Positions 1-64,000 of a stretch of 64,000 bases of DNA are shown piece after piece. Within the stretch, counting starts at the first letter, position 1. Each line of letters opens with the position of its first letter. The translations under genes and the position numbers were made by a program. The DNA is from Corallococcus exiguus (GTDB lineage: Bacteria > Myxococcota > Myxococcia > Myxococcales > Myxococcaceae). Where the stretch lies: NCBI RefSeq assembly GCF_017302975.1, contig NZ_JAFIMT010000003.1, one strand, 5' to 3'. The notes below the pieces were generated by a model. It searched no databases. It was given only the letters and a program-made list of their open reading frames with translations, and was not told the origin of the DNA.

Positions 1-361
1 CGACCCGCTGGTGGAGACAGTGGCCTCGCGCTACGCGGACGGCGCCTTCGCCCAGCTCATCCACCTGACCGAGCAGGAGCAGGCGGTGGTGGACCACTTC
101 TACGGGCGCCTGGACGAGCTGCGCTGGTACTTCACGTACACAGAGGACATGCCCGGCACCGCGCACCAGACGTTCAGCGCGCTGCACCGCCGCCTGGAGG
201 AGAGCTACCGCCTCTTCGTGGACACCCTGGGGCTGCCCGTCCAACCCGACGGCGTGCGCGTGGTGAACGCGGAGGCCGTGCGCCAGGAGGACACGGCCAC
301 GGAGGCCACACCCGTGGCACTCGCCCCGCTGCCCCGCCGCCGCCGCGCGCCGCCCGCCTGA
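1..361 (+). CDS. 3' end of a hypothetical protein (gene starts upstream of the window)
   Basis: The open frame runs from base 2 to the TGA at 359-361. Composition looks protein-like (Y, F, W, D, E present, not Arg/Ala-dominated). Convergent with the desaturase gene that ends at 365. No recognisable motif. Confidence 0.4.
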   Translation, partial: DPLVETVASRYADGAFAQLIHLTEQEQAVVDHFYGRLDELRWYFTYTEDMPGTAHQTFSALHRRLEESYRLFVDTLGLPVQPDGVRVVNAEAVRQEDTATEATPVALAPLPRRRRAPPA

Positions 362-364
362 CGC

Positions 365-1516
365 TCAGGCCGCGGAGGCCTCCGCGCGAGCGTCCGCGGC
401 CGACATCCCGGGAGCCACGGGCTTCACCAGCCGCTTCATGGACGCCTTGCCCACGACGATGTCCACCATCTTCCGCGCGCGCGTCCAGACGCTCTCCTGC
501 ACGTAGGGGATGCCGTACTTCTCGCAGAGGGCGCGCACGTGCGGCTGCGCCTCGCGGTACTTCAGCATCGGCAGGTCCGGCCAGAGGTGGTGCTCGATCT
601 GGTAGTTCAGCCACAGGTGCGCGAAGTCGTTGAGGTCGCCGCCCGTGCGGTAGTTCGCGCTGCCCACCACCTGCTGCACCATGCGCTCCCCCTTGTTCGC
701 GGGCGCGGAGTCGAAGCGGTACAGGTCCTCGCCGGTGTGGTTGGGGCCCACCACGAAGAACGTGTGCAGGTTGGTGACGACATCCGCCAGCACGGAGTTG
801 CAGAACACGCTGAACGCCGCCCACGGCCCCACCACCAGGAACGCCGCCGGATACAGCCCGAAGAAGACGGTCGCGTACGGCAGGTAGCAGCGCGTGAAGA
901 GCTCCCACAGCTCCGCGCGCGTCAGCGCCCCACCCTCGCGCCGGCCCTTGCGGCGCAGCGAGCCCAGCGTCTCCGGCGCGTAGTAGCTCGCGCGCCAGGT
1001 GATGGCCAGCAGCGCCAGCTGCACGTAGCGCAGGGCCAGCGGCCGGCCGGTGTCACGCAGCGAGCCCTCCGCGTTGCGCTCCAGGAGGTCCGGATCCGCG
1101 TCCTCGCCGGTGTGCGAGTGGTGCAGCACGTTGTGCTCGAAGACCCACGCCTCCGGCAGCATCCAGTCCAGCCAGTCCACGAACCGGCGGTTCCCCTTCG
1201 CGAAGCCCTTGCTGGTGCGCGACGCGGGCATGCCCGGCACGCGGTCATAGCCCCGGTGCCCCACGTGGTGCATGAGCAGCCAGCGCGTGGAGCGGCCCAG
1301 GCCCAGCGCCACCGCGGAGAGTGGATTGGGGGCAATCCACGCCGTGGCCACGCCCAGCACCGAAGCCACCTTCCCCCACCGCTCCATCTTCCGCAGGTGC
1401 GCCTTGTCCGCTTCCCCCAGGTTCGCGTCCAGCTGGGCTCGCAGCGCCTTCAGCTCCGCGTAGAAGCCCTCCACGTCCACGGAGGCCAGGTCGAAGTCAG
1501 GGGTGGCGCGGGACAT
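365..1516 (-). CDS. membrane fatty-acid desaturase, front-end type (His boxes HxxxH, HxxHH, QxxHH)
   Basis: Translation contains HHVGH, HNVLHH and QIEHH boxes and hydrophobic segments. The track ORF is extended to 1813 by an Arg/Ser/Cys-rich artificial N-terminus; the true ATG (MSRATPDF...) is at 1516. It lies downstream of, and on the same strand as, the MaoC gene. Confidence 0.8.
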   Translation of the reverse strand: MSRATPDFDLASVDVEGFYAELKALRAQLDANLGEADKAHLRKMERWGKVASVLGVATAWIAPNPLSAVALGLGRSTRWLLMHHVGHRGYDRVPGMPASRTSKGFAKGNRRFVDWLDWMLPEAWVFEHNVLHHSHTGEDADPDLLERNAEGSLRDTGRPLALRYVQLALLAITWRASYYAPETLGSLRRKGRREGGALTRAELWELFTRCYLPYATVFFGLYPAAFLVVGPWAAFSVFCNSVLADVVTNLHTFFVVGPNHTGEDLYRFDSAPANKGERMVQQVVGSANYRTGGDLNDFAHLWLNYQIEHHLWPDLPMLKYREAQPHVRALCEKYGIPYVQESVWTRARKMVDIVVGKASMKRLVKPVAPGMSAADARAEASAA

Positions 1517-1610
1517 GCGAAGGGACTCCTCGAGAGCGGGACGGGGACCACGGCCGATGCGGGCCGCACGGTAGCCTCCGCCAGCGCTCACGCAAAGCGT
1601 CACGTCCCGC

Positions 1611-2087
1611 TCACCCGCTCGCCGGGCGACGGGGCAGCACCAGCTTCGCGATGAGCACCTGAAGCACGTCGCCCTTCTGGTTGCGCGTCTCGCTGCGCAC
1701 GGTGGCGATGCCCCGGTCCTTCCGCGTGCGGGAAGGGATGATCTCCAGCACCTCGCTCTCGACCTGGAGGATGTCCCCCGGGCGCGTGGGCCGGGGCCAG
1801 CGGATCTCCCCACCCGCCCCCACGATGCCGCCCTTGAAGGGCAGACCGCTCTGGACGTTGAGCTTCATGGTGAGCGCCGCCGTGTGCCAGCCGCTCGCCG
1901 CCAGCCCTTCGAACAGCGTGTCCTTCGCCGCGGCGTCGTCCAGATGGAAGCCCTGCGGGTCGAACTCCCGCGCGAAGGCGATGATCTGCGCCGCGTCCAG
2001 CGCGTGCGTGTCACTGAAGAACTTCTGCCCCACGGACAGGTCGTCCAGGAACAACTCCTGGCGCCCGCCCTCCACCGTCGATGCCAT
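1611..2087 (-). CDS. MaoC-like (R)-specific enoyl-CoA hydratase/dehydratase, hot-dog fold
   Basis: The FAREFDPQ...H.D segment and G..A.G.HT.A pattern are typical of the MaoC/PhaJ family. Start taken at the internal ATG (MASTVEGG...) at 2087. It is 94 nt upstream of the desaturase on the same strand. Confidence 0.75.
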   Translation of the reverse strand: MASTVEGGRQELFLDDLSVGQKFFSDTHALDAAQIIAFAREFDPQGFHLDDAAAKDTLFEGLAASGWHTAALTMKLNVQSGLPFKGGIVGAGGEIRWPRPTRPGDILQVESEVLEIIPSRTRKDRGIATVRSETRNQKGDVLQVLIAKLVLPRRPASG

Positions 2088-2211
2088 GCCCACGTCCCTC
2101 CAGGGCGGATGTCCGCCCATATTATGAACATAATCCGTCCATCCCCTGGGCGCTCGTCCGGGTGTCACTGTTCTCCAGGTCGCACGGGTGGCCGCCCTCG
2201 GGTCGCTCCGG

Positions 2212-3696
2212 ATGCCGAACGTTGAACATCACGCGCCCGCACCGGCGGACACGCTCCGAAACAACCAGCTCCCGCGGCCCGTGGAGTATGAGCAGTGCGT
2301 GCCTCCCTCCTGCTTCCGCCGTCACCTGTCCGTCCTCGCCGTGGCCCTGATGGGCCTGGGGGCCTCCATGGCCCACGCCGACGAGGACACGCCCGTGTCC
2401 CCCATCGACCGCTCCGAGGTCGGAGAGGTGACGGTGGAGGGCGCGAACAAGACGACGTCCGGGACGGTGCGCTCGTTCGGACAGGTGGGCGTGGGCGACG
2501 CGGTGGACAGCGCGGAACTGGAGAAGGTGGAGCGGCGCCTGTTGGCCACCGGCCTCTTCCAGGAGGTCCGTGTCGGCACCGAGCCGATGCCCGACGGGCG
2601 CGTGCGGCTGGTGCTGCGGGTGAAGGACAAGGCGTCGTGGGTGGTGGCCCCCACGGTGGCGCTGTCGTCCGCGAACACCGGCGGCGGGCTGCTCTACGCG
2701 GAGAACAACCTGGGCGGCCGCGCGAAGAAGTTCGCCGTCGCGGCGCAGGTGAGCACCGGCGAGAGCGGCCTGTACGTGGGCTTCCTGGATCCGATCCTCT
2801 TCGGCCTGCCGCAGCTCAAGTTCAGCCTGGAGGGACAGCTGAAGAGCGACCGCGTGGACGAGTACAGCATGGACGCCAGCGAGGACGACCCGGAGATCCT
2901 CCGGCGCACGCGCTTCAACTCCGCGTCCATCAGCTCCGAACTGGGCTTCATCCTCTTCGAGCGCGTGCGCGCGGCGGCGAAGTACCGCCTGTCCAGCATC
3001 GACGCGAAGACTCCGGATCCGAAGATGCCGGTGACGGTGCCGCCGTTCTCCACCGGCCCCGCCATGCGGGACACGTCGCTGCGCCTCATGGTGGGCCTGG
3101 ACTCGCGCCAGACGCTGCACGCGGTGACGGAGGGGCTCAACCTGGAGGCCTCCTACGAGGTGTCCACCCCGGGCGTGTGGAGCGAGTTCGACTACCGCAA
3201 GTTCGGCCTCCTCTATCGCCAGGGCATCCGCTTCTTCACGGAGAACAACCTGGTGCTGCGCGGCGAGCTGGTGCTGGGCAGACACCTGCCCTTCCAGCAG
3301 GAGCTGGTGATGGGCGGCAACACGCTGCGCGGCTTCCAGTACCGGCAGTTCCGCGGCGACAGCCGGCTCACCTTCACGGCCGAGTACCACTTCCCCCTCT
3401 TCAAGGTGCAGTCGCTGGCCTTTCGGGGCGTGGCCTTCTCCGACACGGGTGCCGTCGCGTGGTGGGATGTGCCCGAGGATGGGAACCTGCGCGACGCCAA
3501 CGGCCGCGTCATCCGCAACTACCTGCGGGAGACGATCACGGGCCAGAACGCCGTCACCGTGGCCCAGGGCGTGGGCGGGGGCCTGCGGCTGTACCTCAAC
3601 AACGTCGTGCTGCCCCTGTTGGGCGTGGACGTCGCCTACGCCGTCAACTCCGGCCAGGTGCGCTTCTACCTCGTGGCCGGAGTCACGCCCTCCTGA
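2212..3696 (+). CDS. Omp85-family outer-membrane beta-barrel protein (BamA/TamA/surface antigen D15-like) with N-terminal POTRA-like region
   Basis: Signal-peptide-like LSVLAVALMGLGASMAHA. The C-terminal half is rich in alternating aromatic/hydrophobic residues, with a GGN.LRGF-type Omp85 motif (MGGNTLRGFQYRQFRGD) and an aromatic-rich C-terminus. The start is uncertain: GTG at 2188, ATG at 2212, GTG at 2281. Confidence 0.7.
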   Translation: MPNVEHHAPAPADTLRNNQLPRPVEYEQCVPPSCFRRHLSVLAVALMGLGASMAHADEDTPVSPIDRSEVGEVTVEGANKTTSGTVRSFGQVGVGDAVDSAELEKVERRLLATGLFQEVRVGTEPMPDGRVRLVLRVKDKASWVVAPTVALSSANTGGGLLYAENNLGGRAKKFAVAAQVSTGESGLYVGFLDPILFGLPQLKFSLEGQLKSDRVDEYSMDASEDDPEILRRTRFNSASISSELGFILFERVRAAAKYRLSSIDAKTPDPKMPVTVPPFSTGPAMRDTSLRLMVGLDSRQTLHAVTEGLNLEASYEVSTPGVWSEFDYRKFGLLYRQGIRFFTENNLVLRGELVLGRHLPFQQELVMGGNTLRGFQYRQFRGDSRLTFTAEYHFPLFKVQSLAFRGVAFSDTGAVAWWDVPEDGNLRDANGRVIRNYLRETITGQNAVTVAQGVGGGLRLYLNNVVLPLLGVDVAYAVNSGQVRFYLVAGVTPS

Positions 3697-3705
3697 GGCG
3701 GCGCG

Positions 3706-4668
3706 TCAGCTGGCGCGGGCAGCGCTCGCGTCCGCGTCCGGCTCAGGATCCGGAGGCAGCACCACGCCGGGCCACGCCTCCGGCGGCAGGCCCAGGCTGA
3801 ACGGCGGCGACTCGCCGCGCACCGTCCACCAGAGCGCCTTGTCCGCGCACAGCGCCTGCGCGATGCGGCCGGACGTCGTGCGCACGCGCTCCACGACGGC
3901 CTGGTGCTCCTCGGGCGTCTGCGCCTCCAGCATCGCGACGACGTTGTCCCAGACGCGCTGCCGCCACACGATCAGCATCCGCATCACCATCCGCTCCACC
4001 ACGGGGCGGCTGAAGGGCACGCGCAAGAGCAGCCGCGTGGACGCGCACCGGTAGCGCTCCGCGAGCAGGTCCACGCACTCCGGGATGCACGAGCGGAGGA
4101 TCTCGTTCACGTGGAAGTAGTCATGCCGGTAGCGCGCCATGCGGCGTGCATCCACCGGCGGCGACTGGTGGGCGATGTTGTCGTAGACGACCATTCCCAG
4201 GTCGTGGTTGATGTGGGCGCTCACGCCCAGCAGCGCGTCCTGGTACGGCTGCGTGAGGCGCTGGGCCGGGTAGTGCGTCGCGAAGCGCCACGCCGCGGTG
4301 GGCAGCGGCAGGTTCTTCAGCGAGTCGCGCACCGCGATGAGCGCCTCCTCCGCGAAGCGGCCCGTCAGGTGAGACAGCCACTCGGGTTCGAGGAAGCCGC
4401 CCGCGTCATCCCGGTTCAGCAGGTGGACGACCTTCCGAGTGACGATGGCGTAGATGTCCAGGAAGATGGCGCGTGAGTCATCCCGCGCGTTCAGCCGGCC
4501 GAGGATCTTCTCCAGACCCTCCAGCGCCTCCTCCGCGTTGACCGGATTCCAGAGCACGTCATCCAACCGGATGGGCCCCTGTGCGTCCGGGGTCTTTGTC
4601 TCGTGGAGGTGAAGCGACTGGGAACGCTGCGACCGGTGAGCCGAGGGGGAGGCCGGTGAAACATTCAT
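3706..4668 (-). CDS. hypothetical protein
   Basis: Protein-like composition (W, Y, H, D, E, N) from the internal ATG (MNVSPASP...) at 4668; the track N-terminal extension is unreliable. Convergent with the Omp85 gene. No motif that I recognise. Confidence 0.45.
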   Translation of the reverse strand: MNVSPASPSAHRSQRSQSLHLHETKTPDAQGPIRLDDVLWNPVNAEEALEGLEKILGRLNARDDSRAIFLDIYAIVTRKVVHLLNRDDAGGFLEPEWLSHLTGRFAEEALIAVRDSLKNLPLPTAAWRFATHYPAQRLTQPYQDALLGVSAHINHDLGMVVYDNIAHQSPPVDARRMARYRHDYFHVNEILRSCIPECVDLLAERYRCASTRLLLRVPFSRPVVERMVMRMLIVWRQRVWDNVVAMLEAQTPEEHQAVVERVRTTSGRIAQALCADKALWWTVRGESPPFSLGLPPEAWPGVVLPPDPEPDADASAARAS

Positions 4669-4825
4669 GGAATGACGCTCCGCGGGGTGGGGGAACGACT
4701 TCACATGAAAGCTTAACTGAACCGGTCCTTCCTGTGATGACACCCACTCGGAAGAATTACGATGTTTCACCAGGCCCCCGCGCGTTGACACTCACGCGGG
4801 GGCCATTGTCACATCGATGTCAAAC

Positions 4826-6079
4826 TCAGGGCGTGGTGCCTTCACTCACAGTGCCGCCCGTCTTGCCCAGGACGTACCTGGCGAGCGCGAGGGCGTTGTT
4901 CTCGTCGACGAGGGACTCGTAGGTGGGCATCTGCGTGCCGGGCTTGAAGGTCTCCGGGTTGCGGATCCACTTCGCCACTTCCTCCGGAGCCTTGCCCTTG
5001 GCGCCCTGGAGCTTGGCCTCGTAGGCCTTGCCGGGGGCGTGGCAGGTCGCGCAGCCCAGGGAGCTGAACATCTTCTCAGGGTCGTTGGAGGGCTCCGCCT
5101 TGGGGCGGCCACCGGCGGGGGGCGGCACCACCGTGTCGTTGGCCTTCATGGAGCGCAGGAAGGTGTAGATGGCGGTGAGCTCCACGTCGTCCGCGTAGCG
5201 GTACTTGGGCATGGGCGCGCGCAGGATGTGGCCCGCGGGCGTCACGCCCGTGCGCATGGCGTGCTTGAACTCATCCAGCGTCCACTTGCCGATGCCGGCC
5301 GTCTCGCTGATGGTGATGTTGGGCGACAGCATCTTGCCCTCGCCACCCAGCGGCGTCAGGTCGAACTCGAAGCCGCCGCTCAGCACGGTCTCCGGCTTCA
5401 GCATCTTCGCCGCGCTGCCCTCGAAGCCGGGCGAGTGGCAGAAGACGCAGTCGTAGACGCTGGCGGACACATAGCGGCCGTACTCCACGGAGTCCGCCGC
5501 CTTCGCGGGCACGGGCACCGCTTCCGTGCGGCCCTTGTCGTTGATGCCCATGGCGAAGGAGAACACCATCCGGCCCATGGGGGTCAGCGTGGAGCGCGGC
5601 GGCTGGGCCTTCTCCGGCGCGAAGTCCGGGTGACCCGAGCGCATGAACCCGATGACCGCCGCCAGGTCCTTGTCACCCATGTTGGGGAACGCGGGCATGG
5701 GGCGCACGTGGTGGTTCTTGTCGATGGAGTTGATCACCATGCGGGCGATCTCCTGGTCCGTCCAGGCGCCCACGCCCTTCTCCGGGTCGGAGGTGATGTT
5801 CGCCGAGTAGAACGTGCCCAGCTCCGGCGGGAAGTCGTGCATCTGCACGCCCGTGGGCTTGGTGTTGCCACCGCCCGCGTGACACTCCGCGCACACCGCG
5901 CGGAACACCTGCTCACCGCGGGCAATGCCCTCCGGCGAGCTGTCGCGCGTGATGTTGGGCAGCGCGACGTTCTCATACGTCTTGTTGATCTTGTGGGTGG
6001 CCACGCCCATGGCGGTACCCGCGCCAATCAGGACCAGGGCGACCAACGCACCAATGGCGATCAGGATCTTCTTCATCAT
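4826..6079 (-). CDS. membrane-anchored trihaem c-type cytochrome
   Basis: Three CxxCH haem-binding motifs (CAECH, CVFCH, CATCH). N-terminal signal/anchor MMKKILIAIGALVALVLIGAG from the ATG at 6079. Last gene of a three-gene minus-strand operon. Confidence 0.85.
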   Translation of the reverse strand: MMKKILIAIGALVALVLIGAGTAMGVATHKINKTYENVALPNITRDSSPEGIARGEQVFRAVCAECHAGGGNTKPTGVQMHDFPPELGTFYSANITSDPEKGVGAWTDQEIARMVINSIDKNHHVRPMPAFPNMGDKDLAAVIGFMRSGHPDFAPEKAQPPRSTLTPMGRMVFSFAMGINDKGRTEAVPVPAKAADSVEYGRYVSASVYDCVFCHSPGFEGSAAKMLKPETVLSGGFEFDLTPLGGEGKMLSPNITISETAGIGKWTLDEFKHAMRTGVTPAGHILRAPMPKYRYADDVELTAIYTFLRSMKANDTVVPPPAGGRPKAEPSNDPEKMFSSLGCATCHAPGKAYEAKLQGAKGKAPEEVAKWIRNPETFKPGTQMPTYESLVDENNALALARYVLGKTGGTVSEGTTP

Positions 6080-6181
6080 GGGGAACGCTTCTCCGGATGA
6101 ACGGGGACGGCACACGGCGCTCCTCCTGCTCCACGGGGGAGGAGTGGACGGAAGCGCCGGTGGTTGGAACGGGTGAGGCGA

Positions 6182-7309
6182 CTACTGGCCCGGCAGGCAG
6201 GTGCTGGGCGGGGGAATCGAAGGCGTCGTCGAGGGCGTCTTGCTGTACATCTGGAGGCCGGCGAACGTCACGCTGCCCGGGGCCACGGGGAGATCCAGCG
6301 GCTGGAGCACCCACGGGCGCCCTTCCGGGTCGCTCGTGGTGGAGTCCACCGCTTCGTAGTGGACCACCGGCGGCGGCCCCATCGGCGGCAGCGGCAGCGG
6401 CGGGTGGACGACGGCGACGATGCCCAGGGAGCTGTTCGGCGCCGGCGGCCCCGGCGGGATGAAGAAGCCGCGCGTGGACTGGAACGGCGCCAGCGGCGGC
6501 GGCAGCGCGCCCGGGGGCGCCCACTCGATGTTCAGCACGCGGCCCGCGCTGGCCACCACGGTGGTGTTCGCCGCGGGCACGCGGAAGACGGGGAAGCCCG
6601 GCCGGTACAGCCAGAACACCGTCACGCCGCCGAAGCGGGCCGGGTTGAGCAGGTCCGCCACCGTGGTGGCCGTGCCCTCGGTGGTCAGGTACCTCGCGAC
6701 CGCCTCCAGGATGCCCTTGTCGCTCATCTGCAGGGCCTCCAGGCCCACGCAGGCGCTGTGCGCGGGCACCACCGGCCGCACCGTCAGGGTGGGCACGTAG
6801 TTGCCCTCCGGCACGGGAGGCAGCGGCGGCAGCGGCGGCCCCGCGGGGGCATTGTTGGCCAGCGTGCCGCTCGGCACTCCTGGCAACGCCGACGACAGCA
6901 CGAAGAACGGCGCCCCCCGGCGCGTGGGCACCTTGTCCAGGGTCCAGACGCCATGGGCGTCCGACGCAGCGACCACGCCGCTCTCCGCGAGCACCTGGCC
7001 CGTGGCGCTGTCCAGCAGGGTGATGGGCGCGTTCTGCACCACCGCGCGCTGCAGGAGCGGGCTGAACTCCGCGTACAGCGGCGGCAGCGGGCACTGCGCG
7101 GGCGGCGGCGCGCAGGCGGCCAGGTTGAAGAAGTAGGCCTCCGGGTCCACGGTGAAGCCGTTCAGCCGGGAGGTGAGGCCCTCCGGCTCGCGGTTTTCAT
7201 ACGTGGGGCGCGGCGTGAAGGTGGACGACGTGGGGTTGTTGGATTCCTGGCAGCCGGCGTTCAGCAGGGCCGCGCCGAGGAGCGTTCCGACGAAGAGAGC
7301 TCTGTGCAT
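6182..7309 (-). CDS. Pro-rich lipoprotein, unknown function
   Basis: Lipoprotein signal peptide MHRALFVGTLLGAALLNAGC (lipobox LNAGC). Pro-rich (PPLPPLPPVP). Starts 15 nt after the stop of the upstream multihaem cytochrome gene and ends 102 nt before the next one. Confidence 0.65.
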   Translation of the reverse strand: MHRALFVGTLLGAALLNAGCQESNNPTSSTFTPRPTYENREPEGLTSRLNGFTVDPEAYFFNLAACAPPPAQCPLPPLYAEFSPLLQRAVVQNAPITLLDSATGQVLAESGVVAASDAHGVWTLDKVPTRRGAPFFVLSSALPGVPSGTLANNAPAGPPLPPLPPVPEGNYVPTLTVRPVVPAHSACVGLEALQMSDKGILEAVARYLTTEGTATTVADLLNPARFGGVTVFWLYRPGFPVFRVPAANTTVVASAGRVLNIEWAPPGALPPPLAPFQSTRGFFIPPGPPAPNSSLGIVAVVHPPLPLPPMGPPPVVHYEAVDSTTSDPEGRPWVLQPLDLPVAPGSVTFAGLQMYSKTPSTTPSIPPPSTCLPGQ

Positions 7310-7324
7310 GGCGGGTTGCTTCCG

Positions 7325-9235
7325 CTACTTCGCGGGGAGGATGTGGCTGGCGGGAAGCTGATCGCCGCCGTGGCAGGTCTGCGCGCAGTTGCCGAACCGG
7401 CTGGGCGTGCCGCGCTGGTTGAAGGCGATCTGGAAGAACTCGTCCCCGTGCTGGGAGATGTGGCACGAGCCGCACAGCGACAGGCTGGGACGCTCCGTGC
7501 TCTTGCGCGTCAGGTGACACACGGTGCAGTCCGCGCGGTTCGCCGGGTAGGTAGGCGAGTTCATGTGGATGCGGTGCACCATCTCCTGCGTGCGGCCCAC
7601 CGTGTCCGTGTCGTAGTGGTGGCAGACCTTGCAGCTCTCGATGTGGTCCACCGACAGGCCGTGGCGCAGGTTGTCCAGCGACAGCACGCCGCGGTGGCAG
7701 AGCTGGCAGTTGCCCACGTTGCCCGGGTAGGTCGTCGGCTCGTCCTGGCCCACCTGGAAGAAGAACGGGTTGAGCTTGGCGACGCGCTCGCCCAGGGACG
7801 CGCGGTTGAACTTGACCAGCGCCACGTAGGTGCCCGGCTTCGCGTTCGCGGGCAGCGTGAACGTCTGGCGCGTGGGCCACTTGTAGTCGATGAGGCCCGG
7901 CGTCAGCCCCGTCAGCGTGGCGTCATCCAGCATGGCGAACGGGAACGGCCGGGCGAAGAACTCGGGCTTGTCGCTGGGGTTGCCCAGCACCTTCAGGTCC
8001 TGGATGGGGCCGGCGATGGCCACGTTGGAGATGGAGTCGTTCTCCGTGACGGTCGCGATGACGTTGGGGACGAAGGTCTGGATGCCGTTGGACTGGCCCG
8101 CGATGATCTCCCGCGCGCTGGGCAGCAGGTCGCGCGAGTGCAGGTGCGCGCCCGCGCTGTCGCGCAGGTCCACGTAGACGCTCACGTCCTCGCCGGGCTT
8201 GTAGAAGCTGCCCTCCTTCGGGGGCGAGAACACCAGCCGCGAGTCCAGGCCCGGGCTGCACTGCACCGGGTTGCCGGCGTCGTCGGTGCAGGTGGACGGG
8301 CGGTCATCCGGGGTGATGTACGTGACGGGGAAGAAGAACGGCTTCTCCGGCAGCTGGCTCCAGGTGGCCTTGAGCGCGCCGGGACCCGTCAGGCGCGGCA
8401 CGCGCAGCACCTTGAAGGGGTTGGTGCTGCCCACCCAGTCCACGCGCGCGATGGTGCGCGTGATGGCGCTCTGATCCAGGCCGCCCGTGAAGCCCGTCAC
8501 GGTGCCGGGGTCCTTGTCACCGGGGAAGCGCGGCGGCTTCAGGTTCTCCGACCGCCAGGAGAAGCGGCTGTGGCCGGCGTAGGGCGAGGAGGCCAGGAGC
8601 TCCGAGCGCAGGTACGTCTGGCTCGCGCGCGGGGTGCCCGTCTCGTCCAGCACCTCCACGGTGATGGTGTCGTCCTTCACCTTCTGCCAGTTCGCGTTGC
8701 CGAACTGCACCTCGCGGGTCCAGCAGTCCTCCACCGCGCCCGCGAGGCTGTAGAAGCTCCACTCGTCCGGACCCTGGTTGACGTTGGTCCAGTCCAGCCC
8801 CGCGAAGACGGACTGGTTCCTGATCCACGCCAGCGCCGCGGTCTGGTCGTTGGGGTTGTTGTGCTGGTTGACCACGGTCTCCGACACGGAGAACTGGTTC
8901 AGGAAGTACTGGGTGTCCGACAGGATCTGCAGCGTCCCCGTGGGAGGCGACAGCGTCAGCGGGTTCTGCGCCAGCGGCGTGATGCACGTGTCCGGATACC
9001 CCGGGGTCACGCCGTTCTTCGCCAGCATCTGCCCGTTGGGCAGGAAGGCGCAGCCGTTGATGTACTGGAGGCTCAGCCGGACCGCGCCGGAGTTGAGGCC
9101 CTGGTACGGGTCGAACCGCTTTGCGCCGCGGCCGGTGGTGGAGCCCTCGTCATCAGTGACCTTGAGGAGGTTGCACGACAGCAGGGGCACCAGCAGGGCG
9201 CACCACGCGCTCTTCAGCAGGATTGAGCGGTTCAT
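7325..9235 (-). CDS. multihaem c-type cytochrome lipoprotein (five haem motifs in the C-terminal ~130 aa) with a large N-terminal non-haem domain
   Basis: Lipobox LLSC. Haem motifs CQLCH, CKVCH, CTVCH, CGSCH and CAQTCH (a CX3CH variant), all near the C-terminus. About 500 aa of beta-rich non-haem sequence precede them. First gene of the operon. Confidence 0.85.
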   Translation of the reverse strand: MNRSILLKSAWCALLVPLLSCNLLKVTDDEGSTTGRGAKRFDPYQGLNSGAVRLSLQYINGCAFLPNGQMLAKNGVTPGYPDTCITPLAQNPLTLSPPTGTLQILSDTQYFLNQFSVSETVVNQHNNPNDQTAALAWIRNQSVFAGLDWTNVNQGPDEWSFYSLAGAVEDCWTREVQFGNANWQKVKDDTITVEVLDETGTPRASQTYLRSELLASSPYAGHSRFSWRSENLKPPRFPGDKDPGTVTGFTGGLDQSAITRTIARVDWVGSTNPFKVLRVPRLTGPGALKATWSQLPEKPFFFPVTYITPDDRPSTCTDDAGNPVQCSPGLDSRLVFSPPKEGSFYKPGEDVSVYVDLRDSAGAHLHSRDLLPSAREIIAGQSNGIQTFVPNVIATVTENDSISNVAIAGPIQDLKVLGNPSDKPEFFARPFPFAMLDDATLTGLTPGLIDYKWPTRQTFTLPANAKPGTYVALVKFNRASLGERVAKLNPFFFQVGQDEPTTYPGNVGNCQLCHRGVLSLDNLRHGLSVDHIESCKVCHHYDTDTVGRTQEMVHRIHMNSPTYPANRADCTVCHLTRKSTERPSLSLCGSCHISQHGDEFFQIAFNQRGTPSRFGNCAQTCHGGDQLPASHILPAK

Positions 9236-9470
9236 GGAAGACGAGGCCGGAGACAGTCAGGGGGAGGAAAGGGAGCAGGTGTCCTCACGCGCGGGCCCAC
9301 GCGACCCACCAGTCCCGACGCCACCAGCGCCCCGCATCGCGGAGAGGGTGAGGCCCGGGAAGGGTTGGGAGGAGAACACCTCATCGGTTCGAACTGACCA
9401 CATTATGAGAGGCTGCGCAATTCGTGGACTTCAGATCGCACGAGGGAATCGAGCCTCGCGGGCGGGTGAC

Positions 9471-9926
9471 TCAGGGCGTCGGATGGGCCAGGGCGGGCTG
9501 GGCGCCGCGAGCGGCCTCGGCGGCGTCGCGCTTGAGGCCCACGAAGGTCCACATGCCGCCGCCGAAGTCGATGCAGGCGAAGAAGCCCATGATGGGCGGG
9601 CACTGCCCCAGCGCCGTGCAGATCAGCACCACGCCGGTGATGAAGGTGCGGCCCACGACGGCCCAGTGGAAGAAGGGGCGGATCTCCCGCACCGCGGCCT
9701 GGTGGGACATGAAGGACAGCGACGTGAGCAGTGAGCCGAACATGCGCACGGCGAAGTGGTGCGGATCCGCGGGGTCCGGCTGCATGCCCGCCACGGTGAG
9801 GAAGGTGGCGGGGCTCAGGAGCGTCAGCAGCGCCAGCGGCACCGTGTAGAAGGTCCAACCGTAGAGGGACCGGGCGGCATGGCTGAGCGAACCCCAGGCG
9901 GGGAAGACCTTCGGCGCGAAGAACAC
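9471..9926 (-). CDS. small integral membrane protein (DoxX-like?)
   Basis: GTG start at 9926. Several hydrophobic helices (WTFYTVPLALLTLLSPATFLTVAG; FITGVVLICTALG). Composition is unlike the overlapping Arg-rich ORFs. Sits 70 nt downstream of menA on the same strand. Confidence 0.4.
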   Translation of the reverse strand: MFFAPKVFPAWGSLSHAARSLYGWTFYTVPLALLTLLSPATFLTVAGMQPDPADPHHFAVRMFGSLLTSLSFMSHQAAVREIRPFFHWAVVGRTFITGVVLICTALGQCPPIMGFFACIDFGGGMWTFVGLKRDAAEAARGAQPALAHPTP

Positions 9927-9996
9927 GGGGGACTCCGGAGCGGGCGAAAACGGGGGATGGAACGGGAACGGGCGGGGGCTTGCGAGTCTAGCTGAA

Positions 9997-10923
9997 TCAG
10001 AGGCTGAGGCCGGCGGACAGGAGCACGGCGAACACCAGCCCCAGCCCCGCGGTGCGCCCCAGGTGCGGGTTGAGCGCGCCGCCGTCCTCGCGCCAGATGG
10101 CGCGGATCTGCACCGCCGCGAGCGGCAGGCCTGCCAGCGTGAAGAGCCACGCGCGCGGATGGGCCGGCGACAACGCCCAGGCGATCAGCGGCAGCGCGAA
10201 CGCCCCGGCCACCGCGAGCGTGTACTCCCACTGGCCGAAGCGGCGGCCAAAGCGCACCACCAGCGTGCGCTTGCCCGCGAGCACGTCCGTCTCACGGTCG
10301 CGCAGGTTGTTCACCGCGAGGATGCCCGCGGCGATGAGCCCCATGGACAGGCCCGCGAGCACCACGTCGCCGGAGAGATGGTGGGTGAGCACCCCGTAGC
10401 TGCCGGTGACGCCGAGCAGGCCGGAGATGAGCAGCACCAGCACGTCCCCCAGGCCCATGTAGCCCAGCGGCACGGGGCCCGCCGAATAGAGGACCGCGCC
10501 CGCCAGGCAGACGGCGCCGCCCACGAGCACGGGCCAGCCCCCTGCCTGCGTCAGCAGCAGCAGCGCGAGCGCGGCGCCGGTGAAGGCCAGGGCCGCGGCG
10601 GCCGCCACCTCGCGCGAGGTGAGCCAGCCCTTCTGCGTGACGCGCGCCTCCCCCAGCCGCGCCTCGGTGTCCGCGCCGCGCTCGAAGTCCGAGTAGTCGT
10701 TCACCAGGTTGCTGACGATCTGCGCCAGCATGAAGCCCACCAGGAAGGTCAGCGCCGGCACCGGCTGCCAGCCCCCTTCCACGTTGGCGAAGGCCCACCC
10801 CACCAGCGTGGGCGCGATGGACGCGGTGAGCGTCTTGGGACGCAGCGCGACCCACCAGATGCGGGCAAGGGAGGGCTTGGCTTCGACCGCGACACTCGAC
10901 GACGGGAGACTCGGAGTGGCCAT
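9997..10923 (-). CDS. menA: 1,4-dihydroxy-2-naphthoate polyprenyltransferase (UbiA superfamily)
   Basis: Polytopic membrane protein with a MenA-like N-terminus (RPKTLTASIAPTLVG), the Asp-rich prenyl-diphosphate motif NDYSDFERGAD, and a second RD-containing motif (NNLRDRETD). ATG at 10921-10923. Confidence 0.85.
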   Translation of the reverse strand: MATPSLPSSSVAVEAKPSLARIWWVALRPKTLTASIAPTLVGWAFANVEGGWQPVPALTFLVGFMLAQIVSNLVNDYSDFERGADTEARLGEARVTQKGWLTSREVAAAAALAFTGAALALLLLTQAGGWPVLVGGAVCLAGAVLYSAGPVPLGYMGLGDVLVLLISGLLGVTGSYGVLTHHLSGDVVLAGLSMGLIAAGILAVNNLRDRETDVLAGKRTLVVRFGRRFGQWEYTLAVAGAFALPLIAWALSPAHPRAWLFTLAGLPLAAVQIRAIWREDGGALNPHLGRTAGLGLVFAVLLSAGLSL

Positions 10924-11141
10924 GGATGTCCGGGGGAGGGCAGCAGGCGCACGGTAAAGCTACAGACCCGCCGACCGCAAGAGGAGCCAATGCTTCACAT
11001 CGGTTTTCCTCATGTATCACCTGTCTACACTCCGGCCCGCGTCCGCGTGACACAAAGCCAGACGCCAGTCCCATCTCGGGTAAATTCAGGAACAATCAGA
11101 AATACAGGCCATCCAGGGCCGCCGGGTGATAGAAGGCGGCC

Positions 11142-11831
11142 ATGAACTCGACCTCCTTGCCTTCCTCCCCTTCCCTTTCGCGCCGGAGCGCCGTGACGCT
11201 GCTGGGCGCGTTCGTGCTCACGCTCGCCGGCTGTCATCCGGTGCTCGCCATCGAGGACGCTCGCTCGCGCTCCAACGGATCGGAGGTGGTGGTGGAGGGC
11301 GCGGTGACCGTGGCGCCCGGAACGTTCTCCTCCGCCCTGGGCGATGAGGGCTTCGCCATCCAGGACGACAGCGGCGGCATCTACGTCAAGCTGGAGGAGA
11401 AGCTGTCCTTCGGGCTGGGGGCCCGCGTGCGCGTCTCCGGCACGCTGGACGAGCAGAACATGCTGCGCATCCTCAAGAGCGTGCCCGAGGACGTGGACCT
11501 GAAGTCGGGCACGGAGCAGGTGTCGCCCAAGGAAGTGACCACCGGCGGCGTGAACGAGTCCGTGGAGGGCCAGCTCATCCGCGCGAGTGGTGCCATCACC
11601 CAGGCGTTCCAGGACGACTCGCCCTACGGCTACAAGCTCTACATCGACGACGGCACCGGCGAGGTGCAGGTGTTCGTCCACGTCTCCGCCGGCTTCGACA
11701 AGGCTTCGCTCCAGGCCCTCACCGTGGGTCAGCGCATCGCCGTGGTGGGGCTGGCCGCGCAGTATGAGACGACCTACGAGGTGGCGCCCCGCATGCCGGG
11801 CGACCTCTCGGTGCTGAGCGCCGCGCCCTGA
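11142..11831 (+). CDS. lipoprotein with OB-fold-like domain, unknown function
   Basis: Lipobox LTLAGC. Shine-Dalgarno GAAGGCGG 5 nt upstream of the ATG. A beta-rich segment (VVVEGAVTV...VRVSGTL) resembles OB-fold/YgiW-type domains. Divergent from menA. Confidence 0.7.
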   Translation: MNSTSLPSSPSLSRRSAVTLLGAFVLTLAGCHPVLAIEDARSRSNGSEVVVEGAVTVAPGTFSSALGDEGFAIQDDSGGIYVKLEEKLSFGLGARVRVSGTLDEQNMLRILKSVPEDVDLKSGTEQVSPKEVTTGGVNESVEGQLIRASGAITQAFQDDSPYGYKLYIDDGTGEVQVFVHVSAGFDKASLQALTVGQRIAVVGLAAQYETTYEVAPRMPGDLSVLSAAP

Positions 11832-12040
11832 CAGCAGCCAGGCGCCCCTGGGTATGTAGCACCCCAGGCGCCAGACGCAGGGTCCGCGGGCCGTTGGCTT
11901 TCGTGCAGGGCTCCGGATGTGTGCCTGGGGGCGGATGCACGAAAGCCAACGCGCGCCTGACAAGGGGACAGGCGGGCAGGTTCCAAGCGTACGCGCAGTG
12001 CCAATCCATCCGAGTCCCTGGCGGACGAACGAGGGCTGGC

Positions 12041-14491
12041 ATGGACGGACTTCGAGGAACAGCAGCGGTCTTGCTTGCGTGCGCGGGCCTGTGGGCCCCG
12101 GGCACCGCGTGGGCACAGGCGCCCGACGAGGACGACTCCGGCGACGTGATGTCGGAGGAGAAGCTGGAGGCCCTGCTCGACACGCCGACGGCGCAGCCCT
12201 CGCAGGACGAGGTGACGGCGGAGGCCTTCGGGCCGGAGCGGCTCTCGACCTACTTCGCGGAAGGCCTGCTGGCGAAGGCGAAGGCGGAGTTCGACCGCGG
12301 CCGGTACAAGTCCGCTCGGGCGCTGCTCGCGACGGAGTCGCCCCCTTCCCTCCCCGGCCGCTTCCTCCAGGCGCAGAGCGCGTTCCTCGCGCGGGATTTC
12401 ACGACCGCCGCCGCGGAGTTCACCGCGCTCGCGGAGGACTACGTGCCACTGCGCGACCACTGCCTGATGAAGGCCGCGCAGTCGCATGAGCGGCTGCGCA
12501 AGCCGCTGCGCGCGGCGGAGCAGTATGGTCTGGTGAGCCCGGGCTCACCGCTCTACCCGGAGGCCCGCTTCACCATGGCGCGCGTGCTCAAGCGCCAGCT
12601 GAAGATCCCGGAGGCGCTGGCCGCGCTCCAGGAGTTCATCGACAGCCGGCAGGCCCGCGGGCCGGACGCGCTGCGGATGAAGGCGCTGCTCGCCTACTGC
12701 GACCTGGCGCGCGCGGCGGGGCAGTACAACGCCGAGCACCGCGCGCTGCTGGAGGTCTGGGCCACCGCGCCCCTGTCGCCGGAGGCGGACCGCGCGAAGG
12801 CCCTGCTGCGCGACCTGCCCCTGCCCATGAAGTGGCGCGTGCGCCGCGCGGAGGCGCTGGTGGAGCTGCACCAGAACGTCCCGGCCATGAACATGCTGGC
12901 CCGCTCGGGGCCCCGCACGGAGCTTCCTGACGAGCTGGCCTGCCGCGCCCAGCTCACCCTGGGCCGCGCCCTGCGCAAGGAGCGTCAGCACCGCCGCGCC
13001 ATCCAGGTGCTGGAGCCGGTGGCGCGCGAGTGCCAGTCGCCGGAGCAGCGGCCACAGGCGCTCTACCTGCTCGCCTATTCGCAGTCCGTGGTGCAGCCCG
13101 AAGCGGCGGTGGACACGTACGCCACGCTGGCGCGGGACTACCCGGAGCACGGCTACGCGGACGACGCGCTGTTCTTCGAAGCCTGGACGCAGCAGCGCCT
13201 GGGCCGCGCGGACGAGGCGCTGGAGAACTACGAGGCGCTGGCGAAGCGCTACCCCGCCGGCAACTTCGCCGCCGAGGCCCTCTTCCGCGCCTTCTGGCTG
13301 CACCAGCGCAAGGGCGAGACGCAGCAGGGCCTGGCCTCGCTGATGTCGGTGGAGCAGCTGCCGGAGGCCGCGCGCACGGACGACGCACTCTGGCGTGCGC
13401 GCTACTGGCAGGCGCGGACCCAGGAGAACGCCGGCGCGCTGGACCCGGCGCTCGCGCGCTACGAGCTCATCGCCACCGAGCGGCCCACGGCCTGGTACGG
13501 CCTCTTGTCCCGCACGCGGCTGGCGCAGCACGCACCGGAGCGGCTGGCGCGGTTGACGGAAACCGCCGCGCAACCGGCCGTGGCGAAGACCTTGAACACC
13601 GCCGCGCCGGCCAACGACGAGGTCTGGCCCCTGCCCCCGGGCCCGCTCCAGAAGGATGCGCGCTTCGCGGCGGGCGTGGAGCTCTTGCGCCTGGGACAGC
13701 CGGGCGTGGTGGAGGAGCTGCTCGCGGTGGACACGCGCGGCCTGGCGGAGGCGCCCGCGCGGCTGCTCTACCAGACCATGCGCCGCACCGGCCGGGGCCG
13801 GGCCACGCGACAGGTGGCCCGCGTGACGCTGCGCCAGGAGGCCGCCGGGCCGCTCAGCGCCGCGTCCCGTCCGGTGTGGGAGGCGACGTGGCCGCTCGCG
13901 TTCCGGCCGCTCATCCAGAGCTATTCGAAGGCCGCTCGCGTGGACCCCGACCTCCTGCAGGGCCTCATCCGCGAGGAGAGCCGGTTCAACCCGCGCGCGC
14001 GCTCGTCCACCGGCGCGCTGGGGCTCGCGCAGCTCATGCCCACGACGGCGCAGGCGGTGGCGGACTCGCTCAAGCTGGCATCGTTCGAGATGTCGTCGCT
14101 GCTCCAGCCCGCGCCGAACATCCGGCTGGGGGCGGCGTACCTGGGCTCGCTGCTCAAGCACTTCGACGGCAACCCCGCCTACGCGGTGGCCGCCTACAAC
14201 GCGGGCCCCAACGCGGTGGAGCGCTGGCGCAAGGCCCTGCCCCAGGCGGAGCTGGACGAGTGGGTGGAGCACATCGCCTTCGACGAGACCCGCGACTACG
14301 TGAAGCGCGTGCTCAGCAGCTACAGCACCTACAAGCTGCTCTACGCCAACGAAGTCCCCGCCTCCTTCGCGCCGGCCCGCAAGGCGCCGCTGGAGGCCGC
14401 GCGCACGCCCACGATGAGCCCTGCGTCGGGTGTGGGCGGCAGCGGCCGGAATGTGGCGACGCCCACGTCCTCCGTCACCGGAAGACGCTAG
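12041..14491 (+). CDS. slt: soluble lytic murein transglycosylase (TPR/superhelical N-terminal region plus SLT catalytic domain)
   Basis: Signal peptide from the ATG at 12041 (GAGGG SD 6 nt upstream). Long Ala/Leu-rich helical repeat region. C-terminal SLT domain with catalytic Glu in IREESRFNPRARSSTGALGLAQLMP, then AAYNAGPNAV. The track start at 11894 is an artificial extension. Confidence 0.85.
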   Translation: MDGLRGTAAVLLACAGLWAPGTAWAQAPDEDDSGDVMSEEKLEALLDTPTAQPSQDEVTAEAFGPERLSTYFAEGLLAKAKAEFDRGRYKSARALLATESPPSLPGRFLQAQSAFLARDFTTAAAEFTALAEDYVPLRDHCLMKAAQSHERLRKPLRAAEQYGLVSPGSPLYPEARFTMARVLKRQLKIPEALAALQEFIDSRQARGPDALRMKALLAYCDLARAAGQYNAEHRALLEVWATAPLSPEADRAKALLRDLPLPMKWRVRRAEALVELHQNVPAMNMLARSGPRTELPDELACRAQLTLGRALRKERQHRRAIQVLEPVARECQSPEQRPQALYLLAYSQSVVQPEAAVDTYATLARDYPEHGYADDALFFEAWTQQRLGRADEALENYEALAKRYPAGNFAAEALFRAFWLHQRKGETQQGLASLMSVEQLPEAARTDDALWRARYWQARTQENAGALDPALARYELIATERPTAWYGLLSRTRLAQHAPERLARLTETAAQPAVAKTLNTAAPANDEVWPLPPGPLQKDARFAAGVELLRLGQPGVVEELLAVDTRGLAEAPARLLYQTMRRTGRGRATRQVARVTLRQEAAGPLSAASRPVWEATWPLAFRPLIQSYSKAARVDPDLLQGLIREESRFNPRARSSTGALGLAQLMPTTAQAVADSLKLASFEMSSLLQPAPNIRLGAAYLGSLLKHFDGNPAYAVAAYNAGPNAVERWRKALPQAELDEWVEHIAFDETRDYVKRVLSSYSTYKLLYANEVPASFAPARKAPLEAARTPTMSPASGVGGSGRNVATPTSSVTGRR

Positions 14492-14497
14492 GCGGCA

Positions 14498-14527
14498 CGC
14501 CGGACGGGTCCGTGCTCCCGTCCGGCG
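14498..14527. terminator. GC-rich perfect hairpin between convergent slt and lipoprotein genes (possible bidirectional terminator)
   Basis: An 11-bp stem (cgccggacggg / cccgtccggcg) around an 8-nt loop, 7 nt after the slt stop codon. No U-tract on either strand, as is common in high-GC genomes. Confidence 0.4.
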
Positions 14528-14546
14528 CTTGGACCGCGGGTTCGCG

Positions 14547-15362
14547 CTACTTCACGCCCGTGGGCTGGGTGATGGACTCGGAGCGGATGGTGTACTGGCC
14601 AGCGATGGCGTTCGTGTCGATGCCCGTGAAGTGACGGTACGGGTACGCGCCATCCGCGACGGTCTCGATGAACTCCACCGAGTCACCGGTGATGGACTTG
14701 CCGTTGATGTCCACGGTGAAGGTGTTCTTCTCCGAGTCCAGGCGCCACACGCACGCGCCCACGTTCGTCTCCGCGGAGCCGGTGGACAGACCGTCGATGT
14801 CGAAGTCGTTCAGGAAGTGGTGGTGCATCTCCGCCCAGCGGAGGAAGTCCCGCCAGTTGGTGAAGGTGATCATCAGCCCGGCCGGCTGCGGGCTGGAGCC
14901 CTGGAGCACGCCGCCCCGGTAGATGTTCATCCGGTACGCGGAGCCGCCCGGCGAGCCCGTGAACGTGGGCAGGATGTTGACCGTGTTCGCCTCGCGGCCC
15001 GGCGTCACCTTCAGCGTGCTGACGACCTGGTCGCCATCACGCGCGGCCAGCTGGTAGCCGCCCTGCGCCCCCAGGCTGAACGCCACGCGCTGCTCCCACT
15101 TCACGGCCTGCGTGAAGCTGCTGGAGACGCCGTCCTTCTGGGTCGTGAGGTTGGACACCGCCAGCCCGTCCGCGACGGCATCCACCTTCGCGCGGCCCAG
15201 CGCGCAGCTGGTGATGCCTTCGAACTTCTTCACGCACTGGGACGCCGCGGCTTCCTGCGCGTTCAGGGAACCGGAGGCCTGGCCGTCGTCGGCACCGCCC
15301 GCGCAACCCGTGATGCCGAGCAGCATGGAAGCCAGCAGGGAACCCGTGATCTTCAAATGCAT
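14547..15362 (-). CDS. lipoprotein, unknown function
   Basis: Lipobox LLGITGC after MHLKITGSLLASM. Protein-like composition (W, Y, F, N, T-rich beta). ATG at 15360-15362. Confidence 0.7.
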   Translation of the reverse strand: MHLKITGSLLASMLLGITGCAGGADDGQASGSLNAQEAAASQCVKKFEGITSCALGRAKVDAVADGLAVSNLTTQKDGVSSSFTQAVKWEQRVAFSLGAQGGYQLAARDGDQVVSTLKVTPGREANTVNILPTFTGSPGGSAYRMNIYRGGVLQGSSPQPAGLMITFTNWRDFLRWAEMHHHFLNDFDIDGLSTGSAETNVGACVWRLDSEKNTFTVDINGKSITGDSVEFIETVADGAYPYRHFTGIDTNAIAGQYTIRSESITQPTGVK

Positions 15363-15679
15363 CCGCTACCTCATGGAGTGGGGTGGACTGCGCGCCGGAC
15401 CACTGCACCCCGCGCGCCAACACACCGAGTCCGTCTGCTTCACTCGTGTCATTCATTGATTGAGAAAACGGAGTAGCGCCAAATGTCACATGAAACATGC
15501 GGTTTTGTAGCAAGCCGGGTCTCACACGGAGCGTCAGGAGCACCCACTCGCGGGCGAAGCCTGAAACGGGGATTCAAGGGATGAACCGGACGCGGGCGGA
15601 ACTTTGCCGTGGCGCACAACTCCCCAGGGGGTTCGGCGGATAATCTGGGGAGCGCGGTTCCTCCCCCGGACTCCCCAAC

Positions 15680-17110
15680 ATGGCCTCGAAGATCAACGAC
15701 AGCTCGCGTCCCCTCACCTCCGTCTCGCGGCTGTCCTCGCAGGACGCCCGGACGAATGAGGCGAAGTCCCGGAACCGCCCCCTCGCGTTCAAGGACGGCT
15801 TCGAGTCCTCCACCACGAAGCCCGCGCCCGGCCAGCTGCCGCGGCTGCCCGCGCCGCCTCCGATCCTGGGGCTGCCCGCGCCCACCACCCCGACGCCCGC
15901 GCCGACGACGCCGGTGCCTCCGGAGGCGCCCACCGAGCCGCCCGTGTCGGTCGACTCGGATCCGATGACGCACATCGAGTACCTGGCCTCGGACGCGCTG
16001 CAGGGACGTGACAGCCCCTCCGCGGGCCTGGACGCCGCCTCCGTCTACGTGCAGGCCCACGCGGAGAAGTACGGGCTCGTGGGGCCCAACATCAACAACC
16101 CGGAGAACCCCTTCCAGCAGAAGTTCAACGTCTACTCGTGGCTGGGCGCGGACAAGGCGGGCGAGACGGCGGGCGCGGCGCACGCAGGGCATGCCGAGCA
16201 CAAGCAGTTCGGCCACACGATGTTCCAGGAGGGCTTCTACCTGGACGAGAAGATGCCCAAGGACACGCTGAAGAAGCTCAACCAGCAGTACGAGCAGACA
16301 ATGAAGGCGGCGGGCCAGTCGGTGGTGCCGGCGCGCGCGGGCAAGCAGCGCAGCGTGGAGGAGCTCAAGCAGGTGGCCACGGCCACGGGCCAGGCCGTGA
16401 ACACCATGGCCATGCTGCCCGGCACCGGCCCCCACAAGGACGAGGTCATCGTGGTGATGGCCCACCTGGACCACGTGGGCGTGGACCGCAAGGGCAACCC
16501 GTACAACGGCGCGGACGACAACGCGTCCGGCAGCGCGGTGCTGATGGCGGCGGTGCCGGAGCTGGCGGAGGCCGCGAAGAACGGCAAGTTGGACCGCTCC
16601 GTGCTCTTCATCTGGACGGGCGCGGAGGAGAAGGGCCTGGTGGGCTCGCAGTACTTCGTGGACCACCCCATCCCCGGCCTGGAGCTGAAGGACATCGCCG
16701 GCGTCATCAACACGGACATGGTGGGCCGCTGGGATGATCAGCGCCTGTCCGTGGTGGACACCAACACCAAGGGCCAGCCCAACTACTTCCGCGACGTGGT
16801 GGACCAGGCGAACCAGCAGCTGGCGGATCCGTTCGACCGCATCAACCGCGACATCAACGTCTACCGCGACCGGCAGGACGGCGCGTCCTTCGGGCGCAAG
16901 GGCGAGGACGTGCTCTTCCTCTTCGAGGGCCTGTCCAACCCCAATGGCGGCGGCGACCTCATCCCCGAGTACCACCGGCAGGATGACGACATCGACAAGA
17001 TCATCGAGGACAACGGCGGCAACAAGCCCCGCCGCGTGAAGGACCTGCTCCTCAACGTCATCAACATCGCGGCGAACCGCACGACGGAGCCGCAGCAGCA
17101 GCCGAAGTAG
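15680..17110 (+). CDS. M28-family zinc aminopeptidase with a ~95-aa Pro/Thr-rich disordered N-terminal extension
   Basis: M28 metal-ligand motifs HLDHVG, GADDNASG, TGAEEKGLVGS and DMVG. There is no signal peptide at the annotated ATG. Confidence 0.85.
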   Translation: MASKINDSSRPLTSVSRLSSQDARTNEAKSRNRPLAFKDGFESSTTKPAPGQLPRLPAPPPILGLPAPTTPTPAPTTPVPPEAPTEPPVSVDSDPMTHIEYLASDALQGRDSPSAGLDAASVYVQAHAEKYGLVGPNINNPENPFQQKFNVYSWLGADKAGETAGAAHAGHAEHKQFGHTMFQEGFYLDEKMPKDTLKKLNQQYEQTMKAAGQSVVPARAGKQRSVEELKQVATATGQAVNTMAMLPGTGPHKDEVIVVMAHLDHVGVDRKGNPYNGADDNASGSAVLMAAVPELAEAAKNGKLDRSVLFIWTGAEEKGLVGSQYFVDHPIPGLELKDIAGVINTDMVGRWDDQRLSVVDTNTKGQPNYFRDVVDQANQQLADPFDRINRDINVYRDRQDGASFGRKGEDVLFLFEGLSNPNGGGDLIPEYHRQDDDIDKIIEDNGGNKPRRVKDLLLNVINIAANRTTEPQQQPK

Positions 17111-17124
17111 CGGACAGCGGCACC

Positions 17125-17153
17125 CTCCGCCGGAAGGAGCACTTCCGGCGGGG
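17125..17153. terminator. hairpin between convergent M28 peptidase and desaturase genes
   Basis: A 10-bp stem (ccgccggaag / cttccggcgg) with a 5-nt loop, starting 15 nt after the peptidase stop codon. Confidence 0.4.
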
Positions 17154-17179
17154 AGCTTCCAACGGGGACAGCGGGACCG

Positions 17180-18064
17180 CTAGGCGGCCAGCTTCTCCCC
17201 GCTGCCTTCCACGGGCCTGCCGGAGAGCGCGGCGACCTCGTGCTCGCTCAGCACGAGCTTCGCTTCGGAGCCGCTCCAGACGAACGGGATGCCCGGCTGG
17301 CGGTACAGGTTCGCGGGGATCTCCTGCGCCAACTGCGCGTGCAGCTCCGGCAGCTTGGACCAGTGCAGACCGTGCCGCGTGTGATGCGCGGTGTGGTAGC
17401 CCAGGTTGCCCGTCATCAGGTTGTAGCCCTTGTGGAGGATGTTGTACGAGGCCTCCGAGTGGTTGGCCGTCTCCAGGCCCACGTGGTGGAAGTACGTGGC
17501 CCAGGTCGTCACGTAGAGCGACGCCATCATGGGCAAGAGGAACACGAAGAGCGCGTTGTAGGGGTTCACCCAGAACAGGCCCGCCAGCAGCACCACCTGG
17601 AGCGCGGCCATCCACACGAACACGCGCAGCGCCTTGGGGTGATGCTTCTTCCCCACGTGGAACGCGCGCGGGTACGCGGTCAGCGCCGTGCTCAGCGAGT
17701 ACTCCACCTCGCCCATCGTCGAGCCGTCATCCCGCTTCCAGCGCGACTCGTCCTGCGTCTGGTCCAGGTAGTTCTTGTGGTGGCCCAGCACGTGGTGGAG
17801 GAACCACGCCTGCGACGTCACGCCCGTCTGGAAGCCGAAGACGATCTCCAACAGGCGGTTGGGCAGCGCGTGCTTGAAGAAGGACAGGTGCTGGTGGTGG
17901 TGGTTCCACGAGCAGATCCATCCCTTGGGGATGATGCCCAGCCCGAACCACAGCACCGGGATCCACCAGCTCTGGGCCGTGAGGAACACCGTCACGTCGA
18001 GCGCGAACACGCCAAGGAACATCAGGACCGGGATGCGATCTTCAGGGTGCCGGAACAGGGTCAT
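17180..18064 (-). CDS. membrane fatty-acid desaturase / hydroxylase-family di-iron enzyme (three His boxes)
   Basis: His boxes HHHQH, HHVLGHH and HTAHH separated by hydrophobic helices. True ATG (MTLFRHPEDR...) at 18064; the track extension to 18169 is artificial. Divergent from the haem-oxygenase-like gene. Confidence 0.8.
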   Translation of the reverse strand: MTLFRHPEDRIPVLMFLGVFALDVTVFLTAQSWWIPVLWFGLGIIPKGWICSWNHHHQHLSFFKHALPNRLLEIVFGFQTGVTSQAWFLHHVLGHHKNYLDQTQDESRWKRDDGSTMGEVEYSLSTALTAYPRAFHVGKKHHPKALRVFVWMAALQVVLLAGLFWVNPYNALFVFLLPMMASLYVTTWATYFHHVGLETANHSEASYNILHKGYNLMTGNLGYHTAHHTRHGLHWSKLPELHAQLAQEIPANLYRQPGIPFVWSGSEAKLVLSEHEVAALSGRPVEGSGEKLAA

Positions 18065-18282
18065 GGGCTTCCGAGACAAGTGGGCCGGGGCAAAAATGCC
18101 GCTTTTCCAACTGTAGGCTGCATTCCCCACCCCGAACAGCCCGCCCTTGTCCGCCTGCACGTTCCACACTGGCGGTAAACAACGTAGTCACGTTGTACTT
18201 GTCTTTCCACATTTCCAAGAATCACAGTCCTGCTTTGTGATAAACGCCGACCCAGCCCTTTTGGACCACCCTGGAGGCGGCA

Positions 18283-18945
18283 ATGCGGAACCAGACCATC
18301 GAGGCGGCACTGGCGAAGAATCCCCACCGTGAGCAGCTGATCAAGCACCGGTTCTTCGAAGTGGTGGATGAGAAGGCCTTCAGCCGCGATCAGGCGGAGC
18401 TGGTGCTGGGTCAGTGGTGGCACCCCCTGCACTATTTCCCCACGTTCCTGGGCAAGCTGATCGCCGTCTGCCCGCAGATGGAGATGAAGACGGCGGTGAC
18501 GCACATCCTCAACCAGGAGGTGGGCGAGGGAGACCCGGCGCGCGCGCACGAGCGCTTCTTCATCCAGACGATGACGGACGCGGGCTTCACCCAGGCGGGC
18601 GTGTCCGAGGCGGACATGACGCCCGCGACGCGCCGGCTCATCGACGGGTACCAGCGCTCCACGGACAGCCACCTCACCGGCCTGGGCTTCCTCTACGGCA
18701 CGGAGGTGGCGGACCTCACCATGGTGGCCAAGCTGGGCAAGCTGGTGCGCCGCACCACGGGCCTCAAGGCCCTGCCCTGGGTGGACATCCACGTGAAGCA
18801 GGAGCCGGATCACGTGGAGACGGCCGGCCACACCATGGGCCTCGCGTACACGGACGAGGAGTTGGCCACCATCACGCGCGGTGCCGAGGAGATGTGGCAG
18901 CTGTGGGTGGGTTTCTTCGAGGAGCTGCGCAACCGCGTCGTCTGA
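18283..18945 (+). CDS. haem-oxygenase-like fold protein (TenA/PqqC/CADD-type; candidate haem-oxygenase-like diiron oxidase)
   Basis: GGAGG SD 7 nt upstream of the ATG. All-helical composition with conserved acidic and His positions (QEVGEGD, AHERF, HVKQEPDHVE) and a WWHPLHYFP segment typical of the PF14518-like iron-containing redox enzyme family. Confidence 0.65.
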   Translation: MRNQTIEAALAKNPHREQLIKHRFFEVVDEKAFSRDQAELVLGQWWHPLHYFPTFLGKLIAVCPQMEMKTAVTHILNQEVGEGDPARAHERFFIQTMTDAGFTQAGVSEADMTPATRRLIDGYQRSTDSHLTGLGFLYGTEVADLTMVAKLGKLVRRTTGLKALPWVDIHVKQEPDHVETAGHTMGLAYTDEELATITRGAEEMWQLWVGFFEELRNRVV

Positions 18946-19122
18946 GCGGCCGCCTGCGTCAAGCGCAACCCCCCGGAATCCGGGCGCTTTCACACGGAAC
19001 ACTGGCGAATCTCTCCAGGTAGGGTAGTCACTCCCGCGTCACGGGAGTGTCACCCCCAAGAGGCGCCACCACGCTCCCGCGGCTGACAGCTCCTGTCCCT
19101 CCAGGCGCCGAGGGAGATCCCC

Positions 19123-19749
19123 ATGCTCGAAAAGCTGATGCCGAAGTCGGACGAGTTCTTCGACGACTTCGACGCGCAATGCGCCAGAACTGTCGAGGGA
19201 GCAAAGCTCCTACACGAACTCCTGGGCGACTTCCGGGACGTGCCCACGCGCGTCCAGGCCCTCAAGGACGTGGAGCACAAGGGCGACGAGGTCACCCACA
19301 CGGCCTTCAACCGGCTCCACCAGCAGTTCATCACCCCGTTCGACCGGGGGCAGATCCACACGCTCTTGTCGCGCATCGACGACGTGTTGGACCTGACCAA
19401 CGCGGCGGCGGCCCGCCTGCTGTACTACGAGATCGAATCCACCCGGGCGGATGCCACGGAGCTGGCGCGGCTGCTGGTGCTCTCCACGCTGAAGGTGCAG
19501 GAGGTCGTCGCGGCGCTGCGGCTGATCAAGAAGCCGGAGCAGATCCTCGCGGGCTGCAAGGAGATCAAACACCTGGAGTCCCAGGCGGATGAGGTCCTGC
19601 GCGCGGGCATGGGCCGGCTGTTCAAGAGCGGCGTGGACACCCTGACCATCATCAAGTGGAAGGAGATCTACGACCTCATCGAGACGGCCACGGACAAGTG
19701 CCAGGGCGTGGCCAACGTCATCGAGGGCGTCGTGCTGGAGCACAGCTGA
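19123..19749 (+). CDS. DUF47-family (PhoU-like) phosphate transport regulator
   Basis: GAGGGAG SD. The sequence (MLEKLMPKSDEFFDDF...) matches the conserved DUF47/YkaA family that is normally encoded immediately upstream of PiT. Its stop is 1 nt before the PiT ATG. Confidence 0.85.
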   Translation: MLEKLMPKSDEFFDDFDAQCARTVEGAKLLHELLGDFRDVPTRVQALKDVEHKGDEVTHTAFNRLHQQFITPFDRGQIHTLLSRIDDVLDLTNAAAARLLYYEIESTRADATELARLLVLSTLKVQEVVAALRLIKKPEQILAGCKEIKHLESQADEVLRAGMGRLFKSGVDTLTIIKWKEIYDLIETATDKCQGVANVIEGVVLEHS

Positions 19750-19750
19750 G

Positions 19751-20776
19751 ATGCTGCTCGCAGCGGTCGTCGCCATCGTCATCGTCGCGCTCGTCTTCGA
19801 CTTCATCAACGGCTTCCACGACGCGGCGAACTCCATCGCCACCGTGGTGTCCACGCGCGTGCTGTCGCCGAACCTGGCTGTCGCCTGGGCCGCGTTCTTC
19901 AACTTCATCGCGGCCTTCGCGGGCGGCGTGCACGTGGCCAACACCATGGGCAAGGGCATCATCAACTTCGAGATGCTCCGCGCCGCCGGCCCCACCGCGG
20001 TGCTGATGGTCATCTTCTCGTCGCTGATGGGCGCCATCGTCTGGAACCTGCTCACCTGGTGGTGGGGGTTGCCCTCTTCGTCGTCGCACGCGCTGGCGGG
20101 CGGGATGATTGGCGCCACCCTGCCCGTGCTGGGCTTCGAGGGCCTGGTGGGCAGCGGCATCGCGCGCATCGCGGCCTTCATCGTGCTGTCGCCGCTCATC
20201 GGCATGACGCTGGGCATCGGGATGATGCTGGCCAGCACCTGGGCGGTGCACCGTCAGACGCCGCTGCGCGTGGACACCTGGTTCCGCCGGCTGCAGCTGG
20301 TGTCGTCCGCCATCTTCTCCTTCAGCCACGGCACCAACGACGCGCAGAAGGTCATGGGCATCATCGCGGTGGTGCTCTTCGGCACCATCTGGCGTGACCG
20401 CCCGTTCCACATCGACTGGTGGATGATCATCTCCTGCCACGCCGCCATCGCGCTGGGCACGTTCTTCGGCGGCTGGCGCATCATCCGCACCATGGGCCAC
20501 AGCCTCACGAAGCTGGCGCCCATTGGCGGCTTCAGCGCGGAGACGGGCGGCGGCGTCACCATCATCGCGCTGGCGGAGCTGGGCATCCCCGTCTCCACCA
20601 CGCACACCATCACCGGCGCCATCGTCGGCGTGGGGTCCACGCGCGGCTGGCGGGCCGTGAAGTGGGGCACCGCCGGCCGCATCATCTGGGCGTGGGTGTT
20701 CACCATCCCCGCCGCCGCGCTGGTGTCCGTCATCGTCTACGGAATCACGCTGGCCGTGGTTCGGATGGTGGGCTGA
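19751..20776 (+). CDS. pit: inorganic phosphate transporter, PiT (PHO4) family
   Basis: Polytopic membrane protein with the duplicated PiT signature GFHDAANSIAT and its second copy GTNDAQKVMGII. Translationally coupled to the DUF47 gene. Confidence 0.9.
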   Translation: MLLAAVVAIVIVALVFDFINGFHDAANSIATVVSTRVLSPNLAVAWAAFFNFIAAFAGGVHVANTMGKGIINFEMLRAAGPTAVLMVIFSSLMGAIVWNLLTWWWGLPSSSSHALAGGMIGATLPVLGFEGLVGSGIARIAAFIVLSPLIGMTLGIGMMLASTWAVHRQTPLRVDTWFRRLQLVSSAIFSFSHGTNDAQKVMGIIAVVLFGTIWRDRPFHIDWWMIISCHAAIALGTFFGGWRIIRTMGHSLTKLAPIGGFSAETGGGVTIIALAELGIPVSTTHTITGAIVGVGSTRGWRAVKWGTAGRIIWAWVFTIPAAALVSVIVYGITLAVVRMVG

Positions 20777-20831
20777 AGAAAGCTTGGGGCGCGGGGGAGC
20801 AGTCCCCCGCGCCACCTGCTGCTGCCCTGCC

Positions 20832-22619
20832 CTACTGGACGACGCGGACGTTGAGGGACGACGACGGTCCACCCACGGCCGGCGGCACCCAGGGCACCAC
20901 CTTCTTGTTCTGCCACTGGACCAGCTTCAGCGACGGGTCCTCCAGCGGCACGTCGAAGGTGTAGGAGATGCGCGTGGGTCCTTCCGCGTCCGCCTCCTCA
21001 ATCTTCACCGTCATGCCCTTCATGTCGAACTCGTCGCCCTTGTGCACCGGGTGGCGCGCGGCGCGGTGGATGCGCTCCTCCACGGAGTCCAGGAAGTGGC
21101 CGCCCTTGGTGAGCTCCAGCTCCACCGAGTTGGGGCCGGTGCGCGTCACCTTCTGCTCGTAGAGCGAATAGGACAGCACCCACCAGGCCTTCGGCAGCGG
21201 ATTGCCCGAGGACCACCAGCGCACGGAGCCGTAGATGCCGATGATGCCGTTGGGGGCGTTGAGCACCACCACGCGCTGATTGGAGAGCTTCGTCTGATCG
21301 AACGCCTCCTCGTAGCGCGCCTGCACGCGCCCCATGAGCGCGTCCGCCTGGGAGTACTGCTCCATGGTCTGCCACCAGAGGTACGGCGAGCCCACGACGT
21401 GGATGAGGGCCATCACCGCCGCGCCGGCCAGCACCGCGCCCGCGCGGAACGTCTTCGCCCGCCCCTTCCACGCGTGGCGCAGCACCACGGCCAGGCCCAC
21501 CGCCATGCCCAGGCTGGGCACGATGAGCGTGCGCGAGCCGGCGAAGGCGGAGTTGGACATCCACGTGGCCACGAACGCGCCCGTCAGCATCCAGCCCACC
21601 GTGCGGCGCTCCGCGGACTCCAGCCGGGGCCACACGCCCCACACCAGCAGCGCGAACAGCGTGAAACCCACCGCGCCCAGGATGGTGAAGAGGGGCACCA
21701 GGGACTGGTCGAAGATGAAGTCCGGAGGCGCGTTCAGCGTCAGGCCCGCGATGGCGGCCGGGACGCGCCCGAGCATCGCCTGGAACCACGCCACGGGCGT
21801 GCCCAGGGCGTCCAGGTACATGTCCGAGCCGCCGGCGCCGTAGCCCATGGCCCGGTACGCCGCGAAGTAGAGGGCCATCAGCACGCCGAAGGGGATGAGC
21901 CCCTTGATCTTGTCCTTCGCCTGCCCCGGGCCGGAGAAGGCCTCGTAGGCCAGCACGTACGGGCTGAGGATGACCATCGTCTCGCCGCACAGGAGCGCCA
22001 GCGCGAAGGACACCAGCGCGCCCACCAGGCTGCTCGTGCGCTTCTCCTCCCGCCACTTCACGTGGAGGAAGATGCCGAGGACGCCGAAGAGCAGCGACAT
22101 CACCACGCTGCGGTAGGACAGCCAGCCCAGCACCGCCGCGTGCGAGCCCCAGATGGCGAAGAGGAACATCGCCACGCCCGCCACCGCCGTGGGCAGCACG
22201 CGCTTGAGCAGCACGCCCGCCAGCACCACCAGGCCCACGTACCAGAGCAACGAGTGGAACTGGTAGGCCACGGCCACGCGGTTGTAGAGCACGTGGTCCA
22301 GTCCGTAGAGCAGGCTGCCCAACGGCCGGAAGAACGCGACGCGCACGGTGGGCTCCACCCACCACGGGAAGACGCCCACCTGCGCCAGGTGCAGCGTGTG
22401 CTCCGGGATGCCCGTGGCCGTGCGGTACACGTCCAGCGGCGTGTTCCCCAGCGGCGCGGGCGGCGGAATGTTGTCCCAGACGCCCAGCCAGATGAAGTCA
22501 TCCGGCATGAATCCCGAGCGCAACGCGAGCGCGCCCAGCGCCACCGCGAACACGATGGAAATCCAGAAGTAACGCTTAAACGGCCAACCCGGGGCGGCTG
22601 GCGGAGGAGAAGTATCCAT
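20832..22619 (-). CDS. large polytopic membrane protein, unknown function (possibly a glycosyl/arabinosyl-transferase-like fold)
   Basis: More than 10 predicted TM helices in the N-terminal 400 aa and a soluble C-terminal domain. Protein-like composition. ATG at 22617-22619. Confidence 0.65.
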   Translation of the reverse strand: MDTSPPPAAPGWPFKRYFWISIVFAVALGALALRSGFMPDDFIWLGVWDNIPPPAPLGNTPLDVYRTATGIPEHTLHLAQVGVFPWWVEPTVRVAFFRPLGSLLYGLDHVLYNRVAVAYQFHSLLWYVGLVVLAGVLLKRVLPTAVAGVAMFLFAIWGSHAAVLGWLSYRSVVMSLLFGVLGIFLHVKWREEKRTSSLVGALVSFALALLCGETMVILSPYVLAYEAFSGPGQAKDKIKGLIPFGVLMALYFAAYRAMGYGAGGSDMYLDALGTPVAWFQAMLGRVPAAIAGLTLNAPPDFIFDQSLVPLFTILGAVGFTLFALLVWGVWPRLESAERRTVGWMLTGAFVATWMSNSAFAGSRTLIVPSLGMAVGLAVVLRHAWKGRAKTFRAGAVLAGAAVMALIHVVGSPYLWWQTMEQYSQADALMGRVQARYEEAFDQTKLSNQRVVVLNAPNGIIGIYGSVRWWSSGNPLPKAWWVLSYSLYEQKVTRTGPNSVELELTKGGHFLDSVEERIHRAARHPVHKGDEFDMKGMTVKIEEADAEGPTRISYTFDVPLEDPSLKLVQWQNKKVVPWVPPAVGGPSSSLNVRVVQ

Positions 22620-22840
22620 GTTTCAAAGATCTATCAGCACGGCCCCCACACGAGATAGGTCCTCCTGGGTCGTCCGCTGCCACCGGAAACACGCGGAGTG
22701 CGGCGCGTGCGATGGAGATCCTTTGCCACCGCCCGGACTCCGGGTGATCCTCCGCCGACGAAGGGGGACGCGGTCCGGCAGGTGAAATCACGAATGCGAG
22801 CGCGCCTCGTTTCGTCCGCGCCGCCGCCGGGCCCGCACGC

Positions 22841-24256
22841 ATGCGCATCGCCATCATCGCCACGTACACCCATCCGACCCGGCTGCGAATCAAGGAACCC
22901 TCCATCATGCAGTCCTCCGTGCCGGAGCTCATCGCGGGCCTGTGCCCGGAGCACGCGGAGGTGGAGATCTTCAACGAGAAGGAGGCGGAACTGCCGTTGG
23001 ACCGCCACTGGGACCTGGTCTTCTTCTCGTACCTGCACTCGTACTACGAGCACACCAAGGTCCTCTCCACCCTCTTCCGTCAGCGCGGCATGACGACGGT
23101 GGCGGGAGGCCGGCACGCGGGCCACTTCCCCGACGACGCGGCGAAGTACTTCGACGCGGTCATCACCGGGGAGCCGGAGTCCAACGTGCCCGCGCTCATC
23201 GCGGACTTCGAGAAGGGCGAGCTCAAGCCCCGCTACAGCCTGCCGTCGCAGGGCGCCGCCGCCATCCGGCCGTACCGCTACGAGCTCATCGACTTCAAGC
23301 ACAACAAGGTGCGCCTGCCGGGCATCGAGGCGTCGCGCGGCTGTCCCTTCACGTGCAACTTCTGCGTGCTCACCGGCCACGAGCGCTACCGCTTCCGGCC
23401 CATCCCGGAGGTCATCGACGAAATCCAGACGCGCATGCGCTGGAACCCGAACTTCCTGGGGCTGATGGGGGACGCGTTCGTCTTCCTGGACAACAACCTG
23501 GGCGGCTCGCCCAAGTACCTGCGCGCGCTGTGTGAAGCGCTCATCCCGTTGAAGAAGACGTGGGGCTGCGCGCTCACCTTCAACGTGCTCAAGGACGAGT
23601 CGCTGGTGAAGCTGATGGCGAAGGCGGGCTGCCGCTACGTCTACACCGGCCTGGAGTCGCTCAACCCGGACTCGCTCAAGGCGATGAACAAGGGCCAGAA
23701 CAAGCTGTCGGAGGTGGACGCCGTCATCCGCCGCGTCTTCTCCGCCGGCATCCTGCTGTCGTTCGGGCTCATCGTCGGTTCGGACGGCGACACCAACGAG
23801 TACCTGCACCGGCTGCCGGACTACCTGGCGGACCTGAAGTACTTCTCCGTCACGTTCCTGGGCATCGTGTGCCCGTATCCGGAGACGCCCTTCTTCCGCG
23901 AGCTGAAGGCCGAGGACCGGCTCTTGCCCGGCACCACCAGCCGCGACTACGACGGCTACACGCTGTGCCACCGGCCCAAGCAGATGCACGCGTCGGAGGT
24001 GGTGGAGCACTTCCAGCGGCTGTGCCACACGCTGGGCAGCCTGCCCAACATCGCGCGGCACTACGCGTCCAAGCTGATGATGAGCGACCTGCCCCGCTAC
24101 AAGCAGACCATCCTCTTCTCCGGGCCGGAGATCGTCAGCATCCGCAACCCGGTGAAGAACAAGGAGCGCCGCTACATCGCGGGGCTGGATGCCATTGAAG
24201 CGTGGGACGCGGAGCGGATGCCCGCGCTGGGCCTCACGCCGCAGGTCCTGACCTGA
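22841..24256 (+). CDS. B12-binding-domain radical SAM enzyme (class B rSAM)
   Basis: N-terminal cobalamin-binding-like Rossmann region, then the radical-SAM cluster motif CPFTCNFC (CxxxCxxC). Its 3' end overlaps the convergent desaturase gene by about 23 nt. Confidence 0.85.
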   Translation: MRIAIIATYTHPTRLRIKEPSIMQSSVPELIAGLCPEHAEVEIFNEKEAELPLDRHWDLVFFSYLHSYYEHTKVLSTLFRQRGMTTVAGGRHAGHFPDDAAKYFDAVITGEPESNVPALIADFEKGELKPRYSLPSQGAAAIRPYRYELIDFKHNKVRLPGIEASRGCPFTCNFCVLTGHERYRFRPIPEVIDEIQTRMRWNPNFLGLMGDAFVFLDNNLGGSPKYLRALCEALIPLKKTWGCALTFNVLKDESLVKLMAKAGCRYVYTGLESLNPDSLKAMNKGQNKLSEVDAVIRRVFSAGILLSFGLIVGSDGDTNEYLHRLPDYLADLKYFSVTFLGIVCPYPETPFFRELKAEDRLLPGTTSRDYDGYTLCHRPKQMHASEVVEHFQRLCHTLGSLPNIARHYASKLMMSDLPRYKQTILFSGPEIVSIRNPVKNKERRYIAGLDAIEAWDAERMPALGLTPQVLT

Positions 24257-25145
24257 TCCGGGACGGCAGGCGCACGTCCCACGCCAGCCCCAGGGCCTGG
24301 AGCGCTCGGATGAAGAGCCAACCCGGGTCCCACTGCCACCACACCCAGCCGTGCCGCGCGGACGCGGGGAAGGCGTGGTGGTTGTTGTGCCAGCCCTCGC
24401 CCAGCGCGAGCACGCTCACCCACCACACGTTGCGGCTGTGGTCGCGCGTGTCGTGGACGCGCTTGCCGAACGCCGCGTGGCACACGGAGTTCACCGCGTA
24501 GGTGCTCTGCATCCAGCACACCACGGGCAGGAAGAAGTACGCGGGCACCGTGCGCCAGCCGAACGTCAGCCCCACGAAGAGCACCCCCAGCACCTGCGGC
24601 GCGATGCGGTAGCGCAGGAGCCAGTGGTAGTAGCCGTCTTCCGCCATGTCGCGGCACCAGGTGCGCCAGCCGTCCTCTTCCGTGGAGGACTCGTTGAGGA
24701 TCCACCCCATGTGCGCGTACCAGAAGCCGCGCAGCGGCGAGTGCACGTCCCCGTCCGCGTCCGCCTTCGCGTGGTGCAGCCGGTGGTTCGCGGCCCACAG
24801 GAGCGGACTGCCCTGCGCGGTGAGCATGGCCACCGACACCAGCGCGTACTCCACCCAGCGGGGGCACGCGAAGGCGCGGTGGCACAGGAGCCGGTGCAGC
24901 CCCACCGTCGTGCCCAGGCCAATGGACACGTACACGGCCAGCGCCACCGGCAGCGCGTACGGCGGCCAGGGCAGGAAGAACGCCAGCGCGGCCAGCCCGT
25001 GGACCACGAGCATGTAGATGACGATGACGGGACTGAGCTGGAAGCGGAGCGGTGCGGTGATCATGGCCCGGTGCGGAAGTCGAAGAAGAAGCACGCAGTC
25101 TAGGAGCCCCGCCTGACGGGACAAGGAATGCGTCCGGCGCGTCAC
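24234..25145 (-). CDS. acyl-CoA/acyl-lipid Delta9-type desaturase (DesC/stearoyl-CoA desaturase family)
   Basis: Family-diagnostic boxes GLHRLLCHRAF, ANHRLHH and GEGWHNNHHA. Two start options: GTG at 25145, which forms a GTGA overlap with the stop of the upstream cyclase gene, or ATG at 25067. Confidence 0.85.
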   Translation of the reverse strand: MTRRTHSLSRQAGLLDCVLLLRLPHRAMITAPLRFQLSPVIVIYMLVVHGLAALAFFLPWPPYALPVALAVYVSIGLGTTVGLHRLLCHRAFACPRWVEYALVSVAMLTAQGSPLLWAANHRLHHAKADADGDVHSPLRGFWYAHMGWILNESSTEEDGWRTWCRDMAEDGYYHWLLRYRIAPQVLGVLFVGLTFGWRTVPAYFFLPVVCWMQSTYAVNSVCHAAFGKRVHDTRDHSRNVWWVSVLALGEGWHNNHHAFPASARHGWVWWQWDPGWLFIRALQALGLAWDVRLPSRIRSGPAA

Positions 25146-28100
25146 ATCACGCGAGCGTCACGGGACCGGGAGGCCTGGGACGCCACGAGCGCCTCGACCG
25201 GCGGGGCCTGGAGGGTGGCCTGGAAGCGGTCCATGCGGCGCAGCTCCGCGCGGGCCTCCACCTCCGTGAAGATGGCGCGCGCTCGGGCGAGGAACTCCTC
25301 GCGCCGGTTCGGCAGCGCCACCGCCGCGTCGAAGTAGGCCACGCCCGTCTCCCAGCGGTTGGGGCTCTTCTCCAGGACGGCGATGGCCTCCAGGAACACC
25401 GGCTCCGCGGCCTTGGGCCCCTTGCGCAGGGCCAGCGAGCGCGCTGTCACGCGCAGCGCCGGGCCCTTCAGGTACGGATAGAGCCTCGCGATGACGCGCG
25501 CCTTGAGGCAGGACAGCCGCACGACCTTCAGCAGCTTCTTGCGCGGCACCACCGTGGCGCCCTCCTCCAGCGCGAAGAGGGCCGCCTCCGCCGCGTCCAC
25601 CAGCCCCACCTGGAGGAAGGGCACCAGCACCTGATAGCTCCAGATGCTCTCGAAGCAGCGCACCGCGACGAGCGCCGCCTCCTCCACCTGGTGCTCGCGC
25701 ACCGTGACGTTGGCCAGGTGGTTCAAGCTGGCGCACTGGTTGGCCAGGTCCGCCACCTCCTCGCTGATGCGCAGGCCCTGCTCCAGCTCCGCGCACAATT
25801 CGCCCACGTCACCTTCGCCCAACAGGTAGCGGCACATGGGCGCCCACGAGTGCGCCCAGCCCTGGTGCATCAGCGCGTTGAGCTCCACGCCAATGGTCCC
25901 CATCTGCTCGTAGAGCGCCACCGCCGTGCGGAAGCGCGAGTGGAGGAACTCGCCCGTGGCCTGCATCATCAGCGACGTCTGGCGCTCCCAGCGCTCGCCC
26001 ACCTGGCGCAGCGTGGAGACGGCCTCCTCCTGGAATTCGCGCGCGCGCTCCAGTTCGTTGGCGAAGAAGGCCTGGATGCCCAGGCGGCTGAGCGCGAGCC
26101 CCTCCGCCACCGGATCCTTGGAGCGGCGCGCGTACTCCAGCGCCTTCTCACAGTGGTAGCGCGAGCGCTTGAGCAACCCCGCGCCGAACAGGAGCGTGCC
26201 GTAGTAACCGCGCGCCATGCTCATGGCGTAGTCGTTGCGCGAGCGCTCCGCCATGTTGGTGGACACCAGCGTCGCCCAGGTGAGCTTGGTGATGTCCGCG
26301 AAGTAGTAGATGCGGATGAGCGAGTTGAGCGTGGACAGCTGCTGCAGGTAGTTGCCCAGCCTCGCCGCCGGCAGCGGGCGCAGGATGAAGGGCAGCAGCG
26401 TCGCGAGCCCCCGGAGCAAGAGGTTCGCCAGCGTGCGCAGGCCCAGCGCGGCCAGGCTCCCGGGGAGGCTGCGGCCCCTCAGCACCAGCGACTTCTCCAG
26501 GTGCTGCGTGGCGAGCGCGGACTCGCCCTTCTCCTGGTGCGCGCGGCCCAGGCCCAGGTGCAGCTCCGCCTGGAGCGGGGGCTCCTCCTCGTCCACCAGG
26601 CACTGCTCGAACATCAGGATGGCGTTGGCGTAGTGGCCCGCCTGGAGCAGCGTCTCCGCCAGCTCCTGCATCACCCGGCGCGTCTGGAGCAGCGTCACCT
26701 CCGGGTCCACCGGGACGACGGTGCCGAGCAGCTCCAGGCCCCGATTGTAGTGGTAGAGCGCGTCGTCGTTCGCGTACTGCGCCCGCGCGCTGCGGGCCGC
26801 CATCAGCGTGTACGCCAGGCCCTTGTCCTCCACGTTGCCCGCGAGGAAGTGGAACGCGAGCAGACCCGCGGAGCCCGCGAGGTTGTCGTTGGCGCGGGCC
26901 TCCAGGTAGCGCGCGAGCCGGCGGTGCAGGTCCTCACGCGCCGACACCAGCAGCGTGTTGTAGGCCACGTCGCGGATGACGATGTGCTTGAAGAGGCAGG
27001 TGTACGGCTCCTCCGTCTCCAGCAGGATGAGGCCCAGGCGCTGGAGCGTGTCCATGGCCTCGCGCAGCACGCCGTGCCCCAGCGTGGGCACCAGCGCCGC
27101 CACCGCGTCCAACGTGAAGATGCGCCCGATGACGGACGCCACCTTCACCACCAGCTTCTCCGTCTCGCTGAGCAGGTCGATGCGCGACAGCACCACGTCC
27201 TGGATGGAGTCCGGCAGCAGCAGGTCCTGGAGGCCGCGCTTCACCTCCATGCGCGGCGAGCCGGGCTCCACCGGGCCCAGGTAGCCCTGCTCCGCCAGGC
27301 CCTCCACGATGGATTCGATGAAGAACGGGTTGCCCTGCACCTTCGCGAGCAGCCGGTCCTCCAGCGCGACGTCCGGCGGCGACAGGCGCAGGTGCACGCG
27401 CAGGAGCGCCCGCGTGTCCTCTTCGTCCAGGCTCGTCAGATCCACCGGGACGAACTCCGGCAGGTCGCGCAGCCCGCGCAGCTGGTCGCCCGGGCGCATC
27501 GTGGCCAGCACCATGATGCGGTGCGAGCCCACGCGCACCGCCAGGTACTGGAGCAGGTCCAACGAGATGTAGTCCGCCCAGTGCAGGTCCTCGAAGAAGA
27601 GCAGCAGTGGCTGCGCGCGGCTGAGCTTCTCCAGGAGCTGGAAGATGATCTGGAACACCTTCTGCTGCTTGCGCCGCGCGTCCATCCCCGCCGTGGCGGA
27701 CGTCTCCTCCAGCGACATGCCGAGGATGCCCGCGACCACGGGAATCCACTCCGGCCCCACGTCCTCCAGGCCGTCCAGCCCCTGCCGCAGGCGCGCAAGC
27801 TGCGCCTCGGTGTCGTCCGAGTCGTGCAGACCGAAGGCCTGGAGCAGCACCTCCTTCCAGGGGAAGAAGGGGGTGAAGGCCTCGTAGGAGTAGCAGACGC
27901 CGTACAGCGCCCGGGCGCCGCCCTCCTCCGCGTCCTCCAGCACGCGCGCGCCCAGCCGCGACTTGCCGATGCCCGCCTCGCCGGACACCACGCTCACGCG
28001 GCCCTGGCCCGCGAAGGCCGCGGTGAGCGACGCGTGCAGCACGTTGAGCTCGCGGCTGCGGCCGATGATGTCGCCCCGACCCTTGATGAAGAGGCCTCGG

Positions 28101-29443
28101 CGCGTCTCCCCCAACAGCCGGTACACCGGCACCGAGCGCGAGACGCCCTTGAGCTTCGCGTCCTCCACGAACTCCGTGGAGAAGCCGCCCTGCTGCGAGC
28201 GCGACCGGGTGTTGGCGCACAGGTGCACGCCGTCCTGGCGTCCGCCGTGCGTCATCAGACGCGCGGCCATGTTCACGACCTCGCCCAGCGCCGAGTAGCC
28301 CTTGCGCGTGGGCGAGCCCATGTCCCCGCAGTAGGCGTGGCCGGTGGCGATGCCGATCTGCAGCTCATCCAGGAAGGGGAACTGCTCCCGGGCCTTGAGC
28401 AGCTTGCAGGCCAGCCGGCACGCCAGCACCTCCTTGTTCTGCTGGGCGGTGGGCGCGCCGAACAGGACGTAGAGCACGTTGCCCTTGTCCGTGAAGTCCG
28501 TCATCAGCAGCACGCCGCCGTGGTGGGCGGACTCGCGCTGGACGTATTCGTAGTAGGCGTTGAGGTCGTGGGTGAACGCGTCCGGATCCGTGTCCGCCCG
28601 CGCGTGGGTGAAGCGCACGAAGAAGCAGGTGACGTCGCGGAAGTCGCCCGCGAACTCCTGGTGCGCGGTGGTGATCTTCGTGAAGAGCACCGGGTGCAAA
28701 AGCAGCGCGCACCGGCCCACCAGCTCCGCCCCACCCGTGGGCGCGGGCAGCGGGCGCTTCACCGATTCCACCGGCGCGTCGAGCGCCAGCCGGTGGTTGC
28801 CGCCCTCGCGCGGCTCGCCCCTGCGCGCGGACTCCGGCAGCGCCGCCCAGGCGCGCGGGCTCAAGACGACCTCCGACACCGTGGCCTGCTTCTCCGCGCC
28901 CACCGCCTGCGCCAGCGGCTCTCCCACGAGCGCCGGGTGCATCCACAGGCCGGTGGTGCCCATCACGATGCGGGTGGCCTCACCAAAGCCGATGCCGATG
29001 CGCGACGACACGCCGAAGCGCTGGCCCAACAGCTCCAGCCGGGCGAAGCGCGCGAGCCTGCGCTGCACGCCCAGCGCGCACACCGCCGCTCGCTGCACGA
29101 CGTCCGCGTCCGCTTCCTCGGGCGCGGACTCGAAGCACGCGAGGATGGAGTCGCCGGCGAACTGGTAGATGTCCCCGCCGTGGTCGCGGACCACGTCGAT
29201 CATCTCCGTGTAGTAGTTCGTCAGCAGGCGCTGGAGCGCGTCGATGCCGCGAGGGCCCGCGCCGCTCAGCCCCACCACGATGGGCGTGAAGCCCGCGATG
29301 TCCAGCAGCAGGATGGCGCCCCGCACGCCCTCCGCCCGGGGCAGCGCGTCCGCATCCTGGCTCCCAAGCCGCGCGAGGATGGCCGCCGGCATGTACGGGG
29401 CCAGCATCGCGACAGCGGGATCGATGGGCTGCGTGGAGGGCAT
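25142..29443 (-). CDS. multidomain signalling protein: two class III adenylate/guanylate cyclase homology domains, an AAA/P-loop NTPase and C-terminal TPR/helical repeats
   Basis: CHD1 carries the metal-binding Asp motifs (LLDIAGFT, FAGDS). CHD2 lacks them but has the transition-state Asn/Arg motif (EVVNMAARL). Walker A GEAGIGKS, then a long TPR-like helical region. ATG at 29441-29443. Confidence 0.85.
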   Translation of the reverse strand: MPSTQPIDPAVAMLAPYMPAAILARLGSQDADALPRAEGVRGAILLLDIAGFTPIVVGLSGAGPRGIDALQRLLTNYYTEMIDVVRDHGGDIYQFAGDSILACFESAPEEADADVVQRAAVCALGVQRRLARFARLELLGQRFGVSSRIGIGFGEATRIVMGTTGLWMHPALVGEPLAQAVGAEKQATVSEVVLSPRAWAALPESARRGEPREGGNHRLALDAPVESVKRPLPAPTGGAELVGRCALLLHPVLFTKITTAHQEFAGDFRDVTCFFVRFTHARADTDPDAFTHDLNAYYEYVQRESAHHGGVLLMTDFTDKGNVLYVLFGAPTAQQNKEVLACRLACKLLKAREQFPFLDELQIGIATGHAYCGDMGSPTRKGYSALGEVVNMAARLMTHGGRQDGVHLCANTRSRSQQGGFSTEFVEDAKLKGVSRSVPVYRLLGETRRGLFIKGRGDIIGRSRELNVLHASLTAAFAGQGRVSVVSGEAGIGKSRLGARVLEDAEEGGARALYGVCYSYEAFTPFFPWKEVLLQAFGLHDSDDTEAQLARLRQGLDGLEDVGPEWIPVVAGILGMSLEETSATAGMDARRKQQKVFQIIFQLLEKLSRAQPLLLFFEDLHWADYISLDLLQYLAVRVGSHRIMVLATMRPGDQLRGLRDLPEFVPVDLTSLDEEDTRALLRVHLRLSPPDVALEDRLLAKVQGNPFFIESIVEGLAEQGYLGPVEPGSPRMEVKRGLQDLLLPDSIQDVVLSRIDLLSETEKLVVKVASVIGRIFTLDAVAALVPTLGHGVLREAMDTLQRLGLILLETEEPYTCLFKHIVIRDVAYNTLLVSAREDLHRRLARYLEARANDNLAGSAGLLAFHFLAGNVEDKGLAYTLMAARSARAQYANDDALYHYNRGLELLGTVVPVDPEVTLLQTRRVMQELAETLLQAGHYANAILMFEQCLVDEEEPPLQAELHLGLGRAHQEKGESALATQHLEKSLVLRGRSLPGSLAALGLRTLANLLLRGLATLLPFILRPLPAARLGNYLQQLSTLNSLIRIYYFADITKLTWATLVSTNMAERSRNDYAMSMARGYYGTLLFGAGLLKRSRYHCEKALEYARRSKDPVAEGLALSRLGIQAFFANELERAREFQEEAVSTLRQVGERWERQTSLMMQATGEFLHSRFRTAVALYEQMGTIGVELNALMHQGWAHSWAPMCRYLLGEGDVGELCAELEQGLRISEEVADLANQCASLNHLANVTVREHQVEEAALVAVRCFESIWSYQVLVPFLQVGLVDAAEAALFALEEGATVVPRKKLLKVVRLSCLKARVIARLYPYLKGPALRVTARSLALRKGPKAAEPVFLEAIAVLEKSPNRWETGVAYFDAAVALPNRREEFLARARAIFTEVEARAELRRMDRFQATLQAPPVEALVASQASRSRDARVM

Positions 29444-29461
29444 CCGTAAGGGGCTTTCCGC

Positions 29462-29863
29462 TCAGGACAGGTTGGCGAAGCGCAGGTACAGGGCGCCCAG
29501 GCACATGGCGCCGTAGAGGGGGATTTCCGCCGTCTCCGGCCAGGGCTGCTGCTTGCGCACCGCGCCCCAGACGTGCACCGCCGTCATCAGTCCGCCAATG
29601 AGGCCGATGAGCTCGAAGATGACCAGGTGGCTCTTGGGGTCCGGGATGAACTGCACCACCGCGATGATGACGGACAGCGCCAGGCCGCCCAGGCAACGCG
29701 CGAAGTAGACCGTCAAATCGTTGTTGCCCGTGGGCAGCTCCCACCCGAACCAACGCGCCCAACGCAGCGGGATGAACAGCAATGGCAGTGCGTAGACGAC
29801 CAGGAAGACCGAGGTGGAGACCGCGAGGAACCAGCTGGCCAGCGGATAGTCGGGGTTGATCAT
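29462..29863 (-). CDS. small membrane protein, unknown function
   Basis: Three or four hydrophobic helices from the internal ATG (MINPDYPLASWFLAVSTSVFLVVYALPLLFI...) at 29863. Ends 18 nt upstream of the cyclase start. The track's Arg/Pro-rich N-terminal extension is rejected. Confidence 0.45.
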   Translation of the reverse strand: MINPDYPLASWFLAVSTSVFLVVYALPLLFIPLRWARWFGWELPTGNNDLTVYFARCLGGLALSVIIAVVQFIPDPKSHLVIFELIGLIGGLMTAVHVWGAVRKQQPWPETAEIPLYGAMCLGALYLRFANLS

Positions 29864-29996
29864 GATGGCGGACGTGATGGGTGACGGATGTGCACCCGCG
29901 GCGCACGCCCCTCCCCACGACGTCCATCCTAGAATCTTTTGCCACCCCGTGGGGCGGCTTCCCCTCCACCAAGGCCCTGCTTGAGCCGCCTGCCGC

Positions 29997-30527
29997 CTAG
30001 CGGGTGGCGGCCAGGAGGAACTCGGCCACCCGCTCCAGGGAGGTGGTGCGCTCGGCCTCCGCCGGGAAGCGCCGGAACAGCTCCGGTGGCCCGTGCAGGA
30101 TGAGCGGCTTGCCATAGCGCAAGGCCAGGACGGCCTCCGCGGCGGTGCCAGCGCCCCCGGGCAGCGCGACCAGGGCATGAGGCGTCAGCACGTTGATGTG
30201 GTTGCGGCTCATGGGGTCCGTGCCCTGCTCCCCGCTGAGCGGCAGGTGCGTGTAGATGGGGATTTCGATGTCCGTGTTGGGGTAGCCGGCCCGGGGCTGG
30301 TAACGGCCGTCCGCGCCCACGGTGCCGGGGATGATGCCGATGGCCGCCCCCCGCCGCCCCTCCACCTGGACGAAGGCGCCCGCCGCCGCGCTCATGACGC
30401 CGCCGCCCGCGCCGGTGAGCAGGTCGAACCCGGCCTCCGCGATCCACCGCGCCAGGGGGACGACCCACTCCTCGTGAGAGTGCGCCCCGGAGCCGAACAC
30501 TCCGATGATGCGGCGGTGTCTGCGCAT
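29997..30527 (-). CDS. LOG-family / TIGR00725-like Rossmann-fold protein (cytokinin riboside 5'-monophosphate phosphoribohydrolase-like)
   Basis: GGAGG SD 9 nt upstream of the ATG at 30527. IGVFGSG...GGGVM and PGGAGTAAE motifs are typical of the LOG/DprA-like Rossmann family. Confidence 0.75.
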   Translation of the reverse strand: MRRHRRIIGVFGSGAHSHEEWVVPLARWIAEAGFDLLTGAGGGVMSAAAGAFVQVEGRRGAAIGIIPGTVGADGRYQPRAGYPNTDIEIPIYTHLPLSGEQGTDPMSRNHINVLTPHALVALPGGAGTAAEAVLALRYGKPLILHGPPELFRRFPAEAERTTSLERVAEFLLAATR

Positions 30528-30769
30528 GACTGCGTCCTCCCCGAAAAACTGGAACTACGTGAGCCCCTGTTCCATGCGAATCCCCGGCCAACGACGCAAG
30601 GGCTCACGGACCGGCGTGCGTCCTGAGTCCCGTCCACCCGTGGAAGGTGCGTGGCGCGAGCGTCGGCCAGCCGTCGCTTCCCTCCTCCCGGAGCGCCAGA
30701 CGTTCTCGCACGACCCGTGATGTCGGACCCCTCCTCTACCTTCCTCGCAGGTGAGCAAGGAGGCTGCCC

Positions 30770-31075
30770 ATGTTCGACGCCTGTGGAGGTTGTGAGCGCC
30801 GTGGCACCGCCGGAGAGGTGTTCGACTGGTGCGCGCACTGCGAATTGTCCCTGTGTCCCGATTGCCTCGTGCGCGGCTGCTGCGGCAGCGCACCCGCGGA
30901 CTCCGGGCGGGGCGCCCCCAAGGAGCTGCCCGACCCGCCACCTCCCGAGCGCGAAGTCCTCCCGGAGGACTTCGGGGGCCGGTGCTGCACGCACGCCCGC
31001 GCGGTGGCCTGCTCCTGCGCCTTCCACTGGGTCTGCACGCGCCACGGCGACCTGCACGTGGGCACCCACGACTGA
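30770..31075 (+). CDS. small Cys-rich putative zinc-binding protein
   Basis: Near-consensus SD AAGGAGG 8 nt upstream of the ATG. Sixteen Cys in 101 aa, arranged as CxxC...CxxC...CxxC pairs (B-box/zinc-ribbon-like). Confidence 0.6.
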   Translation: MFDACGGCERRGTAGEVFDWCAHCELSLCPDCLVRGCCGSAPADSGRGAPKELPDPPPPEREVLPEDFGGRCCTHARAVACSCAFHWVCTRHGDLHVGTHD

Positions 31076-31162
31076 GGGCGTTGACACACGGGCGGCCTGT
31101 CCACGAGGTTTCCGCCTGCTTTCAGGCATTCCCGCCCGGACACAGCACGGAGCACGAACACC

Positions 31163-31555
31163 ATGGGTCTCGCCGAACGGTCGGAAATGGCCGCGTTCAA
31201 GAAGGACACCTTCGACGCGAAGGTGGCGGAGCTGAAGGAGGCCGCGGCGGGCGCGGACATCCAGGTGACGCTGGACGAGGCGAGCTTCAGCACCGTGGCC
31301 GCCATCCAGATGCTCTCCAACGGCGTCTTCGACCGGCTCATCGACGACATGAAGTCCGTCTGCGGCGACGCCATCGGAAAGCAGGCCGTCCGGGAAGGCA
31401 TCCAGACGTTGCACATCGTCCACAAGGACGCGCCGGGCTTCACGCTGGAGCTGACGGACGGCACGCTCACCCTGCGCGCGAAGGTGGACGGCTCCCTCGG
31501 CGAGGACCTGCCGGGCTACGGCCAGTACCGGGCCTTCCTGCTGAAGAAGCTGTAG
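31163..31555 (+). CDS. hypothetical protein
   Basis: ATG at 31163. Lys/Asp/Glu-rich protein-like composition, clearly different from GC-driven shadow ORFs. Followed by a hairpin. Confidence 0.6.
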   Translation: MGLAERSEMAAFKKDTFDAKVAELKEAAAGADIQVTLDEASFSTVAAIQMLSNGVFDRLIDDMKSVCGDAIGKQAVREGIQTLHIVHKDAPGFTLELTDGTLTLRAKVDGSLGEDLPGYGQYRAFLLKKL

Positions 31556-31575
31556 GCCCCGCACGGCCTCACCGA

Positions 31576-31608
31576 CCGGAGGGCCGCTTTGTCAGCGGTG
31601 TCCTCCGG
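31576..31608. terminator. imperfect GC-rich hairpin between convergent genes
   Basis: The outer stem ccggagg / cctccgg plus the inner stem gccgct / agcggt close a 5-nt loop, with a 2-nt bulge. Starts about 20 nt after the stop of the 31163..31555 gene. Confidence 0.35.
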
Positions 31609-31628
31609 CACGGGACATTCCGTCCGGC

Positions 31629-34600
31629 TCAGGGCACGTCCAGCACGACGCCCTGCCCCGGGACGGCCATCACCCAGCGGACGACGTCGGGCTTGCCGCC
31701 GCAGGTGACGCGCACCTCGAACTCGCGCCCCGCGGGCATCTGGTTGGACAGGGGCGTCTGGCCCTCCAGCACCTGCGAGCCCAGCGCCACGCGGCAGCCC
31801 TGGGCACCGGTGATGCTGAGCATGCCCCGGGCCTCCGCCTGGGGCGGGGCGTCCGCGAGCGTGCGCAGGTCGATGTGCTCCGACTTCGGCACCTTGCCGA
31901 AGCGGTGCAGCTTGCCGTCCACGGCCGTGGAGATGAGCCAGCCGGTGTTGCCTTCGGGCAGGCCCTGGCTCGCATCCAGCAGGACGCCGGACACGTAGAC
32001 GCGCTCGCCCTCCTGGGCGTTGCGCACCTCCACGCCGCCCTTGGGCAGCAGGAACACCAGCGCGAGCCCCGCGAGCACCAGGCCCACGCCGCCCACGATG
32101 AGCCCCTTGCGCTGACCGGGCGTCATCCCCTTCCCCGTCGCTTCGGCGGCGGGCGCTGAAGCCGCGGGGGAGACCGCGTGGACTGGTGGGGCCGGCGGCG
32201 CGGCCACGGGGGCCGCCGGAGGCCGCGCGGGCGGAGCCACGGGAGCGGACACGGGCGGAGCATGCGGGGCAGCCACGTGCGGCGGCGGCGCGGCCACGGG
32301 AGGGTGTCCCCCATAGGCCGCGTGGGAGCCGGTCGGCGGCGGCGCATGGTGCCCCAGCGGCGGCTGCGGGGCGCTTCCCTGCTGCGCGTGGGCAGCCCCG
32401 TATTGCGCGTGGGTGCCCCCATGCGACGGGGGCGCTGCCACGGGGTGCGGCTGCGGAGCCGCGGTCAGGGGGGCGACGGAGGGCACCGCCACCGACGGAC
32501 GCGCGGGCGCCTGCGGCGGAGGCCCCACGCGCGTGGGCACGTTGGCGGACGCCGCGGGGCGCACCGCGGTGGGCGGCGGCAGCGGCGAGGCGGGCGGAGG
32601 CGCTGCCGGGCGCGACGGACGGGGGGCGGCGGCCACGGGCGGTGCCACCGGAGGCGCGGCGGCCACGGGCGGCCCGTTGACGGAGACGACCTCGGTGCCG
32701 CGCTCGGCGGGCTCCGGCGGGGAGGCCACCGGGGGCGGCTCCATCCGGGGCATGCTGCCGGAACCGCCGCGCACGGGCGGCCGGGACAGGTCCGAAGGGG
32801 CCCGCATGTCGCTGCCCGAGCCCGTGCCCACGTTGCGCGAGTGCGAGCCCGTGCCCGGCATCAGCGCCCGGGGGTTGGAGCCCGTGCCCGGGCCGGCGAT
32901 GGACGACGGCGCGTACTCGGAGAGCCGGTCACCCAGCGCCTCCTTGAAGAACTGCGCCACCGACGCGGGCGACGAGGACAGCCGGTGGTGCGCGATGACG
33001 GCTTCAATCTCCTCGCGCATCGCCGCCGCGGAGGGCGTGCGCCGCGCCGGGTCCTTCACCAGCGCGCGCAGGATGAGGTCCGACACGTCCTGCGGGATGT
33101 GGGGCCGCAGCTGCGAGGGCACCGGCGCGGGCTCGCGCACGATGGCCGCGAGCGTGGCCGCGTCATGGTCCCTGCGGAACGGCAGCTGGCCGGTGAGCAG
33201 CTCGAAGAGCACCACGCCCAGCGCGAACACGTCGTTGCGCCAGTCCAGCGGGCGGCCGCTGGCGGCCTCCGGGGAGAGGTACGAAATCTTCCCCTTGATG
33301 ACGCCCGCCTGCGTGTGCTCCTCGCCCTGCACCTTGGCGATGCCGAAGTCCGACAGCTTGATGGCGCCGTCCAGCGACACCAGCACGTTGTGGGGGCTGA
33401 CGTCGCGGTGCACCACCGGGTGCGCCGTGCCGGAAGGGTCCACGTAGCTGTGCGCGTAGTGCAGGCCCGCGGCCACCTCCGCCACGATGCGCAGCGCGTG
33501 CTCCAGCGGCAGCGCCATGCCCTTGCGGCGCAGCTCCGTGAGCAGGCGCTTCAGGTCCGGGCCGCGCACGTACTCCATCAGGATGTACGCCACGCCGTCC
33601 GTCACGCCCACGTCGAAGGTCTGCACGACGTTGGGGTGCGTGAGGCGCGCGTTGGCGCGGGCCTCCGCGAAGAGCATGTCGACGAACTCAGGATTCTCAG
33701 CGAACTGCGCGAGAATCTTCTTCATCACCACGAACTTCTCGAAGCCCTTCACGCCCTGCTGCTTGGCGAGAAACACTTCCGCCATGCCGCCCTGCCCCAG
33801 CCGGCGGATGATCTGCAACCGCGCGCCGCTGGTGTGCGTGTCCGTGGCTGACGAGCCCCGGGCGCCGGGGTCCGTGTTGGTGGAGCCGAAGAGGTACTGG
33901 CTGAGCGCGCGCTGCTCCAGCGCCTCGATGTCCTCCAGCGGCTTGTCCGTGAGCGGCGTGCGCGCGAGCAGCCCCTGGAACTGCGCGAGCGCCGGGGCCC
34001 GGGCGTTGCCGCCGCAGACGGGGCACACGCGCTCCATGGTGCCCTTGGCGCGCAGGACTTCCAGGTACTCGGAGGTCTGGATGCGCTGGTGGGTGACCTG
34101 GCCGCAGTTGCGGCAGTCGCACGGCAACCACAGCGTGGCCAGCTTCGCGGGCAGCGTCTTGGTGGACTTCGCCAGCACGGCCAGCAGCGGCGGCGGCACG
34201 CGGCAGAGCACCACCTGGGCGCCCTGCGCCGCCACCTCCAGCACCTGTTCGATGCGCGGCAGCGCTTCCTGCTCCACCACGCTCACGTGGCAGCAGTCGA
34301 ACGCGACACGCCCCTCCAGGCCGGACGCCAGCCGGCGCACGTTGAGGTCGCCCTTGAGCGTGCTGGCCAGGGTGATGAAGGTGATGTCGTCCTGGACGAT
34401 CTTCAGGTGCGACGCGAGCTCGGACGGCTCGGACGGGATGCCGGAGCGCAGGTAGCGCAGCACCGCGGGATCCACCGCGGAGAACTGCTGGCGGCGCGCG
34501 AAGTCGAAGAACTCCGTGGGCTCGTCCGCGAACTCCAGCGGCTGGGAGCACACCGGGCACTGGTGCGGCGGGGCCCCGCCCTGCTCCAGCACCTTCGCCT

Positions 34601-34976
34601 CCTCCACCAGGCGGACCAGCCGCAGCCGGTCCTCCTTGCAGAAGCGGCACGTGTACGGCGCCAACAGGGAGAGCACGCGCGCGACGCCCGCGAAGCCCTC
34701 CACCATGTTGAGCTGATCCACCACCACCGGCGGCGCGTTGACGACGTACAGCCCCGACACGCCCTGCGGCGGGTGGCCGGCGAACTCGATCCACCGGCGC
34801 ACGCCGAAGGAGCTGATCCGCTCCACCAGGCCCAGGTCCACCACCACCAGGCCCTGGATGCCCTTGGAGGCTGGCGAGAGGGGGAAGGTTTCGTCGATCA
34901 CCCCGGCCACGCGCACGTGGGTCAGACTGCCCACGCGCAGGGAGGTGATGCTGGCATTGGAAGTTTGGCTCTCCAC
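31629..34976 (-). CDS. Ser/Thr protein kinase (Hanks type): two N-terminal STAS-like domains each followed by a Cys4 zinc ribbon, then kinase domain, Pro/Ala-rich linker, one TM helix and a C-terminal extracytoplasmic domain
   Basis: Kinase subdomains GQGGMAEVFLAKQ, VMK, HRDVSPHNVLV, DFGIA and SPE. Zinc ribbons CRFC..CPVC and CDCRNC..CPVC. TM helix LIVGGVGLVLAGLALVFLL. Start assigned to a GTG, which I place at about 34976 with an uncertainty of roughly 1 nt. That GTG is preceded by GAGGG and lies 4 nt after the stop of the upstream gene. The track start at 35057 would overlap the upstream gene by about 77 nt. Confidence 0.85.
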   Translation of the reverse strand: MESQTSNASITSLRVGSLTHVRVAGVIDETFPLSPASKGIQGLVVVDLGLVERISSFGVRRWIEFAGHPPQGVSGLYVVNAPPVVVDQLNMVEGFAGVARVLSLLAPYTCRFCKEDRLRLVRLVEEAKVLEQGGAPPHQCPVCSQPLEFADEPTEFFDFARRQQFSAVDPAVLRYLRSGIPSEPSELASHLKIVQDDITFITLASTLKGDLNVRRLASGLEGRVAFDCCHVSVVEQEALPRIEQVLEVAAQGAQVVLCRVPPPLLAVLAKSTKTLPAKLATLWLPCDCRNCGQVTHQRIQTSEYLEVLRAKGTMERVCPVCGGNARAPALAQFQGLLARTPLTDKPLEDIEALEQRALSQYLFGSTNTDPGARGSSATDTHTSGARLQIIRRLGQGGMAEVFLAKQQGVKGFEKFVVMKKILAQFAENPEFVDMLFAEARANARLTHPNVVQTFDVGVTDGVAYILMEYVRGPDLKRLLTELRRKGMALPLEHALRIVAEVAAGLHYAHSYVDPSGTAHPVVHRDVSPHNVLVSLDGAIKLSDFGIAKVQGEEHTQAGVIKGKISYLSPEAASGRPLDWRNDVFALGVVLFELLTGQLPFRRDHDAATLAAIVREPAPVPSQLRPHIPQDVSDLILRALVKDPARRTPSAAAMREEIEAVIAHHRLSSSPASVAQFFKEALGDRLSEYAPSSIAGPGTGSNPRALMPGTGSHSRNVGTGSGSDMRAPSDLSRPPVRGGSGSMPRMEPPPVASPPEPAERGTEVVSVNGPPVAAAPPVAPPVAAAPRPSRPAAPPPASPLPPPTAVRPAASANVPTRVGPPPQAPARPSVAVPSVAPLTAAPQPHPVAAPPSHGGTHAQYGAAHAQQGSAPQPPLGHHAPPPTGSHAAYGGHPPVAAPPPHVAAPHAPPVSAPVAPPARPPAAPVAAPPAPPVHAVSPAASAPAAEATGKGMTPGQRKGLIVGGVGLVLAGLALVFLLPKGGVEVRNAQEGERVYVSGVLLDASQGLPEGNTGWLISTAVDGKLHRFGKVPKSEHIDLRTLADAPPQAEARGMLSITGAQGCRVALGSQVLEGQTPLSNQMPAGREFEVRVTCGGKPDVVRWVMAVPGQGVVLDVP

Positions 34977-34980
34977 CCGC

Positions 34981-35823
34981 CTACCCTCGTTCCAGACTGA
35001 ACAGCAGCGACTTGGGCTGCGAGGCCCGGCGGCGAGCGTCGCCCAGGTCCACGCCACACGCGAACTGCGTGCGCTTTCCCGGAGTCACCCGCACCGCTAC
35101 CACGTCGCTGTGCTCCAGGATGCGCCGCAGACCCAGGCCCGCGCCACCACCCGAAGCATCCACCTGCGCCTTCTCACCCCAGGCCTTCACCACCCGCACC
35201 AGCGGTGACACCGACAGGCGGCCGAAGCGATCCGTCGCCTCCAGCCACGCCCGGCCGTCCGCCACCGCCCACGACACCAGGCAACGGTCTTCATCCGCCA
35301 CCGACTGCACCTGGCCGCGCCGGTGGGCGTACTTCGGCTCGCCGCTTCCGTCCACTGGCGCATCGAGCAGCGCGTTCACGCCAATCTCATGGACGACATC
35401 CGCCACCCGGCTGGCCGCGCCCTTGGAGCCGCCAGCCTGGAGGACGGCCTCGGCCGCGCGCTCGCCCACGGCCGTCACCTCCGCCACGCTGCCCAGCCAC
35501 GCCACGGACGTGGCGGCCTCCTGGGGGATCATGGGCTCGCCGCGCAGGAGCGCGCTCAGCAGCCGCGCCTCCCAGGCGGACGGCTGGCCGCCCTCGCGGG
35601 TGGCCAGCAGCAGCGCCGGGGGACGGCGCTCCAGGAGCGCGGCGTGGGCGGGAGTGAACCGCCCGTCGAACAGCACCAGCTGCGGCGCCGCGTCGTCACC
35701 GCGCCCCAACAACAGGCCGTCCCGGGCCAGCACTCCGGAGGCCTTCTCCAGCGCCTCCGGCGTGAGCGTCGTGTCCGGCGTCAACTTCAGGGGAGCATCC
35801 TTCACGGCGGCGACGGTATCCAA
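34981..35823 (-). CDS. GHKL/HATPase_c-type ATP-binding protein resembling anti-sigma-factor serine kinases (RsbW/SpoIIAB-like)
   Basis: The C-terminal half carries an N-box-like VHEIGVNALLDA, a G1-like DRFGR and a G2-like GGGAGLGLRRILE. Starts 8 nt after the TonB receptor stop. Its stop lies 4 nt before the kinase GTG, and the kinase SD sits inside its last codons. Confidence 0.6.
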   Translation of the reverse strand: MDTVAAVKDAPLKLTPDTTLTPEALEKASGVLARDGLLLGRGDDAAPQLVLFDGRFTPAHAALLERRPPALLLATREGGQPSAWEARLLSALLRGEPMIPQEAATSVAWLGSVAEVTAVGERAAEAVLQAGGSKGAASRVADVVHEIGVNALLDAPVDGSGEPKYAHRRGQVQSVADEDRCLVSWAVADGRAWLEATDRFGRLSVSPLVRVVKAWGEKAQVDASGGGAGLGLRRILEHSDVVAVRVTPGKRTQFACGVDLGDARRRASQPKSLLFSLERG

Positions 35824-35831
35824 ACAGCGCC

Positions 35832-38375
35832 CTAATAATGGAGTCGAACTTCTGTGAAGACACCCAGCGGCGGTGCGGGGAAGCCGTGGGACTCCTCGTA
35901 CTTCGCGTTGAAGAGGTTCGTGCCCAGCAGTGACACCGCCACGCGCTCGTGGACGTTGAAGCCCACACGCGCGGTCGCGGTGATGTAACTGGGCAGCTTC
36001 ACGCGGGTGGTGGTGCCGGCGTTCTCGTCCACCACGAAGCCCGGATCATACCGGGCGCCCACGAACAGGCCGTAGAGCTCCACGAAGGCGAACTTGCCGA
36101 TGTTGGTGCGGCCGCGCAGGTAGACGCGGTGGCTGGGCGCGTAGTCCAGCGGGTAGCCGGACCCGCCGCCCACCGGCAGCGCCTGGGCGTCCAGGAACTG
36201 GTAGGCCACGTCGAAGGACGAGTTGAGGGACGGCACCTGCGCCGCCGCTTCCGCCTCGAAGCCCGCCACGCGCGCGTCGCCCAGGTTCTTGAACTGGGAC
36301 GTGGAGCCGAAGAGGAGCTCCTGATTGATGAAGTTGCGGGCGCGGTTGTAGAAGCCCGTGCCCGTCAGGCGCACCCTGCGGTCCAGCGGCCAGAAGTCCA
36401 CCGCCGCCTCCACCGTGTCCAGCGTCTCCGCGCGAAGGGACGGGTTGCCCAACAGCGTCGCGGCGTACATCTGCTGGTTGATGGCCAGCTCCGCCAGCGT
36501 GGGCGCGCGGAAGGCGCGGCCGTAGTTGGTGCGCAGCGTGAGCAGCTCCGGGATGGCATGGAACACGACGCTGGCGCGCGGGGACACCTGATCCGTCTTC
36601 GCCTCCCAGACCTTGGCGGGGATCTGGTAGTTGTCGTAGCGAGCGCCCGCGCCCACCACCAGCCGGTCCGTGATGCGGTACTCCGCGTCCACGAAGCCGC
36701 CCAGGATGGTCTGCTGGGTGTCGTCCAGGGTCAGGCCGGGCAGGATGTTCTGGTTGTTCACCTGGTCGGCCTTCACGTCGCCGCCGACGGTGACGGAGAG
36801 CTTGTCCAGGGAGAACAGCGCGCGCGCCTCACCGCCCAGGCGGCTGCGCTTGCCCAGCGTGTCCTCCAGGGCGCCGGTGATTTCATTCTCCAGCGTCACG
36901 TTGCGGCGCTTGAAGAAGGCGTAGGCCTGGGCGAACACGCGCACGTGGTCCGTCACCTGCTGATCCAGCTGCAGGGCGGCGTTCAGGTTCTGGACGTGCT
37001 CGTTGTCCTGCGCGGTGTAGTGGCAGCGGCCGCAGTTGCCCACGGTGGAGATGTTCTGACCGCCGGGCCGGCCGATGTTGCCATCCGTGAAGTCCGCGTC
37101 CAGCGCGAGGGGGCCCACGCGGACCTTGCCGTTCACCTGGTGGACCAGCGAGTCCTCGTTGGTGTCCGTCTGGTTCAGCTGCGGGTTGTTGAAGAGCTGC
37201 GGGCCGTCCGAGCCGAAGCCGTAGTAGCCGAGCAGCGCCTCCACCGGGCCGCCGCGGCCGGCGACGTTGGTCTGCAGGCGCCAGGTCTTGTCCTGGCCCG
37301 CGAGGATGCGCGCGTCGGCGCCCACGTTCTGGCCCTTGGCGATGAGGTCCGCGGGCTGGCGCTCGATGATGTTGATGACGCCGCTGAAGGCGTTGGAGCC
37401 GTAGAGCGACGAGCCCGGGCCGCGGATGACCTCCACCTGCTTCAGGTTGGTGAGCGGCGTCGTCTCATCCGCGTAGAACTGGCCCGTCCAGGGGTCCGTC
37501 AGCGGACGGCCGTCCTTGAGGAGCAGCAGGCGGTTGGACAGGTAGTTGGAGCCCAGGCCGCGCGCGCTCACCGCCGCCTTGCGCATGGAGCCCCGGCGGC
37601 ACTCCATGCCGGGGAAGTACTGGATGGCCTCGCAGAGCGAGAACTGGCCGGTGCCTTCCAGTTCCTCCGCGGGAATCCAGGACACCGTGAGGGGCACGTC
37701 GGAGATGCGCTGGCTGCGCTTGGACGCCGTGGTGACGACGGCCTCGCTCAGCGCCCGGTTGATGTTCTGCTCCAGGTCGTCGCCACCGCCCAGGTCCGGG
37801 CCGTCCAGGCCGGAGAGGCTGGAGGGCGGCGGCAGCGCGCGGTCGGTGGTGGGCTCCGTGAAGGGCGCGCGGTCCGGGACGTTGTCCGCCGTGCGCGGCT
37901 GCGACGACGGCAGCATCGCGCCGGTCCCCAGCGCCGGCGCGGGCGGCGGGTTGGACGGGATGTCCGACGTCAGCGGCCCGTCATACGGCGACGGCGAGGC
38001 CACGGGCAGCGGATCCGAAACGGACGGACCCGGGCCGGCCATGGGGGCGGGAGGCGTGGGCGGCGGCTCGGTGGCGAGCGCCGGCTCCTGAGGCGAGACG
38101 GGCTCGTCCCCGGGAACGTGCTCCACGTCCGTCGGAGGGGGCTGGGCCTTCGCGCCCCGGCGCGTCTTCGCCGTGCGCGGAGGCTTGGCGCCGGGCGTGG
38201 CGGCCTTGGCACCCGGCGTCGTGGCCTTGGCGCCCGGCGTGGTGGCCGCGCGCTTGCGGGCGGCCTTGGTCCGCGTCTTGGGGGCGGGCTCCTGGGCCTC
38301 CTGGGCCTGGGCAGTCTCCACCGCGAAAAGGGACAGTGCGCAGACCACCAGGGTCAGGCACGCGCGCGCGCCCAT
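35832..38375 (-). CDS. TonB-dependent outer-membrane receptor with a ~190-aa Pro/Ala/Lys-rich N-terminal extension
   Basis: Signal peptide MGARACLTLVVCALSLFAVETAQA (alternative ATG at 38435). Plug-domain motifs (DVPLTVSWI, RGPGSSLYGSNAFSGVINI). 22-strand barrel with a C-terminal aromatic end (...FTEVRLHY). Confidence 0.85.
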   Translation of the reverse strand: MGARACLTLVVCALSLFAVETAQAQEAQEPAPKTRTKAARKRAATTPGAKATTPGAKAATPGAKPPRTAKTRRGAKAQPPPTDVEHVPGDEPVSPQEPALATEPPPTPPAPMAGPGPSVSDPLPVASPSPYDGPLTSDIPSNPPPAPALGTGAMLPSSQPRTADNVPDRAPFTEPTTDRALPPPSSLSGLDGPDLGGGDDLEQNINRALSEAVVTTASKRSQRISDVPLTVSWIPAEELEGTGQFSLCEAIQYFPGMECRRGSMRKAAVSARGLGSNYLSNRLLLLKDGRPLTDPWTGQFYADETTPLTNLKQVEVIRGPGSSLYGSNAFSGVINIIERQPADLIAKGQNVGADARILAGQDKTWRLQTNVAGRGGPVEALLGYYGFGSDGPQLFNNPQLNQTDTNEDSLVHQVNGKVRVGPLALDADFTDGNIGRPGGQNISTVGNCGRCHYTAQDNEHVQNLNAALQLDQQVTDHVRVFAQAYAFFKRRNVTLENEITGALEDTLGKRSRLGGEARALFSLDKLSVTVGGDVKADQVNNQNILPGLTLDDTQQTILGGFVDAEYRITDRLVVGAGARYDNYQIPAKVWEAKTDQVSPRASVVFHAIPELLTLRTNYGRAFRAPTLAELAINQQMYAATLLGNPSLRAETLDTVEAAVDFWPLDRRVRLTGTGFYNRARNFINQELLFGSTSQFKNLGDARVAGFEAEAAAQVPSLNSSFDVAYQFLDAQALPVGGGSGYPLDYAPSHRVYLRGRTNIGKFAFVELYGLFVGARYDPGFVVDENAGTTTRVKLPSYITATARVGFNVHERVAVSLLGTNLFNAKYEESHGFPAPPLGVFTEVRLHY
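38184..38246. repeat. 3 x 21-bp perfect-period tandem repeat inside the TonB receptor N-terminal extension
   Basis: Units cttggcgccgggcgtggcggc / cttggcacccggcgtcgtggc / cttggcgcccggcgtggtggc, encoding (A/T)TPGAK x3 on the minus strand. Degenerate copies flank it. Confidence 0.7.
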
Positions 38376-38670
38376 CCGACCGGCAAACCCCTTCACCACG
38401 TTGGTGCGCGATCCACCGTACTCAGTCGAGTCCATCGTTCTCAATTCCACGAGGGGAAGCAGGGGGTGTCCGCGGTCGTTGCGCCAGGATCAGAGCCGGT
38501 GTGACTGGCAATCGTTCTCAGGGGCGAGTTTCCACCCCTGAACGGTGGCGTTCCGCTCGACTTCTCAAATTACCGCAATAACTCGCCTTAGGCCAAGTCA
38601 TGGCTGTCGATCCCGGTGAAACACGCGCACGGCGGCGAAAACACCGTGCGCGGCTCAGCCCACGCCGCAA

Positions 38671-39597
38671 TCAGTCATCCGGCTGTTCGGCGGAGACAGC
38701 CAGGTCGTCCACGAATGGCGGCAGGGCAGGACCCAGCGACTCGGATTGGACGAGCACGGGGGTCTCCACCCGAAGGTCGGGCGAGTCCGCGAGGACGGGC
38801 TGACGGCGCGGGGGGCCCTGGGTGACGAGCTTGCGGAAGTCCTCGAACTCGCGGCCCTGGATGCGGGCGAAGGCGTCGAACGGGGCGACCGCACCCACGG
38901 AGGACAGGGACTGGGACAACGCGTCTCCCCCGCCCTTCAGGTCCACCAGCACGGCGCCCGGCACCCGGCTGCTCTTGAAGAGCACCCGCATGTCCTTGGG
39001 CACGTGCGCCACCGGCACGAGCGCGGCCTCCGCGCCCTTGGCCTCCAGCATCTTCACCGCCGACTCCACGTTGGGCACCGGCACCAGCTTGAAGTGCTTC
39101 TGGGCATCCAGGTCACCGCCCAGCACGACGTGGGAGACGAACTTCGGATCCGCGGAGCCCGCGCCCTTGACCAGCGCCATGCGCTTGCCGGCCAGGTCCT
39201 TCACGGTGCCCTTCTGGAGGGAGATGATGGCCCAGCGCTGCTGCGTCTCACCGGCGCGCGGCGCGTACGCCACCGGCTCCGCCTTGGAGCCCAGCTGCAC
39301 CGCGGCCCAGCCGTCCACCACGGCGAAGTCGATCTGCCCCTCCCCCACCGCCTTGGAGAAGTCCTCGTAGCGGCCAAAGCTCTTGGCGCCAACGGGGCGG
39401 CCCAGGCTGGCCTCCAGCTTCTGGGCGAGCGCCTCCGCGTACTGGAAGCGCTCCTGACCGTCCGACAGCGTGGTGGCGAGGAACACGCCCAGCGTGGCCT
39501 TCTTCGGAGCGGCGGCCGCGGGGCTGGCGACGGAAACGGCGAACAGCACGGCGGCGAGCAGGAGGCTCCCCCGCGCGACAAGGGATGGCGTCTTCAC
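38671..39597 (-). CDS. PhnD/SsuA/transferrin-type periplasmic substrate-binding protein (phosphonate/phosphite-binding-like)
   Basis: Signal peptide MKTPSLVARGSLLLAAVLFAVSVASPAAAA. The sequence (LGVFLATTLSDGQERFQYAEALAQKLEASLGRPV...) has a class II binding-protein fold pattern. Its start overlaps the TPR gene stop (ATGA). Confidence 0.75.
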   Translation of the reverse strand: MKTPSLVARGSLLLAAVLFAVSVASPAAAAPKKATLGVFLATTLSDGQERFQYAEALAQKLEASLGRPVGAKSFGRYEDFSKAVGEGQIDFAVVDGWAAVQLGSKAEPVAYAPRAGETQQRWAIISLQKGTVKDLAGKRMALVKGAGSADPKFVSHVVLGGDLDAQKHFKLVPVPNVESAVKMLEAKGAEAALVPVAHVPKDMRVLFKSSRVPGAVLVDLKGGGDALSQSLSSVGAVAPFDAFARIQGREFEDFRKLVTQGPPRRQPVLADSPDLRVETPVLVQSESLGPALPPFVDDLAVSAEQPDD

Positions 39598-42107
39598 GGC
39601 GTCTCCTCCGCGACCCCGGTGGCCGGCGCGACGCCCTGCGCGTCACCCAGTCCATAGAGGCCCTGCAGGCGGTCCTTCCATTCCCGTACCTGGGCAGCGC
39701 GAGGACCCGCGCCAGCGGCCAGGTAGCGGCGCCAGGCGTCCACGGCCTCGGCGGGTTCATGCCGTCGCTCCTGCGCGTCGATGCCCAGGTTGAGCGAGGC
39801 GACAGGTACGGCGGACTCCAGGCGCTTCCACGTCGCGAGCGCCGAGGTGCTGTCGCCCTGGCGCCAGTCCACGCACGCCAGGTTGTGCTGCACCAGCGCG
39901 TCGTCCGGCGTCGCGGTGAGCGCGGCCTTCAGCGCCTTCTCCGACGCCTTCATGTTGCCGGAGGCGTACGCGAGCGCCGCCTCACGACGCAGCAGCGCGC
40001 CGGTGAGGTTGCCCATCCACTTGGGCTGACCGGGCATGGGCTTCTTCTGCGCGGCGGTGAGCAGCTTGCGCGAGGGCGCGACCTTGCCCTGGCGGTAGAG
40101 CACCCACGCGTCCGCGAGCGTGCGCGTGTTGGGCCACGCCCATTCCGGCGCGGGCGTGAGGGAGCGCTTGAGGCCGGCGGTGGCCTCCGCGAACTTCCCT
40201 TCCTCCGCGCGCGTGAGCGCCCGGGCGAAGGCGGCCAGCTTCGCCAGGTCCCCGCGCTTGCCAGTGCCCAGGCGGTCCACCGCGTCCAGGTCCCGGTTCG
40301 CCGCGGCGGCGTCGCCCACCTCCAGCTTCGCCAGGGCCCGGCGCACCAGCACGCGAGGCAGGTTCGCCTCCGCCACCTTCGCGGCCGTCTTGGAGGGCCC
40401 CGCGTCCGTCAGCCGCTGCACGGCTGCGTCCACCTGGCCCAGCTCCACCTCCGCGAGCGCGGCGCCCGCGGACGCTTCCGCGCGCTGATCCGGCTCCTGC
40501 GTGGCCTCACCGGACTGGGTGAACGCGGCGAGCGCGGCCTGCGCGTCGCCACCGCCCAGCCGGGCGTAGCCGAGCAGCAGGTGCTCGCGCCAGGTCGCAC
40601 CCGGCAGCGTCACCGCGCCCTCCATCACCTTGCGGGCCTCCGCGAACTGGTGGCTGTCCAGGAGCGCCGCGCCCAGCCGGCGGGCCATGGGCACGGAGCG
40701 GTCCAGGTCATACGCGCGGCGCAGGTCGCGCACGGCGTCTTCCAGGCGCTGGGTCCCGGCGCGATCTCTCGCGCGGTGGGCCAGGGCCCGGGCCAGCCAC
40801 TGCTTCGCGCCGGGGTGGTTGGGCTCCACCTGGAGCGCGCTGCCGTAGTCCTCGATGGCCTGGTCCCACTGGCCGGTGGCGAAGTGATCCGCGCCCAGCA
40901 GCACGTGGCCCAGCGCCTGGCGCGGGGCCATCTCCACCACGCGCCGGTGCACCTCCACCGCGCGCTGGTAACGGCCGGCACGGCGGTTGACGGAGCCCAG
41001 CGTCGCCCACAGCTCCAGGCTGCCGCCACCCGACTTCACGGCGGACTCCAGGAACTGGATGGCCTCCTCGTGGCGCGCCTGCGCCTGGAGCGCCTTGCCC
41101 ACGGCGATCTGTCCCAGCAGCAGGCCCGGCTGCAGCTCCAGCACCTTGCGGAACTCCGCTTCCGCCTGCGCGGGCTGCTTCTGCGCGAGCCGCACGTCAC
41201 CCATCAAGAGGTGCGCGGCGGGCGTGGAGCCCAGCTTCATCAGGGCGGTGGCCTGGAGGTCCGCGCGCGGCACGTCGCCCGCGGCCAGGTACAGGCGCGC
41301 GAGGCGCTCCTTCGGCTCCGCCACCTGCGGGAACTTCGTCACCAGCCGCTCCAGGAGCGCGCGGGACTCCGGCACGTGGCCTTCCATCTCCAGCACGGCG
41401 GCCAGACCGATCTGCGCCGTCGCGGACTCGGCCCGGCCGGCCTGCGCCTTCTCGAACGAGGCGCGCGCGGCGGCAGCGTCCCGGCGGATGAGGTGCGCCT
41501 TGCCCAAGAGCTCATGGATCTGGAAGTCGTTGCCCGCGAGCTTCTCCGGACGCAGCATCAGGTAGCGCTGCAGCCGCGTCACAGCCCGGTTCCCATCCTG
41601 GACGTACAGGTAGTAGCTGGCCAGGTAGTAGTGGACGATGAGGTGGTCCTGCTGATCCGCGGCGGCCACCTGCTCCAGCACCGGCACCGCCTCCTGGAAG
41701 CGGCGCAGCTTGAAGTACGCGGTGCCCAGCGGGTACGCGAGCGACAGCTCCTGCGGGTTCTGCGCGAACACCGGCGCAAGGCGCGTGGCCGTGCGCTGGA
41801 AGTCCTGGAGCGCGTTGGCGGCGCTGCCCAGGCCCGCGGCGGCGAACACGGACTGCGGCTCCTGCGTGAGCGCCTGCTCGAAGAGCTGGAGCGCCTTGGT
41901 GAACTTCTCCTGCGCCTCCTTCTTGTCACCCTTGGAGGCGGCGGCGTTGGCGGACACGAGGGCCTGCTCCCCCTGCTCCGTCATGCGCTGCGCCTCGGTG
42001 GCGGGCGGCGGGCGGAACTGGGCGAGCGCCGCCGGTGGGCCGGCCAGGGTGGCCAGCAGGGCGAGCGCGGTGGAGACGCGGCGCGGGGAACGGTGGAATG
42101 AGCGCAT
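39594..42107 (-). CDS. secreted TPR-repeat protein
   Basis: Signal peptide MRSFHRSPRRVSTALALLATLAGPPAALA from the ATG at 42107. More than 15 TPR-like helical hairpins (repeated AxxxLGxAxxxxGxxxxAxxxFxxAL patterns). Confidence 0.8.
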   Translation of the reverse strand: MRSFHRSPRRVSTALALLATLAGPPAALAQFRPPPATEAQRMTEQGEQALVSANAAASKGDKKEAQEKFTKALQLFEQALTQEPQSVFAAAGLGSAANALQDFQRTATRLAPVFAQNPQELSLAYPLGTAYFKLRRFQEAVPVLEQVAAADQQDHLIVHYYLASYYLYVQDGNRAVTRLQRYLMLRPEKLAGNDFQIHELLGKAHLIRRDAAAARASFEKAQAGRAESATAQIGLAAVLEMEGHVPESRALLERLVTKFPQVAEPKERLARLYLAAGDVPRADLQATALMKLGSTPAAHLLMGDVRLAQKQPAQAEAEFRKVLELQPGLLLGQIAVGKALQAQARHEEAIQFLESAVKSGGGSLELWATLGSVNRRAGRYQRAVEVHRRVVEMAPRQALGHVLLGADHFATGQWDQAIEDYGSALQVEPNHPGAKQWLARALAHRARDRAGTQRLEDAVRDLRRAYDLDRSVPMARRLGAALLDSHQFAEARKVMEGAVTLPGATWREHLLLGYARLGGGDAQAALAAFTQSGEATQEPDQRAEASAGAALAEVELGQVDAAVQRLTDAGPSKTAAKVAEANLPRVLVRRALAKLEVGDAAAANRDLDAVDRLGTGKRGDLAKLAAFARALTRAEEGKFAEATAGLKRSLTPAPEWAWPNTRTLADAWVLYRQGKVAPSRKLLTAAQKKPMPGQPKWMGNLTGALLRREAALAYASGNMKASEKALKAALTATPDDALVQHNLACVDWRQGDSTSALATWKRLESAVPVASLNLGIDAQERRHEPAEAVDAWRRYLAAGAGPRAAQVREWKDRLQGLYGLGDAQGVAPATGVAEETP

Positions 42108-42115
42108 GCGGTTCG

Positions 42116-43708
42116 TCAAGGCGAGGGGGCGGGGCTGAATTCGGCGACGATGACGGTGATGTCGTCGCGCTGGGGCTGGCCGGCGCTGTACGCGCGCACG
42201 TCCGCGAGGAGCGCGTCGCGAAGGGCGTCGGCGGGGAGGTGGGCGTGGGTCTGGAGCGCCGCGGCCAGTCGCTGCGTGCCGTAGAGCCGGTTGGCGCCGT
42301 CGCGCGCCTCGGTGAGGCCGTCCGTGTACCAGACGATGATGTCGCCGGGGCTCAGCACCGCCTGGCGCGACGTGAACTGCGAGGCGACGTTCGCGCCCAG
42401 CAGCGGACCACGCGCGGGCAGCGAGGCCATCTGCCGCGTGTTCCGGTTGTAGATGGCCGCCGCCGGGTGGGCGCCCGCCGCGTAGTCAATCTGGCCGCTG
42501 TACACGTCGATGACCGCGAGCGCGCTGGACATCTGGTGCTCGCCGCGGCCCACGTTGGCCAGCGTCACGTTGAGCGCGGTGATCAGCATCTGCGCGTGCA
42601 CCTGCGACGGCTCGCGCAGCGTCATGGCGGAGGCGAAGCCGCTGGTGGCGCTGGTGGCGACCAGCGACGTGGACAGACCGTGGCCCGTCACGTCTCCGAT
42701 GCCAATCACCACGCGCCGATCGTCCAGCGCGGCGCGGAACCACCAGTCGCCGCCGCACGCGTCCGCGGGCACCACCAGCCCGGCCAGCCGCAGCGGCCCC
42801 ACCGTCACGGCCTCGCGGCCCGGCAGGAGCGTCTCCTGCACCGTGCGCGCGAGCGACACCTCGCGCTCCAGCTGCGCCTTGGCGCGCACGTCCTCCAGCA
42901 GGACCTTGATTCGCTCCGCCATGTGGTTGAACACCACGCCCAGCGTCGTCACCTCGCGGCCCGCGCCCGGCGCCGTGCCCGCGCGAGCACCCAGGTCACC
43001 GGCGGCCAGCTGCATCACGCGGTGGGTGAGCACGCCCAGCGGCTTGGTGATGCGGCGGCTCTGGAACGCGGCCAGCACGCTGGCCAGGACGACGAAGCCC
43101 ACGCCCAGCCCGACGATGCGCAGCGTGTTGGCGCGCACCGCGGCACGGTTGGTCTCTTCCAGCTCGTGCAGCTGCTTCTGCAGGTCCTCCAGCGAGTAGC
43201 TGATGACGACCACGCCCTTGCCGGCCTGCGAGCCGTAGTCGAGCGGCTCCTGGAACTCGAAGACGGGCTGGCCCTGGAAGAAGGCGCTGGCCCAGCGGCG
43301 CTCCGCGGTGCGGCCTCCGGAGGACTCGCCCAGCTTGGCGGACGGGTCGCTGTCCGCGACGAGCTGCCCATCCGCGTCGAACATCTGCACGCGCAGGATG
43401 TTGCGGTTGTCCGAGATGATGGAGCGCGCCACTTCCGTGAGGAACGCGTAGTTGTTGTCCCGCAGGCTGGTGGCGGAGGTGAGCGCCAGCGTGTGGCTCA
43501 CCGTCTGGCCCAGTTCGCGCGCCTGTGACTGGAGCCGCTGCGTGAAGCGATCCGACGTCGCGGTGAGCTGCGCCTCCGTCGTCTTCGCGGACAGCGCGGC
43601 CAGCAGGCCCACGATGATGATGACCAGCGCGCCCGTGGTGAGCAGCAGCAGCTGATCCAACCGGAGCCCGCGGATGGCCGCCACGTTGGGCAGCTCGCCG
43701 GCCTCCAT
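42116..43708 (-). CDS. membrane-anchored HAMP plus PP2C-type serine phosphatase (RsbU/SpoIIE family)
   Basis: TM helix LLLLTTGALVIIIVGLLAALSA, a ~160-aa extracytoplasmic region, a second TM helix VGLGVGFVVLASVLAAF, then HAMP, then PP2C motifs (GGDWWF, IGIGDVTGHGLSTSL, DGLTEA, DDITV). ATG at 43708; an upstream GTG at 43978 would add a Pro-rich leader. Its 3' end overlaps the TPR gene start. Confidence 0.8.
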   Translation of the reverse strand: MEAGELPNVAAIRGLRLDQLLLLTTGALVIIIVGLLAALSAKTTEAQLTATSDRFTQRLQSQARELGQTVSHTLALTSATSLRDNNYAFLTEVARSIISDNRNILRVQMFDADGQLVADSDPSAKLGESSGGRTAERRWASAFFQGQPVFEFQEPLDYGSQAGKGVVVISYSLEDLQKQLHELEETNRAAVRANTLRIVGLGVGFVVLASVLAAFQSRRITKPLGVLTHRVMQLAAGDLGARAGTAPGAGREVTTLGVVFNHMAERIKVLLEDVRAKAQLEREVSLARTVQETLLPGREAVTVGPLRLAGLVVPADACGGDWWFRAALDDRRVVIGIGDVTGHGLSTSLVATSATSGFASAMTLREPSQVHAQMLITALNVTLANVGRGEHQMSSALAVIDVYSGQIDYAAGAHPAAAIYNRNTRQMASLPARGPLLGANVASQFTSRQAVLSPGDIIVWYTDGLTEARDGANRLYGTQRLAAALQTHAHLPADALRDALLADVRAYSAGQPQRDDITVIVAEFSPAPSP

Positions 43709-44261
43709 GGGCGCGATGACCGTGCTCGTGGGCTCCGTCGGCGGCAGCCCCACCGAGCCCGTCAGCCGGGTGGCCGTGTTCTCCCCGCGCAGCCCGGTGA
43801 GCTCCCGGGAATGGGTGCCGGTGTACTCCGGAGGAGGAGGCGGGGTGCCGGGCGCAGCATCGGATGCATCAGGTGATTCGGGCACGGGGTCGAGGCGCGT
43901 GTTCGTACGGGACAAAGGCACACCTGGGGGAGCCCGCGTCGGAAGTACGCGGTCGGAGCGGGGCGGACTGTATCTCACTTCCTGATTGACGCGAGGAGTC
44001 CACCTGTCAGGCGATTCCTCGCGGGCGCCCCCTCCCCCGCCCCCCCAACGGCCGTGCGATCAGCCCGGACCCGGAGCGTCCAACCGCCTCCTGGAAGCAG
44101 CACGTCACGAGGGCATGGATGAGTTCCGCTCATTGCCGCGTCGCGCTACCCGGGGGCCGAAAGGTGATGGCGAACACCCGTGACATCAGGGTCCTTGAGT
44201 CGGGAGGCCGCGTTCGGAGTATAGGGGCGTCCCTTTCTTTCCCCTTCGAGGTCGTCCGCCC
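43709..44261. promoter_or_regulatory. divergent intergenic region between the phosphatase gene string and the BCKAD E1 genes
   Basis: A 550-bp non-coding gap that contains a C-rich tract (ccctcccccgccccccc). Promoters are not assignable by eye. Confidence 0.3.
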
Positions 44262-45269
44262 GTGTCCCGGCCCCGGTTGATCAAAGAGAACTCCGCGCCG
44301 CTCTCCCTGCCCCGAGAGCAGCTCATCCGCATCCATGACCTGATGGTGAAGGCGCGCGTCCTGGAGGAGCGCCTGATCCAGATGTACAAGCAGGGCCACG
44401 GCTACTTCTGGATCGGCGGTCCCGGTGAGGAGGCGTTCAACGTCCCCCTGGGCATGCTGATGAAGGTCGGCGAGGGCCCGGCCTATGACTACCTGCACGC
44501 GCACTACCGCCAGTCCGCGACGCTGCTCGCCATGGGCGAGGAGCCCATCGGGGCGCTGCGGCAGATGAAGAACACGGCCACGGACCCCTACTCCGGCGGC
44601 CGCAACTTCGCGGGCCACTTCAGCCGGCGCTCGAAGAACATCGCGCCTGTCACCTCCCCCATCGAGGTGCAGTACGCCATCGCGCCGGGCACGGCCATGG
44701 CCCAGAAGCGCCACGGCGGCGACGGCATCACCATCGTCACCGGCGGCGACGCGGGCACGGCCGAGGGCGATTTCGCCAGCTGCCTCATCTGGAGCAGCCG
44801 CCCGGCCAACCCGCTCCCCATCCTGATCATCGTCACCAACAACAAGTGGGGCATCAGCACCACTTCGGACGGCCAGCACGGCGAGACGAACATCAGCGAC
44901 CGCGCGCGCGCCTTCAACATCCAGGCGAAGACCATCAACGGCAATGATCCGGTGGAGGCCTACCAGGAGCTCCAGGCCGCGATGGAGTACGTGCGCAAGG
45001 AGCGCAAGCCCTTCTTCATCGAGGCGCGCGTGTCGCGCCTGTACGGGCACTCGTCCGCGTCCGGCGCCAACTTCGTGAACGAGGAGCAGGACTGCCTGCG
45101 CCTGTTCGAGGCGCGGCTGGAGCAGGAAGGCGTCCTCAGCCGCGAGCAGATGGACGAGGCGCGCACCCGGTATTCGGAGGAACTGGCCGCCGCCGCGCGC
45201 ACCGTGCGCGACGAGCCGCAGCCCTCTGGCGACACCATCTGGGAACACATCTACGCGGAGAAGAAATAA
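44262..45269 (+). CDS. branched-chain 2-oxo acid dehydrogenase E1 component, alpha subunit (TPP-dependent)
   Basis: TPP-binding motif GDG..TEGDF...NN.WGIST (GGDAGTAEGDFASCLIW...TNNKWGISTT). The phosphorylation-loop-like YGHSSASGA is present. GTG start at 44262. Arrangement matches the esg-type E1 alpha/beta locus of M. xanthus. Confidence 0.9.
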   Translation: MSRPRLIKENSAPLSLPREQLIRIHDLMVKARVLEERLIQMYKQGHGYFWIGGPGEEAFNVPLGMLMKVGEGPAYDYLHAHYRQSATLLAMGEEPIGALRQMKNTATDPYSGGRNFAGHFSRRSKNIAPVTSPIEVQYAIAPGTAMAQKRHGGDGITIVTGGDAGTAEGDFASCLIWSSRPANPLPILIIVTNNKWGISTTSDGQHGETNISDRARAFNIQAKTINGNDPVEAYQELQAAMEYVRKERKPFFIEARVSRLYGHSSASGANFVNEEQDCLRLFEARLEQEGVLSREQMDEARTRYSEELAAAARTVRDEPQPSGDTIWEHIYAEKK

Positions 45270-45271
45270 CC

Positions 45272-46327
45272 ATGGCGAACATGGCACAGGCCATCCGCAT
45301 GGCCCTGCACTACGCGGAAGAGAACCTGGGCGTCACCGACATCTTCGGCGAGGACGTGGGCGCCCCGCTGGGCGGCGTCTTCACCTGCACGCAGGGCCTG
45401 AAGACGGCGTGGAACAGCCCCCTGGACGAGCGCGGCATCATCGGCGCGGCCATGGGCCTGGCGATGGCGGGCCACCGCCCCGTCGCGGAGATCCAGTTCT
45501 GCGACTACATCTACAACACCATCGACCTGCTCAAGCTCGTGGGCAACACGCACTGGTCCACGAACGGTGACTGGGCGGTGCCCATGGTGGTGCGCACGCC
45601 CGTGGGCAGCGGCATCCGCGGGTCGCTGTACCACTCGCATTCCTTCGACGCGACGATGACGCACATCCCCGGCTGGAAGGTCGTCATGCCCTCCACGCCG
45701 CTGGACGCGTACGGTCTGCTCATCTCCGCGTGCCAGGAACCCAATCCCGTCATGTTCCTGGAGCCCAAGGCGCTCCTGCGCGTGAAGGGCGACGAGCGCA
45801 TCCCGGGCGAGCCCGACGACGACCGCGCGCTGTCGAAGATGATCGACGCGCCCCTGGGTGACCGCTCGCAGTGGAAGCCCCAGTGGCCCCTGGTGGAAGG
45901 GTTCGCCATCCCCATTGGCAAGGGCAAGCTCGTGCGCGAGGGCACCCAGGCCACGGTCATCAGCTACGGCCGCACCATGCCCCTGTGCATCAAGGCCGCC
46001 GCCCAGCTGGAGGAGGAAGGCCTGAGCGTGGAGGTCATCGACCTGCGCTCGCTCTGGCCGTACGACTGGGAGATGATCAAGGCCTCCGTCCAGAAGACGG
46101 GCCGCGTGCTCTTCGTCAACGAGGACACGGAGGTCACCAACTTCGGCGAGCACCTGGTCCGGCGCACCGTGGAGGAGCTGTTCTACTCGCTGCTCGCGCC
46201 GCCCCGGCTGGTCGCCGGCAAGTTCGTCCCGGGCATCGGCCTGGCGGACGCGCTGGAGATGGCGTCCGTGCCGCAGCAGAACGACGTCACCACCGCCCTG
46301 CGCAACCTCTGCCGCGAGCAGCCGTAA
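45272..46327 (+). CDS. branched-chain 2-oxo acid dehydrogenase E1 component, beta subunit (transketolase-like)
   Basis: The ATG is 2 nt after the alpha-subunit stop codon. Conserved E1-beta sequence (FGEDVG..GGVF..T.GL, FNTPL.E.GI.G.A.G.A..G.RP...IQF.DY). Confidence 0.9.
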   Translation: MANMAQAIRMALHYAEENLGVTDIFGEDVGAPLGGVFTCTQGLKTAWNSPLDERGIIGAAMGLAMAGHRPVAEIQFCDYIYNTIDLLKLVGNTHWSTNGDWAVPMVVRTPVGSGIRGSLYHSHSFDATMTHIPGWKVVMPSTPLDAYGLLISACQEPNPVMFLEPKALLRVKGDERIPGEPDDDRALSKMIDAPLGDRSQWKPQWPLVEGFAIPIGKGKLVREGTQATVISYGRTMPLCIKAAAQLEEEGLSVEVIDLRSLWPYDWEMIKASVQKTGRVLFVNEDTEVTNFGEHLVRRTVEELFYSLLAPPRLVAGKFVPGIGLADALEMASVPQQNDVTTALRNLCREQP

Positions 46328-46447
46328 GCGCTGGCCCGGGTTTCCGCCTACACCGCAGAAAGACATCCGGGCCGCCGTTCCTCTTTGGAGGCCGGCGGCC
46401 CAGTCGTTAGAATCCCAACTTCCGTGTCCCAGCCCATCGTCCGCACC

Positions 46448-46918
46448 ATGACCCCCGCCCCAGACGCCAACGCCTTCCGCATCCGCCGCGCGCGTCGCGG
46501 TGACGCCGAGGTCATGGCCCAGCTGCTGCGCGAGCTGGGCTACCCCCAGGGCACCGATCAGCAGACGGTGCACTGGGTCATCAGCCATCCGGAGATTGAA
46601 ATCTTCGTCGCGGGAGACCCCCAGGACCGCGCGGTGGGCATGGTGTCCTTCAGCCACCGGCCGCAGCTGCGGCTGCGCGGGCGCGTGGCCACCGTGGACG
46701 AGTTGGTGGTGTCGGAGGGCTGGCGCCGCAGGGGCGTGGGCCGCGCGCTGCTCGCGCAGGTGGCCCAGCGGGGCAAGGTGCTGAGCGTGAAGCAGCTGCA
46801 GCTCATCGCCCCCATCAACGTCACCGAGGAGACGCGCGCCTTCTACCGGGCGTGCGGCTACGTGGAAGGTGACTCCGGGGTGTTCCGCCACGCGGAGTAC
46901 GAGCTGCCCCAGCGGTAG
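46448..46918 (+). CDS. GNAT-family N-acetyltransferase
   Basis: Acetyl-CoA-binding motif VSEGWRRRGVGRALL (Q/RxxGxG/A). ATG (MTPAPDANAF...) at 46448. Confidence 0.75.
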   Translation: MTPAPDANAFRIRRARRGDAEVMAQLLRELGYPQGTDQQTVHWVISHPEIEIFVAGDPQDRAVGMVSFSHRPQLRLRGRVATVDELVVSEGWRRRGVGRALLAQVAQRGKVLSVKQLQLIAPINVTEETRAFYRACGYVEGDSGVFRHAEYELPQR

Positions 46919-46976
46919 CGAGAAGTACCGCGAGGGCCCGGCGTCCTGGCCGGGCTCCTTCGCGGAGTGAAGCGTT

Positions 46977-47333
46977 TCAGCGCTTGAAGCTCGCGATGAC
47001 TCGGCGCAGGCGCTCGTGGTCCTCTTCGCTCACGTCGATGAAGCGCACGCCGATGGCCTCCGCCTCGTCGCGCACCCAGGCGACCACGGCGGTGAGGTGG
47101 AAGTCCTCCCCGTCGATGACCATGGCCAGCCGCACCTGCGCGCCCACGTCGTAGGACTTGCGCGTGCGCAGGCACAGACCGCCGGCGGACACATTCAGGG
47201 AGTAGGCCCGCAGCGCGCGCGCCGCGTCCTCCATCTGCTCGAAGCGCACTTCGAACCGCGCCGCCACGCGCTCCTCGGCGCGACGGTTCATGTACGGGTC
47301 TGGCTCCACCGGCCCATCCAACTTCGTGTTCAT
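46977..47333 (-). CDS. PilZ-domain (c-di-GMP-binding) protein
   Basis: RRAEERV (RxxxR) and DVSEED/NVSAGG (D/NxSxxG) motifs. Start at the ATG at 47333; alternative at 47291. Confidence 0.7.
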   Translation of the reverse strand: MNTKLDGPVEPDPYMNRRAEERVAARFEVRFEQMEDAARALRAYSLNVSAGGLCLRTRKSYDVGAQVRLAMVIDGEDFHLTAVVAWVRDEAEAIGVRFIDVSEEDHERLRRVIASFKR

Positions 47334-47460
47334 GCGCACCCTGACCCCCTCGGTTCTCGGACCGGAAGTGTCGGCTGGTTTCCAGGCCCGGTTCAAGGGC
47401 CCACGGACAACGGAATGGCTCGTGTAAGTCCCAGGCTACTTCGAAGCCAGGAGTTTCCGG

Positions 47461-48351
47461 ATGAGTGCACGTCTCGTGTTGTTGGGTGGAGCCCTGATGT
47501 TGGGGCTGTGGGTGGCGGGCTGCGATGACGGAGAAACTGTCCGCCCGCCAACGGATGGGGGCACGTCCCTGGATTCCGGGACCGATGCCGGTGATTCCGG
47601 GACTGTCGATGCTGGCGATGGCGGCGGTGGTGGAAGCTCCGACTTCGCGTGCAACGTGGCGAAGCAGGAGGGCTGCGCCGCGGGCCAGAGCTGTCTCTAC
47701 ACGGACCTGGCGGATGGCGGCACGGGCAGCCAGTGCTTCGCGGCCGCGTGCGACGTGGTCCGTCAGGACTGTCCGTCCGGACAGCGGTGCACCTACGTGG
47801 GAACGGACGCCGGCACCGCCGCGCGCCAGTGCGTCGCCGCGGGCACCGCCACGGAGGGCGCGCCGTGCACGCTGGCCGAGTCGCCTCCGGGCCAGACGTA
47901 TGACACGTGCGCGTCAGGCCTGTACTGCAAGGACGAGTCGCGGGACGACGGCGGCATCGGCTTCTTCTGCCGCAAGCTGTGCCACGCGCCGTCCGACTGC
48001 GGATCCGGCGAGTGCAACACCGTGCTGCGACTGTCCGGCACGCGAGAGCTGCCGCTGGTGTGTGGCCCCGCGTCCGCGAGCTGTGATGCGTTCGCTCAGG
48101 ACTGCGAGAGCCCGCTGGGCTGCTACCCCGCCGCCAACGGCCCGGTGTGCGCGGGCCAGGGGGCGCTGGCGGAAGGCGCCTCGTGCGAGTTCAGCAACCA
48201 GTGTTCACGGGGCAGCACCTGCGTGATGGCCGACGGCAGCGGCACGTGCCGGACGCTGTGCCGCACGCCCGCGGGCTCACCCGGGTGTGCGAACGGCGTG
48301 ACCTGCCGGCCCATCAACAACAACGGCGATGTGGGGGCCTGCGTCCCGTAG
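47461..48351 (+). CDS. Cys-rich repeat lipoprotein (secreted)
   Basis: Lipobox LWVAGC. About 28 Cys in repeated C..G..C / CxxxxC modules, Gly/Asp-rich. Typical of myxobacterial extracellular Cys-repeat proteins. Confidence 0.7.
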   Translation: MSARLVLLGGALMLGLWVAGCDDGETVRPPTDGGTSLDSGTDAGDSGTVDAGDGGGGGSSDFACNVAKQEGCAAGQSCLYTDLADGGTGSQCFAAACDVVRQDCPSGQRCTYVGTDAGTAARQCVAAGTATEGAPCTLAESPPGQTYDTCASGLYCKDESRDDGGIGFFCRKLCHAPSDCGSGECNTVLRLSGTRELPLVCGPASASCDAFAQDCESPLGCYPAANGPVCAGQGALAEGASCEFSNQCSRGSTCVMADGSGTCRTLCRTPAGSPGCANGVTCRPINNNGDVGACVP

Positions 48352-48566
48352 GCAACGGATTGCCCACGGAAGGAAGCTTCTCCGCCCGGTTGGCGAGCGC
48401 GCGGGTCCTCCAGGGGTCCGGCCCGCCACCGCGTGGGGGAAGTCCTGCGCCTTGCGTGCCCGGCCTGGGGCTGTTCACGGTCCGCGGCCATTGGCTCGCG
48501 CCATGAATCCCCGGGTCGCCACGCGGGCACATCGTGCACATTGTCTTGCGCCGGGAGGTCGTGGGC

Positions 48567-49844
48567 ATGGGTCTGAGGATGGCGCTGCGCTGGGGGTGTT
48601 TCGGTGCCCTGAGCGTGCTGGTGGGGTGTGGAGGCATGGATGACGGCCGCTCGCCCGAGGAGTCCTCCGGGCCGGGCCGTACGGACGCGGAGGTGAACGC
48701 GCCCGCCGCCACGGAGTCCGTGGAGGCCGCCCCCACGCTGACGCTGCATGACGGGCACCAGGTGCAGGCCACTCCGCCCGTGGCGCCCCTGCCCACGAAG
48801 TTCCAGCCCGCCTTCCATCAGTCGCTGCGCGAATCCGTCTCCGTGGGGAGCTTCACCACGTACCGGATCAAGGTGCCCCTGGGGCGCGCGGGCGGCCGTG
48901 TGCGCGTCACCTTCCGCTCCGGCGACGGCGGCCTGACGCTGCAACGGGCCACGGTGGCGAAGGCCGGCGCCAACGGCGCGCTGGGCTCCGCGCCGGTGGC
49001 GCTCACCTTCGGCGGACAAGCGGGCTTCACCACGGGCACGCGCACGCTGGTGACGTCGGATCCCATCGCCTTCCCCGTGGGCTTCCGCGACGAGGTGGCC
49101 ATCTCCTTCGAGGTGAAGGGGGCGCTGGGCAAGAGCCGCATCCAGGCGTTCCCGGACAGCTGGATGAGGACCGGCGCCTTCGCGACGACGCAGGGCGCGC
49201 TGGGCGGACAGGCCTGGGAATACGCCACGGGTGTGGCGACGGTGGACGTGGAAGGCGCGCCGGGCCGGGCCTTCGTCGCCATTGGAGACAGCATCACCGA
49301 GGGCTACACGGGCACGTGGAACGACACGCGCAACGCGTGGCCATCGCGGGTGGAGAAGCAGCTCGGGGTGCCGGTGGTGAACTCGGGCGCGTCCGGGCAG
49401 GGCTTCTGGGACGCGAACCTCCAGTTGCCGCAAGAGGTGCTGTCCCTGCAGGGCGTCACCGACTGCGTCGTCCTGCTGGGCGTCAACGACCTGGCCGCGG
49501 AGGGCATGACGGTGCCGAAGCTGCAGCAGCGCATGACGCAGCTGCTGGATCAGCTCCAGCCCATGTGCAACCTGTGGGTCAGCACGCTGCTGCCCAAGGA
49601 GAAGATGGGCGCGGACGGTGGTGACTTCGAGCTGATGAAGGCCCAGCGCCGCGAGTTCAACGCGTGGCTGCGCTCCCTGACGCGCGCGCAGGTCATCGAC
49701 CTGGAGGCCGTGACGCGCCAGCCGGGCAACGTGGACCTCTTCATCGACGGGCTGGAGGTGGACGGCATCCACCCGTCCGTGGAAGGCCACCGGGTCATGG
49801 CGGACGAGGCGGCCCGGACCCTCAAGGCGAAGGGCGGTCTGTAG
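48567..49844 (+). CDS. SGNH/GDSL-family hydrolase lipoprotein with N-terminal beta-domain
   Basis: Lipobox LVGCGG from the ATG at 48567. Block I GDSITEG, and a DGIHP block V containing the catalytic His. Confidence 0.8.
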   Translation: MGLRMALRWGCFGALSVLVGCGGMDDGRSPEESSGPGRTDAEVNAPAATESVEAAPTLTLHDGHQVQATPPVAPLPTKFQPAFHQSLRESVSVGSFTTYRIKVPLGRAGGRVRVTFRSGDGGLTLQRATVAKAGANGALGSAPVALTFGGQAGFTTGTRTLVTSDPIAFPVGFRDEVAISFEVKGALGKSRIQAFPDSWMRTGAFATTQGALGGQAWEYATGVATVDVEGAPGRAFVAIGDSITEGYTGTWNDTRNAWPSRVEKQLGVPVVNSGASGQGFWDANLQLPQEVLSLQGVTDCVVLLGVNDLAAEGMTVPKLQQRMTQLLDQLQPMCNLWVSTLLPKEKMGADGGDFELMKAQRREFNAWLRSLTRAQVIDLEAVTRQPGNVDLFIDGLEVDGIHPSVEGHRVMADEAARTLKAKGGL

Positions 49845-49933
49845 CTGGAAAGCGCACGGAGGGTTTGAATAGGTTCGCGGCCGTTGCGTCCAGGCGGTGT
49901 CCCCGTCTTTCACAACTCCCGGAGCTTTCCCCC

Positions 49934-50287
49934 ATGCGCGCCCTTCCCACCGCCCTCGTCGTCGCCTGCCTCGCCCTGCCCTCGCTCGCCCACGCGGGCT
50001 CGCTGCGGTGTGGCAACAAGCTCGTGTCGGAGGGGGCGTCGCAGGCGGACGCGGTGGCCAAGTGCGGCCAGCCCGTGTCGACCGAGACCAAGCGCGAGCG
50101 CGTGACCAACAAGTCCCGGGAAGGCAGGCGGGACGGGTCGCGCCGCGGGGACTCGTCCACGGAGGTCTCGACCTCGAGCAGCGTGGAGGAGTGGACCTAC
50201 AACTTCGGGCCCAACCGGCTGATGCAGGTGGCCATCTTCCGCGACGGCCTGCTGGTGGACGTGCGCAGCGGCGGCTACGGCTACTGA
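49934..50287 (+). CDS. small secreted protein (DUF2845-like), copy 1
   Basis: Signal peptide MRALPTALVVACLALPSLAHA, two Cys (C-x17-C), and a conserved C-terminal EEWTYNFGPNRLMQVAIFRDGLLVDVRSGGYGY. ATG at 49934. Confidence 0.7.
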   Translation: MRALPTALVVACLALPSLAHAGSLRCGNKLVSEGASQADAVAKCGQPVSTETKRERVTNKSREGRRDGSRRGDSSTEVSTSSSVEEWTYNFGPNRLMQVAIFRDGLLVDVRSGGYGY

Positions 50288-50366
50288 GTTCAGAGCGGTT
50301 GAATAGCTTCGGGGCCGCTGCGTCCAGGCCGTGTTCCCCGCCTTTTCTCCTCCTCGGAGCGTCCCC

Positions 50367-50720
50367 ATGCGCGCCCTTCCCGCCGCCCTCGTCGTCGCCG
50401 GCCTCGCCCTGCCCTCCCTCGTCCACGCGTCCGCGCTGCGCTGTGACAACAAGATCGTGTCGGAAGGAGCTTCGCAGGTGGACGCGCTGGCCAAGTGTGG
50501 CCAGCCCGTGGCGAAGCAGAGCAAGACGGAGTACGTGACCCACAAGGTCAAGGAAGGGGCGCGGGGTGAGACGCGCTACGGGGAGGCCTCCACGGAGGTC
50601 ACGACCTCCACGACCGTGGAGGAGTGGACCTACAACTTCGGGCCCCACCGGTTGATCCAGGTGGCCATCTTCCGTGACGGCCGGCTGGTGGACGTGCGCA
50701 GCGGTTCCTACGGCTACTGA
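50367..50720 (+). CDS. small secreted protein (DUF2845-like), copy 2 (tandem paralogue)
   Basis: About 70% identical to copy 1, including signal peptide and C-terminus. ATG at 50367. Its upstream non-coding leader is also duplicated. Confidence 0.7.
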   Translation: MRALPAALVVAGLALPSLVHASALRCDNKIVSEGASQVDALAKCGQPVAKQSKTEYVTHKVKEGARGETRYGEASTEVTTSTTVEEWTYNFGPHRLIQVAIFRDGRLVDVRSGSYGY

Positions 50721-52624
50721 GACCCCAGGTACTGCTCCAGTTGCTGGCGCATGATCTCCGGCCGCCGGATCAGCGCTGAGCGGAAGAACAGGAGGTTCTC
50801 GCGCCAGCCCTCCATGGAGGCTGGCTGACTCCAGCGCGCCACCTGGTCGGGCATCTCCAGCGCCAGCGCCTCCGCCGCCGCGTCCAGGGCCGCCGTCACC
50901 CGCTCCTCGGCGAAGGTGTGCTCGATGTGCCAGAGGAAGCGCTCGATGAAGCGGGCCTTGAACTCCGGCGACTGGAGCAGGCTCCTCAAGAGCTGCGTGG
51001 ACCAGGCCCCCGCGTCCGACTGGGCGTCCAACACGCGCCCCAGGCTGTCGTGGTCCGGACCGTGGAACAGGGCGGCGTCCAGGTCGTACACGAGCCAGCG
51101 CCAACGGCCGTCATGTCCATGGGGCGCGTCCGGCTCCAGCTTCTTCGTGCGCAGCCGCCAGAACTTCACGTTGTTCTGCGGCCAGTCCGAGTTGCCCAGG
51201 TACAGCTGCGCGACCTGGTATTCGATGAAGTCCTCCACGTCCATCCGCGTGCGCACCCAGGCGAAGTGCTCCGGCACCGCCAGGTCGTGCGTCGCCACGT
51301 AGTCGATGAGCTCCCGGTAGGGCAGCTCGTCCCCCTCCTCCCCTACGTCCAGGGCCGCGTCGTTCTCCAGGATGACGGCCTTCTTGCGGTCCACGCCGTA
51401 GTGTGACGCCAGGTAGTACTCGTCCAGGCGCTCGCGCAGCTCGTGCAGCCCCCAGTACTCGCCATTGAGGAACACGAGCGTGGGACGGCAGGCCTGGAGC
51501 GCGAGCCGCGTCTCGGCCAGCAGGCCCTGCAGCATGCAGTCGCGCAGCTTGGTGACGCCCTGGTCCTGTCCGGACGTGCGCGCGATGAGCCGGGTGAACT
51601 CCGTCACCGGGGAGCCGGGGAACACCGGCCCCGCGAACGTCTTGGGGCCGTAGTCCTCCTTCGCGTACAGCCGCAGGCTCTTCTGCGGAAACGCCGCGCT
51701 GCCAGAACCGTGGATGCGCACGCCCGCGTCCTGGGCGAACACGCGCTGGCCAGAAGTCTCGAACCACTCCACGTGGACGGGGCGCTCCCACTCCTTGCCG
51801 TTCTGCATGTAGTTGGCGGCGAGCGGCTCATCGGGCCAGGCCTCGGCGGCGAGGCCAGGGACGTAGATGCCCGTCTCCGGGCCGAAGAAGTTCGCCGCGT
51901 CGGTGACGAGCGACAGCACCGGCAGCGTGTACGGCGCCCGGCCAATGACGAACGTGCGCGTGCGGACCGGACCCACCGGCTCCGTGCCCGCGAACTGCCG
52001 GTAACGCACCACCGCGACCTGGGGCGGCGCCTCCAGCGGCGCGACCCACCGCAGGACTTCCGGGGCATCCCGCGGCGTCGTGGGGACGAAGGACCACCGC
52101 GCCGGAGGCGAGGAGCGCGCCAGCAGCGCGATGGGGGCCGTGTAGCGCGACGACTCGGGCGTGGGCGTGGAGCCGTCCCGCGTGAAGTACGTCCGCAGCC
52201 CCTGGGCCGTGGGCAACGCCAGCAGCGTCTCCGGTTGATAGAGCCCGGGCCGCGCGTCGAACGTCAGGTGCTGGAAGTCGACGCGGGCCCGCACCTCGGC
52301 CCCCTGCCTGTCGCGCGCCACCACCTCCAGCGACAGCGCGCGCCGGCCCGGCCACCAGGGCAGGCTCCAGCGGCCACTGTCGATGTCGGCATGGCCCAGG
52401 AAGCGCCCGTCCTCGTACACCTGCACCCGTGACGGCCCGGCGTCGCTCGCCACCGTGCCGAACAGCCGGTGCGTGTCCGGTTCGTGCCCGTCGATGGTGA
52501 CGCGAGGCCCGGTGGGCGGTGGAAGCTCGGCCTCATTCAGCCGCCGCTCGGGGGCGGGCTCACAGCCGGCCCCGGCGAGAAGGAGGAGACCCAGGACGAA
52601 GGACGCGAAGTGACGGAGACGCAT
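50714..52624 (-). CDS. CotH-family (atypical kinase fold) lipoprotein
   Basis: Lipobox LLLAGAGC. The CotH-like core VFLNGEYWGLHELRERLD and downstream conserved blocks. ATG at 52622-52624. Its end overlaps copy 2 of the duplicated gene by 7 nt. Confidence 0.7.
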   Translation of the reverse strand: MRLRHFASFVLGLLLLAGAGCEPAPERRLNEAELPPPTGPRVTIDGHEPDTHRLFGTVASDAGPSRVQVYEDGRFLGHADIDSGRWSLPWWPGRRALSLEVVARDRQGAEVRARVDFQHLTFDARPGLYQPETLLALPTAQGLRTYFTRDGSTPTPESSRYTAPIALLARSSPPARWSFVPTTPRDAPEVLRWVAPLEAPPQVAVVRYRQFAGTEPVGPVRTRTFVIGRAPYTLPVLSLVTDAANFFGPETGIYVPGLAAEAWPDEPLAANYMQNGKEWERPVHVEWFETSGQRVFAQDAGVRIHGSGSAAFPQKSLRLYAKEDYGPKTFAGPVFPGSPVTEFTRLIARTSGQDQGVTKLRDCMLQGLLAETRLALQACRPTLVFLNGEYWGLHELRERLDEYYLASHYGVDRKKAVILENDAALDVGEEGDELPYRELIDYVATHDLAVPEHFAWVRTRMDVEDFIEYQVAQLYLGNSDWPQNNVKFWRLRTKKLEPDAPHGHDGRWRWLVYDLDAALFHGPDHDSLGRVLDAQSDAGAWSTQLLRSLLQSPEFKARFIERFLWHIEHTFAEERVTAALDAAAEALALEMPDQVARWSQPASMEGWRENLLFFRSALIRRPEIMRQQLEQYLGSQ

Positions 52625-52702
52625 GAGGGTCTCCGTCCTGTACCAGACAATGCTTTGACCTCACACTGCCCTGTGACACAGCGCGGCGGGAAGCCCCCTC
52701 CC

Positions 52703-53425
52703 TCAAGCGGCGGGCGAGGTGGCCTCGAGCAGGCCGTGCTTCTGGAGGAGCGCGGCCAGCGCGGGCGGCGCGAGCATCCAGTCCTCGCGCGTGGGCACCC
52801 AGCGCACGGGGGCTCCGGCGGCGGCGAGCCGCGCGTTCACCTCCGCGATCATCGGGACGAAGGTGGGCTGGGGCACGTCCCAGCTCCCCACGCCGGCCTG
52901 GACCTCCACGGCTCCGGGCTCCACGCGCACCGCGGGCTGGCCCTGCACCGGCTGGATGACGAACCCCGGCAGGTACGGCTGCATGGCGGCGGACAGCCGC
53001 TCCAGCAGCGTCGGGTCCTCGAAGGGGTGGGCGCCCTCCAGGTCGAAGAAGGTGGGCAGCTGCGCCTGGAGCTCGTCGCGCAGCGGGTTGTCCTTGCTGT
53101 CGCGCCAGGCGTGCTCGGCCAGGACGCGGGCCTCATGGGGGATGCGGATCTCCCAGCGCTCCAGCAGCGCGAGCAGCTCCGCCACGCGCTCCACCTCTTC
53201 CCAGGGTGGCTCCACGCGCGTGAGCCAGGACACCTCCGACACCGTCTCTCCCCGGCGAAGGCCCGTCACCCGGTCCCCCTTGCGCAGCTGGAAGGGAGGA
53301 GCCTGGGTGAACTCCGGATCCGGATAGAGGGCGGTGTGCAGCAACCCCGTGCCTGCTTCCGGTCGCACGCGCGCGAAGCCGTGCTTGGGGTTGATCTCCT
53401 CCACGATGAACGTGTCCTGGGCCAT
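52703..53425 (-). CDS. hypothetical protein
   Basis: Protein-like composition. Starts 10 nt after the ppc stop on the same strand, with a 78-nt gap to the CotH-like gene. Confidence 0.5.
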   Translation of the reverse strand: MAQDTFIVEEINPKHGFARVRPEAGTGLLHTALYPDPEFTQAPPFQLRKGDRVTGLRRGETVSEVSWLTRVEPPWEEVERVAELLALLERWEIRIPHEARVLAEHAWRDSKDNPLRDELQAQLPTFFDLEGAHPFEDPTLLERLSAAMQPYLPGFVIQPVQGQPAVRVEPGAVEVQAGVGSWDVPQPTFVPMIAEVNARLAAAGAPVRWVPTREDWMLAPPALAALLQKHGLLEATSPAA

Positions 53426-53435
53426 GGTCTCTTCT

Positions 53436-56105
53436 CTAACCGGTGTTCCGCATGCCCGCAGCGATGCCGTTGAGCGCCAGGAGGAGCGGCCGGTCGCACT
53501 CCGCGTCCCCGTCCCGCTTGCGCTTGAGCAGCTCCACCTGGAGGAAGGACATGGGGTCCACGTAGGGGTTGCGCAGCGCGATGCTCCGCTGCAGCTGCGG
53601 GTTGTTGTCCAGCAGCTTCGCCTCCCCCGTGAGCGACTTCACGGCGCGACGCGTGCGCGAGTGCTCCTGCTGGATGCGCAGCCACAGGGGCCGCGTGGAC
53701 GCGGGCGCCAGCTTCGCGTACCGCGCCGCGATGGCCATGTCCGTCTTGGCCAGCACCATGGTCACGTTGTCGATGACCGTGCGGAAGAAGGGCCATTCCT
53801 TGTACATGCGCTGAAGGAGCGCCGCGCCCTCCGGCGTGGACGCGTATTCCTCCAGCGCGCTGCCCACGCCGTACCAGGCCGGGAGGATGGCGCGCGTCTG
53901 CGTCCACGCGAAGCTCCAGGGGATGGCGCGCAGCGTGTCCAGCCCGCCCGCCTTGCGCTTGCTGGGGCGAGAGCCGATGGGCAGCGCGGAAATCTCGTCC
54001 ACCGGCGTGCCCTTCATGAAGAACTCCACGAAGCCCGGATCCTCCCAGACGAGCCCGCGGTACGCCTTGCGGCCGGACTCCGCCAGCGCGTCGAAGGCGG
54101 CGCGGAAGGCGGACTCGTCCTCCGGGGACGGGCGCGGCTGCGCGTCCAGCGTGTGCAGCAGCACGCCGCCCACCACCAGCTCCAGCGTGCGCTGGGTGAG
54201 CTCCGGGCGCGCGTACTTGTGGTCCATCGCCTCGCCCTGTTCGGTGGCCTTGTAGGCGCCAGCCACCGTGCCCGGCGGCAGCGCGAGGATGGCCGTCTGG
54301 GCGGGGCCGCCGCCGCGCGCCACCGTCTCTCCCCGGCCGTGGAACAGGCGCAGGGGCACGTCGTTCTCGTCCGCCACCTGCGTGAGCGCCACCTGGGCGC
54401 GGTACAGCGCGGCGCTCGCGGCGAGCAGGCCCACCTCCTTGCCGGAGTCGCTGTAGCCCACCATCACCTCCTGCACCCCACGGCCCTTCAGGTGCTGGCG
54501 GTACTCCGGATGCGCGAAGAGCTGGCGCAGCACGTCCGGGCCGCCGTCCAGCGCGCCCAGCTGCTCGAAGAGCGGCGCCACGTCCACGGTGGCGCACTGG
54601 AGCTTCGGGTCCCAGAGCCCCGCGTGCTTCAGGCACTGGAAGGCCGCCAGCACGTCGTCCGCGGTGGAGGCCATGGAGAGGATGAGCGTGCGGCACACGG
54701 ACTCGCCGCCCTCGTCCTGGCCCTCGCGCAGCTTCGCCAGCACCTCCAAGAGGCGCTTGCCGCCATCGGTGGGGGCCGGTCCACCGTTGAAGGACGCCGC
54801 CGCGCTCACCGCGTCCTCCGCGGGGGCGCGCACCTCCAACTCGCCCAGGCCCAGGCCCAGCGCGCGGACGCGCTCGGACATGCGGCGCACCTCGCGCAGG
54901 CCCGCGTGCTCCGCGCGCGCCGCGAAGAGCGACCGCTCCAGCACCGCCAGGTCATCCCCCAACGCCTCCGGCGAACGGTAGGCCCCGGCCGGCAGCGTGG
55001 ACTCCCGCCCCTGCCGCCGCGCCAGCACGTGCTCCAGCGCCAGCGACAGCCGCTCCTCCATGAAGCGCAGCTTGCGGCGCCACGGCTCGCCCAGCGTGCG
55101 CGGGCCCTGCTGCTTCGCCACGTCCGGCAGCGCCTTCGCGTCCTCTTCCAGCGAGCGCTCCAGCTCCTGCGTGGGGCGCGCGTGCCGCTCCGACTGGGAC
55201 AACATCCCGCCCAGCTGCTCCACGTCACGCAGGAGCAGCCGCAGGCCCCGGGCGCGGTGCGCGCGCAGCGTGTCCGCGAACACCTCCGGCGTCACCAGCG
55301 GGTTGCCGTCCATGTCGCCGCCCACCCACGAGTGCACGCGCACGGGCGTGTCCAGCGCGCCCAGGGGTTCGCCGTAGGCGCGCTCGAAGGCCCAGTCCAG
55401 CGCCTCTGGCAGCCGGGCCACCGGCTCCGCCAGCATCTCCTCCACGTACCAGTGGACGTTCTTCACCTCGTCGCCCACGGTGGGGCGCTCGCGGCGCAGC
55501 TCGTCCGTCTGCCACAGCGCGGTAATCTCCTCGCGCATGGCGGTGAGGTTCGCGGCGGACTCGCGCGGGGTGAGCGTGCACCGGTCGCGCTCCTCCAACA
55601 GCTGCGCCAGCCGGTAGAGCTTCTCCAGCAGCGTGCGGCGCACCGCTTGGGTCGGGTGCGCGGTGAACGTCAGCGTCACCTTCAGCGTCCCCAGCGTTTC
55701 ACGCACCTTGTCGGCGCTGACGCCCGCGGCCTTCAGCGCCAGCAGCGTCGACTCCAGCGACCCCTTCTGGGGCCGGGTGGAGGTGGGGCTCGCGTGGGCC
55801 CGCGCGCGGCGGATGCGGTGGTGCTGCTCCGCAAGGTTCACCAGCTGGAAGTAGACGGAGAAGGCGCGCAGCACCGGCTCCACCTGTTCCGACGGCAGCC
55901 GCCGCAACACCGCCGCCAGCTCCGCCGCCGCGGCGCGTCGTCCGGCCACCGGGCCCCGCCGCCGCTGGATGGCCAGGTGGCGGACCTCCTCCTCCTTGTC
56001 GAACAGGGCCTGCCCCTCCTGTTCCACCAACACCTCACCCAACAGCCGGCCCAAGAGCCGGACATCCCGCCGCAGCGGGGGATCCACGGGACGTGAACGC
56101 GCCAT
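53436..56105 (-). CDS. ppc: phosphoenolpyruvate carboxylase
   Basis: Family signatures VFTAHPTQ and GYSDSGK, and the C-terminal ...RNTG. ATG at 56103-56105. 889 aa. Confidence 0.95.
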   Translation of the reverse strand: MARSRPVDPPLRRDVRLLGRLLGEVLVEQEGQALFDKEEEVRHLAIQRRRGPVAGRRAAAAELAAVLRRLPSEQVEPVLRAFSVYFQLVNLAEQHHRIRRARAHASPTSTRPQKGSLESTLLALKAAGVSADKVRETLGTLKVTLTFTAHPTQAVRRTLLEKLYRLAQLLEERDRCTLTPRESAANLTAMREEITALWQTDELRRERPTVGDEVKNVHWYVEEMLAEPVARLPEALDWAFERAYGEPLGALDTPVRVHSWVGGDMDGNPLVTPEVFADTLRAHRARGLRLLLRDVEQLGGMLSQSERHARPTQELERSLEEDAKALPDVAKQQGPRTLGEPWRRKLRFMEERLSLALEHVLARRQGRESTLPAGAYRSPEALGDDLAVLERSLFAARAEHAGLREVRRMSERVRALGLGLGELEVRAPAEDAVSAAASFNGGPAPTDGGKRLLEVLAKLREGQDEGGESVCRTLILSMASTADDVLAAFQCLKHAGLWDPKLQCATVDVAPLFEQLGALDGGPDVLRQLFAHPEYRQHLKGRGVQEVMVGYSDSGKEVGLLAASAALYRAQVALTQVADENDVPLRLFHGRGETVARGGGPAQTAILALPPGTVAGAYKATEQGEAMDHKYARPELTQRTLELVVGGVLLHTLDAQPRPSPEDESAFRAAFDALAESGRKAYRGLVWEDPGFVEFFMKGTPVDEISALPIGSRPSKRKAGGLDTLRAIPWSFAWTQTRAILPAWYGVGSALEEYASTPEGAALLQRMYKEWPFFRTVIDNVTMVLAKTDMAIAARYAKLAPASTRPLWLRIQQEHSRTRRAVKSLTGEAKLLDNNPQLQRSIALRNPYVDPMSFLQVELLKRKRDGDAECDRPLLLALNGIAAGMRNTG

Positions 56106-56306
56106 AACGGACCGGAACCGTAGTCCTTTGGCCCCCCACCTCCCCTACCCATTCTCGAATTTTCGACCGCCAGCCGACGGATGACCCACTCCGTCCTTGC
56201 AGGAAAAATTCAACCTCCCGGTCTTCCCAAAGGGTCGAGGCTTCCACTAGAAAGTGGGCACTCCCGGACCCCGCCGGGATGTCTGACCTGACCCAAAGGA
56301 GTGGCA

Positions 56307-58658
56307 ATGCGGAAAAACCCATCTTGGCTGGCCCTGGGCCTGCTGACGCTCGCGGCGCCGTCGGCGTACGCGGAGCGCGCGTGGTACGAGAAGCCGCAAC
56401 CCGACGTCGCCGCGCCGTCCACCAAGCTGCGCCAGGCGGTTGTCCAGGACATCACGGACGACCTGCCCCACCGTCTGGGTGAGCAGCAGAAGGAGCTGAA
56501 GGCGCAGGCGCTGCAGATGCGCCTGGAGGGTCGTGGTCAGCCGGGCCGCGTGCAGAAGCTGGCCAACGGCAAGTTCGTGGAGCTGGAGCTGCAGCGCACG
56601 GACCGCATCTTCGTCATCCTGGTGGAGTACGGCACGCAGATCCACCCGGTGTTCGGCAACCCCGCCACCAACCCGGGCGGCAACATCCCCGGCCCGCTGC
56701 ACAACGCGATTCCCGCGCCGGACCGCTCGGTGGACAACACCACCATCTGGCAGCCGGACTACAACCGCGAGCACTTCGAGAAGCTCTACTTCGACACGAC
56801 GCCGGGCGCTGACTCGGTGGCGAACTTCTACAAGGCCGCGTCCTCCGGCCGCTACACCGTGTCCGGCACGGTGTCCGAGTGGGTGAAGGTGCCGTACAAC
56901 GCCGCCCGCTACGGCAACAACCTGTGCGGCAGCTCCAGCTGCTCCAACTCCGTGTGGCCGCTCATCAGCGACGCCATCAAGGCGTGGACCAACGATCAGC
57001 TGGCCGCCGGCAAGACGCCCGCGGAGATCAAGGCGTACCTGGACACGTTCGACACGTGGGACCGGTACGACTACGACGGCGACGGCAACTTCGACGAGCC
57101 GGACGGCTACATCGACCACTTCCAGATCGTCCACGCCGGCATGGGTGAGGAAGTCGGCGGCGGCGCGCAGGGCCCCAACGCCGTGTGGAGCCACCGCTGG
57201 TTCGCGTACAGCAACGGCACGAGCCCGGACGGCATCGGCCCCGCGTACAACCAGAACGGCGGCACGCGCTTCGCGACGGGCATCGACAAGTGGGTGGGCG
57301 ACTACACCATCCAGCCGGAGAACGGCGGACTGGGCGTGTTCGCGCACGAGTACGGCCACGACCTGGGCCTGCCGGACCACTACGACACGACGAACGCGGC
57401 GGACAACGGGACGGGCTTCTGGACCATCATGTCGTCCGGCTCGTACCTGAACGACGGCACCAAGGACATTGGCAGCCGTCCGGGTGACTTCTTCGCCTGG
57501 GACAAGCTGCAGCTGGGCTGGCTGGACTACGCCACCACGGACGCGGGCCTGTACTCGTACCACAAGCTGGGCCCCGCGGAGGTCACCTCCGCGAACGCGA
57601 AGCAGGCGCTCGTGGTGAAGCTGCCCGGCAAGCCCGTGGTGCAGCCCACCACCGCCCCGTACGAAGGCCAGGGCATGTGGCAGGGCGGCCAGGGCAACAA
57701 CCTGGACCGCGTGCTCGAGAAGACGGTGAAGCTGCCGAACAAGAAGCCCATCACCTTCTCCTTCCAGACCTGGTTCGACATCGAGGAGGACTGGGACTAC
57801 GCCTACGTCGCCATCTCCGTGGACGGTGGCCCGTTCACCAACCTGGCCAGCCCGGTGAGCCGCACCACGAACCCGTGGGGCAACAACCTGGGCAACGGCA
57901 TCACCGGCACGTCCGGTGGTTGGATTCCCCTGGAGTTCGACCTGTCCGCCCACGCGGGCAAGACCGTCACCCTGAAGCTCCGCTACAAGACGGACGCGGC
58001 GGAGTTCAACAAGGGCTTCCTGGTGGACGCCGTGCAGCTGTGGGCGAAGAACACCTACGTCTTCGGTGACGACGGCGAGTGGGGCCACAAGTGGTGGGAC
58101 AAGTCGACGTTCTTCGTGACGGACGGCACCAACACCCTCTACGACAACTACTACCTGGCCGAGTGGCGCCAGTTCCGCGGCTACGACGAGGGTCTGGCCA
58201 CGGGTCCCTACAACTTCGGCTTCAGCGCGGATGGCCTGGTGGATTGGGCGGAGCGCTACTCGTACAACCCCGGCCTGCTGATCACCTACTGGGACACGTC
58301 GCAGTCGAACAACAACGTGTCTCAGCACCCGGGTTCGGGCCGCATCCTGCCCATCGACTCGCGCCCGCAGCCCCTGCAGCGCAGCGACGGCCGCTACTGG
58401 TCCGGCCGCGTGCAGACGCACGACGCGACGTTCGGCCTGGAGCCCAGCTTCCCGCTGTCGCTCAAGCCCAACGGCTTCCCGCGCAACGAGTACGCCTCGC
58501 AGCCCGCGGTGCCGGTGTTCAACGACACGAACGAGTTCTGGTACGCCACGCAGCCGTACGGCGGCGTGAAGGTTCCGAAGACGGGCACCATCATCGAGGT
58601 GCTGTCGACGAACCCGGCCCAGACCGTGATGCAGGTCCAGGTGCGCCCGGTCGAGTAG
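56307..58658 (+). CDS. secreted M6-family zinc metalloprotease (immune inhibitor A / InhA-like)
   Basis: AAAGGAG SD 7 nt upstream of the ATG at 56307. Signal peptide MRKNPSWLALGLLTLAAPSAYA. Zinc motif HEYGHDLGLPDHYD. Length and domain order match InhA. Confidence 0.9.
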   Translation: MRKNPSWLALGLLTLAAPSAYAERAWYEKPQPDVAAPSTKLRQAVVQDITDDLPHRLGEQQKELKAQALQMRLEGRGQPGRVQKLANGKFVELELQRTDRIFVILVEYGTQIHPVFGNPATNPGGNIPGPLHNAIPAPDRSVDNTTIWQPDYNREHFEKLYFDTTPGADSVANFYKAASSGRYTVSGTVSEWVKVPYNAARYGNNLCGSSSCSNSVWPLISDAIKAWTNDQLAAGKTPAEIKAYLDTFDTWDRYDYDGDGNFDEPDGYIDHFQIVHAGMGEEVGGGAQGPNAVWSHRWFAYSNGTSPDGIGPAYNQNGGTRFATGIDKWVGDYTIQPENGGLGVFAHEYGHDLGLPDHYDTTNAADNGTGFWTIMSSGSYLNDGTKDIGSRPGDFFAWDKLQLGWLDYATTDAGLYSYHKLGPAEVTSANAKQALVVKLPGKPVVQPTTAPYEGQGMWQGGQGNNLDRVLEKTVKLPNKKPITFSFQTWFDIEEDWDYAYVAISVDGGPFTNLASPVSRTTNPWGNNLGNGITGTSGGWIPLEFDLSAHAGKTVTLKLRYKTDAAEFNKGFLVDAVQLWAKNTYVFGDDGEWGHKWWDKSTFFVTDGTNTLYDNYYLAEWRQFRGYDEGLATGPYNFGFSADGLVDWAERYSYNPGLLITYWDTSQSNNNVSQHPGSGRILPIDSRPQPLQRSDGRYWSGRVQTHDATFGLEPSFPLSLKPNGFPRNEYASQPAVPVFNDTNEFWYATQPYGGVKVPKTGTIIEVLSTNPAQTVMQVQVRPVE

Positions 58659-58694
58659 TCCTCTGACCGTCGTCACCACTGAGCAGTGAAGGAG

Positions 58695-58730
58695 GGCCGG
58701 TCCCGCGTCGATGCGGGGCCGGCCTTTCGC
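58695..58730 (+). terminator. intrinsic terminator after the M6 protease gene
   Basis: A 12-bp GC stem (ggccggtcccgc / gcggggccggcc, one G-U pair) with a 6-nt loop, followed by a T-rich tract (tttcgcgttcgggttg). Lies 37 nt after the stop codon. Confidence 0.5.
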
Positions 58731-58806
58731 GTTCGGGTTGAAGGAATCCGGACACCCGGAGCACGGCCGGAGATGACGGACGCGCGGGGGACGCTACGGT
58801 GCCTGC

Positions 58807-59772
58807 ATGGCCGAGTGCCCCGTGGGAGCGCCCTCCTCCCCTTCCCCTCCTCCCGAGCCGCCCTCCGAAGTCGCGCGAACCGTGGCGCTGGAGTCCGCGG
58901 ATCCGCTCTCCGTGCTCAACCAGGCGTTCCGCGACGCCTACGCCGCGCGTCGTGAGGCCGTGCTGTCCCGCATGGGGCCCGTCATCGCGCAGATCGACGA
59001 CGTGCTCATCCTGCGCATGCGCGGCCAGCGCTTCGAGGCGCCCGCGCGCACGCGCCACTACCACGAGTACAAGGCCGTCACCCACGTGCCCCTCGCGCTC
59101 CACGTCCTGCTCGCCAGCAAGGACGCGCTCGACGAAGAGACGCGCACGCGGCTCACCACGATGCGGCGGCTCATCACCGCCTCGCGCATGAGCCTGGACA
59201 ACAGAGGCCTTCCGACCGAAGCCCTGGCGCGGCAGCACCGCCTGCTCGACGCGTCGCTCGCGCTCGTGGACGAGGTGCTGGCGGCGAACCGGGTGACGCA
59301 GGCGGAGCTCTCCGCGTTCATCCACGCCCGGGTGCCGGACCTGCTGAAGAACGCCGAGGACGCGGCGAAGGATCAGATCGACACCATGCATGCCTCGGTC
59401 GAGGCGTGGAAACGACAGATGACCGCTGAGGAGCGCGGTCAGCTGCGCGCCGTGGTGGCCGCCTCGCACATGTCGCGGCCGGGCAACGTGGCCGCGCAGT
59501 ACTTCTCCATCACGCTGGGCGACACGTGGGAGGGGCGCTTCCACGAAGAGGATCAACAGCCCGGCAAGCGCGTGCTCACCTCGGAGGCGACGTTCGACGA
59601 GCCTGCGGCGTTCGCGCTGCTCGCCACGCACGTGCTGGACGCGAACACGTCACGCGGCATCTTCGGCGAGGAGACGCGCATGGCCAGGGATCTGCTCGCG
59701 GACGCGGCCGAGCGCATCCTCGCGGGCATGTTCCAGACATCACCCCAGCCGCCCGGCACGGGCGCGCCGTAG
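58807..59772 (+). CDS. hypothetical protein
   Basis: ATG at 58807. Helical, protein-like composition. Convergent with the histidine kinase gene. Confidence 0.5.
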   Translation: MAECPVGAPSSPSPPPEPPSEVARTVALESADPLSVLNQAFRDAYAARREAVLSRMGPVIAQIDDVLILRMRGQRFEAPARTRHYHEYKAVTHVPLALHVLLASKDALDEETRTRLTTMRRLITASRMSLDNRGLPTEALARQHRLLDASLALVDEVLAANRVTQAELSAFIHARVPDLLKNAEDAAKDQIDTMHASVEAWKRQMTAEERGQLRAVVAASHMSRPGNVAAQYFSITLGDTWEGRFHEEDQQPGKRVLTSEATFDEPAAFALLATHVLDANTSRGIFGEETRMARDLLADAAERILAGMFQTSPQPPGTGAP

Positions 59773-59776
59773 CGGC

Positions 59777-61471
59777 TCAGGAGCGCGTGAGCGGCAGCTC
59801 CACCATGAACGTCGCGCCCTCGCCCAGGCGGCTGTCCAGGGACACGCGCCCGCCCTCGGCCTCCACGATGGTGCGGGTGAGGTAGAGCCCCAATCCCAGG
59901 CCGCCATAGTGGCGTTCGGACACCGCGCGGCCGTAGCGCTCGAAGAGGCGGGGCCGCTGCTCCGGCGAGATGCCGATGCCCCCGTCGCGCACCGTGAGCC
60001 GCGCCACGGGCCCATCCGCCACGAGCCGCACGGACACGGGTGTACCGGGACCGTACTTGAGGGCGTTATCCAGCAGGTGATCCAACACCTGCGCCAGCCG
60101 CACCCGGTCGAAGCAGCCGCGTACCGACTCCGGGGCTTCCACCTGGAAATCGCAGTGCTCCAGGACGAACCTGGGCGCGAACGTCGCGGCCACCTCGCGC
60201 ACCACCTCCGCGACGTCCACCTCCTCGCGCTGCAGGCGGAAGGTGCCGGCGCTGATGCGCGACACGTCCAGCAGGTCGTTCATCAGCTCCGTGAGCCGGC
60301 GGACCTGGCGGTGCCCCGTCTCCACGTGGGCTTCGATGACCGGCACGAGCGGCGAGTCCGGATGCGACTTCACCGCGCGCGACAGCGCCTGGAGCTTCAG
60401 GCTCAGCGGCGTCAGCGGCGTCTTCAGCTCGTGGCTCGCGACGGAGAGGAACTCGTCGCGCAGGCGGATGGCCTCGCGTGCGCCCTGGAGCAGCCGCGCG
60501 TTGTCCACCGCGAGCCCGGCCAGGTTCGCCAGCTCCTGGGCGAACCGGAGGTCCTCGTCGTGATACCGGCGGCTGGAGGTGGTGACCAGGAAGGACAGCG
60601 CGCCCAGGATGTGGCCCCGGGCCATGAGCGGCACGGTGAGCAGCGAACGGATGCCCACCCGCCGCATCGTCTCCAGATGATCCGCGTCCTGCGCCACGGA
60701 CTGCATCACCGCGTCCGTGACCTCCGTCGCCAGGGTGGACCGGCCGGTCGCCAGCGCCACCGCGGGAGGATAGACGGGCCGCTCCTGGGGCACAGGCGTC
60801 AGCCGCTGCACGGTGGCCGCGAGCGGCGCCTGCGAGGGATCCGCCGCCACCACCTGGGCGCGCTCGAAGTGACCGTCCGGGTGCAGCACATCCACGATGC
60901 ACCAGTCCGCGAGCGCCGACACCGACAGGTTCGCCAGCGACGCGAGCGTGGCGGAGGCGTCCAGCGACGACGCGAACAGCTCGCTGGCCCGCGCCAGGAA
61001 CGTGGCGCGCTCTTCACCGAGGACCTGCGCCTGGATGTCGATGCAGGTGCCCACCCATTCGTGCACGGAGCCATCCGGCCCCAGCACGGGCATGCCCCGC
61101 GCGAGCATCCACACGTAAGCCCCGTCCACGCGGCGCAGCCGGTAGCGAGTGGCGAAGGGCTGCGTCCCCGCCCTGGCCCGCTCCCATGCCGCCAGGGCCC
61201 CGGCCCGGTCATCCGGGTACAGGGCGAGGAGCCACCCCTGGTTGCGCATCTGCTCCGGCGTCTGGCCGGTGAAGGCCGTCCACGACGGAGAGATGGGCGC
61301 CAGCGCATCCCTGGCGGGATCCGTCGACCAGGTGACCTGCGCCGCGGTCTCCAGCAGCCGGCGGAGCCGCTCGGCTTCCTGGCGCAGTTGGGCCACCTCC
61401 TCGCGCAACGCGGCCTCGGCACCGACAGGAGGGGTGGAGAGGCGGCTCGGGTCCAGGAGGGGGGACGTCAT
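59777..61471 (-). CDS. sensor histidine kinase with PAS and GAF domains (orphan, no adjacent response regulator)
   Basis: PAS (WSTDPARDALAPISPSWTAFTG...) and GAF regions. H-box SVASHELKTPLT, N-box LLDNALKYG, G-boxes DGGIGI and GGLGLGL. ATG (MTSPLLDP...) at 61471. Confidence 0.85.
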   Translation of the reverse strand: MTSPLLDPSRLSTPPVGAEAALREEVAQLRQEAERLRRLLETAAQVTWSTDPARDALAPISPSWTAFTGQTPEQMRNQGWLLALYPDDRAGALAAWERARAGTQPFATRYRLRRVDGAYVWMLARGMPVLGPDGSVHEWVGTCIDIQAQVLGEERATFLARASELFASSLDASATLASLANLSVSALADWCIVDVLHPDGHFERAQVVAADPSQAPLAATVQRLTPVPQERPVYPPAVALATGRSTLATEVTDAVMQSVAQDADHLETMRRVGIRSLLTVPLMARGHILGALSFLVTTSSRRYHDEDLRFAQELANLAGLAVDNARLLQGAREAIRLRDEFLSVASHELKTPLTPLSLKLQALSRAVKSHPDSPLVPVIEAHVETGHRQVRRLTELMNDLLDVSRISAGTFRLQREEVDVAEVVREVAATFAPRFVLEHCDFQVEAPESVRGCFDRVRLAQVLDHLLDNALKYGPGTPVSVRLVADGPVARLTVRDGGIGISPEQRPRLFERYGRAVSERHYGGLGLGLYLTRTIVEAEGGRVSLDSRLGEGATFMVELPLTRS

Positions 61472-61481
61472 CGCGGTGCCT

Positions 61482-62498
61482 TCAGTACACGTTGTACTTG
61501 GCTCGAAGCGCTTCGTGCTCCTGCGCGTTGCGCGACGGGTGCAGGACCTTCTGCGCGTCATGCAGGTAGTACCAGAAGTCGCTCTTCACCGGCCGCAGCG
61601 CGGCGACCAGCGAGTCCACCGTGGGCGCGCCAATGGGGCCCGGCGGCAGGCCCGCGCGGCTGCGCGAGTTCCACGGATCCGAGGGGTCCCGCAGCCGCTT
61701 GAGGAACGCCTTGCGGTCGTTCCACTCCGCCAGCTCGTAGCGGCTGGTGGCGTCCACGCCCAGCGGGAAGCCCTTGTCCACGCGCTTCCAGAGGATGCCC
61801 GCGACGAGCGCGCGCTGGGACGGCACCGGCTCCTCGCGCTCCAGCATGGAGGCCATCACGACGATGTCGTGCAGCGACCGGCCGCTCTTGCCGATCTCGT
61901 CCTTGTGCTCGTCGTAGAAGCGGGCGCGGAAGGTGTCGATCTGCCGCTGGATGAAGGCGTCCACCTTGAAGTTGTCCGCGATGATCCCGTACGTCTCCGG
62001 GTAGAGGTAGCCCTCCAGGCTGCGCACAGGCATGGGGAACGGCGCGGTGAAGTTGCTCGTGCGGCTGGCCGCGGCGATGTACTCGCCCGGTTTGATCAAC
62101 CCCTGGGCGGCGAGCACCTGGTCGGTGTCGCGCAGGCGCCAGCCTTCGATCATCGCGAAGGGCACGTCCTCCGGCAGCGGCTGGCCTTCCAGGGCGTTGG
62201 CCAGCTCCGCCACGGAGGCGGTGGGGCTCAGCATGAAGCGGCCCGCCTTCACGTTGAGGCTGCCCCGGCGCCATAGGTGGAAGCGCCACACGGCGGGATT
62301 CTCCAGGAAGCCCTGGGCCTGGAGCTGCTGGCCCAGCGAGCGCGCGGACGCGCCCTTCTTCACCACGAACTCCTTGGGAGCCGGATCCGCGGCTGCGTGC
62401 GGTGCGGTGGTGGCGTTCTGGAAGTGCATGAACACGCCGCCTGCACCCGCGACCGCCAGGACAATGAGCACGAGGAGCGCGACCAGGATCTTCTTCAT
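61482..62498 (-). CDS. mltG: endolytic murein transglycosylase MltG (YceG-like)
   Basis: N-terminal anchor MKKILVALLVLIVLAVAG, then the YceG family sequence (LEGYLYPETY, ASMLEREEP). ATG at about 62498. Ends 11 nt upstream of the HK start. Confidence 0.85.
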   Translation of the reverse strand: MKKILVALLVLIVLAVAGAGGVFMHFQNATTAPHAAADPAPKEFVVKKGASARSLGQQLQAQGFLENPAVWRFHLWRRGSLNVKAGRFMLSPTASVAELANALEGQPLPEDVPFAMIEGWRLRDTDQVLAAQGLIKPGEYIAAASRTSNFTAPFPMPVRSLEGYLYPETYGIIADNFKVDAFIQRQIDTFRARFYDEHKDEIGKSGRSLHDIVVMASMLEREEPVPSQRALVAGILWKRVDKGFPLGVDATSRYELAEWNDRKAFLKRLRDPSDPWNSRSRAGLPPGPIGAPTVDSLVAALRPVKSDFWYYLHDAQKVLHPSRNAQEHEALRAKYNVY

Positions 62499-62631
62499 GG
62501 GGCGGCAACCTATCAAAGGCCCTGACGCTTCCAACGAGAACCACCGTGCGCCCTGCCGGGCAGGCGGACGCAAGCGCCCCCTTCTCAACACCCAGCGATG
62601 AAGGCGCCCCTCCCCTCGCGCCTCGTCTAGG

Positions 62632-63546
62632 ATGACGCCCTTGTTCGTCGACCCCCGCCGGCTCGAAACCTTCCGCGTCGTCGCCTCGACGGGGCAGATC
62701 TCCGCCGCCTCCCGCCTGCTCCACCTGTCGCAGCCCGCCGTCACCGCGCAGGTCCGGCAACTGGAGGCCGACTGCGGCCAACCGCTCCTCGTGCGAACCG
62801 CGCGCGGGGTGCGGCTGAACGCGGCGGGGCGTGTGCTCTTCGACTATGCCCAGCGCATCCACGGCCTGCTGGACGAGGCGGCGCTCGCCATCGCGGCCGA
62901 GGAGACCCTCACCGGAGAGCTCGCGCTGGCGGCGAGCACCACCGTCGCCAATGCCATCGTGCCCGGCCTGCTGGCGTCCTTCCTGCGCACGCACCGTGAG
63001 CTCCAGGTTCGTCTGGAAGTGGGCAATACGCGCGAGGTGCTGACGTGGTTGTCGGAGGGCCGGGTGCCGCTCGGGCTGGTGGAGGGCCACGCGCGGGCGC
63101 CCGGCATCCGGCTGGAGCGCTATCTGGATGACGAGCTGGTGCCGGTGGTCTCGTCACAGGGGCCGGCGGAGTGGTCGCGGATCCGCACCATGGAGGCGCT
63201 GCGGGAGGTGCCGCTGCTGTGGCGCGAGCAGGGCTCCGGCACGCGCGCCGTGCTGGACCGGGCCCTGCGCAAGGCGGGCGTGCGCAAGGGGCCCCGACGC
63301 GGAGACCTCCAGTTGGGCAGCACCGAGGCGATCAAACGGGCCGTGTCCCTGGGCCTGGGCGTGGCGCTGCTGTCCCGATGGAGCATCGACGGTGAGCTGT
63401 CCCTGGGCCGCTTCCAGGTGTTGCCCGTGCCAGGGCTGCGCATCCCGCGAGCGTTCTCCTGGGCCCTGCCCGTGGACGATCCGTCCGGAGCCGCGGGCCG
63501 CTTCCTGCGCCATGCCCGCGCCACGCCCCCGGTGCTGTTGCCCTGA
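62632..63546 (+). CDS. LysR-family transcriptional regulator
   Basis: N-terminal wHTH (LETFRVVASTGQISAASRLLHLSQPAVTAQVRQLE) plus a substrate-binding domain. ATG at 62632. Confidence 0.9.
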   Translation: MTPLFVDPRRLETFRVVASTGQISAASRLLHLSQPAVTAQVRQLEADCGQPLLVRTARGVRLNAAGRVLFDYAQRIHGLLDEAALAIAAEETLTGELALAASTTVANAIVPGLLASFLRTHRELQVRLEVGNTREVLTWLSEGRVPLGLVEGHARAPGIRLERYLDDELVPVVSSQGPAEWSRIRTMEALREVPLLWREQGSGTRAVLDRALRKAGVRKGPRRGDLQLGSTEAIKRAVSLGLGVALLSRWSIDGELSLGRFQVLPVPGLRIPRAFSWALPVDDPSGAAGRFLRHARATPPVLLP

Positions 63547-63555
63547 GCCCGCGCC

Positions 63556-64000
63556 TCACGCAGCCCAACCCAGTCGCAGCGCGCCCAGGCACAGGCCCGC
63601 CATGATCAGCCACAGCGCCACCGCCTGAGCGAGCGGACGAAGGCCCACCGCCCGCAGCGTTGCCCGCGTCAGCCCCGCCCCCAGCAGGAACAGCGTCACG
63701 ACGAGCAGTTGTCGAGCAACGGCCGCCACGCCCTGCCCCACCGGTTCGAGCGGCGGGAACACCGTCACGACCGCCGCCGCGCCGAGGAACCCGGCGATGA
63801 ACCATGGCCGGCGCACCCGACCCGTCACCTCGTGGCCATCGCGCCGGCGCCACGCGGCCAGGCCCACCGTCAGCGGGAGGATCCACAGGGCGCGCGCCAG
63901 CTTCACGGGCGTGGCTACCGCCAGGGCCTCGGGGCCGTAGCGCAGCGCCGCCCCCACCACGGAGCTCGTGTCGTGGATGGCCATCGCGCACCACAAGCCG
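63556..64000 (-). CDS. C-terminal part of a polytopic membrane protein, possibly YeiH/UPF0324 (putative sulfate exporter) family; gene continues beyond window end
   Basis: Hydrophobic helices with an AIHDTSSVVGAA segment. Sits opposite the LysR gene in the classic LysR-YeiH arrangement. Partial. Confidence 0.45.
   Translation of the reverse strand, partial: GLWCAMAIHDTSSVVGAALRYGPEALAVATPVKLARALWILPLTVGLAAWRRRDGHEVTGRVRRPWFIAGFLGAAAVVTVFPPLEPVGQGVAAVARQLLVVTLFLLGAGLTRATLRAVGLRPLAQAVALWLIMAGLCLGALRLGWAA

Follow-up and report, generated by a model that had tools for sequence, protein, structure and literature searches.

A tandem cyclase protein of Corallococcus exiguus related to soluble adenylyl cyclase and fused to a STAND-type NTPase and TPR-like sensor

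The window analyzed here, a stretch of 64,000 nucleotides from Corallococcus exiguus (contig NZ_JAFIMT010000003.1), includes a minus-strand gene for a large multidomain protein (Table 1), with a GC3 of 0.97 as for the real genes of this 70% GC window. Full-length orthologues were retrieved across the Myxococcaceae by protein sequence search, among them a Corallococcus protein at 96% identity that is annotated as an "AAA family ATPase". Identity was 69% to a Myxococcus xanthus protein (P0011), which we assume from species and architecture to be MXAN_4545. A Leptospira protein (P0058) aligned over 98% of the length at 34% identity, and Chloroflexota were also among the sources of sequence matches with two cyclase homology domains (CHDs), a STAND NTPase, and tetratricopeptide repeats (TPRs). 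The protein displayed no transmembrane-like segment (the maximum Kyte-Doolittle 19-mer, at 1.88, is the catalytic β1 strand of the first CHD), no signal peptide was seen, and the two six-helix membrane domains that flank C1 and C2 in transmembrane adenylyl cyclases (ACs) are absent.

Table 1 Features of the tandem-CHD gene and its product, with positions in the window.
Feature	Residues	Position	Strand	Evidence
Whole gene, tandem-CHD / STAND NTPase / TPR protein	1433 aa + stop	25142..29443	-	ORF list; ATG start, TGA end
N-terminal helical segment ahead of C1	1-36	29336..29443	-	AF2 helices at aa 9-17 and 20-26
CHD1 (C1)	37-220	28784..29335	-	phmmer match to sAC C1, AF2 fold, residue table
LLDIAGFT, first metal Asp D48	46-53	29285..29308	-	aligned to sAC D47; 111/111 conserved
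FAGDS, second metal Asp D98	95-99	29147..29161	-	alignment and residue table
GEPLAQAVGAEK, degenerate Asn/Arg region of C1	174-185	28889..28924	-	alignment and residue table
C1-C2 linker (45 residues)	221-265	28649..28783	-	AF2 secondary structure
CHD2 (C2)	266-447	28103..28648	-	Pfam Guanylate_cyc, phmmer match to sAC C2
GEVVNMAARL, transition-state Asn391 and Arg395	387-396	28256..28285	-	aligned to sAC N412/R416
STAND module (P-loop NTPase, helical domain, winged helix)	~460-830	26954..28066	-	Pfam AAA_16, AF2, Foldseek
Walker A GEAGIGKS	488-495	27959..27982	-	motif; nearly invariant in alignments
Walker B region FFEDLHWAD	616-624	27572..27598	-	E, D, H, W, D invariant or nearly so
All-helical TPR-like sensor	~833-1433	25145..26947	-	Pfam TPR, AF2, Foldseek

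The N-terminal third of the protein consists of two CHDs. Pfam recognized the second only (Guanylate_cyc, residues 270–438, E 1.7e-12), and the first emerged from a phmmer search against the PDB, in which residues 34–202 aligned to the C1 domain of soluble adenylyl cyclase (sAC; i-E 4e-10) and also to CyaC. An AlphaFold (AF2) model of residues 1–460 (pLDDT 90.2, pTM 0.89) displayed both CHD folds, showing that the first domain, too, is real and pairing it with the second within one chain; confidence dropped to a pLDDT of 80–86 around residues 220–270, i.e., at the linker. Each half matched CyaB, Cya2, and CyaC in the PDB (Foldseek, TMt 0.71–0.79). Ahead of C1, Y17 and P19 are nearly invariant among homologues.

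The catalytic residues are divided between the two domains. The motifs on which the original prediction was built (LLDIAGFT, FAGDS, GEPLAQAVGAEK, FFVRFTH, and GEVVNMAARL) were found about where it had placed them, and a residue table based on the roles assigned in sAC (PMC12867704 Table 1) agreed with its reading of each domain: C1 retains both metal-binding aspartates and has A178 and G182 at the Asn/Arg positions, while C2 retains the Asn/Arg pair and has lost the first aspartate, replaced by R277 within FFVRFTH (residues 274–280). C1 additionally carries a phosphate-binding T53 and an R148 at the position of the pyrophosphate receptor Lys144 of sAC, and C2 contributes the base-pocket residues M314 and S384. 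Both loops typical of sAC are present as well, namely AGD in C1 (residues 96–98) and, in C2, a β2/3 loop reading TDKG (residues 318–321; FDKG in sAC).

Neither domain of the window protein carries a full catalytic set, as the original prediction had anticipated, and the complementary pattern recurred in 111 homologues from bacteria of at least six phyla. The C1 aspartate pair (D47/D99 in sAC) was conserved in all 111, as was the C2 arginine (R416 in sAC), the C2 asparagine (N412 in sAC) in 109, a Lys or Arg at the Lys144 position in 108, and the C2 "DKG" loop in 107–108. Together with the packing of C1 on C2 in the AF2 model, which superimposes on sAC, these residues support the predicted single composite active site within one chain, to which C1 would bring D48/D98, and C2 N391/R395 and the base pocket.

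The original prediction had likened this arrangement to mammalian membrane ACs. The principle holds, since these too are pseudo-heterodimers (C1a/C2a) with one active and one degenerate, regulatory site; the nearest analogue, however, is a different enzyme. The best PDB match of residues 1–448 by phmmer was human sAC (ADCY10; E 2e-22), in two collinear stretches pairing C1 with C1 and C2 with C2, and the domains searched separately returned their respective counterparts (E 2.6e-14 for C1 and 4.5e-13 for C2). The best 24 Foldseek matches of the AF2 model in the PDB were likewise all human sAC, over the whole chain (TM 0.80–0.82, E down to 1e-31), whereas the soluble domain of AC9 fitted less well (TM 0.72–0.74, E 7e-20). 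The closest analogue and homologue is thus mammalian sAC rather than the membrane ACs, whose regulation by forskolin and G-protein is not expected here. Among the 110+ bacterial homologues and sAC, each domain matched only its counterpart, without cross-matches, and the two domains of the window protein barely matched each other (BLASTP, E 0.34), which places the C1/C2 duplication before the split from sAC.

Both proteins are soluble chains with tandem C1 and C2 domains, a metal aspartate pair in C1 only, an Asn/Arg pair in C2 only, and an xDKG β2/3 loop in C2, although their identity is only ~20%. The likeness may continue downstream: human sAC has a P-loop at residues 516–523, about 50 residues past C2, with putative TPRs further on, and the P-loop of the window protein follows C2 after 41 residues. 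This C-terminal region of sAC reportedly goes by the name "sCKH", attributed to Roelofs and Van Haastert. By contrast, the bicarbonate-binding Lys95 and Arg176 of sAC are replaced by Gln94 and Val181, and among the 111 homologues an Arg was found at the Arg176 position in none and a Lys at the Lys95 position in 18. Activation by bicarbonate through the degenerate site is therefore not expected, and the window protein is predicted to be bicarbonate-insensitive. The sAC-like cyclases that Kobayashi and colleagues described in Chloroflexus in 2004 reportedly possess two catalytic domains and a C-terminal similarity to sAC, with one of them, Chl1187, being stimulated by bicarbonate.

Downstream of the cyclase domains, the AAA NTPase and TPR region foreseen in the original prediction proved to be of STAND type. 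Pfam detected an AAA_16 domain (residues 460–645, E 3.3e-23), which includes both Walker motifs, as well as TPRs (residues 920–1150). The AF2 model of this C-terminal part (~980 residues, pLDDT 89.5) included ~25 paired helices in the TPR-like sensor, and its best PDB match by Foldseek was the PH0952-type STAND ATPase 6MFV (E 5.8e-15, 780 aligned columns), followed by Avs3, Apaf-1, and MalT (8BOB); the sensor further matched LGN/Pins, TPR proteins of the APC/C, and the TPR sensor of 6MFV. As a phmmer search of residues 451–1433 against the PDB returned weak TPR matches only, the STAND assignment draws on the model and its structural matches. Like the 6MFV protein (PMC6468293) and MalT, the window protein combines a nucleotide-binding, a helical, and a winged-helix domain with a TPR sensor; the effector is a cyclase here and an HTH/DNA-binding or other domain there, and identity is 12–13%. 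A full-text literature search on STAND and ADCY10 returned nothing on cyclase-STAND fusions.

Overall, we consider it probable (about 0.8) that the product of this gene is a soluble class III nucleotidyl cyclase of sAC/ADCY10 type, i.e., a single-chain pseudo-heterodimer fused to a STAND NTPase and a TPR sensor. We infer its catalytic activity, as well as its product and mode of regulation, from the features described above. Two anciently diverged CHDs would pack together within one chain to form one competent site, with metal-binding D48 and D98 and pyrophosphate-binding R148 provided by C1, and transition-state N391 and R395 along with the nucleobase pocket M314 and S384 provided by C2, while the pseudo-symmetric second site would be catalytically dead (R277, A178, G182). 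By analogy with MalT and PH0952-type STAND proteins, a ligand bound to the TPR array would relieve autoinhibition and bring about ADP/ATP exchange and oligomerization, turning on the N-terminal cyclase. Bacterial members of this type, being open to expression and genetic manipulation, could help clarify the role of the ~1100-residue sAC C-terminus, which is poorly understood. They could also reveal the way in which a STAND switch acts on a cyclase that, as an intramolecular dimer, has no need to dimerize. For the window protein itself, the annotation is upgraded from "AAA family ATPase" to a bacterial relative of mammalian sAC that shares its pseudo-heterodimer within one chain and has a regulatory module of STAND and TPR parts. 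The value of these observations is chiefly comparative, and current understanding is not overturned.

The most likely product is cAMP, which we rate somewhat above an even bet. The base-recognizing Lys334 and Thr405 of sAC correspond to Met314 and Ser384, with the GG and DKG anchors agreeing on the register, and this pair matches neither of the canonical ones (Lys with Asp or Thr for ATP, Lys/Asp being the class IIIa pair; Glu with Cys, Ser, or Gly for GTP). One therefore cannot count on specificity for ATP, nor perhaps on turnover. Ser384, at the second substrate position (Thr405 in sAC, Thr being the class IIIb hallmark), is a conservative change; sister genera have Trp there, and other subfamilies Thr or Gly. 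A protein with the same fold and composite site could use GTP, a pyrimidine NTP, or a relaxed set of substrates through its altered pocket, and we regard such a non-cAMP product as a distinctly less likely alternative. Consistent with it, the Lys334 equivalent was Met in all 45 Myxococcaceae-type sequences and the Thr405 equivalent Ser or Trp. Moreover, the base pair differs between subfamilies (K/T, the canonical class IIIb AC pair; Q/G; the guanylyl-cyclase-like E/G or D/G; H/T; and L/T), with many Chloroflexi-type homologues carrying K/T or Q/G where the myxobacterial clade has M/S or M/W, suggesting subfamily-specific substrates. In the same direction, Castro and colleagues reportedly observed in 2005 a guanylyl-cyclase side activity in Rv0386, whose CHD-AAA-TPR chain has Gln and Asn at the substrate-specifying positions.

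Other evidence speaks against a changed product. Lys334 of sAC reaches the base via a water only (PMC12867704 Table 1), such that its loss need not alter specificity. A cNMP_binding-patatin gene near one orthologue would suit an ordinary cAMP- or cGMP-type messenger, and an L/T-type member from Leptospira has been tied to cAMP: in the published passages on this member, culture supernatant of Leptospira with LA_4008 raised cAMP in THP-1 cells, an effect abolished by anti-LA_4008 depletion (PMC3789758). This result supports a cAMP product indirectly and concerns host-cell cAMP. The range of base pairs (K/T, Q/G, E/G, M/S, and M/W) translates into testable predictions of substrate diversity.

A bolder variant, which we think improbable, is that the Myxococcaceae branch, with its Met plus Ser or Trp pocket and all chemistry residues kept, makes a cNMP other than cAMP or cGMP (e.g., a pyrimidine cNMP) or has an otherwise unusual specificity, and that the signal might be read by the neighboring SLOG (LDcluster4) protein in a lipid-related neighborhood (radical SAM, desaturase). 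If true, this would represent a new housekeeping, non-defense second-messenger pathway in myxobacteria.

It is also conceivable, though quite unlikely, that the tandem CHD is a catalytically silent pseudo-cyclase, whose only part in a STAND signaling hub would be to bind nucleotides or provide a scaffold. Such a role would fit the loss of the canonical substrate-specifying Lys, and the structural matches do include 6YII (TM 0.58), an "AC-like ATP-binding protein" from bacteria with class III domains in tandem. The match to sAC (TM 0.82), however, far exceeds that to 6YII, and the (near-)invariance of the metal aspartates, Asn, Arg, and pyrophosphate-binding Lys/Arg throughout the 111 homologues, which span several phyla, is what one sees in an enzyme selected for catalysis.

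The protein has published relatives. Lehmann et al. 2013 (PMC3789758) described, in the passages on this family, LA_4008, MXAN_4545, and COCOR_04748 as "two tandem CHDs + AAA-ATPase + TPR", with STAUR_4866 as the Stigmatella member, and as judged from architecture and full-length similarity the window protein belongs to this family. These passages describe it without reference to a kinship with sAC, to complementary catalytic residues, or to a non-canonical base pocket. According to papers citing the work, sAC-like cyclases of Chloroflexus aurantiacus and their stimulation by bicarbonate have also been reported (Kobayashi, Buck & Levin 2004, Dev Genes Evol 214:503). The original prediction had set the arrangement against the usual bacterial homodimers; for its own family, the tandem-CHD/STAND/TPR layout is not unusual, being already published and widespread in bacteria. 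Rv0386 of Mycobacterium tuberculosis likewise combines a cyclase with a STAND-type ATPase and TPRs, and its Gln/Asn substrate pair is non-canonical, as is that of the window protein. It differs in having one CHD with a full catalytic set, which must homodimerize, and a C-terminal LuxR HTH DNA-binding domain, absent here. Rv0386 was the comparator chosen by Lehmann et al., in the passages concerned (PMC3789758). A match to the TOMM kinase/cyclase fusion model TIGR03903 was rejected, as its score of 222 bits falls far short of the NCBIfam cutoff (706), the alignment covered residues 259–904 (C2 and NTPase) only, and the N-terminal kinase domain is absent.

Least probable of all is a role in anti-phage defense, as an Avs-like STAND receptor whose effector is the cyclase (Pycsar- or CBASS-style), or else a role as a secreted cyclase toxin: the STAND and TPR architecture does resemble Avs3 (Foldseek), the PycC cyclase models of PADLOC gave weak, partial matches (E from 5e-11 to 1e-4), and Lehmann et al., in the passages on the myxobacterial cluster, term it a toxin and report the LA_4008-dependent supernatant activity (PMC3789758), but the PycC matches reflect generic CHD similarity, the protein is without a signal peptide or transmembrane segment, and the locus, unlike a variable defense island, is syntenic across the Myxococcaceae. 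A Pycsar system (PycC plus effector) was accordingly rejected, with PADLOC yielding no matches among the neighboring genes and neither a cNMP-activated Pycsar effector nor another defense gene adjoining. Across the Myxococcaceae, the gene belongs to the syntenic core (60–96% identity) and keeps its SLOG, small membrane protein, and radical SAM neighbors. A conserved link to the adjoining fatty-acid desaturase was considered and discarded, as the desaturases beside the window gene and beside P0055, a distant orthologue, share no detectable similarity, so that the two genes do not adjoin by orthology. The radical SAM neighbors are homologous, but at 24% identity only.

Every motif quoted in the original prediction was found in the translated cyclase frame: LLDIAGFT (aa 46–53), FAGDS (95–99) and GEPLAQAVGAEK (174–185) in the first cyclase homology domain (CHD), C1, and FFVRFTH (aa 274–280) and GEVVNMAARL (aa 387–396) in the second, C2. 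The frame has a GC3 of 0.97, in line with genuine genes elsewhere in the window (GC ~70%). To it we transferred, by alignment, the functional residues of human soluble adenylyl cyclase (sAC, ADCY10) given in Table 1 of PMC12867704, i.e., Asp47 and Asp99 (metals), Lys144 (PPi), Lys334 (base), Asn412, Arg416 and the bicarbonate ligands Lys95 and Arg176. C1 carries both metal-binding aspartates (D48, D98), opposite R277 and a TDKG loop (aa 318–321; FDKG in sAC) in C2, and C2 carries the Asn and Arg (N391, R395), opposite A178 and G182 in C1. The first and second substrate positions are Q94 and A171 in C1 and M314 and S384 in C2, and the Lys144 position is R148. The complementarity claimed for the two domains is therefore exact. 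Across 111 bacterial homologues having both domains, both C1 aspartates and the C2 Arg are kept in all 111, the C2 Asn in 109, a Lys or Arg at the Lys144 position in 108, and the DKG loop in 107–108; catalytic complementarity, as judged from these alignments, is a property of the family.

Pfam detects the second CHD only, so the first is not trivially annotated; alignment and structure prediction identify it as real. The best match of aa 1–448 among all PDB sequences was human sAC (phmmer, E 2e-22), in two collinear stretches pairing aa 34–202 with sAC 33–197 (C1) and aa 262–447 with sAC 283–466 (C2). Searched separately, C1 matched only sAC C1 (E 2.6e-14) and the first CHD of ~110 bacterial homologues, and C2 only sAC C2 (E 4.5e-13) and the second CHD of those homologues, with no cross-matches at E < 1e-3; similarity between C1 and C2 inside the window protein was undetectable (BLASTP E 0.34). 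These domain-specific matches and the C1–C2 dissimilarity indicate that the tandem is an ancient duplication common to the cyclase and sAC rather than a repeat that arose recently within the protein. An AlphaFold2 model of aa 1–460 built on 40 homologues (pLDDT 90.2, pTM 0.89) places CHD folds at aa 37–220 and 266–447. In Foldseek searches against the PDB, the top 24 matches were all the human sAC catalytic core (TM 0.80–0.82, E down to 1e-31), aligned over the whole chain, followed by the soluble C1a/C2a portion of membrane AC9 (TM 0.72–0.74, E 7e-20), while homodimeric bacterial CHDs each covered just half of the model. Because whole-chain sAC matches outrank these others, the predicted intramolecular C1–C2 packing is that of the sAC pseudo-heterodimer. 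The originally proposed pseudo-heterodimer is thus supported, but its appropriate comparator is the soluble enzyme and not the membrane adenylyl cyclases (tmACs).

Features of the cyclase, its neighbourhood and homologue loci (nucleotide positions refer to the window unless a locus is named)
Feature	Position	Strand	Remarks
Cyclase ORF	25142-29443	-	1433 codons
Guanylate_cyc (C2)	aa 270-438		Pfam, E 1.7e-12
AAA_16	aa 460-645		Pfam, E 3.3e-23
Walker A GEAGIGKS	aa 488-495		nearly invariant in homologues
Walker B FFEDLHW	aa 616-		nearly invariant in homologues
TPR matches	within aa 920-1150		Pfam, sub-threshold
~130-aa protein, about four hydrophobic segments	29462-29860	-	upstream of cyclase, same strand
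SLOG/LDcluster4 (TIGR00725-like) protein	29997-30527	-	upstream of cyclase, same strand
1142-aa protein, Ser/Thr kinase domain aa 415-680	31629-35057	-	upstream of SLOG gene, same strand
DesA-type fatty-acid desaturase	24234-25145	-	start 4 nt before cyclase stop codon, overlap GTGA
B12-binding-type radical SAM gene, 471-480 aa	22841-24256	+	downstream, convergent, slightly overlapping
Second fatty-acid desaturase	17180-18169	-	~6 kb from cyclase locus
Haem_oxygenas_2 (iron-containing redox enzyme) gene	18283-18945	+	adjoins second desaturase
ORF, 595 aa	20832-22619	-	no Pfam or NCBIfam match
ORF	14547-15362	-	no Pfam match
ORF	34981-35823	-	no Pfam match
Desaturase near distant orthologue	L003 4663-5799		
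Desaturase near distant orthologue	L005 5058-5918		
cNMP_binding + patatin (phospholipase) protein	L005 1853-3835	-	three genes from P0051

Such a single chain would form one catalytic site at the C1–C2 interface and one dead pseudo-symmetric site. This second, dead site serves sAC as its bicarbonate pocket and tmACs as their forskolin pocket. The cyclase has neither ligand set: Lys95 and Arg176 of sAC are replaced by Q94 and V181, with Lys at the former position in only 18/111 bacterial homologues and Arg at the latter in none of the 111. The cyclase has no membrane segment, its most hydrophobic 19-mer being the catalytic beta1 strand of C1.

For the C-terminal region, a PDB sequence search returned only weak TPR matches. 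An AlphaFold2 model of aa 451–1433 (pLDDT 89.5) shows an alpha/beta P-loop domain followed by helical and winged-helix modules and by ~25 paired helices. Its best PDB match was 6MFV (E 5.8e-15, 780 columns), a TPR-sensor STAND ATPase from Pyrococcus, followed in Foldseek by Avs3, Apaf-1, MalT and many TPR proteins. Together with the Walker motifs, these matches give structural support to STAND-like regulation; its mechanism, by analogy with the STAND family (PMC6468293), would involve ligand-triggered release of autoinhibition, nucleotide exchange and oligomerisation. The C-terminal region of human sAC itself contains a P-loop (residues 516–523) and putative TPRs. Since the active dimer is predicted to be intramolecular, the STAND module could not act simply by joining two CHDs, unlike in single-CHD relatives such as Rv0386, where it plausibly brings two together. 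More likely, it would gate the cyclase allosterically or by autoinhibition, the modes of action described for the C-terminus of full-length sAC; alternatively, it might concentrate activity within an oligomeric hub.

A Corallococcus protein labelled "AAA family ATPase" is 96% identical to the cyclase, and full-length orthologues occur throughout Myxococcaceae (M. xanthus 69%, Hyalangium 60%, Stigmatella 59%) and beyond (Leptospira, 34% over 98%; Chloroflexi-like genomes, ~28%). A scan of species-representative genomes recovered the tandem form in Chloroflexota, Verrucomicrobiota, Acidobacteriota, Bacteroidota, Myxococcota and Actinomycetota, along with many single-CHD versions whose CHD aligns to C2 only. 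In four myxobacterial paralogues (P0059–P0062), a Ser/Thr protein kinase domain replaces the tandem cyclase and the STAND and TPR part is 42–43% identical over ~80% of the length, a sequence pattern that shows effector swapping upon one sensor scaffold. Chloroflexus cyclases reportedly combine two catalytic domains with C-terminal similarity to sAC. According to papers citing Kobayashi, Buck and Levin (2004), sAC-like cyclases of this genus respond to bicarbonate. In Lehmann et al. 2013 (PMC3789758), Leptospira LA_4008 is given the orthologues MXAN_4545, COCOR_04748 (Corallococcus coralloides) and STAUR_4866 and is linked to a cAMP rise in macrophage-like cells. The tandem-CHD/AAA/TPR architecture is thus already published for this very family; our literature search found no biochemical study of a myxobacterial orthologue.

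The SLOG gene, the gene for the ~130-aa protein, the cyclase and the radical SAM gene form a cassette conserved in Myxococcaceae, with one shared order in M. xanthus, Hyalangium, Myxococcaceae GXIMD 01537 and the window (loci including L001, L075 and L076). The alternatives that the protein is a pseudo-cyclase without activity, a defence receptor of the Avs type or a secreted toxin are all unlikely, because its catalytic residues are strictly conserved across the 111 homologues, the gene behaves as a syntenic core gene, and PADLOC gave no defence-system matches beyond generic PycC–CHD similarity.

Within the cassette, the SLOG protein might read the cyclase product, since SLOG domains are predicted nucleotide-ligand binders. 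The GTGA overlap suggests that desaturase and cyclase are co-transcribed. Two distant orthologues, P0055 (39% identity) and P0051 (47%), are also flanked by fatty-acid desaturases and radical SAM genes; the desaturases have no detectable mutual similarity, and the radical SAM neighbours are just 24% identical to each other. Tam41-like and DAGK_cat lipid genes lie close by in L003, and the cNMP_binding and patatin protein of L005, the locus holding P0051, could be a cyclic-nucleotide-regulated lipid effector. A second desaturase adjoins a Haem_oxygenas_2 gene elsewhere in the window. The 1142-aa protein has no Pfam match other than its kinase domain, and the three frames lacking a Pfam match are well supported (GC3 0.88–0.96). 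In M. xanthus DK1622, an antiSMASH-type prediction puts MXAN_4545 at one end of a 'lantipeptide' region (MXAN_4545–4561) and within the myxalamide region boundaries (MXAN_4508–4549; PMC4902038), which is probably a boundary artefact and not a functional link.

The product is most likely cAMP, given homology, the Leptospira data and the cNMP_binding–patatin gene near one orthologue, but the base pocket leaves real uncertainty in this assignment. Unlike sAC, all 45 Myxococcaceae-type sequences have Met at the Lys334 position (the register of M314 being set by two anchors, GG and DKG), with Ser or Trp at that of Thr405. We found no published account of these or other subfamily-specific base pockets, of residue-level complementarity in the bacterial family, or of the lack of the sAC bicarbonate Arg in every homologue; these points are modestly interesting and directly testable. 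Other subfamilies carry the pairs K/T (canonical class IIIb), Q/G, H/T, L/T, E/G and D/G, with Gln/Gly in a large group of tandem-CHD/STAND/TPR homologues. In Cya2, the base pair is Glu/Gly. In some homologues of the same architecture (P0084, P0098, P0100, P0073, P0080 and P0112), Glu or Asp stands in place of Lys334 and Gly or Ser in place of Thr405, a pair that is guanylyl-cyclase-like in sequence, and several nucleotide specificities are probably represented within the family.

Follow-up and report, generated by a model that had tools for sequence, protein, structure and literature searches.

A myxobacterial six-gene locus with a predicted sigma-less partner-switching-type module whose STAS domains are built into a receptor Hanks kinase

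Background

The closest counterparts of the locus described here are the partner switches SpoIIE-SpoIIAB-SpoIIAA and RsbU-RsbW-RsbV of Bacillus. The block of six genes found in Corallococcus exiguus, within a window of 64 kb (the whole stretch of DNA analysed), differs from them in several respects. It is devoid of a sigma factor gene. STAS occurs twice, each time with a four-Cys zinc ribbon behind it, and this tandem is joined to a transmembrane Hanks kinase. The GHKL protein, here termed X280, has an additional alpha/beta domain at its N-terminus and is not matched by the HATPase_c_2 model, and the phosphatase is a receptor that spans the membrane twice and has putative periplasmic partners. 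Partner switches that work without a sigma factor have been described before, so its lack here is no novelty by itself. SypE/SypA, HsbR/HsbA, Nostoc Hmp and Anabaena HenR/All4160 likewise combine the PP2C/GHKL/STAS triad with a non-sigma output, but their STAS proteins are stand-alone and act on a separate effector, and a Hanks kinase fusion, a TonB-dependent receptor (TBDR) and a periplasmic binding protein (PBP) are lacking.

The envelope components have parallels in other pathways. LuxP/LuxQ and TorT/TorS are binding-protein-assisted membrane sensors, and the block likewise pairs the gene of a membrane sensor with that of an orphan periplasmic binding protein; the output of the block's sensor, however, is a PP2C and not a histidine kinase. 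In the TonB-dependent cell-surface signalling of FecA/FecR/FecI, an outer-membrane TonB-dependent protein is similarly encoded with signalling genes, whereas in the TBDR of the block a disordered low-complexity extension takes the place of the STN signalling domain, and no anti-sigma/ECF pair is present.

In SiaABCD of Pseudomonas aeruginosa (PMC7647112, PMC8457831), the target is SiaC and the controlled enzyme a separate diguanylate cyclase, whereas the target here is STAS and the controlled enzyme is proposed to be the target-fused Hanks kinase. The title of PMC7647112 describes threonine phosphorylation in the Sia pathway; serine phosphorylation is predicted here, and the phosphatase scores 86.6 against the SiaA equivalog cut-off of 700. 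The block differs from the multidomain RsbU-RsbW-STAS fusion Rv1364c and the PknD-Rv0516c pair of Mycobacterium tuberculosis in that its Hanks kinase itself carries STAS, while GHKL kinase and phosphatase are proteins of their own; a sigma F-type regulon is not implied. Fusions of STAS to eukaryotic-like kinases, resembling the block's kinase, were noted in the myxobacterium Sorangium cellulosum (Treuner-Lange 2010, PMC2887360). That account neither recognizes MXAN_4558 as a GHKL kinase nor mentions the STAS-Zn-ribbon tandem of MXAN_4557, and the conserved six-gene locus is absent from it. The Sorangium fusions were the sole related remark found in literature searches, which agree with the preliminary description that no system of such composition has been described.

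Gene organization and transcription units

Open reading frames and profile searches of the C. exiguus window recovered the six minus-strand genes of the preliminary description, with revised starts for two of them (Table 1). Orthologue conservation begins at residue 1 of the long ORFs, so that the phosphatase probably starts at GTG 43978 (listed before as 43708) and the TBDR near 38450/38435 (before, 38375); the PBP-TBDR gap, given as 295 nt, is therefore about 220-235 nt. The tiny spacings reported earlier were found at the other junctions, with 8 nt between TBDR and X280, 4 nt between X280 and the STAS-Hanks kinase (STK), and 4-nt overlaps at PP2C/TPR and TPR/PBP, the latter reading GTGA and not ATGA. 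The TPR gene starts at TTG 42119 or ATG 42107, overlapping the PP2C stop. The block is flanked upstream by a divergent gene and downstream by a convergent one, and the 12 neighbouring ORFs scanned include no sigma factor, as first observed.

Table 1 Features of the block, listed 5' to 3' on the minus strand
Feature	Coordinates	Strand	Residues	Remarks
Receptor-type SpoIIE/PP2C phosphatase (MXAN_4562 orthologue)	42116..43978	(-)	620 aa	Pfam SpoIIE 2.3e-38, HAMP 4.3e-9
PP2C N-terminus			about 100 aa	cytoplasmic
PP2C TM1			104-136	hydropathy
PP2C Cache-like domain			137-282	periplasmic; weak dCache_1/sCache_4 matches
PP2C TM2			283-307	hydropathy
PP2C HAMP			307-357
PP2C SpoIIE			419-614
Secreted TPR-repeat protein (MXAN_4561 orthologue)	39594..42119	(-)		multiple TPR Pfam families
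Orphan PBP, PhnD/SsuA-like (MXAN_4560 orthologue)	38671..39597	(-)		Pfam Phosphonate-bd 6.7e-11
PBP-TBDR gap, non-coding	38451..38670	(-)		probable sub-operon boundary
Terminator-like hairpin	38648-38665			followed by T-run; 6 nt past PBP stop
TBDR (MXAN_4559 orthologue)	35832..38450	(-)		Pfam Plug 2.5e-18, TonB_dep_Rec_b-barrel 1.7e-44
TBDR Plug			249-358
TBDR barrel			456-846
X280, cryptic SpoIIAB/RsbW-like GHKL serine kinase, predicted (MXAN_4558 orthologue)	34981..35823	(-)	280 aa	fold and motifs
X280 small alpha/beta domain	35509-35796		~10-105	N-terminal
X280 Bergerat-fold domain	34984-35508		~106-280
STK, receptor Hanks-type Ser/Thr kinase with N-terminal tandem [STAS + Zn ribbon] (MXAN_4557 orthologue)	31629..34976	(-)	1115 aa	GTG start
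STAS1	34662-34955		8-105
Predicted phospho-acceptor	34809-34811		Ser56	in STAS1
Zn ribbon 1			C110, C113, C140, C143
STAS2	34122-34409		190-285
Zn ribbon 2			C288, C291, C318, C321
Kinase domain	33018-33815		388-653	Pfam Pkinase 1.3e-41
Single TM	32025-32111		956-984
Extracytoplasmic C-terminal domain			985-1115

A single transcription unit, as initially suggested, appears doubtful. The tight spacings hold within two halves of the block, which probably form two units, PP2C-TPR-PBP and TBDR-X280-STK. The gap between them contains a terminator-like hairpin, and inter-genus conservation resumes near 38457-38477. No other terminator-like site lies on the coding strand across the 12.9 kb of the block; since 4.0 such sites are expected from shuffled sequence, a single one is no enrichment, and the position of the hairpin is only suggestive. 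During predation in M. xanthus (6 h), the six orthologues shift together, with log2FC values from -0.68 to -1.08.

Receptor phosphatase and envelope proteins

The Pfam matches agree with the assignment of the first gene as a HAMP-PP2C phosphatase, and the metal-binding motifs GDVTGHG, YTDG and RDDITV are present in the sequence. Its orthologue MXAN_4562 is the sole SpoIIE-like phosphatase of M. xanthus (Treuner-Lange 2010, PMC2887360). Two COG2172 and two COG1366 proteins are encoded elsewhere in that genome, so the phosphatase could have those as its targets.

Three envelope proteins are encoded between the phosphatase and X280, each recognized as such before. The TPR protein combines its TPR families with a signal peptide (MRSFHRSPRRVSTALALLATLAGPPAALA), and the PBP joins a signal peptide to the Phosphonate-bd match. 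Likeness of the PBP to PhnD is weak at the sequence level, with a score of 22.7 against the NCBIfam equivalog cut-off of 261. Plug and barrel are both matched in the TBDR, which starts with a signal peptide and a Pro/Ala/Lys-rich low-complexity extension of about 200 aa; the domain scan gave no match in the first 250 aa. The M. xanthus orthologue was found in OMV/OM proteomes (PMC4158809, PMC3222651).

X280 and the STAS-kinase

The RsbW/SpoIIAB-like HATPase_c character ascribed to X280 is borne out by its fold and motifs and by a bridge to HATPase_c_2 through the sequence P0244, but not by a direct match: neither Pfam and NCBIfam nor a profile search of the PDB sequences yielded one. The best structural matches of its AF2 model (pLDDT 88.8) are SpoIIAB, RsbW, UsfX and SiaB. 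Across 40 sequences, with identity down to 41%, all ATP-binding residues are invariant, namely E146/N150/D154 of the N box, D198-x-F200-G201 of the G1 box and the GGGAGLG of the G2 box (G225-G231). The G1 box thus reads D-x-F-G, compared with the canonical D-x-G-x-G. As curated HMMs and PDB-sequence profiles are without a match, the predicted kinase activity of X280 is derived from fold and motifs only. The additional N-terminal domain could serve a different, unlinked partner.

In the STK, the Pkinase match and one TM confirm a membrane Hanks kinase with an extracytoplasmic C-terminal domain. The catalytic motifs GQGGMA, VMKK, HRDVSPHN, DFG and SPE are present, and a Pro-rich linker separates the kinase domain from the TM. 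Pfam STAS stays below threshold in the C. exiguus protein itself. Among 31 orthologues, STAS_2 is matched in 27 and STAS in 23, and the AF2 model of the N-terminus matches SpoIIAA, RsbV, RsfB and a Haliangium antagonist in Foldseek, which upholds the two STAS-like domains proposed earlier. The SpoIIAA chains matched belong to the co-crystals 1tid, 1thn, 1til and 1th8, whose SpoIIAB chains match X280. Internal duplication is indicated by hhalign (probability 99.2%, E 3.7e-19). S56, F57, G58 and the eight Cys are invariant in the orthologues. The invariant VERISSFG of STAS1 aligns with the DSSG motif of SpoIIAA. The predicted phospho-acceptor, Ser56, falls at a helix N-terminus in the AF2 model. 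STAS2 is without this Ser and has acidic residues where STAS1 has serines.

Conservation across myxobacteria

The neighbourhood was compared in 66 loci, most of them by tblastn only. Co-location is strongly conserved across many myxobacteria and survives rearrangement; chance co-location was ruled out by conservation in 60+ loci. The six genes are colinear in 39 loci, and in 58 of 62 the STAS-STK gene comes immediately after X280, the remaining four being explained exceptions. In three loci (L057, L061, L062), PP2C-TPR-PBP is transcribed divergently from (TBDR)-X280-STK. The phosphatase, X280 and STK genes remain linked through deep rearrangements: in L055, X280 and STK come immediately after a HAMP-SpoIIE gene, and in L047 a hybrid HK-REC x4-SpoIIE and a different binding protein are found upstream of X280-STK, with the same hybrid type in L053. 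No SpoIIE gene was seen within the available flank of the variant loci L049, L050, L054 and L066. A natural STAS-Zn-ribbon::X280 fusion (P0157) occurs on two independent metagenome contigs. In loci with rearrangements, the TPR gene keeps PP2C and PBP as its neighbours. The TBDR gene is missing from several variant loci and is thus a facultative component, and in some lineages the TPR/PBP/TBDR set is swapped for other inputs.

Proposed mechanism and alternative explanations

The earlier recognition of a PP2C, anti-sigma-type kinase and STAS kit is supported, since the HATPase_c-like fold, the STAS domains and the co-location all withstood testing. In the favoured reading, with a probability of roughly 0.55, the six genes specify a partner-switching-type phospho-module that lacks a sigma factor and has its STAS antagonist built into a receptor Hanks kinase, and we infer that the partner switch gates this kinase. 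X280 would bind STAS1 and phosphorylate Ser56, and the membrane phosphatase, once its periplasmic Cache-like/HAMP sensor is triggered, would strip the phosphate. The phospho-state of STAS1 and its occupancy by X280 would determine how active the fused kinase is or how it oligomerises, and the kinase would then phosphorylate downstream Ser/Thr targets; STAS2 is probably a constitutive docking or dimerisation copy. The TPR protein and the PBP, always encoded together with the phosphatase, may present a periplasmic ligand to it by analogy with LuxP/LuxQ or TorT/TorS. Where present, the TBDR would carry the ligand across the outer membrane, and the C-terminal domain of the STK could be a second input. 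Literature searches retrieved neither a biochemical or genetic study of any of the six genes nor a precedent for STAS state controlling Hanks kinase activity. If correct, the scheme suggests a way of coupling two bacterial signalling systems, the partner switch and the Hanks kinase.

It is doubtful that X280 acts instead as an anti-sigma or anti-X factor on an unlinked target (e.g. a group-3 sigma factor or another regulator), perhaps via its N-terminal domain, with STAS as a tethered titrator and the Hanks kinase in a parallel function. True anti-sigma factors are its nearest structural relatives, the conserved extra domain has no assigned partner, and the X280-like GHKL module is portable, with about 2000 representative clusters of other architectures including PilZ and 7TMR-DISM fusions. 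Canonical partner-switching systems, however, keep the sigma gene in the operon, whereas within the annotated subset of loci only L061 has one, in a housekeeping rpoD-dnaG operon at a distance of 9 kb. Moreover, that X280 and STAS-STK are strictly adjacent and that a STAS::X280 fusion exists shows the STAS-kinase to be the conserved partner.

Little weight is also given to a reading in which the block provides sensing or regulation for a ribosomal-peptide (LanB-like or PEARL-like) cluster; TBDR, PBP and TPR protein would then handle a modified peptide, and the phosphatase/X280/kinase circuit would auto-regulate production or immunity. In Myxococcus (L029), Archangium (L017) and a divergent MAG (L050), the STK stop is immediately followed by two Lant_dehydr_N-only genes of like orientation; by tblastn, 22 loci have LanB-like genes adjoining the kinase, among them those of Pyxidicoccus, Vitiosangium and Citreicoccus and the distant L066. 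MXAN_4545-4561 lie inside a lantipeptide region in antiSMASH-type annotation, and MXAN_4556 is co-regulated with MXAN_4557-4562. Against this, LanB-like genes are absent from the 64-kb window, Hyalangium-type loci, L061 and L062, so the six-gene block is kept without them, and the analysis turned up no precursor peptide, cyclase or elimination domain. This explanation bears chiefly on what the signal is, and it fits with the partner-switch reading.

That the Hanks kinase itself phosphorylates STAS in cis or trans, with X280 as an ATP-dependent binder or pseudokinase, is unlikely. The two domains share one polypeptide, the G1 box of X280 is non-canonical, and the Hanks kinase PknD of M. tuberculosis phosphorylates the STAS protein Rv0516c (PMC1847690). 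The invariance of the ATP-binding residues of X280 argues against it, as does the acceptor, a SpoIIAA-type Ser at a helix N-terminus (the site of GHKL kinases) and not a Thr in a loop; in addition, the co-occurring phosphatase is of the SpoIIE type, and no PF00481-type (Hanks-associated) PP2C was seen in the block or the annotated variant loci.

An ordinary phosphonate-like nutrient-uptake locus beside unrelated signalling genes, or an anti-phage defence island, is very improbable despite the TBDR and Phosphonate-bd matches and the match of the kinase domain to the PADLOC models PD-T4-6 and mad6, given that no ABC permease or ATPase was found among the neighbours scanned, the PBP falls far below the PhnD equivalog cut-off and in rearranged loci stays with phosphatase and TPR protein but not with the TBDR, which is dispensable in several lineages, that the PADLOC matches span the generic kinase domain only, with none in the other five proteins, and that synteny is stable between genera.

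Layout of the six-gene block and its genomic neighborhood

All six genes of the block share one strand, with overlaps or short spacers at most junctions. They encode a receptor HAMP-SpoIIE phosphatase (PP2C), a TPR protein, a PhnD/SsuA-like binding protein (PBP), a TonB-dependent receptor (TBDR), a 280-aa protein (X280) and a Hanks kinase (STK). The genome is GC-rich (~70% in the window), and third-position GC (GC3) was used to delimit the block: the upstream neighbor is divergent and the downstream neighbor convergent, so that the block has a defined limit at either end. Four minus-strand ORFs, all without a Pfam match, were rejected. Those at 44130-45287 and 45251-46891 are antisense shadows of the plus-strand E1 dehydrogenase genes, and those at 30392-31564 and 29462-30178 fail the GC3 filter, which the convergent plus-strand gene passes.

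Features of the block, its surroundings and related loci
Feature	Coordinates	Strand	Remark
Six-gene block	31629-43978	-	all six genes one strand
PP2C	42116-43978	-	620 aa
TPR protein	39594-42119	-	841 aa
PBP	38671-39597	-	308 aa
TBDR	35832-38450	-	872 aa
TBDR low-complexity extension	~37760-38300	-	residues ~50-230
X280	34981-35823	-	280 aa
STK	31629-34976	-
Inverted repeat	31576-31608		CCGGAGG ... CCTCCGG, inner CCGC/GCGG stem
Downstream neighbor gene	31085-31555	+	convergent
SLOG cluster4 protein	29997-30554	-	downstream of block
Cyclase-AAA_16-TPR protein	25142-29461	-	1433 aa, downstream of block
Upstream neighbor, E1 dehydrogenase	~44199-45269	+	divergent
2-oxoacid dehydrogenase E1 alpha and beta	44199-46327	+	divergent
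PilZ-domain protein	46977-47435	-	stand-alone
CotH-kinase-family protein	50714-52660	-	648 aa
SpoIIE hybrid	L047:4553-8740		~1400 aa
SpoIIE hybrid	L053:4306-8529		~1400 aa
Paralogous STAS-Zn-ribbon kinase	L047:1310-3601		763 aa
Metallophos phosphoesterase	L054:4802-5638		beside X280-STK
Metallophos phosphoesterase	L061:14818-15570		beside X280-STK
LanB-like regions	L029:13946-20318, L017:14197-20341, L050:10731-15763, L066:1-1694		outside window

The small spacings given in the preliminary description are confirmed: PP2C and TPR overlap by 4 nt, and 8 nt and 4 nt separate TBDR from X280 and X280 from STK. TPR and PBP also overlap by 4 nt, with the sequence GTGA in place of the ATGA claimed there. 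The gap between PBP and TBDR, put at 295 nt, is a non-coding stretch of ~220-235 nt, since orthologue conservation indicates a TBDR start at 38450/38435. A single terminator-like hairpin is found on the coding strand of the block, 6 nt 3' of the PBP stop codon; its position is only suggestive because one site is no more than shuffled sequences yield. The gap, the hairpin and divergent arrangements in other loci point to two sub-operons as likelier than the single shared transcription unit proposed earlier. A scan of the block for sigma-70-like promoters, of little value in a myxobacterial genome at 70% GC, gave no match. An inverted repeat between the convergent STK and downstream genes may be a bidirectional terminator; it was not called in the consensus scan because it has no T-run.

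In M. xanthus, MXAN_4562 to MXAN_4557 are the one-to-one counterparts of the six genes, from PP2C to STK. The counterparts of the window's E1 genes, MXAN_4564/4565, are named esgA/esgB (PMC9548883 supplement). The M50 site-2 protease MXAN_4563 separates them from the phosphatase in M. xanthus, and the window has no space for it. Downstream of the block, an adenylate/guanylate cyclase-AAA_16-TPR (STAND-type) protein and a SLOG cluster4 protein are encoded, a pair also kept downstream in Hyalangium-type loci. Further genes in the window encode a PilZ-domain protein and a CotH-kinase-family protein with a chitobiase/hexosaminidase C-terminal-like domain.

X280 as a cryptic SpoIIAB/RsbW-type protein

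The preliminary description assigned a HATPase_c domain to the 280-aa protein. HMM scans do not recover it: X280 has no Pfam or NCBIfam match even at permissive thresholds. The SpoIIAB/RsbW affinity stood, by fold and by sequence boxes. AlphaFold2 models the protein with confidence (pLDDT 88.8, pTM 0.88), and a Foldseek search against the PDB places SpoIIAB on top (E 6e-6, TM 0.71-0.77 on target), followed by RsbW (0.82), UsfX and SiaB. An alignment of 40 sequences with identities down to 41% contains the invariant groups E146/N150/A151/D154, D198/F200/G201 and G225-G231 (GGGAGLG), whose order and spacing fit the Bergerat-fold boxes N, G1 and G2. By fold and motifs, X280 is a SpoIIAB/RsbW-type GHKL protein with ATP-binding N, G1 and G2 boxes. 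It is soluble by hydropathy and carries an N-terminal alpha/beta domain of ~100 residues with three to four beta-alpha units, to which no class was assigned.

The 127 homologues found are restricted to Myxococcaceae, Archangiaceae or related MAGs and are all annotated as hypothetical; among 120-127 of them, no precomputed Pfam domain is present. X280 of C. coralloides KYC2213 (L001) is 97% identical to the window protein, which assigns the window to a Corallococcus genome. A profile search extends the family to 2021 representative clusters at E <=1e-3 and 1020 at E <=1e-10. Members of this X280-like family (P0168-P0277 among them) are mostly 310-340 aa long. When ten members were scanned, one reached a Pfam gathering threshold in the X280-like region (HATPase_c_2), and five had no Pfam match at all; weak matches to HATPase_c or HATPase_c_2 were seen in others. 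X280 itself fails HATPase_c_2 (PF13581); its link to that family is transitive only, via P0244 (X280-profile match ~1e-22), which scores 27.5 bits where the cut-off is 27.4. P0219, P0264 and P0244 are among the members scanned, and in some proteins of the family the module is fused to PilZ or to a 7TMR-DISM receptor. When profiles of the X280 family and of the kinase N-terminus were run against PDB sequences, nothing meaningful came back (a VHH at E=1.1, generic zinc fingers). Sequence-only methods are blind to both relationships; it took a fold search to reveal them.

A tandem STAS-zinc-ribbon region in the Hanks kinase

The assignment of STK as a Ser/Thr kinase with a transmembrane segment and an extracytoplasmic C-terminal domain holds by both Pfam and hydropathy. 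The kinase domain (Pkinase, 143 bits, residues 388-653) contains the motifs GQGGMA, VMKK, HRDVSPHN, DFG and SPE (Gly-rich loop, Lys, HRD, DFG, APE-like), and one transmembrane segment (956-984) precedes ~130 extracytoplasmic residues.

The STAS domains proposed for the N-terminus are not supported by the HMM for the window protein taken singly, in which STAS_2 reaches E=0.002, under the gathering score, and weak matches lie in both halves (residues 42-90 and 222-270); orthologue HMMs and the fold do support them. The first 385 residues of orthologues from 31 loci were aligned and each was scanned separately. STAS_2 is matched in 27 of the 31 (best E 1.9e-8) and STAS in 23 (best 4.2e-8). The AlphaFold2 model of this region (pLDDT 77) has SpoIIAA chains as best fold matches (1tid_D, 1thn_B, 1til_B, 1th8_B) and also matches a Haliangium anti-sigma antagonist, RsbV and RsfB (probability 1.0, TM 0.52-0.67 on target). 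These SpoIIAA chains are the partners, in the same crystals, of the SpoIIAB chains matching X280. The two N-terminal halves are homologous to each other (profile-profile probability 99.2%, E 3.7e-19, 137 columns), with four invariant cysteines C-terminal to either STAS (C110/C113/C140/C143 and C288/C291/C318/C321). By alignment and model, the region is a tandem of STAS plus zinc ribbon.

STAS1 carries the motif VDLG-x-VERISSFGVR, invariant in the 31-locus alignment including S56-F57-G58. It lines up with LSFMDSSGLG of SpoIIAA, with Ser56 at the position of SpoIIAA Ser58. In the model, Ser56 occupies a helix N-terminus. STAS2 has E-Q/P-E-A at the corresponding position and therefore offers no phosphorylatable residue at the aligned site.

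Annotation-based identities suggested by the kinase domain were rejected. As a lanthipeptide synthetase, STK scores 73 bits on LanL (cut-off 650) and 38 on LanKC (575), through the kinase domain only. PADLOC matches to defence kinases (PD-T4-6, MADS) are confined to kinase residues ~383-670, and the NCBIfam defence models score low (MAD6 155 against 460, BREX PglW 73 against 990).

Envelope components

Pfam upholds the earlier calls of HAMP-PP2C phosphatase, TPR protein, PhnD-like protein and TonB-dependent receptor. PP2C scores 132.5 bits on SpoIIE (cut-off 25; model coverage 1-191/192), possesses a HAMP domain and the metal-binding motifs, and by hydropathy has two transmembrane segments flanking a weakly Cache-like periplasmic region of ~145 aa. 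The TPR protein (TPR repeats) and PBP (Phosphonate-bd) both have signal peptides, in line with the secreted and periplasmic locations given before. TBDR comprises a Plug and a TonB barrel. Its orthologue MXAN_4559 was detected in outer-membrane and vesicle proteomes (PMC4158809, PMC3222651).

Plain nutrient uptake or phage defence would account for the binding protein and receptor or for the kinase matches, and either is scarcely credible. PBP stays below the cut-offs of the PhnD equivalog (22.7 bits against 261) and of 3A0109s03R (31.1 against 112), no ABC permease or ATPase gene was found among the block neighbors scanned, and a PhnCDE-type uptake system is not indicated. The defence-island reading is rejected, as PADLOC matches only generic kinase residues and none of the other five block proteins. 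TBDR does not qualify as a FecA-type transducer either: its first 250 aa contain no Pfam domain, STN included, at E up to 1, and no sigma or anti-sigma gene was found near it. Between signal peptide and TonB box/plug, it has a ~200-residue low-complexity extension rich in Pro/Ala/Lys, TPGAK repeats included, without a Pfam domain and poorly conserved across genera. FecA-type transducers have their signalling domain in this position. A literature search for a module of TBDR, PhnD-like protein and HAMP sensor found nothing relevant.

Conservation and variant loci

Sixty loci from a genome scan and six from contig look-ups were compared. The colinear order PP2C-TPR-PBP-TBDR-X280 is found in 39 loci from Corallococcus, Myxococcus, Pyxidicoccus, Archangium, Vitiosangium, Hyalangium and Citreicoccus; most others are interrupted at contig ends, yet compatible with it. 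The STAS-kinase gene lies immediately 3' of X280 in 58 of the 62 loci with sufficient sequence. The exceptions are a frameshifted assembly (L012), two fusion-protein copies (L064, L065) and L066, where the adjacency is visible by profile search as an X280-like gene followed by two STAS-Zn-ribbon kinases. The gene string is conserved across many myxobacteria, and so is the linkage of its parts; the preliminary description had named conservation of the string as a check.

In distant relatives (X280 ~42-44% identity, tblastn), the block is rearranged but still together. PP2C-TPR-PBP is divergent from TBDR-X280-STK in L057 and L062, and from X280-STK in L061, where TBDR is absent. L055 has a HAMP-SpoIIE gene immediately 5' of X280-STK and no TPR, PBP or TBDR. 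In L047 and L053, SpoIIE is the C-terminal domain in a HAMP-HisKA-HATPase-REC x4-SpoIIE hybrid, a phosphorelay-controlled form of the switch; the hybrid genes, with four receiver domains, lie upstream of X280 and the STAS-kinase. From the order in rearranged loci, X280 and the STAS-kinase are the deep core, with a SpoIIE phosphatase usually nearby. TPR and PBP accompany the phosphatase, and TBDR is facultative.

A different binding protein (SBP_bac_8) is encoded just 5' of X280 in L047 and L045, and L047 also has a paralogous STAS-Zn-ribbon kinase. Calcineurin-like phosphoesterase genes stand beside X280-STK in L054 and L061; no SpoIIE gene is present within the available flank of L054. P0157 is a STAS-Zn-ribbon::X280 fusion, retained because two independent metagenome contigs carry it and its sequence is clean. 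P0128, an apparent X280::STAS fusion, was rejected as an assembly artefact full of frameshift-like garbage.

The absence of a sigma factor gene, noted in the preliminary description, extends to the 12 window neighbors scanned and to the neighbors annotated in variant loci. The only sigma gene near any annotated locus is the housekeeping rpoD, 9 kb off in L061.

Proposed mechanism and alternatives

Partner switches usually control sigma factors, and myxobacteria possess about a hundred Hanks-type kinases. In the proposed mechanism, X280 would phosphorylate STAS1 at Ser56, and the receptor phosphatase would remove the phosphate once its periplasmic sensor is engaged, assisted by the TPR protein and the orphan binding protein. 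TBDR, where present, would deliver the ligand, and the state of STAS1 would gate the fused Hanks kinase. For the predicted phosphorylation cycle, with mutually exclusive partner binding, the X280/STAS-kinase adjacency in 58 of 62 loci and the natural STAS::X280 fusion speak indirectly. We give this mechanism as a whole a probability of about 0.55. The parts are almost certainly identified correctly. The Ser56 kinase/phosphatase cycle is probable, the Hanks kinase as output is an even bet, and the periplasmic ligand route is tentative.

An output of X280 unlinked to the locus is unlikely; the near-constant pairing with the STAS-kinase speaks against it, and the PilZ and receptor fusions of X280-like proteins elsewhere speak for it. 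Of similarly low probability, and compatible with the mechanism proposed here, is a LanB-like peptide cluster as the signal source. Two Lant_dehydr_N-only genes (LanB glutamylation-type) begin at the STAS-kinase stop codon in Myxococcus, Archangium and a divergent MAG, followed in L017 by an FAD oxidoreductase. By tblastn, 22 loci have LanB-like sequence beside the kinase gene, those of Pyxidicoccus, Vitiosangium and Citreicoccus and the distant L066 among them. For this reason the cluster is kept as a rival, and the view that the M. xanthus 'lantipeptide cluster' label is an antiSMASH boundary artefact was dropped. No such genes are present in Corallococcus or Hyalangium-type loci. No elimination domain was detected in the LanB-like genes, and in this they recall PEARL-type enzymes. 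That the Hanks kinase itself phosphorylates the STAS is very unlikely.

A broader extension of the proposed mechanism is a trans-envelope machine. Its GHKL/PP2C switch would be an on/off gate acting via the kinase's own tandem STAS-zinc-ribbon, with input from the periplasmic binding protein, the TPR protein and, in most genera, TBDR. The signal would possibly be a modified peptide from the LanB-like genes 3' of the kinase in many genera, and X280 would found a partner-switch kinase clade of >1000 clusters at 50% identity, mostly missed by Pfam. Taken jointly, these claims are doubtful, a little more so than the ligand route by itself. If true, the machine would for the first time join the two major bacterial Ser/Thr phosphorylation systems directly in a single circuit, and the LanB-like link, if it holds, could point to the signal molecule.

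Comparison with known systems and published data

The block shares a SpoIIE phosphatase, a SpoIIAB-fold GHKL protein and a STAS domain with conserved Ser with RsbU/RsbW/RsbV and SpoIIE/AB/AA. In contrast to the RsbU/RsbW/RsbV type, no sigma factor or other separate output protein is encoded with the switch. Partner switches that lack a sigma factor are amply described (SiaABCD, HsbR/HsbA, SypE/SypA, Anabaena HenR/All4160), but none of these has the STAS-Hanks kinase fusion of the block. With regard to SiaABCD, PP2C scores 86.6 bits on the SiaA equivalog (cut-off 700), SiaC is a non-STAS target, and no GGDEF (SiaD-type) gene is found in the block or among the neighbors scanned. Since the three folds come from known families and sigma-less switches are already known, the block is not categorically new. 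New are the receptor Hanks kinase with a tandem STAS-zinc-ribbon and its strict pairing with a cryptic kinase of SpoIIAB-like type, the size of the mostly unannotated X280-like family, and the conserved coupling to components of the periplasm and outer membrane.

The locus suggests a specific circuit that is open to genetic tests in a tractable model organism (MXAN_4557 to MXAN_4562), in which a partner switch would control a eukaryotic-like kinase in place of a sigma factor. It also exposes a SpoIIAB-like kinase family whose members current HMM libraries mostly label hypothetical, and genome surveys therefore probably under-count partner-switch circuits.

MXAN_4562 was described as the sole SpoIIE-like phosphatase in M. 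xanthus, its function left open, and STAS domains fused to eukaryotic-like kinases were reported in Sorangium (Treuner-Lange 2010, PMC2887360). Table S1 of that study lists two COG2172 and two COG1366 proteins for M. xanthus and none for A. dehalogenans 2CP-C, though the latter has one SpoIIE-type phosphatase. No mention of MXAN_4557 or MXAN_4558 was found in the main text of the papers searched. In a predation time course of M. xanthus, the six orthologues are unchanged at 2 h and drop jointly at 6 h (log2FC -0.68 to -1.08).

Follow-up and report, generated by a model that had tools for sequence, protein, structure and literature searches.

What does an antagonist-type STAS domain do when it forms the head of a membrane-anchored protein kinase? 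The question is raised by a gene at positions 31629..34976 (minus strand, as are all features below) of a 64,000-nucleotide window from Corallococcus exiguus, which the open reading frame, domain searches, and a protein match define as encoding a 1,115-aa product with the order STAS-ZnR-STAS-ZnR-Hanks kinase-linker-transmembrane (TM) helix-extracytoplasmic tail. On balance, we favor the reading in which the gene product, with its STAS domains, is the output component of a partner-switching-type phospho-switch conserved in Myxococcota, with a phosphorylatable STAS domain fused to a Hanks kinase output. The strongest argument for a phospho-switch, missed in the initial annotation, is that an adjacent RsbW-like kinase gene and a SpoIIE-type phosphatase gene belong to the same conserved cluster.

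The open reading frame begins at GTG 34976, 4 nt behind the upstream gene (stop at 34981). Over its full length, the translated 1,115-aa protein is identical to WP_206883409.1 ("protein kinase [Corallococcus exiguus]"); thus, the annotated start is the one that takes in the STAS region, and the kinase does not begin at a codon further downstream, an outcome that the initial annotation had named as a possible objection. In 80 genome loci, and in 146/150 representative clusters counted at 50% identity, the N-terminal region and the kinase are joined in one uninterrupted protein. Orthologues of the gene itself are present in 80 loci, and by gene order only, the protein is probably the orthologue of Myxococcus xanthus MXAN_4557. 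At 50% identity, homologues sharing the domain order therefore make up no fewer than 146 clusters; the architecture, previously described as unusual, is indeed unannotated but not rare.

Immediately upstream lies a "hypothetical" gene of 280 aa (34981..35823), the MXAN_4558 orthologue. Its product combines an N-terminal alpha/beta domain (residues ~12 to 110) with an RsbW/SpoIIAB-type GHKL serine-kinase domain (residues ~113 to 277), the Bergerat (GHKL) fold of which is nearest to SpoIIAB/RsbW and not to the CA domains of histidine kinases. When the ATP-binding motifs, the N-box (E-x3-N) and the G-box, were checked across 24 homologues sharing 41 to 97% identity, E146, N150, D198-x-F-G201, and G225-G-G-A-G-L-G231 proved invariant. 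The protein is a SpoIIAB/RsbW/SiaB-type serine-kinase fold with both boxes intact. Neither the window protein nor the 24-member alignment gave a sequence match in Pfam, NCBIfam, or the PDB, and only fused GHKL homologues gave weak HATPase_c or HATPase_c_2 matches (E = 0.01 to 0.15). Standard models miss this RsbW-like neighbor as well as the tandem STAS-ZnR module. Searches of the literature found nothing on MXAN_4557 or MXAN_4558.

Four further genes, placed in part by synteny, extend the cluster. A TonB-dependent receptor with a signal peptide, the MXAN_4559 orthologue (35832..38450; Pfam Plug and TonB_dep_Rec_b-barrel; PMC3222651), is followed by a periplasmic PhnD-like substrate-binding protein with a signal peptide (38671..39597; Pfam Phosphonate-bd, E = 6.7e-11) and a secreted TPR-repeat protein recognized by domain search and sequence reading (39594..42119). 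The last, an inner-membrane sensor phosphatase (42116..43978; Pfam SpoIIE, E = 2.3e-38, and HAMP), is laid out as a TM helix, a periplasmic domain of ~155 aa, a second TM helix, HAMP, and a SpoIIE-type PP2C domain. Both TM helices and the PPM motifs GDVTGHG, YTDG, and DDIT can be read from the sequence. Its best NCBIfam match is SiaA, far below the SiaA cutoff. Gene order makes it the orthologue of MXAN_4562, reported as the sole SpoIIE-like phosphatase of M. xanthus (PMC2887360).

Together, the phosphatase, TPR, binding protein, TonB receptor, GHKL, and STAS-kinase genes form one conserved same-strand cluster, the order of which, PP2C-TPR-PBP-TBDR-GHKL-kinase, is unchanged in all Myxococcaceae and Archangiaceae loci of sufficient length. 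Reduced versions also occur (PP2C-GHKL-kinase in L064 and PP2C-TPR-PBP-GHKL-kinase in L073), and SpoIIE-domain genes adjoin family members in two other loci (L082 and L084). The PP2C gene lies four genes upstream of the GHKL gene and may be a separate transcription unit; the cluster contains a 220-nt gap and a terminator-like hairpin (38648..38665), which does not exceed chance expectation. Because the conserved neighbors are the kinase and phosphatase types that flip such switches, the locus looks like an undescribed form of control over a eukaryote-like kinase.

It is unlikely, in our estimation, that the locus is a classical switch whose output lies elsewhere. The RsbW-like protein would then serve as an anti-sigma factor or block a different, unlinked target, and the STAS-kinase would be only its membrane-tethered sequestering antagonist, with the Hanks domain as an extra input or a parallel output and not the regulated enzyme. 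This arrangement would follow the canonical partner-switch logic (PMC8256260); in structure, the upstream protein is most similar to true anti-sigma factors (SpoIIAB, UsfX, and RsbW), and its extra N-terminal domain could bind another partner. However, no sigma factor is found among the genes examined, from 22.6 to 46.9 kb of the window, and STAS is covalently fused to the kinase in at least 146 clusters and once to a kinase plus GHKL, which speaks for the kinase being part of the switch. Fusions of the RsbW-like domain to the STAS-kinase are seen in distant relatives: P0186 carries two STAS-ZnR units, a kinase, and a C-terminal GHKL-like domain (E = 2e-19), and in its 484-aa neighbor, a GHKL-like domain (E = 1e-13) is paired with one STAS-ZnR unit (E = 2e-8). 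Elsewhere, the STAS-Cys4 unit is found alone and fused to Hanks kinases, RsbW-like kinases, and FIST proteins. We infer that the fused Hanks kinase is the target of the switch.

The Hanks-type Ser/Thr kinase domain, reported as complete in the initial annotation, spans residues 388 to 653 (33018..33815) and matches Pfam Pkinase well above the cutoff (E = 1.2e-41; 143 bits versus 31.7). Its motifs (GQGGMAEV, VVMKK, EARANARL, HRD, DFG, and SPE) supply the Gly-loop, beta3 Lys, alphaC Glu, HRD Asp, DFG, and [AS]PE elements, and the domain shows zero substitutions among nine Corallococcus proteins. The lysine of the catalytic loop (HRDxKxxN) is missing: the window protein reads HRDVSPHN, and most of the 150 family representatives read HRD-[VI]-[ST]-P-x-N, with K in one only. 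Because Ser replaces this Lys, the catalytic competence of the domain is not certain.

Less likely still is that the Hanks domain phosphorylates its own STAS domains, in cis or across a dimer, the GHKL protein being a noncatalytic partner or unrelated. Precedent for such chemistry comes from Mycobacterium tuberculosis PknD, described as phosphorylating the anti-anti-sigma homologue Rv0516c (Greenstein 2007, as cited in PMC2877116). Several family members also have no RsbW-like or PP2C gene within ~8 kb (L081; L068, L069, and L077; several Archangium and Cystobacter paralogues), and all of these retain the serine and the [T/S]-S-F-G motif, a point for this explanation and against the favored one. 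On the other hand, every SpoIIAB-type ATP-binding and catalytic motif of the GHKL protein is invariant, and the cluster conserves a SpoIIE-type phosphatase, a class specialized for phospho-STAS substrates. Moreover, even at protein identities of only 27 to 33%, the GHKL gene stays beside the kinase gene in most loci of Kofleriaceae.

The N-terminal region itself consists of an internal duplication of a "STAS plus Cys4 ribbon" unit, all of it cytoplasmic. STAS domain 1 (residues ~8 to 108; 34653..34955) carries the motif D47-L-x-x-V-x-R-I-[T/S]55-S56-[F/Y]-G58-V-R-x-W62, in which Ser56 (codon 34809..34811) is the predicted phospho-acceptor, equivalent to SpoIIAA Ser58 by conservation, alignments, and modeling. 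Across 147 family sequences, Gly58 and Trp62 are invariant (147/147), and Ser56 (146/147) and [T/S]55 (145/147) nearly so. The initial annotation had placed both serines of ERISSFG at the phospho-serine site of RsbV/SpoIIAA; two alignments agree that only the second, Ser56, occupies it. When the profile is aligned to 4hyl, an antagonist from Haliangium, Ser56 falls on the second S of "MSSAG," the phospho-Ser58 position; hhalign to SpoIIAA gives the same position, and Gly58 aligns with Gly60 in both. In the structure model, helix alpha2 of STAS1 begins at residue 56.

STAS domain 2 (residues ~188 to 286; 34119..34415) is a duplicate of STAS1 according to blastp of module 1 against module 2 (E = 9e-7), hhalign of the two profiles (99% probability; E = 2.3e-18), and column counts. 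The acceptor serine is retained by STAS1 only; position 236 of STAS2 is Q in the window protein and P, A, D, or E in the family. Structure prediction and a fold search assign the N-terminal region to STAS, as first proposed, and not to an unrelated fold. The top 16 Foldseek matches are all antagonists (probability, 1.0; target-normalized TM score, 0.59 to 0.68), although these matches belong to the N-terminal model as a whole, which was built from a 12-sequence alignment with moderate confidence (pLDDT 74), and not to STAS1 or STAS2 individually. Sequence models respond weakly: the window protein scores 18.6 bits against Pfam STAS_2 (gathering cutoff, 29.2), and at an E value of ≤0.1, 11 of 37 family members match STAS and 8 match STAS_2 (best E, 5.9e-4). 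Some orthologues carry a precomputed PF01740 match.

Each STAS domain is followed by a Cys4 zinc-ribbon-like element. Element 1 (34527..34652), C110-x2-C113-x26-C140-x2-C143, keeps its cysteines in 144 to 147 of the 147 sequences and gives weak Pfam zinc-finger and rubredoxin-like matches; element 2 (33993..34118), C288-x2-C291-x26-C318-x2-C321, is recognized by cysteines kept in 132 to 138. The initial annotation had recognized both sets, but the spacings of x25 and x28 given for them were not correct, since both read C-x2-C-x26-C-x2-C. In "CDCRNC," the conserved pair is C288/C291, whereas C286 is not conserved.

The least likely explanation is that STAS-ZnR is not a phospho-switch at all but a structural, dimerization, or ligand-binding module (for a nucleotide, anion, or lipid, as in SLC26 or MlaB STAS domains), the conserved serine being structural and the gene neighborhood reflecting co-regulation only: the STAS1 profile does score best against a transporter STAS that is not phosphorylated at that site (prestin, E = 6.5e-4), STAS2 lacks the serine, and Pfam STAS scores are subthreshold, but the top structural neighbors are phosphorylatable antagonists, Ser56 is conserved more strictly than most core residues, and the cognate kinase and phosphatase types both occur in the cluster and recur in fusions.

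Under the favored phospho-switch reading, the RsbW-like kinase would dock on the tandem STAS module and phosphorylate Ser56, and the sensor phosphatase, prompted by a signal from the envelope or periplasm, would strip this phosphate. Whether STAS1 is phosphorylated, and with this whether the RsbW-like protein is bound or released, would gate the activity of the fused Hanks kinase or its access to substrate. Such steps would amount to a STAS switch fused to the enzyme under its control. STAS2 and the two zinc ribbons are probably nonphosphorylatable docking or dimerization surfaces. More tentatively, STAS-Cys4 could represent a new mobile signaling module through which a partner switch directly gates a Hanks-type kinase, converting an envelope signal into on/off Ser/Thr phosphorylation. 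If so, a cryptic RsbW-like kinase and the one SpoIIE-type sensor phosphatase that Myxococcus-type bacteria have would act through STAS-Cys4, the signal would perhaps be a ligand that the TonB-dependent receptor and the periplasmic binding protein of the cluster handle, and two phospho-signaling systems hitherto treated as separate would be joined.

The cluster shares its three component types with the SpoIIE/SpoIIAB/SpoIIAA and RsbU/RsbW/RsbV modules of Bacillus, including the SpoIIE-type PP2C phosphatase and a STAS domain bearing a serine at the SpoIIAA Ser58 position. In contrast to those modules, it has no sigma factor gene; its STAS domain is not free but duplicated, capped each time by a Cys4 element, and joined to a Hanks kinase that is anchored in the membrane; an additional alpha/beta domain of ~110 aa is present at the N terminus of its RsbW-like protein; and sequence similarity falls below Pfam and NCBIfam thresholds. 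STAS switches that control an enzyme have precedents (PMC13555669 and PMC8457831). In Anabaena PCC 7120, HenR/Alr3423/All4160 is described by its authors as a "partner-switching-like" module acting on an enzyme and not on a sigma factor (PMC13555669). Like the STAS-kinase, All4160 has a phosphorylatable STAS fused to the regulated enzyme, with a state that depends on a PP2C phosphatase and on a distinct kinase. In Anabaena the output is a glycosyltransferase, whereas in myxobacteria it is a Hanks Ser/Thr kinase; one N-terminal STAS is reported for All4160, compared with two STAS-Cys4 units here; and gene clustering with TBDR, PBP, and TPR envelope components is particular to the myxobacterial system. 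The SiaA/SiaB/SiaC system of Pseudomonas aeruginosa, acting on SiaD (PMC8457831), likewise has an enzyme and not a sigma factor as output, and SiaA matches the phosphatase in its TM-periplasmic-TM-HAMP-PP2C architecture; the combination of an equivalog-level phosphatase match to SiaA and a DUF1987 SiaC partner was not found.

Fusions of STAS (COG1366) to eukaryote-like kinases (ELKs) were noted in Sorangium cellulosum in 2010, with an ELK-linked function suggested (PMC2887360). The same study regarded STAS proteins as scarce in M. xanthus and named no clear partner for its single SpoIIE-like phosphatase (PMC2887360). The STAS-kinase fusion as such is therefore already known; the Sorangium fusions are visible by COG or Pfam, unlike the tandem STAS-ZnR module and the RsbW-like neighbor.

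Beyond the kinase domain, a Pro/Ala-rich, low-complexity linker (residues ~690 to 950; 32127..32909; P+A = 48%), identified by composition, repeat scan, and alignment, leads to a single TM helix located by hydropathy scan (residues 959 to 977; LIVGGVGLVLAGLALVFLL; 32046..32102). Both had been predicted, with dimensions that need revision: the stretch from kinase to TM helix is ~300 aa and not ~200 aa, and the extracytoplasmic C-terminal region (31632..32045) is 138 aa and not ~190 aa. Every full-length homologue has a TM anchor, and those of Kofleriaceae and Polyangia stop 1 to 5 aa past the helix. The tail may end in a PEGA-like domain (last ~70 aa; 31632..31841), a weak sequence-based assignment: the window protein's own tail has no PEGA match at an E value of ≤1, and among orthologous tails, 7/10 match PEGA (PF08308), three of them above the gathering score of 20.8 bits. 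The linker DNA had been described as highly repetitive and possibly variable in length between strains. It is low in complexity but contains no tandem array, with a best TRF row of a 15-nt unit in 4.4 copies (58% match) and two 20-nt copies 30 nt apart. Length variation does occur, making the linker an indel hotspot: orthologues range from 1,103 to 1,164 aa with a constant C terminus, and every indel among the nine near-identical Corallococcus proteins falls at residues 767 to 930.

The window encodes together a PP2C phosphatase, an RsbW-type kinase, and a STAS domain with an acceptor serine, the three kinds of component that make up a partner switch, and the STAS domain and a Hanks kinase form a single polypeptide. 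The gene for this last protein (31629..34976, minus strand; hereafter the STAS-kinase) begins at a GTG codon located 4 nt past the stop of the upstream gene. Its 1115-aa product is identical over the full length to WP_206883409.1, a "protein kinase [Corallococcus exiguus]." The G+C content of the window is ~70%, and long spurious ORFs are therefore common in it. A GTG at 35057 was rejected as an alternative upstream start because it entails a 77-nt overlap with the upstream gene and because the product from GTG 34976 is the exact RefSeq match. Pfam places only a kinase domain at residues 388 to 653 (E = 1e-41) and a subthreshold STAS_2 match at residues 42 to 90 (18.6 bits versus a cutoff of 29.2).

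The N-terminal 385 residues have relatives at 80 fetched genome loci, and the kinase domain is contiguous with them in every case. Identity to the window protein over this region is 83 to 97% in Corallococcus, ~70% in Myxococcus and Pyxidicoccus, 58 to 67% in Archangium, Cystobacter, and Hyalangium, and 27 to 33% in Kofleriaceae and Polyangia MAGs. After rescoring with an HMM of the N terminus only, the STAS-zinc-ribbon (STAS-ZnR) module was present in 146 of the 150 best representative clusters at 50% identity; these were the best of 815,596 matches, mostly kinases, to a search profile of 610 positions that includes kinase columns. Because the STAS region is contiguous with the kinase across loci and clusters and the annotated protein matches exactly, the kinase start does not lie downstream of the STAS region. 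Thus, the reading of the initial annotation, in which a kinase that includes the STAS region starts at the GTG near 34976, is borne out, homologues carrying module and kinase together do exist, and the feature is real, with an interpretation that is supported and extended here.

The proposed STAS fold was also recovered, rather than an unrelated one, when the predicted structure of the N terminus was searched with Foldseek. All of the best 16 matches were anti-sigma antagonists (probability, 1.00; target-normalized TM score, 0.59 to 0.68). At the sequence level, a profile of STAS1 only matched STAS chains in the PDB, including the prestin STAS domain (E = 6.5e-4) and the Haliangium antagonist 4hyl (E = 3.8e-3). 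The best PDB match of a STAS2-only profile was 4hyl with an E value of just 0.77; homology to STAS1 and the structural model point to a STAS domain here as well. Modules 1 and 2 align by blastp over 126 residues, both Cys pairs included (E = 9e-7), and hhalign of the STAS1 and STAS2 profiles gave a probability of 99% (E = 2.3e-18); by these comparisons, the two modules are an internal duplication. Each STAS domain is followed by C-x2-C-x26-C-x2-C, with C110/C113/C140/C143 kept in 144 to 147 and C288/C291/C318/C321 in 132 to 138 of 147 sequences. The Cys pattern, along with weak zinc-finger matches, suggests that these Cys4 elements bind zinc.

Across the 147 sequences, STAS1 displays the motif D-L-x-x-V-x-R-I-[T/S]55-S56-[F/Y]-G58-V-R-x-W62, in which S56 is present in 146 and G58 and W62 are each present in all 147. 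The "YMSSAG" of 4hyl pairs with "ritSfG" in an HMM alignment, and hhalign against Bacillus subtilis SpoIIAA set S55/S56/F57/G58 on D57/S58/S59/G60. An hhalign comparison of the STAS1 profile with RsbV gave nothing informative. Residue 56 starts helix alpha2 in the predicted model. Together, the 4hyl and SpoIIAA alignments and this helix start put the second serine of "ERISSFG" at the phospho-Ser58 position of SpoIIAA, and the earlier placement of the SS pair at the phosphoserine site holds for that serine, S56. The equivalent STAS2 position, 236, is Q in the window protein and P, A, D, or E across the family; STAS1 alone looks phosphorylatable.

Adjoining the STAS-kinase gene is a gene for a 280-aa protein (34981..35823, minus strand), an MXAN_4558 orthologue annotated as "hypothetical." Searches of Pfam, NCBIfam, and the PDB (phmmer and profile searches) retrieved no match, and its RsbW-like identity was recognized solely through the predicted structure. 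Its N-box residues E146 and N150 do not vary among 24 homologues, nor do D198-x-F-G and G225-GGAGLG231; residues 12 to 110 constitute an additional alpha/beta domain. Four further genes lie upstream on the same strand, encoding a TonB-dependent receptor orthologous to MXAN_4559, a PhnD-like periplasmic binding protein, a secreted TPR protein, and the PP2C phosphatase (42116..43978). The last has a TM-periplasmic-TM-HAMP-SpoIIE (PP2C) architecture, and its best NCBIfam match is SiaA, far under the cutoff of that model. From gene order, it is the orthologue of MXAN_4562, reported as the sole SpoIIE-like phosphatase of M. xanthus (PMC2887360). A promoter and terminator scan of the cluster yielded nothing above chance. 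We note a hairpin resembling a terminator, with a T-run behind it (38648..38665, minus strand), right after the PhnD-like stop; 220 nt separate that gene from the one for the TonB-dependent receptor, and the hairpin lies in this gap. The cluster could thereby comprise two transcription units, but such sites are no commoner in the region than in shuffled sequence.

We consider it probable that these proteins form a switch. The RsbW-like kinase would phosphorylate Ser56, the sensor phosphatase would reverse this modification upon an envelope signal, and the phosphorylation state would gate the Hanks kinase, on or off. The six-gene order is kept in all sufficiently long Myxococcaceae and Archangiaceae loci, and reduced clusters consist of PP2C-GHKL-kinase (L064) or PP2C-TPR-PBP-GHKL-kinase (L073). 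A GHKL-family HMM found the GHKL gene in 65 of the 80 loci, and most Kofleriaceae loci have it directly upstream of the kinase, though the kinase N terminus is only 27 to 33% identical. Counterexamples exist, and the serine is kept in all of them: L081 carries two family kinases in tandem and neither a GHKL nor a PP2C gene within 8 kb, and second STAS-kinase copies in Archangium and Cystobacter have no GHKL neighbor. Fusions occur at one locus, L084. Its family protein P0186 combines two STAS-ZnR units and a kinase with a C-terminal GHKL-like domain (E = 2e-19), and a neighboring 484-aa protein joins a GHKL-like domain (E = 1e-13) to a single STAS-ZnR (E = 2e-8). Adjacent genes encode a stand-alone 157-aa STAS-ZnR ORF and a HAMP-HisKA-HATPase-REC-SpoIIE protein. 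Judging from these domain matches, the L084 fusions tie the STAS-kinase, GHKL, and related components together. In a rival reading, which we regard as unlikely, the RsbW-like protein controls a target encoded elsewhere, a sigma factor or another protein. Next in rank, and also improbable, is phosphorylation of the STAS by its own Hanks domain; the action of PknD on Rv0516c sets a precedent. Least probable is a purely structural or ligand-binding role for the STAS units, to be set against the near-invariant S56.

The L084 record (Logan SRR17284924 contig) holds a dense STAS-ZnR cluster at 7983..18815, including a second STAS-kinase of 719 aa, and its 484-aa protein has a possible receiver domain. 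At L082, a SpoIIE gene is followed by a 2489-aa FIST protein with a STAS-ZnR module and then by another family kinase. The FIST protein (415..8001) has four FIST/FIST_C repeats with the double module at residues 1862 to 2178; in the adjoining kinase, P0167, the kinase domain precedes the STAS module. A Phosphonate-bd (PhnD-like) gene (666..1580 of L085) is directly upstream of a distant STAS-kinase, P0200, and this recurrence hints that a PhnD-like binding protein belongs to the signaling unit. In a 2.7-kb ENA contig, P0006 opens with STAS1-ZnR1 and an incomplete STAS2, at 66% identity to the window across the first 57% of the query. Next come a hydrophobic segment and then STAS and cNMP_binding domains of the canonical Pfam kind; the protein may reflect real domain shuffling or an assembly chimera.

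The Hanks domain has the full usual motif set except in the catalytic loop (33400..33440 region, minus strand; residues ~517 to 524), which reads HRDVSPHN instead of HRDxKxxN. Of the 150 family representatives, most have S or T in place of the Lys and a single one retains it; a literature search for "HRDVSP" gave nothing relevant. No kinase domain substitutions occur among nine Corallococcus proteins, and by this measure the domain is under strong constraint. Between kinase and TM helix lie ~300 residues (P+A, 48% over residues 690 to 950). The initial description of this linker as highly repetitive DNA was rejected, as the DNA is of low complexity, with only short, weak repeats and no tandem array. 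Its expected variation in length between strains was confirmed: every indel among nine near-identical proteins (1109 to 1116 aa) falls within a hot spot at residues 767 to 930. Corallococcus orthologues measure 1103, 1112, 1115, and 1164 aa with identical tail length. Among the 80 draft-genome contigs, about 20 stop 746 to 912 codons into the gene, within the linker (L003 to L013, L017, L025, L034, L041, L044, L053, L057, and L064), and many database entries are "partial"; the Pro/Ala-rich linker systematically breaks short-read assemblies. A single TM helix (residues 959 to 977) is followed by 138 residues, the final ~70 PEGA-like. PF08308 was matched in 7 of 10 orthologous tails (3 above threshold) and not in the window tail. 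Kofleriaceae and Polyangia homologues stop 1 to 5 residues past the TM helix; thus, the conserved core is the doubled STAS-ZnR, the kinase, and a membrane anchor, and by this comparison the Myxococcaceae/Archangiaceae lineage acquired the outside domain later.

Myxobacteria possess about a hundred Hanks-type kinases, and to our knowledge the activating input is known for almost none. The resemblance of the window cluster to Bacillus partner switches is a proposed way of working; unlike them, it has no sigma factor, and its components fall under family-model thresholds. The two closest functional analogues are SiaABCD (PMC8457831) and HenR/Alr3423/All4160 of Anabaena, in which the STAS domain forms one protein with the glycosyltransferase under its control (PMC13555669). 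If the switch reading is correct, this would join SiaABCD and HenR/All4160 as the third case in which partner-switch logic governs an enzyme and not a sigma factor, and it would be the first whose controlled enzyme is itself a protein kinase. It would also define a STAS-zinc-ribbon module that is missed by current domain libraries and carried by at least 146 protein clusters. A paper of 2010 mentioned STAS-ELK fusions in Sorangium, and whether SpoIIE-like phosphatases oppose eukaryote-like kinases was left open (PMC2887360). The STAS-kinase locus offers a concrete, testable answer: the PP2C shares a conserved cluster with a previously unrecognized RsbW-like kinase and with a Hanks kinase whose STAS domains had gone unrecognized. 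Literature searches turned up no account of the tandem STAS-ZnR module, of the RsbW-like MXAN_4558 family, or of the six-gene cluster, and nothing relevant for MXAN_4557/4558.

Two records are probably mislabeled or contaminated. L022 (BNCN01000007.1, titled Comamonas sp. KCTC 72670) is a 520-kb contig with a full Myxococcus-type cluster, ~70% identical to the window like the Myxococcus loci, and L023 (labeled Corallococcus terminator BB12-2) is only 70% identical versus 89% for C. terminator strain L008. A 130-aa ORF convergent to the STAS-kinase (31163..31555, plus strand) matches no family, and tblastn found a counterpart in one Corallococcus locus only (L001, 74%). Just upstream of the PP2C gene, overlapping genes (44130..45287 and 45251..46891, minus strand) encode 385- and 546-aa proteins with no match in Pfam, NCBIfam, or the PDB. 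In Cystobacter (L046, L048, and L052), a paralogous STAS-kinase without an RsbW-like neighbor has homologues of both (58 to 67% identity) directly upstream, and these two genes may be further components tied to the family. Downstream of the STAS-kinase are genes for a 1433-aa adenylate/guanylate cyclase-AAA_16-TPR protein (25142..29443, minus strand) and a SLOG/LOG-like ("LDcluster4") protein (29997..30527, minus strand), which also follow the kinase in Corallococcus and Hyalangium loci (e.g., L002, L006, L039, and L049).
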